A stretch of 64,000 nucleotides of DNA. Origin: Bispira polyomma (taxonomy: Eukaryota). Positions 1 through 64,000 of this stretch are shown here, piece after piece; position 1 is the stretch's first letter; the number at the start of each line of letters is the position of its first letter. The translations under genes and the position numbers were made by a program. Under the pieces are notes generated by a model. It worked only from the letters and a program-made list of their open reading frames with translations, was not told the DNA's origin and did no database searches. The stretch covers positions 40,672,001-40,736,000 of the forward strand of contig OZ287750.1 of assembly GCA_965649765.1 (NCBI GenBank), written 5' to 3'.

Positions 1-699
1 TTATAGATTATATTTTTATTTTATCTGGCTTCACGAATATGTCATTTAAAAATCTGTATCACCTATACTTACTGAGGTATGAGCATTTAATTAATAATCT
101 CCTCTATAAAACTTTAAGCACTTTAAACAATACATACAGTCCATCTTTAACTAACAATATCTTTATTATAATTTGAGGTCAATTGAAATGTGTGACACCT
201 ATCATAGTGCATTTTAAGAGTTTTTTGTAGATATAGTAGAAACATTTCTTCATTATTGTCCAAATACACGTGCCTTGTCATTGCCAACTTTGTTTTCAGC
301 ATTTTCCCTGTACTACAATGACTGGCCAGTATAAGAAGCTATTAATAACAAAAAACGGCCTCGATATCGCTGAATAATCCCTTGCATAATTTGCGCTGAG
401 AATTGCTGATAAGTCACATAATTTGAATAAATTCTTGGGGTCCGACTTCAGTGGGCGATAATATAAATTTGTGGTAAAAGTATATCAATAGAAAGTATAC
501 CTTTGTAAAGGTCATTTTATATGTTTATGTACTAGATATTCATACCTCGGGGAAAGACAGTCTCAAAATTCCATTTGTGTGAGCAATTTCTCTTTACATT
601 TATAGTAAATTATTTAAGACCTCAGTGATCATGAGAACCTTATATTACAGTGTAGAGTAAAAGCTTCATTTCTGCTGGGATGAATTTGACAGGTAATAT

Positions 700-1230
700 G
701 ACTGTATTAAGGTGAAGGTTGGTAATGTCATCAAGTAATAATGATCTGAAGTATTCACAGTGTTTCTTACAAACAGTCTGTACTGAAGTAGACCCACATT
801 TTTGTGGGCATTTTGGGGGTGAGAGATACATTTGAGTGTCATCAGCATACATATTACTTGTAAATTGTAAACGTTATCTTTGATACTATTGTTTTACCAA
901 CAGAAATACACCTGAAAGAGGTTATGTACGATTAAATTATCCTTTTATTTTTAAAACCATTGTTTTTTACTAACACGAATATACTTGAGAAGCTTAAAAT
1001 ATATCAATTATCTATTATGTAAGATTGAATTATCCTTTCATAATACAATAATCAATAGGAAGCCAATGTAGTTTAAACTGGTTGTTGAGGTATGAGATAG
1101 AGAGACATCTATACTGATCCCCAATCAAAAAATGGCTCAATATAATTTTGAATAAAATAACTTGTTTAAGTGAGACCTTTTTTGCTCCGAGCTGAAGGGG
1201 ATTGCAGTGGTCTAGAGAGTTATGCAAGAT
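700..1230 (-). mobile_element. Very decayed L2/CR1 LINE fragments
   Basis: YADDTQMYLS RT motif near 852 and LDHCN...LHWLPI C-terminal motif at 1030-1227. Boundaries approximate. Confidence 0.6.
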
Positions 1231-1297
1231 TGAATTAGAAGATGTAGAAGATCATTGTTTTTGAAGAAAATAAATATACTTGTAAGAAGTTAGAGAA

Positions 1298-2010
1298 TTG
1301 TAATTGTAATGGTAATTAGACTATTATAGCGCTCAATCTCCCCTTAACGAAGGGGACTCTAAGGCGCAACAGCACAAAAGACAGTAATCCAATTACCAAT
1401 GTCAAGAGACAGAAAAGGGTCAGCACCACAGAGCGCACCGGGGGATGATTGAGACTAAGATAGGTATGCTTTAGTGTACAAGTGGGTTTTAAGCTGCTAA
1501 AAACAGGCTAGTGAGGGGGAAGCACGAATCACATCAGGAAGAGCATTCCAAACAATGGGAGCATCAAAAGCAAAGCTGTGACTAAACTGTTTAACCGACT
1601 TTTGAGTAGATGGGTGAAACTTCGGAACGACAAGGAAATTACTACCACTCTGATACGTCTGGTATTGTAGGAACTACTGTAAGTGGAAAGATATGAGGTA
1701 AATTACTTTGGAAACCCAGTGTGAAGAAACTTATAAACAAGTGTAGCTGTCTTAAACACTGAACGCTGTTCAACAGAGAGCCAATGCAATTTCTTAAGAA
1801 CAGGAGTTATACTGGTGTATCGACTGGTGCTTTACACAATTCTAGCTGCACTATTTTGAATGCATTGTAATTTACGTAAATTAAACTTTGAGAGACTCCT
1901 GAAAAGCGAATTGCAGTAATCCAGTCTACTTCTGACAAAAGCGTTGGCCACAAGTAAAGAAGCATCATAAGTAAGAAACCGCCTGACACGTCTTAAGTCC
2001 CGGGAACTAA
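1298..2010 (-). mobile_element. L2-clade LINE 3' fragment with 3' UTR and (ATTACA)n-like tail
   Basis: Minus-strand frame reads SRLDYCNSLF..LQCIQNSAARIV..LKKLHWL, followed by a 3' hairpin and a short tandem tail. Confidence 0.85.
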
Positions 2011-2789
2011 TAGAGAACTATCAATTATCTTTTTATGTTAATGCTCATGCTTAAGATCAGTGTTTTGATTTACAGAAATATAGTTTAAGGAAGTTAGATA
2101 AATGTACAAGATCAGTCTCAAGTCATACGATCTGTATCACCGGTACTTGCTGTCATGTGAGCATTTAGTCAATAACCTACACTCTGAAAACTGATACTTT
2201 AAACAATTTTAGGTATGCCGTCCAAGTTTAACTAATATTATCTTCAATTAAATTTAAATTCGTACACAAAATCACAAAGCACATAATAAGAGGTTTCTGC
2301 TGATACCAAAATGATAATTTTAGGCAAAGTATTTGTACAGATACACACAATTTAGGGGATTTTCTAAAAAATTAAGTGGATTAATCGTCCCGGGGTTTTT
2401 TCACCCCTGTCGCGATGCGACCAACAGAGCTTTGAGCTCCGATTATTAGAAGGTACTATTTTAACTATTATAAAGTAGAAAGCAGTATGCTAACATCATG
2501 GAATTTTTGGAAACGTGAGTATATATATTTTTTAATTTATTTATTTCAGTGAATATAGATATAGATAGCACAGAATGCAATTTAGTAAAAATTTAAGAAA
2601 ATGTATAAATTACTCTGAAAAGAAATATTGATCTTAAAATTGTAGCTTTACTTAGTCTAGTATTTTCGTCAAGAGAGACAGAAGTTGTTAAGGTTACTTA
2701 ATTTATTCAACGAAGATGAAAAAATATTGGACATGTGATGAAACTGAGGATATTTTGGAATAAATACATGAATTGTTCAATGGTGTGTC

Positions 2790-4941
2790 ACGACAATACA
2801 TCATAAAGTTTGACTTGCTAGGTGTATATTACCCACTTCCGTTAGTAAAGCATAAGTTTACCAATCAACAGTTTATTGATCAATTCACAGAGATCCTAGT
2901 TCCTGTTCTGGCCAAGTAAAAAATGTTCTAGTGGTGGGGGACTTCAACATTCATGTGAACAATAAAAACAATCGAGACTCTGTCCTGTTAAGAAACTAGT
3001 TAACAGCATTTGGATTAATCAATCATGTTAATTTTCCAACCCATACCAGTGGAAATTTGCTAGACCTAGTACTTAGTAAATTTAAACAGCAGCTAAAGAT
3101 TTTATCGGTGGAACCTGGTGTGTGCCTGTCTGACCATACACAGGTAATATTTTATATTGATCCGACTTTAATCAGGACTGAGTCAATAATCAGACACCTA
3201 CACAAGATACCATCAAAAAATTCAAGAAAGAATTAAAAGAACAAAAAACAGATATGGAAGCTCTCCATGATCCAGATGATCAAGACACTTGTGGCACAAC
3301 AAATGTATAATCATAACAGAAGCGGTACAAAAATGTGAAAAAGATTCCAAAAACCTGTATAAACTTGTAAACAACTTGGCTGGACATGTGAGTGCAAACC
3401 CAATGCCAAAACATGATACAGCTACCAACCTAGCAAACAGATTTGCTGACTTCTTTTTGTCCAAAATTGAAAAAATCAGGAATGATTTATGCAGTACACC
3501 AGTATATGAGCCAAAAGTAAGAGATGTAGATCAGTTACATAGTGTTAGAGAGTTAACATACTCTGAAAATTACAATGGGATTATGAGCATGAAGGTGAAG
3601 TCTTCTGCACTAGATCCTATACCAGCAGGACTTTTCATGAAAATGCCCCACTTCCAGAGTATCAAAGTGCCTACAGAAGAAATTGTGAAAGTGCACTTTT
3701 AGATCTACATAATGACATACTGTGGAGTTTTAAAAACAAGAAAATCTGTGTATTATGTACAATGGACTTAAGTGCAGCGCTTGATGCAGTAGATCATGAC
3801 CTTTTTCTGGAAGTACTGAAGAACCGATTTGGAATACAAGATCCTGCCATATACTGGATAGAAAGCTACCTAAGACCACGTGTCATGAAAGTGAAAATAG
3901 GCAATCAATACTCAACAGTTAGAAATACCCCATTTGCTGTCCCCCAGGAAAGTTGTTTACGACCATACTTGTATCTATCTTATGCCAGCTCCCTAGAAGA
4001 TGCAGTGCCTACTGATATGGGGGTATTATCAGGATTCACAGATGACCATGGCCTACGAAAATCATTTAGTGTAAACAATGTAAATAAAAAGGTCTGTGTT
4101 GTTGAGATGCTACAGAACTCACTCTGTACTATAAAGGGCTGGATGGATTCAAATAAACTGCAAAGCTAATCTTTCTTAGATACAACACTTGAGCAAAGGT
4201 TCTACATCCCATATTACTGTGAATGGAAAAAAGGTTGAAAGATCATCGACCATAAAGTATTTGGGAGTCACTCTGGCTGAAACATTGTCCCTGCAACAGC
4301 ATATTAGTCTGAAGTGTCATAAAGCAGCCCACAACCTCCACAACATCAGGCTAATTCGAGCATCATTAACAACTGAAGCATGCAAACAAGTAGTGTATGG
4401 CTTTGTTCTATCCCATCTGGACTATTGCAATAGTATCTTCATGGCCTTGCCTGAGAAAGAGATAAGTCGAATGCAAAAATTGCAAAATGCAGCGGCAAAG
4501 CTTGTGCTAAATTTAGACAAATACAGCAGTAGTTCACAAGCACTAAAGACACTCCACTGGCTTCCAATTCGCTACAGAATATTGTTTAAAATTTTGACAA
4601 TAGTCCATAAATGTATTCACCAGAAAGCACCGAGATATTTACAGCATCTAATTCAAGAAAAAAGAGACTGCGGCTATCCTGTTAGATTAAAAAACAGTAC
4701 TATCTATTGGATATTGCAAAAACAAAAGCAAGGGCATTTGCCGACTGCAGTTTTAGTGTATTAGCCCAAAGTCATGGAACTCTCTTCCAGACTACCTCAG
4801 AAAAACGGACAGCCACAACCTATTCAGAAAACAACTAAAGACTCATTTATTTCAGAAGACATATTAGTAAAGCACCACAGAATACAGAAAAAAAAAATCT
4901 TATGTACCAGTTTAGCGCTATATAAGATATTTATTATTATA
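2790..4941 (+). mobile_element. Decayed CR1/L2-type LINE (APE remnant and RT) with (TTA)n tail
   Basis: VVGDFNIH, THTSGNLLDL, SDH, DLSAALD, VPQESCL, FTDD, YLGV, LDYCN and LHWLPI motifs with stops and frameshifts. Confidence 0.9.
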
Positions 4942-5447
4942 ATTGACTGACAATAAAAATGGAGCTGTCAATCAAATCTGACGGTTCCTAATATTAAAAC
5001 TTAAATAACTTCTACTATAGCCCATATTTTCAAACCTAATTTATTTGGACCATCTAGAGACCAAATAGTGTGTACACCAAATACAAGAGCACTACTTCCC
5101 ACAGATTTGGAGATTATCCTGTCGACACACAGTTATCATTATCTTCCACTATAATCCCCTCTCATCTTCATAGGAAAGCATGAGAATCCCATTCATATTA
5201 GTGATTGGCCTTCTCATGCAAAAAGTTTACCTACAAACAGTTAAGATGGTAATTAGTTGTCTTAACATAATATTATATCACTCTTAGATGGAGCTTGTAT
5301 AAGAATAAGAACCACTCTGGTTTTGCCTTTTTAGTATTTTTAGATCATATATCTCTAAATGTGATGAAAACTTTTGCATAAATTGGCCTAGTCATAGAAA
5401 ATTACTATAATATGTCAATATACAATAACTAAAGTAAATCCTGTTAC

Positions 5448-5543
5448 CTGGAGATTCAGTAGTAGTCACAGGGGTATCAGGAGGGGGAGGTGTAGCAGTT
5501 CGAGTTGGTACCATAGGTGTCACCACTGTTGTTGTTTGTAGTT
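5448..5543 (-). CDS. Coding exon 42: 96-nt PT linker ([32 protein letters not shown])
   Basis: aag/GTAACA, phase 1-1, last exon found in the window. Confidence 0.82.
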
Positions 5544-8500
5544 CTTGTTAAAATAATATTTTACATTATCCAGATGTTACAGTGTATATATATATATATC
5601 TATGCACTTTCTTCTTCTGAAGGCTGTTTTTTTAATATTTAATAAACCTATTTTACACATTAGGTCTGTTTTTATGATGTATATGGTAACTGTTACACGA
5701 AGAGTATTGTATTTACATTTTTACTCAGCCTAACATCTATGCTTGGAAATTACTTTTCATGAGTGCACGAGTACAGCCACCCAATTCAGCAACTGTTATT
5801 CTCCCAAATAAGGACAAAGGCATAAGGATAACCATTTATCAACTTCACTAAGAGTATTTTTATCTGCCACTGGTGAGAGGTGGTCATTAGAGCTTGTTTT
5901 CATGAGAGCCTGTTTCTTCCTGTCAACTGGAATTTAAACTTGATTCTCTGGTTTTCTAAGGGACTGAAGTCTCATATATACGTATACACACATTTTTAGT
6001 TCTAAACACATAGACTATCCCTTGATATCTACTTGCTAATAAATAACTGTATTTATCAATACCTATTAATAATTTCTTACCTGGACAACATATTTCAATC
6101 TTCAAATCAGAAAATGTAAAGCATTGCCCACTGTTTGTGTCAAATGTGAAGACAATCATAAAGACATTGTCCACACCATCTGTGTAAATAGCATTACCCG
6201 AGCCACTTGGGAAAGGGAACTGGAAGAAAAAGTACATAGTATCATGTGATTCAACATTGTAAACCTTAACAAGCTGATATTTATAAGGCTAGATAGCAAG
6301 AGTTAGCCATCTGAATAGAGAATATCAAATTTATTGAAACAATAAATGAACATTTAGAACAACCAGGACTGCCAAAGTCAAGTAACCACATTGACTAGTT
6401 GTTAAATACCCAACTATGACATATTTTATATAACATGGAGTGTGTATCATTATTAATTTAGACATCTGCGGTCAGTGCACCGTTCTTTGAATAATATTTT
6501 AAAGATCTTGTATAAATTTAACTATGTATGAATAAAGAAGAGTGCATAATTTACCATATATTAAAACATACACTAACATCAAGATTTAAGCAAACAATGA
6601 TACATTATATCAAACTTCATCACCAAAATAGCAAGCAACAGTTACTTTAAATCAAAGTTACCACAGAACAAATGAGGTAAAAATTAATTTAAAAAAAATT
6701 TCACCCGATGTTTAGATAATAAAATATTATTACCGGCACAGTAATTATCCCAACAGTTGCTTTATCAAGGAAAACAACATTGACAGAGTTGACTCCATCG
6801 ACAGAAAAAGACAGACTCAGGACAAAGCCTTCTCCTTCTGGGCATAACTTCTTTACGTATAAGGAGGCCCCGTGACATAACAACAAGGTTTTGCCGGAGC
6901 CAAATAAGGCATCTCTGGGGTCAGCATCAGTCTCATTCAGCTCGCCCAAGACTTTTACAATGATATCATCTGCTGATTCATCAGCATCCAGGGTTCTTTC
7001 TTCTCCAAATGGACATTCTGAAATACATGTTTGTTGCTTTATAAATGTGTTATGTTATGTGAGATCTAAAGCAAAATATGGTTAGGACTTCAATAACTTG
7101 AAAGACCGCTCACAAGATTAAAAGTCACCACAATTATTTTATATACCTTGTTGACTTGTTGTAACTGGAACAGGTGTTGGCACAGGTGTAGGTATTGGTG
7201 TTGGAATAGGTGTTGGATTAGGTGTTGGTACAGATGCAGTTGTAGTTTCTGGTTATAAAAAAATACAACTTAAGCTTAGTAGAAAATGTTTGGGAATTGC
7301 ATGACTTTCCAGATATCCATACATTTGCTCTAAAATATTATAGTAATAAAAATAGTCGATAGTCGTTGTTATAGCTGTCCTCTAATATAAACTATCATTC
7401 AGGCCTCTAATATAATTAATCACTCAAACAAGTGTAAATTCAACAACCTATTACAGTTAACTGTAGTTAAACACATCTTTTTCAACAGCATCGACATTTT
7501 CTGAGATTGTGTGTAGTATGTGTGTTAGGTCCTATAGTCAGACACCAGTTTAATCTTTACCCAAGTCTAAATGGTGAATTGAATGATTCCTTACATGTTA
7601 TGCACCATCACTACAAGTAGCAGTGATAATGTGCATCGATCTGAGAAAAGTCTAATTTAATACAAACTATCTGTTTGGGTTAGCATTTGCTTCCATGTAT
7701 TATATACAGTCATTTTTTTTAATGTGACTACTAAGAGTGCAAGCACTTCGTTGTGTCAGATGAGATTAGATGGCACATAAGCAACAGCTTTAAAAATATT
7801 TTGGTCAGGGAGCAAAAAAGTCGGCAAATCTGGCTGATTTTATGGTGTTTTTGTGGTATATGTCCTTTACAATTATGATTCCAATGAAATGTCACAGACA
7901 TACTTGGCTGCATGGAAGCATAAATTGGCCAATGTCTGACAAAAAACTTATCTATAATTTTGGTCGACTTCAGGTTCGACGACCTGGAAGTGTTGGGTTA
8001 CTTAAAGATATAGCTGCTTGGCTAAGTTTTAAAAGGGTTGAAAACATGACTATCTCTAGAGTAGATTAAAATATTAAAAATTAATTTAAATAATTTCCTT
8101 AAATTCATCTCATGTTTCTGTCAATAAGTTTTGATCACTGACATATTAAAATCAAACACAATATTACTACTCAACTAGTGACATAAACACATTTACCAAT
8201 GACACAAACACAGTAGCACATTTGACTTGATACATGAATAACTAGACCTAGCGTATCAGAGAATCAATGCATATTTGTATCTGCCAGAAAGACAAAGCAC
8301 CCTAGCTAGCACCCAAGCTAGGAGCCTATGATTTCATATAGGCCATTTATGCTAAAGCCTTAAATGGCACAAGTGGATATCACATTGCAAACCTGTGGGA
8401 CCAATCAAAGGTGTGCGATAGGCACTTTAAAGTTTGGCCTACCCATTTAACCTTGGACCCTTTGTGCAAATCTTAAACAACAAAAGATTACCAGCCCATG

Positions 8501-11500
8501 ATTGCCTATAGGTTGGTTTCACATCCTAAACCTCTACGGCCAGTAATAAGTAAGATTTAGGCACTTTTAAGTGACCAAGACTGACCTTGAATGAGGGGCC
8601 TAAGGTTAAATATGACCACATGAAAAGATCCCCAGCCCATAATTATCTATAGGTTGGTTCGGCACTTCAAACCTCTGGGACCAATAATACAGGCATGAGA
8701 TATAGGCACTTTTAAGTTTGGCCATCCGCATTTGACCTTGAAGGACAGGCCCAAGCTCAAATCTGAGCACATCAACAGATTCCCTGCTCAAGGTTTCTAT
8801 AAAGGTTACTTTCAGATCCCAAACCTCTGGGACCAATATTAAGCGAGATATAGGCACTTTTAAGTTTGGCCAAAATCGGTCACTTACGGTACCTTGTCAC
8901 TCTGTCGATGACCTTGAATGAGGAGATTCAAGGTCAAATGTTTGCATGCTTATACAGGACATGTATATCCGCTAAACATATCACACTTAAAGAGATTCAA
9001 CCTTTTACAGCTGAGAAACAAACACAGTTAAAAGGCTAATTATTTTCAAAGAAACGCCTGTGGTGGCCATTTTGTTTTTCTAAATGAGGCCAAAATTACT
9101 CCCAGGCAAGCTTTTGTAATAAAGAACATTTCCTGTAAATTTCAGGAGCCTAGTTGTAAAAGTATTCCCAGGAGAGCGGTGACGGTAAAATCTCTACATA
9201 CACTGACAGGGCAGTGGCGGCAGTGGGGGCAGCTTAACGAAGCATAATCCAATGTATGCACTGGAGTTTTCCGGTGGATACAAATAATACGCTACTGAGT
9301 ATTATATTTATAGCATAATACTGCCATAGTATCTGTTTTATTGGACCCCAAAAACTAATTAAATTACATTAAGTACAGCCAACCAGATCTCATAACTGGC
9401 ACAACATAAGCGTAAAAGGTCATGGAAGAAGTCATCTGTATGTATCCCCCATCACTTTTGGCGCTTCATCAAAAATGAGTCTAACAACAAAACGGTAACA
9501 TTTATATTCACAATATATTCTGCTAGGCGATCCCTACACACCCCCCCCCCCCCAATAGTGAACATATATGGGCCATATGTCTTTTAAATAAACATCCTCC
9601 ACCATTAATGAATGTTGAATGTTAATAATCATTGATGGTGGCCCATTTCAAATCTATATCACTCTATAAAATCTTGCTTTCATACGTATGTTATGTCACA
9701 TATGACAACAGCAGTATATACTTACCAACAGGGCAACATGCAACAATTAATAGGTCTTTCACAAAGAAGCAACTATGACCACTGACTCTGACAAACTCAA
9801 AGACAACAGTTATGACATTTTCTACTGGACTTGCAGGTATATACTCGACTGTCTCCATTTGGTTTGGGTTACCGGGTGTAAGCTAAAACATAAATAAACA
9901 GTCATTCTAAAGGCTAAATTTGATTTTCAATGATCACAATAAAACCAATGCATGCCATCATCTTTAAAAGAACAACAAGTCTTTCCATAGAATTCGGCTG
10001 CTGCAATGATAAAATCCCGAATTTTTGCCACTGCACAAATGTATCCAGGTACACTCTCAGAAAATTGTTTATTCAATCAATTCATCAAATTATGTTACAG
10101 CGAAATTATCCAGTAATATAGTGGTTTAATAATTTTTAATAAACATTTAAGATGCAAGTTTACTTCTAACAACTTTTGCTAATTAATTTGTCTTGTTCTA
10201 TATATCTTTTAAGTAAAAAACAATAAAAATAAAAGTTTCTTGTAAATTTCTAATTATTTTTTTAAAACTTCTTAAAATTGTATTATACAGTCTAACCCCG
10301 TTATTTCGAATTTAAAGGAACCACACTGTTTAATTCGATATAACTAGAATTTGAAATATCAATCAGGGCCTTGTCATGACCAAAACACTTCAAAAGATCG
10401 AGTGAATGGACGATAATACAACTTAACCAGGAACTCTAATTTACCAAGATCGATTTAAGTGGGTTAGACTGTATTAATCAAATTTTTAGTCTTGTTAAAA
10501 TTGCAATTGTACAGGATATTTTAAATGTTAAAAAATGCATGTTAGTCAGTAATTATTAATTAAACTTACAATCACTGTATCAATGATAGAGCCTCCAGGA
10601 CCAGCTAGTGTAATTTTAATATACTGTACATATCTGACCCTTAACCGGATAAGCACAATACTGGCAAAGTCACCATCCGGGCACAGTGGTTTCACTAAGA
10701 GGAAGTCACCCTTACAGAGCTTAATCAGTTTGCCAGAATTAAATTGGGCATTGTCAATGTCAACAATATCCTCATGGGGTCCCACAACGCTGCCTTTAAA
10801 GTCGTTTCCTCCAGATTCTGAGAAAATAGGTTCTGTGTTAGCTGGGCATATGGAGGCTGTAAGAGTGAGAAGTACAGGATTAGACTGAATTTTTTTTATT
10901 TTTTTTTTGTTGTTGATTTTGACAGTACATATATACAAAGCACATAAAATCAAAGCTTTAATATATGAAAATAACAATTCTATTACATTATTAACAAAGC
11001 TGTTTTTTTAAGGAAATCAAAACTTTAACATATGAAAATAACATGTCTATTGATTGTGAAATGTAACAAGATAGGAATATGTAATATTCCATAAAAACAT
11101 TATATTTAATTGTATTCATTATTATCTAAAAGTTTAACTGCATATTTGATACTTGCCTTAAAGGCAAGTGTCAGTGAGCATTCCAAGGAAATATCTTAGA
11201 ATCTGAAAATTACACTTGATGACTTTATTTCTGCTAAAAATATATGTGCCTTAATGATAAACAAAGGAAGACCAAAGGCAAAATTGCATCAGAAATGTAA
11301 TAGCCCTTCCCAAACTTCCCTGAGCAATATAGACAGATGTAGCTCATACCAATTTTCAAAGAAACAGACCGATTGTTGTCTTGATAACTAAAAGTTAAGT
11401 CACTTAAGAAAATTTTCAGACCCAAAGCAGAGCGAGATCTTGTAATGTTTAGTCGATTCATTTTGGGGTTTAACTTTAATTTTAACACGTTTTGTGTCAT

Positions 11501-14500
11501 ATGGGGTAGCCAAAATCAGAACAGCTAGGATAGTTGGTCAAGGCTTTCTGGGCCTTCAGCAAGTCTACTAACAACTTTCCCACAGACATATCAGGAACAA
11601 GATTTGAGCCTATGACCGCTGAGGTGGGAGGCAAGTGTGTTACTACTACACCAGTGAGACCCAGAGCATAGTTTTGGCAACATTTATTAAGTATTGAAAA
11701 TGATAATGTTATGAAGACATAAAACTAAACATATGCGTAACTTCTGAGGTCTACTTTATGATATGAATTTCATCTCACAGTGAGTTCTTCAGTATCTCAG
11801 AAACAGCCAATGTCACAGCAATAAGGTCAAAGGTCAGACCGAGGTCATAGCATCAAGTTCACCATGGTAATGATGAAAAATTTAATCATGCTAAAAATTT
11901 ATAATCGTTATTTTGACTTTTTTTGTGCTCACTTTTACAGTGTGGAAAATAGATCAATAAATGATCATTTTAACCTTAAAATTTGACAAATTTACACTTC
12001 ACATTTTAGTCATTTGATATACCAAATACCACAAAGTCATGTGACTTACAAGTTGTTGTTGGTGGTTCAGTCGTTGTAACTGGTATTTCTACAAATACAT
12101 AATAATAATTTTGTATATTAGTTATTCATGTTTAATAGAAATACTCTCATTTATAGTTTCTGCAAAAGGGGATTCTGCCATAAAAGAGGCTTTCACTAAT
12201 TCTAAAAAAGTCTAATACTCTAGTCAATAGAGTTAAGTGGAATCTTTTTACACTGATGGCGACAGAATTAGTATATTTGTAAATGATAGCTTGATGAAGA
12301 CCCAAAAGTAGCACCTTCATGAATTTCGGAAAAATGGAATGATTGTTGAACTGCAAGGGTGGATAGGAAGGGAATTTTAAGGAGAGTTAAAATAATGTAA
12401 TTAAGTTTTAGAGGACACTTCATATCTAAATCGGCTAAACAGTTTTACATACACAATATACCTCATGTCTGACACGATATGTAGCCATGTGAATTCTAGA
12501 AAATGAGAAAATTAATCGCAAGAGAGAAGCTTCTATGCAAGCAAGGTATATTAGTATACCAGCACAATTTTGTGTGGCAGTATTGGTTTTCAGCAGCCTA
12601 ATATATGAATCATTTTCAGCCCAAGGGCCCTTATGGATGCTCATAAAAAGCCCCGAAATAAAAAATATATTTACTACTATTATTTACTTAAGCAGAGCTT
12701 GTAAACTTTGGTCTTAGTAATATTTGCAGCCAAAGTTCACAGTAATGATATATTTGTGAAATTCTACACTTAAATATTGTATTTTATTAAATACTCTTTT
12801 TATTTTTATAGACATTCTGAAAATGTCTTTTTCTCTTTAGTTTGAAAGAGTATCAAAGATGTAAATTATAACATAACATAACCCTACGTTAAGCATCCTC
12901 AACGTGCCACATTTCGATCACATAAGAGGAACAATGTTTACGAGTATATCACCGTTATTGCACTGATTAATACCAAATAATGGTACAAATCTACACAAAA
13001 TAACGTGTATTTGTTGTTATCCATCGGTAAGTAGGTCAATGAACATAAACCAATACGTAACTAGAGCACAGTTACAGGCACATATCGAAAATAGGCACAT
13101 CCACTATAAAGGTGTTTAACTAAATATTACTTTTATGACCAGAAAAATTACACATTAACTTTATAGGGAAGTGGGTCACTTTGGATGTCCTTCTAGGGTT
13201 AATGCCAATATAAAACTAAGGATCCAATCTTAGAATAATACCCATTAGTAACGCCCTAATTACTGACAATTGTGGTCATTAAACCATTTACAACCCGATC
13301 ACTCACCGCTGCAGCAGCCTATCACTGTTAGCTCAGATACTGTGACATTACTGCCGTCAATTAAGATGACTATCATGGCTGCACCAAACAGACCCTGCTG
13401 AGGTAAGCCCAAAGTCACCTTCTTCTTCTGATCAGAGTTAACAATAGCCATCTGAACAATATAAATAATAATTAATAAGACAATGGGGGGGGAATCTCTG
13501 TGTTAGCAATATTTGGATTATACTGGCCAAAACCAATCAGTTATACTTCATTTACACACCATTCACCTATATATGACTTAAGATATATAAATCATTGACT
13601 GGCCAAAGAGGATAGTCCAAAAGGCAGCGAAGTGTTATTTTCCAGAAATGCACCTACAGAGAACAAAGTTATAGGGTGGGCAGGTTAATAAAAAATGTGG
13701 GGTTTAAGTATACATCTGAAACTTCTCATATTAGTTTGAGATCAAGTGTGTTGGACCATTCCATGTGTTTTAGTTAATAGAAAAAAATACTAAACAATAA
13801 GGTAAAAGCAGGGGAAAAAAGGTTAGGCAATTCACTGAGATTAATTACCTTGACAATAAGAAATTTTATGGGCAAGACCTGATATTTTTTAGATATCTAC
13901 TGTCTGTCTGATTGACAACATGACAAGATAGGTTTTACATTCTGAAACTGAGCCTAATAAGCTTTCACTCAAACTAGAGAGAAATGCATAACAGTAGTCC
14001 AAGTGGTTACTGATTGTAGAAGAAGCACAGAGTCCTTGCTCAAGTATTTACAGATTTTTGTGATGTAAATTGGAGCATCATCTGCATAAAGGTGGTGGGT
14101 AACATTAAGGGTACTGTCTCAGGGCAGAGGAGTATACAGCTAAAAAAAGGGGGCGGTATACGGAGCCCTCGGAACACCATAGGCAAGAGCACAATTTACT
14201 CACACTGAGAGGTTCTATCAGTTCCACGCCATTCTCGTCTAAAATTACAAATGTGATATTTGTGGCCCCACTGATATAGAACATCAAGGACAACAGCTGC
14301 ATGTTTGGAGATCCAGGGCAGTTCTCTTTGATAATGAGGTAATCATCATCACCAAGTGTCAGTCCAGATTCTGTGAGTGTGTCATTAGGGTTAAGAGTTG
14401 GAGGTTCCATTGGAGTGGGTGCACCACAGTTGCCTTCACAGAATACATTCCACCCATTTTCGTCCTCATCCAATTGACTCAGTATTGTTCCTTCTGGGCA

Positions 14501-16423
14501 TGGGAACACTGTTAAAGGCAAGACACCAACAACATTTGGCTATTATTAGAAAGAGTGAAAGTGCTCATCGAACACAAAAGCCATCAGTGTACAATTCATA
14601 ACAGTACTTTATCTGGGAGAATAGATCACGGATAAATAGTTCCATTAGTAGCTACAAAAATAGTTCATAGTAAGTTGGAAAATATCCCATTATTTGCTTT
14701 AAAATATACCGTTGTCAGTCTTTCTATTATAAATAAAGTACAAAGGCTTGTACTTCATTGGGGATCAAAGAACAGCCATTTTTCCGCTGTAAGTCAGTCG
14801 GTTATTCGCCAATAAGGTACTCGCCCTTGAACTTTATTTTTACATTATTTAGTAGATCATTGCTTCAGTAATATGAATGACTTTACTTTTTACATAGTTA
14901 TATATATTAATATATATGTATCGGATTCTTTAATTCAACTATATTATCCGAACCTCTGTTATCTAAATATTCAATTTTATTAACACAGTTCCTCTTTGTC
15001 CAATTCATGTTTTACCATTGTTTTATACTAAAATACCACTTCTGTTTTAGGAACCTTGTATTACCCAAAACAAAAGTTGTCTCTCCCAACACGCTTGGAT
15101 AATTGTGGCTCAACTGTACTTTGATGTAGAATTTTAAAAAGGCGAAATAGCCAATTATTAAACATGATTCAATGTAAAAAAGGGGTGAGTTCTACATCAA
15201 ATTAACCTGTGTGGTCTTCTGTGCTACTATGGGATAACATCTACATGCAAGAATCAATGCTATGCTGTAGCTCTATCCCTTGTTGGAAAACAAGCATCTT
15301 AGAGGATGATAGATCAAATCAGCACTCAGTCTATTTAAATGTTTCAAATACCAGATCTGGGGCCAGCCGTATTCACGAACAAGTGAAAAATAAATTCACT
15401 TAGTTTCCAAAGTAAGTAAATTTTTTTCCAAAAGTTTGCCTCAGAAGTGGTATTCACTACAAAGTGAAAAATTTTACTTATAATAATTAAGTTTTACTAA
15501 CAATCCAAGTAAAGAACAAAATGTTAAGGTATCTCATCTGCTTACTTAAAATCTAAGTAAAAAAATTCTCCAAAGTAAGATCTAAGTGGTATTCATTTGT
15601 ATCTAAGTTAGTAAAAAATCAAGAAAATACTTGAAATAGAAATTCTTTTGTTCGTGAATACGGCCCCTGACGTTACCCTGTAATACTTACAGGTGGTGGT
15701 GGCCTCAATTGTTGTAGTCTGTGGAGCTACAAAACAGACTCTCATCTATAACAATCTAGACCTAGTTTAGGTTCAAATTTGTCTGTAGTTTTAAACTAAA
15801 TAGATATATAAACTCAATATACTAGATACTAAGATTGACTTTTAAAGTTGACAAATAGACTTTTTGAAACATAAGTGTGGAAGGGCTAAATAATTTACTT
15901 GAATTTCAATAAATTTCTTAATGGAAGAATGAACATTTTGTTTAACTTTGTTTTATTACATCAAAAGCCATGTGTTTTGCATATCCTTATTATAATATTG
16001 TTGTACAGGAATTGTACTACTAGTTAATACAAACTATTTATTTATGCTATCTGATACATACTAATAAGTTTGCATAAAAGACCTTTGGTCAACACAATAG
16101 TGCTTTTCGCTTCCTGATCACTCAAAAGTGCTTGTTTACCTTTGGTGTGTGTTTTAACCAAATTACGTAAACAATAATATTAGAAAAAAAGTAACTGTAG
16201 TTCAACCAAAAGCATACTAAATAAAAAGGTATACTTCAGGCCAAGGTTATTCAGGTGTAACTGCATAATTTATTATTTAAACATGTTCTCATGAATGACA
16301 CTCATTTAGGTAAAAAAATCTGAGTAACTATATTAAGATGTGTCTGTAATAAAAAAGTCAAAGTAAAAAACCTAAAAATTACGTCAAATCTAAACGCAGT
16401 GCAGAAAGTGAAGAAACTAAGTA

Positions 16424-16500
<77 letters not shown>

Positions 16501-19500
16501 GTATATTAATTATAAAATAATCCAGGCTAGTCAATCTCAGTCCAGGACAAAAGGTGACTAAATGCTTAAACTTGGACCTTATAGAGGCTATTATTTACCT
16601 TGAAATAGCTCAACTTGATAGGCTCCTAATTCTAGCCCATAAATAGCAGCGTTCTTTAGTTATCTTATTAAACATATACATAGCAGTGGTATTACAATAG
16701 TAATATCCCTTTGTATTGTCCAGGGATACAAGTAAATGATCCATGTGTAAACACTTACCACTTATTGTTGTAGTTCCTGAAATTATAAAAAAAATGCAAT
16801 CTTAATACAATAAAAAGAAACTTTGTCCTTGCAATTATAACAACTACACACAAGTCCCATCAATAAATTTAAAGTGCATCAATTTACCTAGAGTCGATAC
16901 AAGTGTTATCACAACAGGGTTATAGCTGTCACTAATAAATAAATGAAATACTCCCAAATTCTAATGAAATACCAAACTAGTGAAACTATATCCCGACTTG
17001 TCCTAACAAAGGCTTTATGACACAGCAGGTGAAATATGAAGTGGCTAAAAACTGTATAATATTGTCATATACCCCTGCGGGTGAAAAATGAGGTCAAATT
17101 TACGTTATCTCTTACAATTAAAGAGATGATGGAGTTGTTCGATATTGACAGGGTTCAAATTGTAATATCATACTAACCACTGCATAATTTTGACAAGGTA
17201 AAAAAAAATGTATATTGAGCGGTTTGTTTAAAACTTTCTCAGAGCACTTACCTAATAACATATAATTGTCACTCACTCATGATAAAAAATACCCACTGAT
17301 TCAGTGGATACAATTATCTCATAGCGAAAGTTTGGCCTGTCAGAACTGAAGCTTAATTGTGATTTAAACTATACCCTGTATTGCTCGACTCTAAAGGAGC
17401 AGAACAATGGTATTTAATCATTTCACTGTTAATGTTTTGTTTCATTTTGTTCTTTTGAGGATTTCAGATTAGTTAATTCAAACTGTAGAATTTTATTATA
17501 CTGGAATTGTGTAAGATATGGCACTTTAAAACCTTACATTCTACCTTTTACTGATTACACATAATGAATTTTCTACATACAGAATATAAATTGAAAATAC
17601 TTTGCCAATGAACTTACACGGTAGAATTAACACACCCAAAAAACATTGGTACATGTATTAATCTTTTGGGAAAATGAGTATTTAGCTAAAATTTCCACTT
17701 TATAGTTTAATGTAATAGGCAACCTTGGTCTAAAAACACGTCATACACAAATATACTGAACACTCTTACTGTTTCTGTATTAAAAGTAAAACTTCCCATT
17801 AATCAACTTACTCAATTCTTCCAGGCACACTTTGAGTACCAAGCTTTTGATTTTCACATCACTTGAGCTGAACAAGAGACAAACAAAAGAAGAGGCGATG
17901 CCATCAAAGGTGTCTCCAAAAGCTGCTTCAAAGTAGAAAAATGTCGAACTTGCTGGGTGCATCAGTTGCTTAGTCTGCAATATAAAGGAAAAACAAAAGC
18001 TTGGTAAAAGGCAGATGTCATTTCTTGTCAGACATCAAATGCAGGTTTGACTATGTTGTGTCACTTAATGCTGTTATGATACAGCTATAGATACAGTAAT
18101 ATATCCAATAATTGATCTCTTAATATATGTTGCCTTTATAGAGGAAAACTAAAACCATCTTGTATGACAGATCTATCCTCCTTTAGACTAGCAGTATCCA
18201 TTTCTGGCACCTCCATGTTTAATGACCTCTTATGTTTGAGCTATATAAGTATGGCACATTGATTTTTGCTTCATTGTGCCTTAAAATCTGTTCAAATGAA
18301 GATTAAGCACCTGGAGTAAGATTAGATTGGATCATCTGCTTTAATTTAAATCATATAAAATATATGAGACCAAGTGACCTTGAAAATGCAGAACTCAGAC
18401 AGTTGCAGGTAGATATTGTTAATTTCTAACTACTAAAATATTTACAACACCCATGAAGTGAATATTTACAGGTTTAAGGTGACCTTAACTCACACAGTTC
18501 TTATTCTAAATGGTAGGCTGCGCAATGCCTGTGATCATGTCTTTTGCGCAATGTATAAATTCTGTATAAAACCCCGTAGATAATGCACGGTACGCTGTTT
18601 ATTCTGTTCCATCAATCTCCCTTGAAACTAGTCTGTATTTAAACTTAAATATCTCAGCTATTTTTGAATGTATTTGATTACAACACACAAACAGTCATCC
18701 TAATAAAATAAGCTATCTCCTTATTTTTATAAAAAAATTTACCTTCAGTAATTTTGGTTTTTTTAAATGGCTTTTGTTTTGCGAACTCAGTTTTCACATG
18801 TTTGTATGATGAAACAGCCATAACATAGAACTGTCTACATAGTAGTCTTACTTCTGATGTAATCATGGGTCCATTATAATAAAAAATTAAGGGTTTATTA
18901 TTTTGGAATAGGAATTAAATACTTAAACTCATGTTTTATGTGCATTTTAAACGATCTCTGGATCCTAACCATGGGGTTATACCCAACGTAACTCATTCAA
19001 ATGTAATATGGAAAAGGTATTCTGTGTTGTAACGAGTTTTTTTTTGTGTAATCAATAAAAACAAATTAAAAAAAGGATTCAGACATAATCCAACCCACCT
19101 CTCCTGGTACTGGACTCCCTCCGTTTTCATTAAATGGTGTGACGGTTACCATATTAAAACCCTTTGCCCAAAATGACAGGGAGATCAGCCTCACATTGAC
19201 CCCTTGGAGGTTGAAGCACACCAGTGTGTCAGATCCAAGGTCTACCATTTGAAGGGAACCCTGGAAGAGGGCTGGGTCTACTGTGGCTGGCTCTATATCT
19301 ACCAGGGAGGCTTGGTTACTGTAGTCAATGAGAAAGTCCTCACATCGGGCTACAATTACACACATATACTCTACAGTCTATAACCTGACCAGATTATTAT
19401 AGAGGGCACCATGTCTAAACTGGAGCTGTTTCGTTTTTACACCAATAATTTAAAAGGTGAAAACTTCTAATCTTTTAGAAAAAAATACACACATAAACTG

Positions 19501-22500
19501 TCAATCTTTAGTACTGATGCACATATTTGGCATATCAATTCCAAGACAAAATGTTTTAAGCATATTTTTGTTGCACTTTGATTCGAAAAAATAAATTAAT
19601 AAAGTATTTTGTCTATACATTACGTACTAAAGTTTCTTAGTATTGAGGACTATATAATCCTTCCACTGCTACGTTTAAACAGGCTGAGCACATATACATG
19701 GTGGAACCTCTATTATGTGACCTTCTGTTCTTTGAATATTCAAACTGTAATTATAAACTCTATTACACTCTCCCAAATTTCTGTTTTCCTATTTTATAAA
19801 ACTTCTATTATCCAAAGAAAATGCTCTGCTCCAAATATATATTCAGAAGATAGAGGTTCTACTGTATTTAGTCTATACATTACGTACTGCAGTTCTCTTC
19901 ATCTGATCCGTCCCCACAATCATCATGGTCATCGCACAGGACAATCTTTGGCAAACAACGTTGCGTATCTCTACACTTAAAGTGAGTATCCAATGGACAC
20001 TCAGTTTCTGCAATGTTATACAGAAGTAAAATCATTTTTTTTGTAAATTAGACTTGTTATGCAACCGACAGTCTGCAACTATGACCAACTCAGTGTGTAG
20101 CACACTAGTCCACAGAACTAAGACAACCTGGATTCTTTTCTCAGTCTTGGGGTACCATGTAGAGATACTTACATAATGACTCGGATGACTACTTAAAATG
20201 GTGGTCTTCTGTCAGTGGGTCCTCTCCCAAGTGGCAGGCTAATAAACCTTCGGGATGTTGATAGTTTTGCAGTTTTTAATTGTATGTAATTAAGGAAAAT
20301 TACAGTTACTGGTAGATGGCCACCTCCAGGACTTTGTGTTCAATTGGGAGTAATGACAGTTACTGGTGCTGATTGGCTGTTACTGTCACAATGCAGTGAG
20401 ATAATATGTCGAGTATGGAAATACAATAATGACAAAACGGTAATACCGTTAAGGACAAAGATTCTGTCATCATCTTAATATATATATGGGGAGCATGGGT
20501 GTCCAGTGTGACTCACACACTGACTCTTCTTTTACTGGAGCTCAGGACCCAAATTGGAGGAAATTGATAAAAATGTATTTTCTTAGCTTGTATCAGCAAG
20601 GTTAGCATAATGTAACTGGTGTTGGTTTGCCTTGCACTTGTGAGGTTAAAAAAATGAGTTAGTGTTAAGAGTAGCTATGAATATCCATCTCAACATCATT
20701 GTTGTACAATTAAGTAAAATAATAAAATTATAACAATCAAATACTCAGTATTACTAATGAAGTAATAGTGAACAACCATTTTCTATGCTTCTAGCAATCA
20801 AAATTTTAAAATATTACTGTACCTGTACAATTTACTTCATCACTGTAATCCCCAAAACCGCAATCAAATTTTCCATCACATGTAAAATTGAGTGGGATGC
20901 ATCTTTTATTTTCACACTCAAAGAATCGGTGATCATCACATTCAAGATCTATAAACAGAAGAGTCAATTCTAATTTAAATTTAATTTTTTTATTATTTTT
21001 ATATTAACCAAATAAATTATCATTCTCCCAAAGAGATAAAAGATGTTCAGAATCTACTGTACACAGACACTTTTTTAAAAGTGATGGAGATGAACAAAGT
21101 TAGTTATATCCTCATACAGCAATTCGTACACTGCCATAATTGAAACACTGGGCAAAAATTTAAAAATCAAGAGACATATACATACCAAATCCCATACAAG
21201 TACATTTATAAACTTGAAAGGACATTGGTCTGTCAAGGCCATTTAGTTTAAAACCGTAAAAAAACAACGTCGGATCCGCGATTTTAAGTAGATATCCTAC
21301 ACGATTTGATGGATCCTTTCACAGCCCTTTCACCAAATTAAATAATTATTGGTTCATTAGTTGTTTGGTATTATTCTGGTGACAACATATATGACAGGTA
21401 TTAGCTAATTTCAGGGCTTTGTAACTGCAGGCAATAAGTAATTATAAGTCAAGTGGTTAAAACTGTAAAGAAGCCTTTAGTACAGTACTGTAGGCTGTCT
21501 AGGACCAAAAACAAACCAAATATGTGTAAAGCTGTCATAGTTTTAGAATGCTCTTAAGGATTTAAATTACATTTCCAAAATTCTATTACTATTTTAGATT
21601 GGAAAATCATCAAGAAAATTTTTTTTACAAAAAAATTTAATAAATGCGCACTTTGAAAAAAAGTAGATTATACTTAATAATTTTATTTTTGAAGCCAATC
21701 TACACATGAAAGATCAGAAAAATTATTAGAAGGGAATATGATTTGATATTTTAACAAAATGTGGGGGCAAAGCAACAACCATTTCTGAACAATTTTGATG
21801 TGATGTTTGTGACATCATATTGGTACCGGAAAACTATATTCTAACCGAATTGTATGTCCCTTGATACATCACAAAGGTCATGTCACTCTTGACTTACCAC
21901 AAATATGTTCATCACTCCCATCCACACAGTCTGGTGTTCCATCACACTTATACCCATAAGGGATGCACTGCTTGTGACTGAAACATTTGAACTGTCCTGG
22001 TAGACAATCAAATGCTAATGAAGAAATAAAGATAGACATCCATGGTTTATATCAGTATACATAGTTCATTTAATAAACACAAATACAGAACTGGCACCAG
22101 GGCTATTATTCACAAAGGTTCTTGGAGTTAAGTTAAACTGTTTGTACCCACCAAACTGGATAAAAGTAAAAAAATTCTATGACTGGGATATTTTATATTT
22201 TTATTCTTATGACCCCAGCTGAATACTGGACTTTATTGTACCCATACACAACTAGAAATGTCATCAACATAGCCAAAAAATACATAAAATCACCTTTTCA
22301 AAATATTTTTTTCCAAATCACAATGTTTTTGTTTACATTATTGCATACATACCAAGCCAAGTTAAATGCATAATGGCATTAAATAACCTCAATAAAGTTT
22401 TTCAAATCTTTTGTTATAATTCAATTAATTATTTCTGTCGCCAAGAAATAACTAATTTAGGAATTCTTCATTTGGGTTCTCTAGAAACAGTTTTCATGTT

Positions 22501-25500
22501 AATACATTCTAGTTCACAAATTCCTGTGTGGCTTTATGAATTATTAGTATATATAGCTGCTATTAACACAATGTTTACTGAAATGGACAGTCACTGCAGT
22601 TGGCCATGCGCATTCTAATGATACCTATATTGTATCCCCTACTTGACTGGATATTGAGTTAAATTAACTTTTAACATTTGAAGTGAAGAAATATTTGTTT
22701 TATACCTAAAATTAATCGGCATTCATGCCTTCGACTCATCTAAACCAACGCCACTTTCAACTATGCCTTTTTGGCAATCCAAGGTCATTGCCGAAGAGTG
22801 TAAAATCCATTTAGGAATCTCTCTCTTTGGGTATAATACCTGTTGATCCTTTTGGGTGACGTCAGTTTTAATCCTGGCCCTAATCTTAGACTTTTCCATC
22901 GGTGTTTGTTTAAAGTTAGATCTACAAGGAACAAGTCTGCTGCTTTCGTGGATTTTGATAAGGATAGTAAGGCTGATCTAATTGCAGTCACCGAGACATG
23001 GCTCAAACCTGAGGACACGGACAGCTTTATTGCCAGTGTCACTCCTCTCAGGCTACAAATTTACTCATGTACCCTGTACCATCAAGCAGGGCGGTGGGGT
23101 TAGTTTCTTTTTTTTGTGATGATTTGTGCTTCAAGCCACTGTCGCTATCCTGCTTTGACACTTTCGAAAGCATATCCATTCAGATAACAACCAGCAGTGC
23201 TCAGCAGGTTGTCTTCCATGTGTTGTACAGGCCTACCAGATGTCTCAAAGGCGCAGTTCCTGAATGACCTAGGTTTGTTCCTTGAGGGTACTGCTTTGTC
23301 AAGCTCTGACAATATCTTGCTAGGCGATTTTAATTTTCATTTGACCAAACAGGATGCCTGGTCACTAAAATGAAACGATACCCTTAAACAATACAGTTTT
23401 GTTCAACGACCTCACTGGTCAAGGAGTGTATTAATATACTCATAACTCCCACTACCAACATTGTCAATTATTCACTCAGGAAGGGCAGTTTCCCAAACTG
23501 CTTTGAGACTGCTCATGTAACCCCTTTACTCAAGAAACCAAGCCTGGATAGAAACATTCTAGAGAACTACAGATCAGTATCGAATCTCAGTTTTATTTTA
23601 AAACTCATTGAGAAAGTCGTGGGTAAACAGCTAAATGAATTCATCTCCCAAGAAGGTATTGCTAATGCTAACTAATCTGCATCCAGGAGCTCCCATTTCA
23701 CAGAGACTGCTTTACTTAAGATTCAAAAGGGCATAGCTATGTCAGTGGACTCGGGAAAAGCAGTGGCCCTTACATTACTGGACCTCTCTGCAGCTTTTGA
23801 CACCATTGATCACTCCATTTTATATGACTGTTTGACAGACTGGAATTGATGGCACTGTATTGCTGTGGATCAAATACTTCTTGACCATACACAAAAAATC
23901 AAAATTGGTAGCAGTTTTTCTGGGGTCTTTTTTCTCCCCTTCGGTGTTTCTCAAGATTCTGTCTTTGGTCCTCTGCTTTCTACCCTTTAAACTACCCGCC
24001 TCAGTCAAGTCATTTCAAAGTTTAATGTTACCTATCACCTGTATGCTGATGATACATAGATATACTTATCACTGGACTCCAGGAACTTTGACTCAAGTAT
24101 TGCTGAGCTCACTGGCTGTTTAAAATCAGTACAGGAGTGGATGGATTGTGCAAAATTATAACTCAACCCAGATAAAACAGAGTTCATTATCATGGGTAAC
24201 AAACTCACCACTGAGTCACTTACACTAAAATTTCCTTTAATTCCTCCAAAACAATATCACTCCATCAGTGGAGGTAAAAACCTGGGTGTCATCTTCGACT
24301 CGGACAACTCCTATAACAACCATATTTCCAAGGTTTGCCGTGCCTGTTACTATCATCTGCGCGACTTGCAACAAATTCGTAGATTCCTCAGCACTGATAT
24401 TGCAGTTCTGATGGCAAATGCTATGGTCAGTAGTCGCTTGGACTATTGCAACTACTTATAATATGGGGTCAGTAAGGTTAATATTGCCAAACTTTAGAGA
24501 GTCCAAAATGCTCTCGGTTGCATTGTTTACAGGCTTGACAGATTCAGTCATGTTACTCCCTACCTTTAAAAACTCCACTGGCTTCCCATTGAAAATCGCA
24601 TTCTTTTCAAGTACAACCTGCTGGCTTTCAAGGCTATTAACTATTCCCAACCTCCCTACCTATCCTCTTTAATCAAGTCCAGCAGACTCATTTGTTTAGA
24701 CTGGCATATCCACCACCTTAGTTACTCCCTGGTTGGCGCTCACTTGGTAACGACCTTTGTTCGATAATGGACAATCCCTAATTGGAATTCAGTGCATTAG
24801 AGGATTTTTATCAAATTTTGTGCTATATAAATGTTTCTATTATTATTACACGTTTTATTTTTATGACCTTGTAATAACAATGTGAAACAAATAATGTAGA
24901 TACACTAGTGGTAATTAATAAACAACTGTATTGCCAATCACATGATAAAACATTTTATGACAAAGTTTGCTTCAACTCATTGTTCAGTTCCTGCCTTAAT
25001 TTTTTCCCAACCTTTCTCAACCTGATTAAAATGTGGTTGCAAAACAACCAAACATTAACATAGAATCAATTCAAGAAGATGTCAAAGTGTAATTTAATAC
25101 TTACTGCAGTTTACTTCATCTGACCCATCTGGACAGTCGACAATTCCATCACAAAGAGCAGTCTTGTTGATGCAGGTGAGTTTGCCTTGGTGATCACATG
25201 TAAAGTACTCGTCGGTGCAGGGCTCACATGGCTCACCTGTACAGTTGAAATCTCCACGGATACATGTGCTGTAAACAGGGAAACAGTATGACATCTACAT
25301 GTACATGAAGAGAATATTACGCCATATGTGACAATACTACAGCACCTTAAACATGGTAAATTGTTACACTTTTGTGCCAAAGGAGTTTTCACAACAGTAC
25401 TACCGTTATTCCAAATTGTCATTTTTCAGCGTTCCAATTATTACATTTCAAATATAATGTAGGTATGTAAGAATTTTTTTACATATAAACTAAAAGCCTT

Positions 25501-28500
25501 GCTTGTGGATAAAAATATCTACTTGGCCACATTTCCTACAGAGCTATGCATGCCAAATCCCACAGATCACTCACTATATACATGTAACATTGTTTGTCAA
25601 ACATTTGTCAAAACTTATGACCTAAAACAATAAACTTCTGTGTGTAATAGTAAAACTACAAGTTTACTCTAAAAGCACATCTGGGTAGAACTAAAGACAA
25701 GGAGTGTGGTCAGGACTTAAACAGGGCAAAACGAGGCATAAAAACGGAGCATAAACTGCTCTGAACTTGAGCCGACCACCCATGGAAGTTTGAACATGTT
25801 CAAAATTTCCCCCTCTGCCTCCACATGTCACCAGTTTATGCCCAGATTTTAGACGTTTAGATCACACAAGTTTTTGAAATTGGGAGTAAAAGGGTCTATA
25901 GAATGTGAAAGTGTAAATTCGACATCAGATATCTATTGTATATACAGTGTCACCCAGTTAAGTTGAATCTGAAGGGACCATAAAAATTTGTAAATACTAG
26001 TTTTACATACATTTTTAAATTTATGGTCAATGTATCATTGTAGTACAGTGTGATACGTAGTGTAATGTACAATAAAAAAAATTTAGTTCAGTACTAATAT
26101 TACTGATTCCAAATACTTAAACTCTTTTGATGAACATTTATAGCAATATTTGGGATTGAAGCACTTCGGGCTTCTTGACCATTAAATGCCACAGAATCAA
26201 TTGTTTAATGTATGAAAAAAAAGCACAAGCACAAAATGATCAAACTTGTTTGCATGTTTTATTCCTGTACCAAATTTTCTATTTTGAAATAATTACCATG
26301 TTTGGCAGTTATCACGAATGATGGTTCCTGGTGGAAATTCTTCTCCATTATATACACAGGGACAATCATCAATGTCTAAACACTTGCCGCCTGAAAAACA
26401 CAGTAGTCATACTAGTTACTATGATTAAAAACAGGTATCAAATGAATTGATGACTTCTTTTAACATATCCATAGTCCTGAAATTACCATAATAATGAATA
26501 GTTTTATTATCTTATTATTATCAATAAGATCTTTTTACACCTGATTAACAGGCTCTACAAATGCTGGATGAACATTTCCGGACATCATAAGGCTTACTAT
26601 ATGGCCCCAAATCAAACTAAATAAAGATAAGAGTTGATAGTTCAAGCCAAGCCTGTAGAAACCCACTCACTTTTGGATGCAGAGGAGCTTGGTTTAATCC
26701 CATCCTAGGGCTCCCAGATATAGACAGATAATCCTGGATGACCACTTAAAATGGCAATCCTCTGTCACTGGGTCCTCTCTCCAGTGGCAAGCTAAAGAAC
26801 CTCAGGGAACTTATGCTTAAGCCTCTGACTTCAGCAATTTTACTTTACAGGTACCAATGGTGTTTGTTTGTTGATGTTTTTCAATATGGCCGCAAATTTG
26901 TTGAATAACTTGTTCATAAAATTTTAATTTGCGGGCACTTTAAAGCAAAAAAATGTGAATTATAGTATAAATTGATGTAAAATACATCAGGGTACTTCGA
27001 TTTAATCAAATTTAGCCTTTTGTTTTTTTTTGAGGAAGACCCAAACCCATAATCTACCCCTTTATTCATGCCCATAGTTATACTGCAGTATCACTCTGAT
27101 TTCTGGGACTTAAAGCAGTAATCAACCTACTAGTATAGTAATTCTGATTAACCCCTTCACCACTGATGGAGAGTAATTTTGCTATACCAATGGAGAAGAT
27201 TTTGACCTACTTCCATGGCATCACGGATAAGGTTTTTGCTATTACTTATTTCCTTACAACTTGAAATATACACTTTATTTTATGGTTAAAGCACTGTTAA
27301 CCCCATATAGATAGTATTCCTGTTTGCTAAGGGAGCTATATAATAATATTATATACTGTCGACTACTGGTCACCGGACATGGCACTGGCGAATAAAAATG
27401 GCCGTTAGCTGCTGGCCGAAGAACAAGGTCATCAAGGGATAAAGCCAACTCCATGTGTCACTTACCATGTAGGTACTGACCCTCTGGACAGTAACAACCT
27501 TCTACACAGGCCAGCTCATCACACAGGGGGTCGTGGGCTTCTCCAATGTTAGCACAAGATTGGTGACATGCAGGTCCACAGGCTCTGTACTCCAGTCTTG
27601 GGGGACACATGAAGGCTACAATGTGTGTACACAAATAGGTCATATCACAAAACTTAGGAAAAAACACCTCTACTTAGAAGCAAGATTTCCATTTTAAAGA
27701 AATTTTTTTTTTTAATAAGAGGGTTTTTGAGTGGTCCATATAAAACGGGATATTGAATTCTAATTAACAAAGTTTAACATTTAATTTAAAAGGAGTTTTT
27801 CTTTATAATATGCAAAACAGTAAACTTACGACAGAGCTTCTGACTTCTCCAGTATACAATCACACCAGCTTGTTGACAGGCCCTCACAAAGTTAGCCAGA
27901 GCTGTACAGAGACACTCACAGTCACCTCCTTGATAACAGCTGTAAAATGCAATGTCATAGCTTCTATAGAATTATTAGGTCAAATAACGAAAACTCAGCA
28001 CCAACAAAAACTTTTACTTTTATATATTGAGAAAGTTTCAAACAAAAGCACAGAAATCTGTAATAATCGCTATTAATGTTTTGTGTCTGTTAATGTAGGA
28101 TCAATAGAAATTTAGAAAATTTAATAAATATAGGTTTCTTTTTGTAAAATAATACCCATAACTAAATATATTTCACTCATATTTTACTGAATAATCTACT
28201 TCCATTTTTGTATTTCTCATGCAATTTAAAAAATTCAAATTTACTGTCAAATCCTAAAGTATATGAAAGTTTAATATACTTGGTTAGTGTCGATATATGC
28301 TTGTCATGAGGAGTCAGCGCCAGTTGCTTAGGCTGGTGCAGAGTTAGTTGGTAACCAGACTTCTTGGTAATGACTAAACCACATGTTAATACGCTTCTAT
28401 AAAACCTTATACACTTTAAAAAAGTCTCAAAGCCACACATTGGAGACAGTATAATCGAACCTCAACAATACAAATTTCTGTTTTCGATCAATTCAATTTT

Positions 28501-31500
28501 ATTAACTTAATGTCATTTTTCAAAATTTACTATTCATGTAGTTTGCTTTTATTAACCCTTTCAACCCCTAAGTTGTCGGCATTTGTTACTTTCAAAATCA
28601 AAATGTCCATAAGCAAGCAGTCGACACTCCAAAAAAAATTATTAAATTATCCTCGAGTTCCTTGCAATAGGAAATTGTTAGGACAGCAGAATCCCCCATT
28701 TAAAATTTTTTATATGAGGCTGTTATTGAATGCTAAAAGTGGTGTGTGTTTTAGTGACAATAGCTATTTTTAATCTATTACTAAACAGTTTTCTACTTTA
28801 ACAGCCTCTATTATATTATGAACATCCTATTATCTAAATATAATAGTATACAACTAAGGTTCTAATGTATTATAAATCTCTGTCGTTCAGATAATACGAG
28901 TTCTGCTGTAGTTTTGAGAAATATCCAAGTATATCTGAATTCAGTTAAAACTCGGTCCATCATTATGGCTTCTGGACCAAGCACCAATGACTCATCCTGA
29001 CATCCAAGCCAAAAACTACCTACACATACTCTGTTCATTCTAATCTATTCTAATTAAACTTTTATAGTGCTTAATCTTCATTAAAGTGGATTCCAAGGCG
29101 CATCTATCGTTATCATATTTATGTCTAGTAATATCCTTTTCCAAAAGGTGGTTGTATCCAAGAAAATGCCGGAATGAATATGTAACTAATAAGGGAAAGC
29201 CGTGGCAAACAAGTATGTTTTTAATTTGCTTCTAAAAGATGCGAGGTAGGAGCAACACAAATTTTCTGTGGCAGACGGATCCAAAGCTTTAAGGAAAACT
29301 TTATCACCTTATCAAGGTTTCTACGTCTTGTGGCTTGACATGTGTATTGAGACAAATATAGGCTGAACTAAAGGTGGTCCTGTATGTAACAATTTATAGA
29401 CTAATGTCAGTGGCAGTCCTGAACATTACTCGATATCTAATGGTCAACCAACAAAGACTTCTGACAACAGGTGTTATATGTGAAAATTTAGCAGTGCTTG
29501 TAACTATTCTGGCTACTGTATTTTGTACGCATTAAAGTCTACCAAAATCTCTTGAACGCACAAGAGCATTTAGCAACTGTCGTAGGCGTACCCCTCACAT
29601 GATAGATGCATTCAGTCAATCTGATCCTTCAAATATTCCTGATGTTGGCAAAACATGATCTGCCCTGATAGCCTCAACGTCCAAAAACTACCTGTCTCAC
29701 AGTGAATATTTGGATTGTGTTTAATTAAAATATTGTGACCCTACAAGTGACCAATCCCACTTATTCCTAAGGATAGTTGTCTCGTTTACTTTAATGGTAC
29801 AAACAAAACTAAAATCAGACACTGCAGTGTTTTTCCACTTTACATGTCAGTTTCCCTACAAATTTTGCAAGCGCTTATATATACATATAGGATAGCAGAT
29901 GGATAATAAAAAGTATATAACTGAAGCACATATCTACTCACTTGCAGGCCTCAAATCGGCAAGCATCATAATAGTCCTCATAATCAGGCACATGGTTGCG
30001 GCACTGAGCAAAGATAGAACTGTCTGTGATTAGACCACAGATGTGTGTGGCCCAAGGTTCTCTTTCTGCATGGAGCTATACATAAAGATGGTGATCATTG
30101 TTAAGGTATGTTCACATGTGTATATATATCCCAACACCAACATTCTTTGTAGTTTCACATGCATACACCTGGCTAAATCGTGCATCAAGCAATTTTTAAT
30201 GGGTCATGATGCATATTCAGAAAGCAAATGGACTTTGTTCATGTTTTCTTCGGTGTACATGGATGTTTTAGATATTTTTTTTTTGGCCATATGATTCTAG
30301 AAACAATGGTCAAAAAATTATTAAAATTAGCAGAGAAATAGGAAGGCTAGATGATGAAAACCAAAACAATTAATTTCTAAGATGATTTATCCTAGCAACA
30401 ATTTTGACATACCGGTATACCCACATTGATATCCCGGACCCGTTGTGCATGTGAAGAATACTTTAGTCTACCAAACAATCAACTGATATTAATGGTAGCG
30501 TGCATATTTTGAATTTTTCAAATTAGTGAAAGTTGCACACAAATCAATCTGACCACAAAGACAATATTGTATTTTACAACAATCAACCCTCTGTGTATGT
30601 ATTTATTGTATTTTGTTAATTTTACACATTTGTGGTACACTTCTACAAGTGTACTGTAGAAGGACTGATCTGTTTTTAAAGATCTATAAACCCAAATATC
30701 GTTTTGTTTTGAACTGATTTTAAGAGACCATGTTGCCGGAGAGATGACACATCTATAAGGGTGGTCTCGTTTGTGTGTGTGAAATATAATTATTACTGGC
30801 TCTAAGGGATAACAATTTTTGCATATTTATCATATAATATCATAATTACATTATTTTCTTTGACAAAGAATTTTTGTTTTACTTCTTTGAAATCATTTAA
30901 ACATTTTCAAACAACTTTTGCCACACTTTCTATCTTTTTATAAATTTTGCATTGTATTTCATAAAATTAATCTGTAATAGGCATTTCCATTTTTGAAACT
31001 TTCTTAGAATTAACTTTTGATGGTGAAGTATACTTGTCTGTACAAGGATGGAGTGGGATTCAGTTTATTTTAGTTATTGTTGCTTTCAACACCTTTGTAT
31101 TATATAATGACAAGCAGATTATTACAGACGGAGGAAACCTGTACAGAACAGTTAGTAAAAATATTGTACAATAAACCACTGTTCTCCAGCAAGTATACTG
31201 CCAACCTCCCCACATGCATGCCAGACCAAACCAACGACTGTAGAGAGTGTTACCTCTACACCACACAAGCTTTAGTGTACGTACATTAAAAAACTTTAGG
31301 CTAGAAAGTAGATCATGCCACATAAAACAATATAAAACTGCTAAAATTGGATGAGTTTTCTCAAACTAAACCTTGATTAATAGTAAAAAAGTTAAAATAG
31401 TAGTGGGCATGACAGAAAGTATCTAACAGTAAAAACGCCATGTACTCATATTAAAGCATTATAAATATCAAATGATATCCACTGTATAATTCATTTTTTA

Positions 31501-34500
31501 ACCACATGTAAAAAACTAAAGTCTGAGATGATACTTTGATAGTGTGATGTCAGTATATTGTTTCTTTTATCTGTACCTAAAAAGTTGCCATTTTATTGAA
31601 TGTGCATATTGGAACAGCTACCTAGACAGAACATACACTGATGACTTTTCATGTGTATATTACTGGACAACTTCTAGACTATTTTTTAAAAAGGAAAGTA
31701 CAAAAGGAAACTTTCCCAAAAAAATGCATTCTATGGTATGGCACCAGCCCCCCCACCCCCCCCTGTCTGTCTAGTCTTACTTCTTACCTCACACGGATCC
31801 CCCTGGTCATCATCTGAGCAGGTGGACAACACCTTGTAACTACTGGCAAAGTCATAGACAGATGTCACCAAGACCCCAGAACTGGTTGTCAGGTCATTGC
31901 CAGCCATATCGTCAAAGGTACCGCAGAGACCATCTACTGAGGACTGCCACTTCTCATCTAGTTGTATGTACACTCGAGTACCTGTCAAACACAGTAGGAG
32001 ACTCCATAATAGATTTACCTCTAGGTTTACTTTATTTAAGGTTTAACATCAATTTCAGCACATTTGGGCCACTAGTAGAGAAAATAAAGGTACTAGTTGG
32101 TCAATGTTTTATGCTCTGTACACCAGCAGCCTTCACTAAGTCTACTGCCAATATTTTCGCATATCCATGCCCAGGTCCTTAAGGTTTGAACCTACAACTA
32201 CCTCTGTATGTGTAGACAGATTTGTGTACATGATACAGCGCATTAAACACTCACATGCTTTTTAATCTTTTTAATGGTACAACATTTAAAACACATTATG
32301 ACACAACAGTGTATTTAACTTATTTTTGAAAAATTGAAAAACCAACTGTAAAATGATACAAATTAGAGTAACATTTAATTGATACAGTGTAATCTGCATC
32401 CATTGCTTTATTGCTGATTCTGTGGCTTACAAATATCTTCACCCTCACACTCTAGTTTTAGAATATCACTAAAAAGTTAGCAATATTTAAAGATTTTACT
32501 CTGAAAATGATGAACCAATATGTATTGATGTTCCAGTTTTGTATTGCAACACAGTTAAATAATTGACAGTAAACACCTCCTTGTAGTGAACACATTTTCC
32601 TGGTCCTATTTTGATACATACCAGTAAATGGTACATTACCTCGGAATAGTGAACACCTATTTAATAGTTTGGATAAGCTTTACAGTATCAATGTTTTACT
32701 GTATATTGTGTAAATAAAATAAATTGAGATGAATCAATACTCTTAAGGCTTTAGTGACGTAAACACAAAAAGCGATCGCCAATAATCACGTTATGTGTGC
32801 TCCAGCTTCTCAGAAACAGCACAACTTTTCTGTGTGGCCTTAAACTCGATTTATGGATAACATATTTACATTTTCATAAGTAGAAATAATGAAGAACAAC
32901 ACATATTTTAGTTATATACTAATTCAGATATTTTAGATATCATTTTAATAGGTATTTTGAGACATACAATACATGTAGCAGTGTGTAAAATTGTAACTAA
33001 AATGGGTAATATTTTCAAAGTACATGCTTCACAAACGTGACACAATTCATATACCAAGAAGGGATCAATACTGAAGTATTGTACATGACCAGAAAAAGGA
33101 AAACATTAGCATTATTTTGAATGAATTCATTTTTCAAAAAAGCACAAAAACGGAGATAATTTAAGAAAAACATTTAAGGTACACTCTTCTAAACAGAAAG
33201 ATGTTATATATTCTTTGTATTTATAAAATAAGGAAACATATTAAAACATGTAAATCATTCAATATAATATACAGGTTTTTTGAAGTTGTGTAGAGTATAT
33301 GTAGCCTTAATATCTGCTGGATCAATACTCGTATTGTGTCACAATAGAAAGGTCTCTCTACAAGAATTGTTTACAAATATGACGTTCCACCATATATTTT
33401 AAATTGTGTGACGTCACAATACAAAAGTCGCCGTATGGGTGTTTAATCACTTTATGACAAACTATTTACGTTTTAAATTGTGTAGGCATACCAAAAATAG
33501 TTTAAGACACCACTAAAGAATCATTTTAAGGCTACCTTAGTCTGTATATAGGCAAAAATGAACTTTCGCAAATGCAGTATGATTTATCGGCGGTGTATTT
33601 GCATGTTTACCTTACTAAACCCTTAACACACACTATATATCTTGGAAGTGATACTTACCTCCATCATGCAAAACAATTAAACCAAGCTTAGCAAAGTAGA
33701 GGACATAGAAGAGGCCAGCCTTGCTGTAAAAGATGTCCGTGGCCACCTCTGTTGGACCACTGGGATCAATGCTGATTGTCATGTTATCCACTTTGAGATC
33801 TGGCATGCTAAAGTGAAACTGCATCCCGTAGGCTCTCACGAACACTTCTTTAAAGCATATAACCCCGTCCACGCCACATGGAATGTTTCGGACTATCACA
33901 TCAAAGGTGTTGTTCACTGGTTCACGGAGCAGGTAGTATCTGTATGGTCCAAGTAACTACAGCTATTAGTCAATGAAAGGTTAGTTGGATTCTGTTTTAG
34001 TACACTAGGAATATGAATTAACATGCCGGGCCCTTAGTTAAAAGGCAGGGTCTCGGTTCATCGCCAATTTTGCCAATAATTTTAGATCTTTCCCTTCTGT
34101 TAACTTTATGTCTGTACAATTCCAAAACAATTAATATATACCTGAGTGGTGTATATTCCACAAATATATGACTCTAGAAGATAAAACACACAAAACTCAC
34201 TACACAGGGCCACTCGGGTAGTTTCACTATATTATCATTACATTTTAACTGCAGAGATCTAACTCAGTAAAGTCACAAATAGAAAATGCTAAAATTTGAA
34301 ACTATTTTCAAACTAGAAAAGTTTCTTTATTTTCTTTACCTTATCCTTGCTAAGCTTTTGAGAAATAAACAGTATTCATCAATCATAATTTAGAGAAAAA
34401 GAGATGGGCATGAATATGCTGCAAATACCTGCAGTTCCCAGCAAAGTGATAGTGAGTATCGTCGAATGTTTTGTACTGAGCAGTACCAGATGCCCAACAA

Positions 34501-37500
34501 ACATCTTTACAACCCTCTGTGCCCGTTTTCTTCCACTTCCTGTTTTCACACTGACTGTAATAAAGTCAAAGTACTCAACCTTAACACAAATACAGGCCTT
34601 ATAACACAAAATCTCAATAAGTTTCTTATTTTGTTGTTTTCCGATTATCAACAGACTTCTTTATTTTTTTCCCACGACTATGTGTATTAAATGTTTTTTG
34701 TTTTAAGTAAAATATCATATTATCATTCTTTATTTTATCAGATAACTAAAATCATTTCTAAGACTTTATACCTTTTTCCGTATCGAAACATAATGTCAAT
34801 TAGTGATACCATAGCATATTTTCAAATTAAATATAGGAACTATAAGAGGTTTTAACAAAACAATGAAAAATATAGAAATGCTGTGAGGCCTAATAATTTA
34901 AGTAAACAGTCAGTAGTGTGTTTGTTTGTTACAAATGGATTAGGGGAGAGTTATTTCAAAAATTCATTTTTAATAGGCTTTTTCCATTTTCTCCAATATA
35001 TAAAATATAGGACATTGGCAAATACATGATAGTTTGTTTACAGTTACAATATTTTGAAAATACATGAGCACACTGCAGCGGAATACATTATGTTTACTTT
35101 CACCACACTACCAATACAAACATTTGGTTTTGTTATTCCTGTGCCTATAATTAATAATAATAATATACATAAAATTGTTGATGTTGACTTTCAGACTTGC
35201 ACAGCAGTTTTATTATCTGAATGTGCTCTACAAGACATACCAGGTATTGAAATGCTGATATTATACTAAAAATACATTTTACAAGAGGAGAATGGCTTGG
35301 CGGCTATGTCATGATGATGCCGCTACAAAGCAAGCTACTAAAAATAGTGAACCAGTCACTAGTTAGCGGTCAAATGGATACCGTCTTCAGTGGCCGAAAA
35401 AATGCGATAATAGTGTAAAAAATGCTATCTGAACAAAGACACATTTGCTGTAATGGAAGTAATAAACTGCAATTTTCCCATTTTAATGTTTATTTATTTG
35501 GAGTTTAATCACATTTTCTAACAGATCTCGGCTCATTTTCATTGACTGGGTTTTCATACTACTTTTTACTACACCCATTCATAAGAACGGATACATGATC
35601 TTCTACCCAGTAAGGTAAACCAAAAGCAAACTTAAAATCTGAAAAATCTATGTATAAACAACCAAATCACCTTAAAAAATGTTTCGATAATTTATTTTTC
35701 ATATAATTGTGCTTCAAAATCAACAATTTATTTTCTAATTTTCATATTTTCAGCTGTTAAAGCTTGCAAAACATCCAAAATTAGTGAACCACAAGTTAGC
35801 AGTAAAATCGATTTAGTCTTCAGTTGGTGGTAATACATATGCTATAAAGGAGACGGTATATAAATAAAAACAATATCTTGTAAAAATTGAAACATCTTGA
35901 TAGCAAAGGTACGGAGTGTCTAGCATCTTCTATTTTCACTTAAGCTATGAAAATGAGAAAAAAAATGTTTTTCTACGAAATTATAAATAATTCTATAGAC
36001 TGGGTTTTGCATTCTCTGATTGGCCATAGAAATACTCTTTACTACACCTCATTCATAAAATCATATCGCCATTTCAGTCAATTCTGCCATTTTATATATA
36101 TTTTGAAACAATATTTTAAAATGTGTACATCTCAGTGGGTATTGGACGGAACTTCATTTTGTAAAAAGTTTCAAAAAATGTATCAATTACTCTTTATAGT
36201 CATATGAATGTTAACATTTTAGCTTTACTAGTAACTTGATTAGAAACAAAAATGTGGCTTGTCAAGATCTGATTTTAAAGTTTCGACTCGTTTTGGCGAT
36301 GACAGTTAAAAATTTAAAATGTAGTTTTATCCTACATATTACTGAATGAAAAGCCGGTATATCTTGAAATAAGTTAAATAATGGCCAAATATATACGTTT
36401 TGTCATTTAGTTGTTGAAATTTTTATTTTATGTGCCGTGTTCGATACATGTTACAAAACAGGAAGTCAGCCATTAAAACAACTTTTGACCATTTTATATG
36501 CAAAAATCGTACCCTAACCAGAAACTGTATATATAATCCTAGCAACAATGAAGGTCAAGGCTTCACATATTTTACTATATTATTATATGGCGAATGTCAT
36601 AGATATAAGCAAATGTGAAATATTTCCGTATGACATGCTTTGTTGTATTGTTTTTCGTGGTATTTTCACTGCAAACCCAGACAGTGACGTAGCTGTTTCC
36701 CGAAATCTCAAAGAAAATGCTGAACAAAAAAGGCAGTTTCTTAATTACTTTTATCTATATTGACACTAAACTAAAAATGGACCGTCACTGAAACAGACTC
36801 CATATGTATGCCAAATATGAAAGCTGAAATCCTTGTGAGTTCTGAAATTACCATGTCTACACTATTTAACCATGATGTAACCATAGTTATCATGATTCTT
36901 CCACTCTACACACCTCTAATCTATAGGAAAGCATGGTTATGCCAATAAGCATTGGCATAATCATGCAAAAACCTGATGACCATCAACCAAAATTATGGTT
37001 TGTTTTTAATATTTGAAATGTATTAAGGTCTTTAAAGTCTCGTCCATGAAGAAGTTGTAACAAACAATGTCACATTTTTCCTGTTCACTAGTACTTAGAT
37101 GGCATTATCATAGGTAGGTCTTAGCTCGTACATTGAGAAATTTAAAAAAGCTTGTATTTTTTTTGCATTTATAAATCACAAATGACTTACTAGACATTGC
37201 AGCCAATCTTGATGACTGTTGCTGGATCTAAGAATTCTCCGTTATAGTAGCATGGACACGAGTTTGTTGGTATACATGCACCCTGTAGACACATAACATA
37301 TCACAAAATATTTTGATGATGGGTACACATTTATATTTGAACATGTTCAAACCACATGGAATGACTGAAATATGATGCCAGTATGATTTACAATAAACAG
37401 CATACATTTAGGTCTTATTATGAGAACATGCTAATTGTCCAAAAATAATGGACTGCAACTTTGGGAGATTTATGAGATATACTTAAAGAGTATATTAAGC

Positions 37501-40500
37501 ATTTGTTCAGTATCCCATGGAACTAATACCCCAGTCTCATCTACATAATTTGCTGGTCCGGATTTGTCACGAATAAATCTGTGACTAAAATTACACCTAC
37601 ATGTCGAAAAGTTTTGACATGTTTCAGAAATGTTTTGATTAGTGAGGATTCATACCTCCATCACCAACGTTTTAACTGACACTATTCAAAAATAGCATCA
37701 CTTGTGGTAGGCTTGAGGGGGGTTTCCCCATTTTTGTTAAAAGAGACCATTCATATTATGAATGTGACAGAATGTGATGTAAACATTGCAATATGTTGCA
37801 GAAGGTATGCATGAGTTTGTTTCCATAAGTCTGCAGGCGTGAAGATTAGTGACCTTGTTAGTGACGTCTTAGTGTCAGAAGTAAAGGGAACAGAAATTTT
37901 ACTTAAAAATTTTGATATCAAAATGTCACATCAGAGGTAAATCTATAAAACGATTAGCTATTTTTATTTACGCCACGTTCATTCAAAGATACATTTAAAT
38001 GAGACTAGGCCATAAAAATTTCTGTTAATTTTCACATAAAATATATTTTGCTGTTATGGGTATGTTCACAAAATATTAATATCCTTAATGAAGACTGAAT
38101 CATTTTAAAGTATAATACATATTCATACAGCAACGCCTACTTCCTAAAACTTATTTTCACTGTTTACCATTGTAATAAAGTGTTATATAAACATTGTAAC
38201 AGTCTACTGTAAGCACAATATTATATATATTTATATCTAGAAAGATAATTCAGATGAACAAACACAACCAAACATTTTTATATGATACATATTTCACTCA
38301 TTTCTATTATAATTAGTTACAACTGATGGTTGGTTTACCATTGAGTCACTTACAGTATGGTCTAAGAGAAGGCCGTCTGGACAGGCACATCCCTCAAATG
38401 GCATCTCATCATCTGAGCAGCTCCTGTTGTAACATGTGATGTGGCACCTGTCCAAGTCAGTACGGTACACCTGATTCTGTGGACACTGGATCTCAATCTT
38501 GCAGTCTGCTACATCTTCACAAATCCAGTTACCTTGGACACAGGTACTGATAGAGAGAAAAAAAATATTATGTTTAAAATGTTTCTATAGTGTTTATGTT
38601 TAGTGAATGAACACAGCACAGATGGGGTTGTATTGATACATACCGATAGAAAGTGTAACCTTAAAAATATTTTAAGACCTGGTAGTTGATTTTTAAAATT
38701 TCATCTCTGATCAAAGGATATTCTTAAGCTTACCTATTACTGAGTGTACAAATTGCCACTAGAGTTTGGTCAATCTAAACCACATGTGGGGAGTAACCAC
38801 ACTTTAATTGACTGGTATAATTTTATGAAAAGACAAGAATCTTTGATCCGAACATCTGTTCTTCAAATTTTAGTTTTCCTATTGTGTTGTAATTAAATAC
38901 CTGTTCCGACAATAGAAATTCCACAATAATATATATTAGCCTACCATGTCACACATCCACGCTCGATGACATCTCCTGGCTGTTTAATTGGATCAGTGTC
39001 ATCATCATAGTCAAAACAAGTGCAGTTGTTGAGAGCCACACAGTTGCCGTAGTCGTCTACCAGTTCACCATCTGGACAGGAACAGCCGGCCTCTTCCTCC
39101 ACACTACAGTACAGGGAAGTCAGCTGTCTGTCACGGCAACACGCGCAAACAGAGCTACTCTCATGGTAGTCTTGTCCAGAGGGACACATGTATCCAGGCA
39201 GTCCTGTACAGGAATACACAGAGAGAATGTGCACATGGAATTATTATGGAAAGTAAGGAAAGATATTCTAAATAACTGTACGAATGTTGAAAGAGTGATA
39301 ATTGGTTCATATGATTAAATACTCGGTCTTCCTTGTGAGGGTTTCTCAAATGTTACAATTTTTGGCAGAACAAACTTTTTACGTCCATTAATTTAGTAGT
39401 TAAATGATTGAAACAGAGACTGTAAAATATGTTTTACTTAGTTTTAGTTAGTTATAGTGAGAGTAACAATGTAAATGTACATATTCTTCATATCAACTTT
39501 ATATTTAGATTGTAGCCAAGTAATATAGGGTTATTTAGTATTTACTCTCAAAACAGGAAACCCTACGAATGGTGAACACTTTGGTGTAGTGAGCCTTTCA
39601 GCGCGGTCCACTGAACATTCACTATACAGAGGTTTGAGTGTGTATACAATTTATTATATATAATTTCTAGATACAAAAGTTATCAAAGAGCCTAACCTGA
39701 ACAGTAGCTAGCCAGCACAGCATCAGACATCCAATCCACAACAAAGCCATGTTCCTTGCAGGCTCTGGCATACTCTGATATCCAGATACACAGAGGCTTG
39801 TTATTGTTGCTGTTACTACGTGCACACATATCATACATACACCATTCTCTGAATTTGTGAGGGTCCACGTAATCTCTGCAAGCATCAAACACCGGCTTGT
39901 TTACGAAATTACACTTCATCATAGCAGCAGGCTCCATACTAGAAACTGCCATACAGGGCTTGATATCACTGCCACCAGGGGTGCCGCCACATGTGCCCTT
40001 GACCCAGGAGGACGCAAATTCATCGACAGAAGTCACAATGAGGCCATCAGAGGTGGTATAGTCATCCATCTTGTTCTCATTGTTGTTACCACACAAACCT
40101 TGTAACTGGGGACAAAGATGGACAGAAGAAACTTAAATCAAAACACAGTGAGAGAATAACATTTTGTGCAGAGCATCGAAGGACCATGAAATAAGTAGAG
40201 ACATTTAAAGCATCAAACTGTAGGCAAAGTTTCAAATCTGGGACAGGTGTAGCTAGTTCATTTAACTTGAGTACTAGAATAACAGCAACTTGGATACCAG
40301 ATGTTCTACTATACAAGAATGTATCAAGGTGAGCTCAATGGTGGAACAATATATAAAGAAAAGATGGAATATTCTCTTTAGCTTTGGGCCCATATACCCT
40401 GTATCCTTTACCACAGTGTTGTATTAGTATTTTGATCAACTTTAAGTGATGTGTCATTGTTTTAGGACACTTGGGTGCAAGAAAATCACTTTCATATGCA

Positions 40501-43500
40501 GTGACAATTTTATTGGAGAAACCAATTATCTATACAAGACCCTTCTGTTGCTGTCTAATAGGATATTTCTAATTTAAAAGTAGTTTGACTATACCAATAA
40601 GAGCTCTACTTTAGGACATATTTTTATTTATTGTTACTCATTTATATAGGGTCTAAATGTACATTATACTTTACCTTGTTAAGAAAATAAGGATCAAACA
40701 CGGCATATATCCTGCCACAGGGAGCGTACAGAACCTTGAATCCAAACCCTCTGATCATTATAAATAGGGAAGTAATTTTCTTCACATACACCTGGCCAAT
40801 GAATGCGGATGTCACAATATCCTCACTGTTCCCATTCACTGTGGCTGTATAATCGTTCAATATAATCACATGGGTCATGTCCCCATCTTTAGACACCTCC
40901 ACATGCACAGCCTTGATGCAGGTGACTGACAGTGTAGAACCACAGGAATCCACCTCATACCAGACTCTAACATCACCTTTAGGACCACCTTGTTCAGCAT
41001 CTTGAAGCTTAAGTTAAAGACAATACACATAAATTAAGACATCCATTAAGTGTTTCCTGTGTGCAATGTATCAGTGGGGTCTTACTGACATTCTTAGAAT
41101 GTAATTGTTGTAATTTTTTTAGTCTCAGCCAATCAGATTATTTAAAACAATACTTTTAGCCAATTAACCAAGTTAAAACAAAAAAATCAGAATAAGAATC
41201 TTTTTCAAAGCCAAATCCTGGTGATCGGCGAAAACTATACTAATTTTTGTAATAACTTCATTTATAAATGAATCAATTATTTTGCCTGTTGAAAGGACTA
41301 CTCCTTTTATGAACCAGTTGATAAAATAAGATTTGTTGATTGGATCTATTTTCAGAAAAATAATATCTGCGTCCTAACAGGGGCAGAAGGTATTAACATT
41401 GAATATTATAAATTAAGTTATTGCTAAATATTATGTGTCCTCAAATGGTTACATGCTATTTATATATTAACATGATACTAACTTTAAAATATGTAAGAAT
41501 TAGATGATATTTATTTCCCCCAAATAGACTTATATACTTATGCTACTATATTATGACTACCTGTGCATAAACATTATACAATATACTGCAAAAAAATTTA
41601 GAAGCAGAGAGCTTCTAACTTGTGTAACTATGGAGATTGATTACTATGATATGGCATTCATGTCTACACACTATATACATACTATATGTACTCAATAACA
41701 GTTTCCAGTTAGTTACATGCCATTGTGTACATTAAAAATGATATCCCATAAATATGTGCTTGCATAGACGAAAGTACTTATTAGGAGAATTACACAAGCC
41801 TGACTTTAAAATGAATTTCTGTCCAAACTTTTGAGCCTATTTACACACATATACATACCTCCACCAAGATATAGGAACATCCTGGGGCTCCCTGGTAAGT
41901 GTACATCTGTTTGTCAAAGGTTGTGATGTGGTTGTGACCAATCACAGAGCAGGTCTTGGGACAAGCCAGCTTGGTACACAGCCAATGCCCAGCCGAACAA
42001 GAACTGCAAAGAAAATACAAGCAGTTTGCTCTGGAGCTATGCTTAGAGACCTTAAAGCAGGAATTAATTGGGCAAAATAAATGTGGTAAATATATCAAAT
42101 CCTGTTCTATTCTAGTTAAGCTCTTCAGGTATTGAAATATTCTTACCAATGTATTGCAAGGTGCAAATCATAAGCCATTAGTCAGACCTAGCATATTTTG
42201 TTTCTCAAAAGAGCTTTTATAAGAAAATACTGAGACATTAAAGTGAGATTGTATCAATGAATTTGAAATTATTTCTGGATAGTAATAAAAACTAAATACG
42301 TTCAACATTCCATATTATTTGTGGTGTATAACTTGTAAGATTTGAACATGTTGACAGTTTGTAAAATAGCATACTCCGCATCCATTGGGCAAAAGGTGAA
42401 GTGGAAAATAATTAAACTCTGGCATATATCTGTACTGAACCTTAAGATCCTGCAAGAAGTTACCGTTACACAGAATAGAAAAGATTTTTGGGTCACAATT
42501 AAATCTATAACCTCTGACAATTTTTAAACACAAAAAACTTCCAGTGTGACATAGTAATTTAACGTAATGGCAAATAGAAATGGAGATACAGTCCAAACAT
42601 GTTTTTAGGATCAAGGTGATTGCTACAAAGTCAAAGGTCATAATAAAGTCAGACTGATCTACAACCCCTAACAATATGTGTGTTAAATATATAAACTTCT
42701 TGTAAAGAACATTAAATAGGTATAATTTAAAGAAGATTATTATTGTCAGATTATAAGTTTGAACTCATAATAAAGTCAGAAGACAATATGTTACAACTAT
42801 ATCCCTTAATGAATATTCATACTATAAATGAACTTAATCATATAACCAATAATAGTCACTGAGATATAAAGCACTTATGATTTTGAGGTCAAGGTAATTT
42901 TTCTAAGGTCAAAGGTCAGAATGAGGTCGGACCATAGCACTGAATATCTGCAGAACAAAATATTTGTACCAAATATAAAGTTTCCACCTTAAAACGGAAT
43001 GGGGATAATCAGATAGAAATTGACATTTAAAATGAAACAGTAAGGAAACAAAAAAGTCTCTACCATACAGTATAGAACCAAGTCTGAATAAGTTTAGACA
43101 ATTTTATATCTGGACAACAGAAGTTTGTAAATGCTAGTTAGTGTGCATAAGCCACAACCAAATCATATAAGTGTAGTAATAAAAATACCATACCAAAAAT
43201 GTTAATTATGGGTTACTTATACAAATGAAAGTCTTAAAATATATTACAAATATATATTCTCTTGTATTGCCTCACCAATGATTACATCCTATTTGGATAT
43301 TTGATCCACTGCTATACTCCTGCTTCTGATATTTACAATAGCACTCCTCAGGAGGAACACATAGGTTGTCCTGGAGATAAGTTCCCTCAGGACAACGACA
43401 TCCAGGGTAGAATTCATTAAGGCAGTCAGGTAGCAGGAGACTGCCAATGGTATCACAGGTCCTAGGACACTTGGGAACACATTCACTGTACTCTAGACCA

Positions 43501-46500
43501 GCAGGACATTCCTTGGCTACAAGCATAGAAAGGTATCACCTGAAGTACCGGTACTACTGATTTATTTATAATTACCTTCTAAATTAGTACAGTCTAAACC
43601 ATTCTCCACATAGTTTCTCATTTTATACACAGAAAATCAACAACAAGTAAAACTATGCACAAGGGACTCGCAAATTATAACCATTTAATTCGAAGGGTTC
43701 CCACATAATTTGGCTGCCTTTAACTAAACTTTATTACATGACTAAAATCCTTGCATAATGGAGTGAACAAAATAGAATATGCAAAGTATGATACATATAC
43801 TTTCAAATAAAAGATTAGATACTCCAGACATGGTAAAATCATGACATTAAAAGCTGTTTTGTATTCAGTTACTAAATGTTACCACAAAGTGAGGTAAACT
43901 GTAATATACTTACATAAAAAGGTACTTTAAAAAATTTTACCCCACAAAATTTTATTTTTTATCTTCCCAGTTGTGGTAAATTATGAACTATAACTAAATA
44001 TAAGAAACAAACAGGGGGTCACTTTGTGTTCTTGAATGAAATATTCATATGGTTCCACTTTATTTGATATATTTTAAAGATGTTACACAGCGTAACTATT
44101 CATCTTGACAACAAGATTATAACATCATTTACATATTTACTTTCAGTAAAACTTAATATCAAAACAACATGCATCTAAAATTTGTTAAGACATCAGAGGT
44201 AGTGTCCCAATTAGCAGCAGTACATTACGAAAGAATATTTATATGTTGAATGTCTAGTTTCCACAGGATGTGGGTCTACGTATGGCTGACAAAACCTGAT
44301 TTAAAAGCAGCATTTTGAAGTACTCGGCCATAAAATTAGTTAGAGTTTGTTGATAAAACACAATATTTTCATTCAATCAAATTGGTTGATACAAACAGTT
44401 AAGAATCGTCTTTGTCTCAGGCAATAAGATTTTCTGAATCAATATTTTTAGCCAATCAGATTAGTTAATATAAACACTTACGAATTGTCTTAGTCTCAGG
44501 CAATGAAATTCTCTGAAACACTATTTATAGCCAATCAAATTGGGTAATACAAAAATTTATGAATAAAATTCTTTATAAACACCACCCCAGTACTTACGAC
44601 ATATCTCAGATGTCCTCCACTCCAGTACAATGCCTTTTGATGTGCATTCCATACAGTAGGCACCGAAAGCATTACAGAGAACCGCTTGGAGATCTTCTTC
44701 TAGCTCAGGGCCAGTTGTCCCATTGTATTGATGTAGTACTCCACAGTAGTCATTGATACAGCGTAAGTAAAAATGTCTCACCAGCACCTAAATGCAAAGA
44801 TTGTGCGCCTTGTTGTACTGGTATAAATTCTCTGTATCATTTCTACTTAGAAATTATATTACTTGAATCTTTAAGCTATTACATCTATGTCAATAATTTA
44901 AAACTTGAAAACTGAAGCAACTTAAGGAAATCAAATAATATTTTGTGGGGTGTCGACTGGTTGCCGACAACCTAGGGATCAAAATGGTTAAGGTCGTATC
45001 AGATTCCACTTACCGCATCATGGCAGTCTTCAAATGCCTGACCATGGATGTAACTACAAGCCTGTTTGGCAGTGTCTTCATCTTCTGTGCTCTCACAACT
45101 GTACATAAACTCTGGTGCATCTGGACACTGTACAAGTACAGTACAAAACATTTGTAGTCACTTTCAAATAATATGTACTCTGAACTAATTTACTGGTTGT
45201 TGACTGTACAAGTAGACCCAGCCAGCAGCAGTACTTGCCACTCTGACTGTCAAGAAAGGTTTTATGACGATGCCATAATAACCTCTCTTTAGTCTGCCAG
45301 TAAGGACAGAACCCAATGACAGAGTATTGTCGTTTTACATTGCACAACATATCTGCTTACACTTGATAGCCCCAGTCTGGAACTGAATTGAGGTTAACAT
45401 TCTCTGCATTACCCACAAGGCCATAGTGGTATATGTCTCCATAAAAGTAAAATTTCAACGAATGGGGTGTTTTGTTATGAAATTATCAAGACCTTATATA
45501 CATGTGGACACTTTATGAATATTTACTTAACATTAACATATATTTTATCACATTTAAAATAATAGTTTTTTCATACCTTTAGAGATTATAGTAAAACTTT
45601 TTTTGTGCATTGCTATTAGAAAATTTCCACATTTCAATATAACTCATACCAGAAAGAACAATTGCTGGTTTCTACAAAATAAAAGTAAAATAACAGAGAG
45701 GGTTTGATTATGTGTTCTGTGTGATCTAAGGTTTAAATTAATGCATGTACAGGATCAGGATTCATGCAATCAAACAATTTGGCGAAACCACTTTTTAAAT
45801 AAAGAAGAAGGAAGGGAGATGTATTGGTGAAGTAAGACCAAATAATGGTCTGGAGGGAGCAATTACCATTTTAACACGAAAAAATTATTTATTTTCTCAA
45901 AAAAATGCATTGATAGCTCATAGCTTGCTGTTTTGTTTTTATTAATAAGGGCACTGACTAGTACGTAAAAAGTCATGGATGTACTGTGCTTATCATAATA
46001 ATCAGTCAACCACAATCAAGCTCACCAGGTTCTCCATTTTTTGTTCCGATTATCCCAGTTTAGGTGGTAGTTTGCTTGATGCACATAATTTAGTTTCATG
46101 TGACATTTTTCTGATAAAAGGTTTTTCATTTTCTTTTTAAAGTTCTTGGTACACGAAAAAGACTATTTAATCAAACTCTTTTAAAATGTTGATTATGAGA
46201 TGTTTCTGCACACGAACCTGGTCATATGTTTCATCAAACACCCAGGAGTTCCCAAACTCAGCCACATGACCTGCTAGGTCACCTGATGGCTTCCTCATGT
46301 CATCTGAAGAAGAAAGAATATAGTCTTTGGTAAATGAAAGGATAGTATTCTAAACCATAAACCAAACAAAGGAGTGCTTGACAAGAATGACATTGGAATA
46401 ATACATCTCAAAACTATTATGTGGATATTTGTAAAGCATAATACACTAAAGTCTAAAGTTTTCAAAACTTGTTTCAAGAGCAAAATTATGTTTCAATAAT

Positions 46501-49500
46501 AGAAAGTTTATATTGCATAGAATATTTATCATAACAGAATTGGAAAGTATATGTTCGGGATAATTAGAAATGGGTTTATAAACTTGATTTTTAGGATATT
46601 AGATGTTTTCAATTATTTTATTTTATTGCTACAGAAACAACTAATTATTGTTAACACTTTTAAACCGACACTTCTAAAACTCATTACTATGGGGGTTCCC
46701 ATCCATATTTCCACAGATGCCTTTAAAGTCAAAGCTGTCTTCCTGGTTAAGTTCTTCCTCTATGGTCAATAACCAGCTGGTCTCTAAGTCCCAGCGCAAA
46801 CGCAGTGTACCATACTCCAGATAGTACCAGCCTCCAAGGTACTGGATAGATATGGCTGCAAAGAAGAGAATAAAATAATGGTTACTTGGGTATGGTCATT
46901 GGTAAAAGAACATAAATATATGGTAATCACTTTGATTTAGAATTAATTTTAAAAACATTTAATGTATTAAATATATTTAACAATGTTCAGTATGTTATAA
47001 AAATGTAAGTATGGCTAAAAATATTTATGCCTCATGTTTTATGAACATATAAGGTACGTCTAGGAATTTGTTGATGAGAGCTAACTTTAGAATAACTTTT
47101 GTATTTGTAGATTAATCTTAATAATTATTTATACCAAAGTTGAAAATACATTATAATATAGGCATAATTGCACCAAGGGATATATTATCCAATGTGAATC
47201 ATTTGATAAAATATGGTGTCCCACCTAAATTTTATGGGTTTTTAATCCAATCTAAGTAACACAAGATAAAATAACAGAAGGCTGACCACTGTGCATTGCA
47301 GACCATCCATAGCTCATGGTGACAAGGGAACTGATGTCTTGGTCTTTGTATAAGATACTGCCACCTTTGATAGTAATGTAGTCCATCGCATTGAGTTTCA
47401 GGAACAGTTCCTTTGGTATAAAAGTAGACCACCAGTAAAATTATCTAGACTTTAAACATACAGTGTAAATTTCTGTATGGCTTAAGGCCTATAATAGAAG
47501 TATTTGTTATCCCACAAATAAGCATAGCGGTACCAGTTGGAGGTAAACTGGGGACCTGCTGATCACCAGATCAACTGATCCAATAGAGTTGAACTAGGAA
47601 TTTTATGATCACCACACCAACTCCGAACCACTAGGCCACAGGATACAAGAATCATAGGGTCTCCTTACTATAGCCTCAGAATATCTTGTATTGAATTCAA
47701 ATAATTTTGGTTTAGTGTTTAACCACTAGGCCGCTTTAATATCTGCATTAGCATATTGTGCAGTGAATCCAATCAAAGTGAAACTGCCTACAATCATAAG
47801 CCAAGAAAAGTCTCCCTGATTGCTACATATAACTAAGAAGAAAAAAACTTTGCTAAACAGATGGATTTTATTATAGATATGTTGTTATATAGTAAAGTAT
47901 TAGGTATCGGGTATTTTATCATCATACATATGCAATAACACATACAAGTACAAACAGATATGTTTTGATGGCATCATAAGAAAACATACATTAAACATTG
48001 TTGAAAAATAACAACAGATCCCTTCTATTGGAAGTAATATTAGGTTAATATGGTTCCCGTGATATACACATAATACGATTTTAACATAAACATTATTATA
48101 AACATTCTTTTATTTAATGTCAATTTCCAATGGGAAATATACATCTTCCTCTAAATAAGAAGAACATTAACTATAAAGGTTTGGTTAAATGGTTTAGACT
48201 CTGTCTCTATTTCAGCAGAATTTTCATTAAATAGGTTAACATGAAAAAACTCTATAATAGGACTAAATATGTTGCCACAATTAAGTTCTATAGGTGTACA
48301 CTAAATATTGAATTTCTACCAATGAGAGTAGATAAACTTCTTTAATGGACTATAAAAAGCTCTTCAAATTTTAGTTTAGGTATTGCACCAATGAGCCGAT
48401 GGCCTAATCTCACCTTTCTACAAGTGGAGACTCTATGGCAGTCCACCATGTCAACCCTCAACATCCTCATATTTTCAGGATCTGAGAACATGACATAGGT
48501 ACATCTTCCTGGAAACAGCATCTCAAAGCCATCAAAGCTGCGGATATAGTTTGGTCCAGTACCGAGACAGGTTCGAAAGGGTAAGTTTGGGTCAGCAAAA
48601 ATCACTGAAACAATAACAGCAAAGTACACACCAAATAATAGCTTTAAAAATATCTTTAAGAACTTAATATTACCAATGTAAATTACAATAATCTCTCAAT
48701 AACGGCCATAGGCAAAACCCAAAGTATGGGGAGCTGCTCTGATGACAATATGGATTTTGGTTGCAAATGGTATACTCTAATTTATTCATCACACACTGTC
48801 ATATTATAGTAAGTTATATATTACTCACCATGGGGATTGGAAGTTAAGATACTTGTTTTTTGGAAAGTTTTACTACATATGATAAACATATATGAACTGA
48901 ATAATTTATTTTATTAAAATGGATTCATCTTTTTATGTACATGAATAAATGTTCACAAGTTGTATTTACAAGCTCACAAGTCAGCTAAAAATGCAAAATT
49001 ATTACCAGATGGCTGAGCCAACTCTCTACCAATTTCAAACATATGCTTCTCGGCATCGTGAGGCACACATTCCAAGCAGTCACTCGTACCAAACAGACCC
49101 CAGCCTTCTCCACCGTTATCACAGCAGTCTGAGTAAGTCATGACAGTAGTCAGACCCTCAACTAACCGTGCACCGCTGCAGGTGTCTGTCTCGTAGCAGT
49201 ATTTCAGGCTGTCAGTTACCTCTGTGAAAACAAGGAAGGTATGACATAATGTGGTAAGGGAATACATTGTAAATTATTACCATGGTGATGTGGTCATATG
49301 GCTTGTAGGTTTGTTTTAGAGATTTTGCTTGATGTATTTTACAAGTCCATACGGTAAATCACAAAAAGTCTGCTTTACCATAATATTGAAAACAAGGCAA
49401 AATTTGGGTATCTGTTTTAACAGTAAGTTAAAACCTGTGAAAATGGTACAGATTGAGTATTTACTTCAATTGTTTCGAGTATTAATTATAAAATGTTAAG

Positions 49501-52500
49501 ATGAAAACTCCGCTCTAGATATGCATTTTTACCATTTCAGGATACCATCTTTTGATGAATTCTTACCATTTCAGGATACCATATTTTTAAAACTCTATGT
49601 GGTTATAGCTTTACCTATGACAATAAGCCCTAATGTTGTAAACAAATTATCTGTCGAAATTTAGAATGCATAGCACTTAGTATTATTTGAATCATCACAA
49701 GTACATCCCTCTTTGTGCCTTTAGCTTTATCTAATCTAGGCCACTCAGACCTTTTGATGCTTAGTTTTAATAACAATAGTAATATAAATACTTATTATGC
49801 CAAATCAATGTCACACATCTTCTAAAGCACAACATCATGGACAGTTTGGTATCCTAAATACAAGGTCAGGTCGTCATAAAGTAGCTTGGCACACAGGATA
49901 AAATACTATGGATTATATGGCCAGGTTCAACAGACAAGATTTTAGTTTGCTTGTCAAACCTAAAAGAGAACATTGTTATCACTTATGTCGATAGGGTTAA
50001 CTATATTAGAGCATAATGGGTTTAGCCACGGAGAAGGCAGAAGATCCAAGCATTACAAGGTCTAATATTAGAAACAGCCAACCTATTTGGACTAGGGCGG
50101 GCACTAAAGGAAAGCAATGAGACAACAATGCAAGACTGGAGAAGATTAACAACTTTGAATGTTATTAAATTATTCTTTAAAATAGCTTATTACTTAAACA
50201 GATTGCCAATGAAACCTTTTGAGATGATGCAGTGTTATGCCAGTGTGAGAAACAGCTCAGGCGATCAATCTACACACATATATAGTATTTAGTGCATATC
50301 AATAGATATGTACACTAATCACAGTCAAATAGGCTTTCTCACCATATTTTCACCTTTACAAGTTTTTACCTTACGTAATTTCTGAGTTCTCAATAAATAA
50401 TCAGCAATATATAGCTTTATATGTCCAAATAATATCATAAACGACCAAAGTTGGTCGATTTACAGTAAACAGCGTCGTAGATGTATTTTAACCCTAATAA
50501 CAACATCAGACAAAGGTCGTGTGTATCCTGGGTAATCACCAATCTCACCAATACAGGTCAGACAAAGGGTAAGTGTGGACTTCAGATCACTTATCACTGA
50601 TGTCCTCAATATACAGGTCAGTCAAAAAGTGAAGAATTTTATTTTAGAACACTTACCACTGATGTCTTCATGTTTAATATATAGGTAAGTCAAAATGTGA
50701 AGACTTTGGAGCAATTCTACTTTACTGGTACAAGAGTTTAAAGAGACTTTGCATTAGTGATTAAATAATGTAATTTAGTGTAATTACTGTAGGATTTCCC
50801 CCCAAAACCCCCTTTATGACTTGAATTTAAGTTTGTAATGAATCCTCAAGATTTAAATTTAGCTATAAACAACCAAATCTCGCATTAAAAGAAATCTTGT
50901 ACTGGTAAAGTAGAAACTATCCAAGACTTTTATTTGAGAATACTCACCACTTATGTGTTCAATAAAGTTCAGTAAAAGGATTAACAATTTACTTCAAATC
51001 ACTTACAACTGATGGTTTTAATATATAGGTCAGAGAAAGGGTTTGAAATTTACTTCAAAACACTTACCACTAATGTCTTTTAAAACATAGGTTAGTAAAA
51101 AGTTTAAGAATTTACTGCAGAATATTTACCACTGATGTCTTCAATGCATGTCATTCCTGTGTACCCCAACAAGCACTCACACTCGTTGGGTGCCACACAG
51201 GTTCCTCCATTGGAACATATCGGGTCACATACCGCTGGAAAATAGAGCATAGAATCATTATCGATAGCATTGTGGTAATACCCCATTCAGAATGGAATAA
51301 TTCTAAAAATCACCAGTGCAACCAAATAGGATTTGCACGTATGGATACATTGTTTAGATAAAATTATGAACACTAGATTTACAGGTATAATACTAAACCC
51401 TAATGCTGTGATCGTAAATATAATTCTATCTTTAAATTTTGAGAACTACCTTAAATATTGGCACGCATTGCGTCCAGTGAATTATATAATTGAGCCTAAA
51501 GATTTGATATTATTTAGAAGTTTAAATATGGGAATATTCATTTTTATTATTTCACATCTGCACATCTTCCACTCGACCTGAAATACCTTTCTAATCTGAT
51601 GGATCCACATTTTTTTAACTTTGGCATAGTTATACTGTACATATTTTATAGCTAAAACATCTACTGGCTTAATACGTAACCTTATGACACAAATCCTACC
51701 TATAAACACCATATAGAGGATACACATGCTACCAGTGGGCTGCTGCTCAGTGATATATTATTAACATAACACTTCATTGCAATAAAGATTTTGCATCAAA
51801 ATTGTTTGTGGAAATAGCAATATAAATTATGAAGGACATACACAATATTTTAAAAAATGTGTTCTGAAGACCACAATAAGACATATCATCCTTTTTTAGA
51901 TAATATTCCCAGTGTCATTATTGGCATACCTCAGCAATAAGAGAAATTTTTTGATCACTCTCAAAAGTGTGTAAAATTCATTACTATTCAGCAGGAAGAT
52001 GTGCATGTCTAGAATAATAACCTGTTGAATACTACATTGCACAGGTAAAATATAGGATTTACCGACCTCCAACTTTTTTTTTAATACTGTATCTCTGCTG
52101 AAATAATGTCATTCACTGATCCTAAAATACTTGAAAATTGGTAGCGTTGTTGTCAGAATTTGAATTTAGTTTTGTAGTTTTCATCTCTTTCAATAGCTTA
52201 GGGTTATATCAAGACGACCAGATTCAATGGTAGAAGAAACCAGTGCTGAAGCCATTGTAAACCACCGGCCTACAGCAAGTGTCTGACAAACTTTACCACA
52301 TGCAGAAACAAATGTCATTCAAAACCACATTGGTGAGAAGCCAGTAATTGTGAAGTATGAAGTACAGGTGGTTTCAACCGCTAGGCCATCGTGTGTACTA
52401 TAAGAGAGGTGGGGGAGGGGGTTAATATTACAACAAATGTGGCAGATGAAAACTCACGTGTGTCACAGTTGAGTCCAGTATATTGTGGACAGCATTCTTC

Positions 52501-55500
52501 TACCTCATGCAAAGCTGTCCTGTTCAATAACAATGTATAACACATTTCTTATCTTAGGATCACAATGTTTGTATGTAGTGGTTTTTAGGTGATATACTTA
52601 CAGTAATTCAGGTACACCATGTATAGGTCAGGCCCAATGATCATGTTTTCTATTTAAAACAAGAGTTGTCTTTTAAAAAAAGACACAGGTGCACTGTGTG
52701 AAATACACTAATGTTAATATGGCCACTATATACTTGGGCAAATCTGACACCCTTCAGTGTAGATTGGTGTATTGCTACCAACCATTCCATGAAGGCCTTA
52801 CATATTATTTATCAAAGGGCAACACACTTATCAATGGCGGCTTCCTTTTCAGAATAAAAACGAGACCAGGCTGCGCCTCATAAAAATTAGTACTCTTATT
52901 GATGTCTCTTATTGAGCCACAAACACAAATGTAAAGTAGATTCATATAAACTAGGATACAACAAGAGTGATAATGATTTGGGTTGAATGTATATAGAAGT
53001 CAAGCAAAAAACTCACCTGATTAAACACTTTTTAATATTTCAACTGGTATGCTGGCCCAACTAGTATTTTTATCAAAATATTTCTTGAAGAATGTTACAC
53101 CTTGACATCGCAAGTTTTATATCTTGAAACCCCACCAATCTTAAATGTCCTAGTTTAGAAATTACCACACACTTAGAAATAAAGAAGGCAACCAAATTAT
53201 TGGTTGTCCTATTTTATAAGAAAACCCTGTTCTGTCTTGTGAGATTACATCTCTGTGGGGCAATATTCACAAACGTTCTTTGAAATTCAATTCTTAAAAT
53301 GATTTTGGTCTATGCCAATCAGACCTGTTGTATTCAGCTAATCAAATTGGTTGGAAAAGAAATTTAAAAATCTTTGTGAATGCTGGTGTAGGACTTACTT
53401 GAAGAAGACACAGGTATCATTGGAGTCTGTATCCATGAACCAGCTGGCCATCTTCTCCTGCCATTCATCCTTGGTCAGTGTGCCATAGTTGTTTAAGGTT
53501 GCTGTAGCGACAAAGTCCAGCTCGTAGAAGTCTATAAGCTGGGCCTTTAAGTCAGTACAGGGTTTTATGACCTCCTCTTCTCTTACTTTCTTTGTCACTT
53601 TGCATTTCAATGCCCTGTTGAAAATTGTTAAATACATAAAATCAAACATGACTGTAATCACACTTCAAGCAATCAGACTTTAAGCTAGCTTTTGGTTTAA
53701 TGTCGCTCTCAGTACCTCTTGTGTCTTGTCAGTTATTATTTAATGATACATTGAATATTTATCGGTGATGGTAAAATGCAGATTAAAGATCCTTGGGGGA
53801 CACTGATCAATGATCATCCTCAAGCACCTCAGCACTCATAGTGGCTGCCCATGAAGAAGCGCATTTGGAAGGACGCTGTGTTCTGTAAGTGCACTATAAC
53901 AAATGTACTATTTCGTGGTCACAGCTATAAAATCTAGTCAGAGGTCAAACAGTGGTCAGATCATAGTTCACTTTTACAACCATATTAATTGTATCTGTAC
54001 CAAACGAAAACTTTCTTTGACGATACATTTCTGAGAGCTAAGGACCTGAAACATCTTTTACAGTCAACGTCATTACTGGATCATTATATTGAACATCAAA
54101 CTCTTCTGTGAAATATTTGTACCTGTCTCTCATGACGATTTCCATATAAAAGTTCACTGTAACAGAGTTTAAGCATCTCAAATGTTTTCACTGTATAAAC
54201 TGTAAAAAAACTAATCTGATGCATCAGTTAGGTAAATATGTGGTATACGTCATCTTGAATCCATCCAATTCTGTTGACTTGGTGTAGCGAATACAGATGG
54301 ACGCCACATGATGCATGTATCGAAATCGGCCTCTACATAAAAGATATTTTATAAAGATATCAACTTTAGTGTTTTTTAGCTGTGTGGGGAAGGCTTCACA
54401 CAAGTCGAAAATGACACAACACAAGCAATTATAAACGTGGTTATATAAAAGTCTACATGTCTGCATGAAACATGGAGCAAAACATCACTTCTCCTTTTAA
54501 AAGTGCTTAAAAGTCACGCCCAGTACTGCATAGTATATATGAAGTATTATATGATTTATTTTCTTCGATCAGAAGTTAATATTGCGGCAAAATTTAAAGG
54601 ACGTTTTTCTAACGGCTGACGTCATCACTCACATTGCATTGTTTTCGACAATTTGACGAAAAAGTTATCGTTTTGCCGGCAAACTACTAACGCTTGGCTT
54701 TTGAAGGAAAAACAAAATAAAGTAGTTATAATGTGTACTTTTCTAAATACTATCTGTTTACTCAAAGGGCATATTATGTAATGGCCCGGTCTCATAGAGA
54801 CGGGTTGGCGTCAGTATTGATGGCATTTGGCAAATCATGGTTTGTAGGTTTTCGTCCACGAATAGACATCCCCAGCCCACCCCACGAATTTATGGCATGT
54901 TCATAATAATCAGGTACAAACATGTGCCACGAAAATGACACGTACCTTCATTATTACCCATTAACTCACACATTTACCTACTAGTTAGAATGGAAGACAT
55001 CCCTAACACTAACAAATACCCACTAACACCTCACTAAAACCAACAAATGGTCACTAACTGCTAATAATTGACAATGACGCAAAACGAGCCAACGCAACTC
55101 TGTGATGCTCGATCCTTTTCTGTCCCTGGATATTGAAATTTGATTACTGTTTGTTTTTTGGTTTTTTTTTGTGCTATTGCGCCTTAGAGTCCCCTTTGTA
55201 AATGGGGAGATTAAGCACTTTTAAAGTCTAATTACAACCTGCTACTGATGAGAAACGTTCCAAAGCTAATCTAGAGAAATGCCCATACCTCCCCTTCCAC
55301 AAAACACCTTACAAGCTACCTTTCTGACATGAGTGTTTTAAACATCCCTAAATTACACGTGGCAGCTCCACTAATTCTCACATATATCAACGAACTGCTT
55401 CGAATGTAGACTAATTGGAAACGAAGTTGAAACATTTACTCACTGATAGATGCAAAAACGTTTGTATATAGTGTCTCCGCCTAGCTGGTTCGTCTGTATG

Positions 55501-63757: not shown

Positions 63758-64000
63758 AGTAAGTCGTTATTACGACATAGCGTAAGTCGTTATTATGACA
63801 TACCATAAGTCATAATTACGACATAGCATAAGTCATAATTACGACATAGTAAGTCATTATTACGACATAATATGTTGTTATTACGACATACCGCAAGTCG
63901 TAATTACGACATAATAAGTCATTATTATGACATATCACAAGTTGTAATTACGACATAGCGTAAGTTGTAATTACCACATAGCATAAGTCGTAATTACAAC
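63758..64000 (-). repeat. Same 21-23-bp minisatellite in inverted orientation, running off the window edge
   Basis: Unit GCATAAGTCGTAATTACGACATA is the reverse complement of the 62855-63028 unit. Confidence 0.9.

What the first reader, a model, noticed from the sequence alone, without database searches (positions are those of the whole stretch)
5448..19349. Tandem array of an unrecognised ~140-150 aa Cys-bracketed domain on mucin-like Pro/Thr stalks, grafted onto an SCO-spondin head
Seen: after LDLa-4 the gene encodes at least four domains of 138, 150, 148 and 141 aa. Each opens with a Cys (CE/CP) and ends in a beta-strand plus Cys ([31 protein letters not shown]). They share internal patterns ([27 protein letters not shown]; LISLSF/LLSLMF/VLSLSF; V-x-V..NENG/DENG) but have low overall identity, and are separated by O-glycosylatable PT linkers. 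Known: F5/8 type C (discoidin) domains are about 150 aa beta-sandwiches closed by an N-to-C disulfide and end in LRxELxGC. Chordate SCO-spondin has one such domain among thrombospondin repeats, and insect hemolectin has two. Inference: this is a very divergent discoidin/galactose-binding-like family expanded into a beads-on-a-string multivalent binding array on a polymerising VWD scaffold. It would be a candidate undescribed mucus, adhesive or immune-trap protein.
Basis: partly seen in the sequence, partly recalled or inferred. Interest (0 to 1): 0.85.

Follow-up and report, generated by a model that had tools for sequence, protein, structure and literature searches.

The report
Giant mucin with hidden discoidin beads
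This invertebrate gene encodes a roughly 14,000-residue mucus-type protein in which long sugar-carrying threads alternate with 35 small folded domains that no sequence library recognises but that have the discoidin fold, an extreme variant of a mucin design already known from worms and molluscs.

Summary
The four domains (138, 150, 148, 141 aa) are two-exon cassettes (phases 1-0-1), under purifying selection in a second species (dN/dS about 0.11). The gene runs on beyond the window: 35 copies, 15 giant (Pro-Thr)n exons (about 6,800 aa), then TSP1, TIL and a cystine-knot-like end, about 14,000 aa in all. A profile finds about 120 copies at several loci. Cysteines co-vary across the two exons, giving one fixed and two optional disulfides. 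No Trp, His or Arg is conserved, so lectin activity is not supported. Best reading: a secreted gel-forming mucin of the SCO-spondin-related invertebrate class, in which degenerate discoidin beads take the place that CysD holds in MUC2/MUC5. F5/8 domains in lophotrochozoan mucins are published (PMC4948705); the divergent family and the scale were not found in print. This scan noted similar genes on other DNA of this genome. No RNA reads were available for this species.

The parts
56159..56229 (-). First coding exon, signal-peptide-like (ATG at 56229, hydrophobic core, phase 2 donor)
   Evidence: Read from sequence; no signal-peptide predictor run
51107..51286 (-). Open stretch holding an EGF-like exon of the head
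   Evidence: Pfam EGF_2 E 1.4e-6
43275..43535 (-). Open stretch holding TIL after the first VWD-C8 unit
   Evidence: Pfam TIL E 6e-11
39695..41013 (-). Exons of second VWD and C8
   Evidence: Pfam C8 E 1.1e-15, VWD E 3.6e-5
31734..32042 (-). Open stretch holding the end of the third VWD
   Evidence: Pfam VWD E 3.8e-8
27831..27941 (-). C8-3 exon; keeps the Asp-Cys that aligns with the first inter-chain cysteine of MUC2/VWF D3
   Evidence: Best match VWF 1090-1126, also MUC2, MUC5AC, MUC5B D3; Cys1088/Asp1087 in PMC7599080
27467..27613 (-). TIL3 exon, short type; the loop with the second inter-chain cysteine of MUC2/VWF appears absent
   Evidence: Pfam TIL E 2e-9; aligns best to VWF TIL1/TIL2, and to VWF TIL3 only from residue 1145
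19889..25294 (-). Four LDLa exons (within 25097-25294, 21881-22051, 20821-20949, 19889-20007)
   Evidence: Pfam Ldl_recept_a E 1.7e-12 to 1.2e-8
19099..19349 (-). Domain 1, exon a (phase 1-0); most divergent copy, counterpart of the first domain of the paralogous gene
17812..17974 (-). Domain 1, exon b (phase 0-1)
16759..16776 (-). Thr/Ser micro-exon s1 (18 nt, phase 1-1)
   Evidence: a 41-nt block around it is 88% identical in the ortholog L034
15691..15726 (-). Pro/Thr micro-exon s2 (36 nt, phase 1-1)
   Evidence: no ortholog match seen
14204..14508 (-). Domain 2, exon a (phase 1-0)
   Evidence: (77% aa identity to ortholog, dN/dS 0.10)
13307..13451 (-). Domain 2, exon b (phase 0-1)
12050..12088 (-). 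Pro/Thr micro-exon s3 (39 nt, phase 1-1)
   Evidence: 47-nt block 81% identical in L034
10570..10856 (-). Domain 3, exon a (phase 1-0)
   Evidence: ortholog exon P0001
9726..9882 (-). Domain 3, exon b (phase 0-1)
7147..7248 (-). Pro/Thr linker exon s4 (102 nt, phase 1-1)
6734..7017 (-). Domain 4, exon a (phase 1-0)
6081..6219 (-). Domain 4, exon b (phase 0-1)
5448..5543 (-). Pro/Thr linker exon s5 (96 nt, phase 1-1); last exon in the window. The gene continues after a 16.8-kb gap to C3:40,660,659 and ends near C3:40,590,240

Best explanation
The window holds the 5' part of a 138-kb gene for a secreted gel-forming mucin of the SCO-spondin-related invertebrate class: signal peptide, EGF-like domain, three VWD-C8-TIL units, four LDLa, then 35 copies of a 140-aa discoidin-fold domain interleaved with Pro/Thr tracts (15 of them 220-650 aa long), then TSP1, TIL and a cystine-knot-like end; about 14,000 aa by summed exon lengths. 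Shown here: exon structure, purifying selection, expression of the spliced domain in frame with the TSP1/knot tail in related animals, the fold (predicted), and the cysteine pairing pattern (by co-variation). Inferred from VWF and MUC2: chains join tail to tail through the knot and head to head through D3, and the Pro/Thr tracts are O-glycosylated into hydrated brushes. Inferred from position and composition: the acidic, disulfide-closed beads are degenerate F5/8-type-C domains that have lost the usual sugar site and serve as structural nodes, in the place CysD holds in MUC2/MUC5, setting mesh spacing by non-covalent, possibly calcium-aided bead-to-bead or bead-to-protein contact. The identity as a discoidin-fold gel-forming mucin is about 0.85 likely; the structural-node role about 0.55.
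For: Architecture: Pfam on head and tail exons, D3 match to VWF/MUC2/MUC5, array and Pro/Thr exons intact and in phase. Transcripts P0004, P0042, P0056, P0057 carry complete copies in one frame with TSP1 and the knot-like end; their tails match this gene's tail exons at 31-54%. Fold: pLDDT 95.7; VIA Z 14.5 IFT25, 13.2 HERC2 DOC, 12.8 CBM32; Atlas TM 0.75 to a eukaryotic F5/8 type C cluster. Cys co-variation p 2e-5 and 3e-5 over 24 distinct copies. D+E 14.6% against K+R 5.0%, Trp 0.3%, His 0.4%. Literature: F5/8 in lophotrochozoan mucins (PMC4948705); CysD as non-covalent cross-link (PMC3195396); SCO-spondin-like head and tail proteins in limpet pedal mucus (PMC7333891).
Against: No RNA or protein data for this species; the LDLa-4 to D1 junction is unseen in any transcript. 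No experiment on self-association; acidic beads would repel each other without cations. The best structural matches (IFT25, DOC) are not F5/8 domains, and no sequence link to PF00754 was found. The second D3 inter-chain cysteine seems absent. The knot matched Pfam only weakly (E 0.09) and no solved structure. Copies are related, so the co-variation p-values are optimistic.
Confidence: 0.55

Rival explanations
1. The beads are lectins: a multivalent glycan-binding array that cross-links mucus glycans or traps microbes and particles through a non-canonical site.
For: The fold is shared with CBM32, discoidin and F-type lectins (Z 10-12.8). Copies are very diverse in surface loops, and some 120 copies exist. 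FA58C domains are described as carbohydrate-binding in sea star footprint proteins (PMC9382459). One copy in the paralogous gene keeps two Trp in discoidin-like positions.
Against: Over 24 distinct copies no column has more than 2 Trp, 2 His, 8 Arg or 5 Tyr; the window's four domains have 0-1 Trp each. Sugar sites of this fold normally need such residues (own knowledge). The top structural matches are not lectins.
Confidence: 0.2
2. The beads are inert, protease-resistant spacers. Their number reflects unequal crossing-over of a phase-symmetric cassette, with selection only on fold and chain length.
For: Only Cys, Gly, Pro and hydrophobic core positions are conserved. Fourteen two-domain units are 99.4-99.7% identical outside the Pro/Thr exon, a recent expansion.
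Against: Position-specific copies keep 64-77% identity between species whose synonymous sites are near saturation (dS 1.4-1.8), more than a fold alone usually needs, and distinct types keep their order in the paralogous gene's ortholog.
Confidence: 0.17
3. The protein is a fibre-forming, SCO-spondin-like matrix or adhesive protein (tube lining, cocoon, glue or neural fluid fibre) and not a mucus gel former.
For: Head (VWD x3, LDLa) and tail (TSP1, TIL, knot) follow SCO-spondin (PMC8487547); the short TIL3 differs from MUC2/VWF.
Against: About half of the chain is (Pro-Thr)n, the hallmark of mucins. Only a few TSP1 repeats are present against 27 in chick SCO-spondin.
Confidence: 0.08

Closest known systems
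Lophotrochozoan gel-forming mucin-like proteins with F5_F8_type_C domains (Lang et al. 2016, PMC4948705)
   Same: Three VWD-C8-TIL units, PTS tracts, discoidin-fold domains in the central region, relation to SCO-spondin.
   Different: Here the domains are invisible to Pfam PF00754, number 35 in one chain, and alternate with 220-650 aa (Pro-Thr)n exons; no CysD was noticed. The paper's supplement with copy numbers was not available.
Vertebrate SCO-spondin (PMC8487547)
   Same: N-terminal three VWD with TIL, LDLa cluster, discoidin-fold domain, TSP1, C-terminal knot.
   Different: Chick SCO-spondin has one FA5/8C, 13 LDLa and 27 TSR; this gene has 35 degenerate beads, 4 LDLa, a few TSP1 and about 6,800 aa of Pro/Thr.
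MUC2, MUC5AC, MUC5B with CysD domains (PMC3195396, PMC7599080)
   Same: D1-D2-D3 head, PTS tracts interrupted by small disulfide-closed domains, knot at the end; first D3 inter-chain Cys kept.
   Different: The interrupting domain is a discoidin jelly roll with 1-3 disulfides, not CysD (five disulfides); LDLa and TSP1 are present; the second D3 inter-chain Cys seems absent.
Galactose-binding domain-like superfamily: F5/8 type C, CBM32, DOC/APC10, IFT25
   Same: Eight-strand jelly roll with a short helix after the second strand, rmsd 2.4-2.8 A over 120-127 residues; N-to-C disulfide as in F5/8 type C.
   Different: 5-13% sequence identity; no conserved Trp, His or Arg; two optional extra disulfides.
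Limpet pedal-mucus proteins P-vulgata_3 and P-vulgata_6 (PMC7333891)
   Same: One has VWD x3, C8, TIL, LDLa x5; the other TSP1 x4 and a knot in 1,860 aa: together the head and tail of this design, in mucus.
Insect hemolectin (PMC4948705)
   Same: [quoted passage not shown]
   Different: Hemolectin has two further VWD units after the F5/8 domains and little or no PTS; none were seen in this tail.

Membership tests
F5/8 type C (Pfam PF00754) | Score above the Pfam cut-off | tested here: not met
   No hit for eight window exons or eight complete spliced homologues. PF00754 finds 100 places in this genome, none in the array.
F5/8 type C (Pfam PF00754) | Discoidin jelly-roll fold | tested here: met
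   Predicted model of P0042:151-289: Z 10-11.4 to F5/8, discoidin I, factor VIII, CASPR2; TM 0.75 to an F5/8 cluster. Predicted, not solved; IFT25 and DOC score higher.
F5/8 type C (Pfam PF00754) | Disulfide joining first and last cysteine | tested here: inconclusive
   Closing Cys in 24 of 24 copies, opening Cys aligned in 22 of 24; distances in the model could not be measured.
F5/8 type C (Pfam PF00754) | Conserved Trp motifs and the closing LRxELxGC signature | tested here: not met
   Trp 0.3% of residues; closing strand reduced to hydrophobic-x pattern plus Cys. One paralogous copy keeps two Trp but has no Pfam or PDB hit.
CBM32 / F-type lectin | Conserved His, Arg and aromatic residues of the sugar site | tested here: not met
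   Per-column maxima of 24: Trp 2, His 2, Arg 8, Tyr 5.
CBM32 / F-type lectin | Measured glycan binding | not testable with these tools
   Needs recombinant protein.
Gel-forming mucin | Three N-terminal VWD-C8-TIL units | tested here: met
   Pfam VWD, C8, TIL on head exons; third C8 matches D3 of VWF/MUC2/MUC5. The first VWD was read by eye and order only (its exon had no Pfam hit).
Gel-forming mucin | Long PTS domains | tested here: met
   15 exons, 11 checked in full: 330-646 aa, 97-98% P+T+S, no stops, AG/GT, length divisible by 3.
Gel-forming mucin | C-terminal cystine knot | tested here: inconclusive
   Terminal exon has 11 Cys with CxGxC and CxC spacing, Pfam Cys_knot E 0.088, no PDB hit.
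Gel-forming mucin | Both D3 inter-chain cysteines (MUC2 Cys1088 and Cys1130) | tested here: inconclusive
   First kept; second appears absent. MUC2 lacking Cys1130 still partly dimerises (PMC7599080).
Gel-forming mucin | Secretion, O-glycosylation and gel formation | not testable with these tools
   Signal-like first exon only.
SCO-spondin (vertebrate) | VWD x3 then LDLa cluster | tested here: met
SCO-spondin (vertebrate) | Long run of TSP1 repeats (27 in chick) and a single FA5/8C | tested here: not met
   A few TSP1 exons in the tail, 35 beads.
SCO-spondin (vertebrate) | Phylogenetic grouping of the VWD head | not tested
   No tree was built; the joined head model was left out.
CysD (mucin WxxW domain) | WxxW motif and ten cysteines | tested here: not met
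   2-6 Cys, almost no Trp, no Pfam hit. The comparison with CysD is one of position and likely role only.

The most novel reading that the evidence does not exclude
A sequence-invisible discoidin-fold family has independently taken the role of CysD as the non-covalent cross-linker of mucus gels in a clade of marine invertebrates. It is expanded to tens of copies per chain in a family of giant mucins, with bead type and spacing tuning gel mesh, and it accounts for unannotated middles of SCO-spondin-like mucus proteins in other lophotrochozoans.
Probability: 0.3. Interest if true: 0.75.

Novelty: new variant of a known kind. Interest (0 to 1): 0.52.

Why it matters
How invertebrate gel-forming mucins set their mesh is open. 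This gene offers a small, well-folding, repeated module that can be made and tested directly for self-association, calcium dependence and sugar binding. It also gives a new profile that current libraries lack: about 120 copies in one genome and relatives in several other animals go unannotated, so giant mucin genes of this type are probably split or missed in gene sets. The cost to novelty is that F5/8 domains in lophotrochozoan mucins are already published; what is new is the degenerate family, the copy number and the alternation with very long Pro/Thr exons.

Tried and rejected
Pfam on window exons, on complete spliced homologues and on the Trp-bearing paralogous copy: no meaningful hit. Sequence searches of solved structures: nothing; a weak Als3 agglutinin hit (E 0.0013, two partial stretches) was rejected because the fold search points elsewhere. 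Atlas feature searches: low or unrelated. Alignment A4 (a- and b-exons mixed) was misaligned and discarded. Hits P0031 and P0037 are bacterial repeat proteins at weak E-values and were set aside. A metagenome scan for transcripts spanning LDLa-4 to D1 gave one unrelated contig. Sample accessions were not found in papers, so no organism could be named. Lang 2007 (PMC2042186) is not held. Limpet sequences were not in the supplement text searched. An assembly artefact for the 14 near-identical units was considered and judged unlikely, as each Pro/Thr exon differs in length and units differ by substitutions, but reads were not checked. The spliced window model was searched exon by exon by reference; the joined step was left out.
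Full report
Observation. The window is C3:40,672,001-40,736,000 of a 1.035-Gb animal genome, with no N. The gene lies on the minus strand. After the fourth LDLa exon come four domains, each encoded by two exons with AG/GT sites and phases 1-0-1, separated by five phase 1-1 Pro/Thr micro-exons. Similarity among them is low but real: a-exon pairs D1-D2, D2-D4 and D3-D4 score z 6.7, 9.2 and 14.8 against shuffles, D1-D3 is not significant, and a profile built without D1-type copies still finds both D1 exons above all non-matching exons. None of the eight exons hits Pfam.

The exons are coding. A contig of another species (ENA ERZ22147071, L034) carries LDLa4, D1a, D1b, D2a and D2b in the same order at 64-84% amino-acid identity. 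Splice sites are kept, differences fall mostly on third codon positions, and pooled dN/dS over the domain exons is 0.11 at dS about 1.8. Two of the micro-exons are conserved as well, while introns do not align. Two more distant contigs show the same a-exon and b-exon arrangement, with matching boundaries read from the flanks.

The gene is far larger than the window. Profile searches of the genome and of 200 kb fetched downstream give 35 copies in this gene: the four in the window, one at 40.660 Mb, fourteen units of two domains, and two more at 40.613 and 40.606 Mb. Fifteen large Pro/Thr exons alternate with them. Eleven were checked in full: 330-646 aa, 97-98% Pro+Thr+Ser, no stops, in phase. 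The fourteen units are 99.4-99.7% identical outside the Pro/Thr exon, a recent tandem expansion. The tail has TSP1, TIL and a last exon with 11 cysteines spaced like a cystine knot. The head has a signal-like first exon, EGF, three VWD-C8-TIL units and four LDLa. Summed exon lengths give about 14,000 aa (estimate: head about 1,650, beads about 4,900, Pro/Thr about 6,900, tail about 550). A tandem paralogue starts near 40.558 Mb with the same head and at least 47 copies if the hits down to 40.373 Mb belong to one gene, which I could not check. Further clusters lie on C3 (40.31-40.34, 40.83-40.92, 55.01-55.04 Mb), C5, C11 and C2; about 120 matches reach E 0.01.

Spliced evidence from other animals. 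A profile search of 1.84 billion proteins returned 40 hits. Of the 18 I looked up, 14 are unnamed exon-sized ENA or Logan fragments, two are JGI transcript-like contigs and two are weak bacterial hits that I rejected; none is a named animal protein. JGI proteins P0004, P0042, P0056 and P0057 carry complete copies in one reading frame, followed by TSP1 repeats and the knot-like end. Separate a-exon and b-exon profiles made from this genome hit them back to back, and their tails match this gene's tail exons at 31-54% identity. So a and b are spliced into one domain and the array is in frame with the tail, in relatives. No transcript spanning LDLa-4 to D1 was found, and no reads for this species could be had. 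That junction rests on phase compatibility and on the same order in the ortholog and the paralogue. I searched the spliced model exon by exon by reference and left the joined step out.

Fold. AlphaFold2 on the complete copy P0042:151-289 gave pLDDT 95.7 and pTM 0.89, an eight-strand sandwich with one short helix. Against 48,161 solved chains the best matches are IFT25 (Z 14.5, rmsd 2.4 A, 122 residues), HERC2 DOC (13.2) and CBM32 of NanJ (12.8); F5/8 type C, discoidin I, factor VIII and CASPR2 score 10-11.4. Foldseek agrees, and the best Atlas match by TM-score is a eukaryotic F5/8 type C cluster at TM 0.75. The window's own D2a exon, folded alone, is a half domain (pLDDT 77) with weak scores (Z up to 4.5), but its 50 listed matches come from the same superfamily. 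The domain is therefore a galactose-binding-like jelly roll. Descent from F5/8 type C in particular is inferred from the extracellular context, the bracketing cysteines and the position after LDLa; there is no sequence link.

Cysteines and surface. Over 24 distinct copies the closing Cys is invariant and the opening Cys aligns in 22. A mid-domain Cys co-occurs with a second terminal Cys (11 with both, 11 with neither, 2 exceptions that are alignment artefacts; p 3e-5), and a Cys before the fourth strand co-occurs with one before the last strand (7 both, 16 neither, 1 exception; p 2e-5). Copies are related, so these p-values are optimistic, but the pattern indicates one fixed and two optional disulfides that bridge the two exons. 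The domains are acidic (D+E 14.6%, K+R 5.0%) and nearly free of Trp and His, and no aromatic or basic column is conserved. The sugar sites of CBM32 and F-type lectins and the membrane spikes of factor VIII need such residues (own knowledge), so canonical binding is unlikely. One copy in the paralogous gene keeps two Trp in discoidin-like positions, in both species.

Mechanism. By analogy with VWF and MUC2 the chain would dimerise through the knot and polymerise through the D1-D3 head (PMC8487547, PMC7599080). The C8-3 exon aligns to D3 of VWF, MUC2 and MUC5 and keeps the Asp-Cys equivalent to the first inter-chain cysteine. TIL3 is of the short type and seems to lack the second. The Pro/Thr tracts would be O-glycosylated. 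The beads interrupt them as CysD does in MUC2, where CysD forms non-covalent dimers proposed to set pore size (PMC3195396). I take a structural-node role as most likely (0.55), ahead of non-canonical lectin (0.2), inert spacer (0.17) and fibre or adhesive protein (0.08). All of these steps are inferred.

Comparison with what is known. Lang et al. 2016 report that F5/8 domains are characteristic of lophotrochozoan gel-forming mucin-like proteins, that these group with SCO-spondin, and that vertebrate mucins lost the domain (PMC4948705). Chick SCO-spondin has one FA5/8C and 27 TSR. Limpet pedal mucus holds a protein with this head and another with this tail (PMC7333891). The design is thus known. 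I found no paper on a Pfam-invisible discoidin family repeated tens of times between long Pro/Thr exons, though the library is incomplete. The domain works structurally like a discoidin domain but fails PF00754 membership by score and motif; the protein meets the sequence criteria of a gel-forming mucin, with the knot inconclusive.

Earlier notes of this scan describe similar bead-and-thread mucins on other pieces of this genome (s1-656009, s1-694622, s1-688904); I could not map them onto my hits. The suggestion that the animal is an annelid comes from those notes and was not tested. A note on this same stretch (s1-691828) says the protein lacks thrombospondin repeats; the 3' exons show that it has them.

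Verdict. Real, conserved and expressed in relatives; a new variant of a known kind. Interest 0.52.

Noticed in passing
window 2900-4800 (+) and 22800-24800 (+): Two broken non-LTR retrotransposon copies (endonuclease- and reverse-transcriptase-like frames) inside introns of the gene, on the opposite strand.
   Followed up: no
window 16428-16497: A (TA)n microsatellite in the intron between micro-exons s1 and s2.
   Followed up: no
L011, C3:40,662,584-40,662,724 (+): An inverted fragment of a bead a-exon with a stop codon, in the 16.8-kb intron after s5.
   Followed up: no
L012-L016, C3:40.614-40.658 Mb: All 14 repeat units use a GC donor after the b-exon of the first bead type (GC-AG intron).
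   Followed up: partly
L016-L017, C3:40.606-40.614 Mb: A D4-like bead, a near-identical copy of linker s5 and a copy of the fifth bead recur after the homogenised array, pointing to an older duplication that brackets it.
   Followed up: partly
L025, C3:40,522,691-40,523,668: In the paralogous gene one a-exon is split by an extra intron; the split is shared with the other species (L036), an intron gain or loss in a single copy.
   Followed up: partly
L026:6796-7071 (-), C3:40,518,796-40,519,071: The fourth bead of the paralogous gene keeps two Trp in discoidin-like positions and is strongly conserved in the other species; the best candidate for a binding-competent or ancestral-type copy. Single copy in the genome.
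   Followed up: partly
L017, C3:40,603,742-40,603,924; P0042 residues 446-500: A conserved segment of about 45 aa between the last bead and the first TSP1, over 50% identical between distant species, with no Pfam name.
   Followed up: no
L028-L030, C3:40.472-40.493 Mb: The paralogous gene uses Tyr-containing Pro/Thr repeats (period about 10 aa) of 150-360 aa, unlike the plain (Pro-Thr)n here; possible sites for Tyr cross-linking or modification.
   Followed up: no
G000 C3:55.01-55.04 Mb, C3:40.83-40.92 Mb, C3:40.31-40.34 Mb, C5:9.27-9.41 Mb, C11:45.21-45.47 Mb, C2:81.87-81.91 Mb: Further clusters of the same bead, probably more genes of the family; DNA mostly not fetched.
   Followed up: no
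window 48977-49273 (-): A head exon with a weak TB-domain match (E 0.011) between EGF and the first VWD, also present in the paralogue.
   Followed up: no
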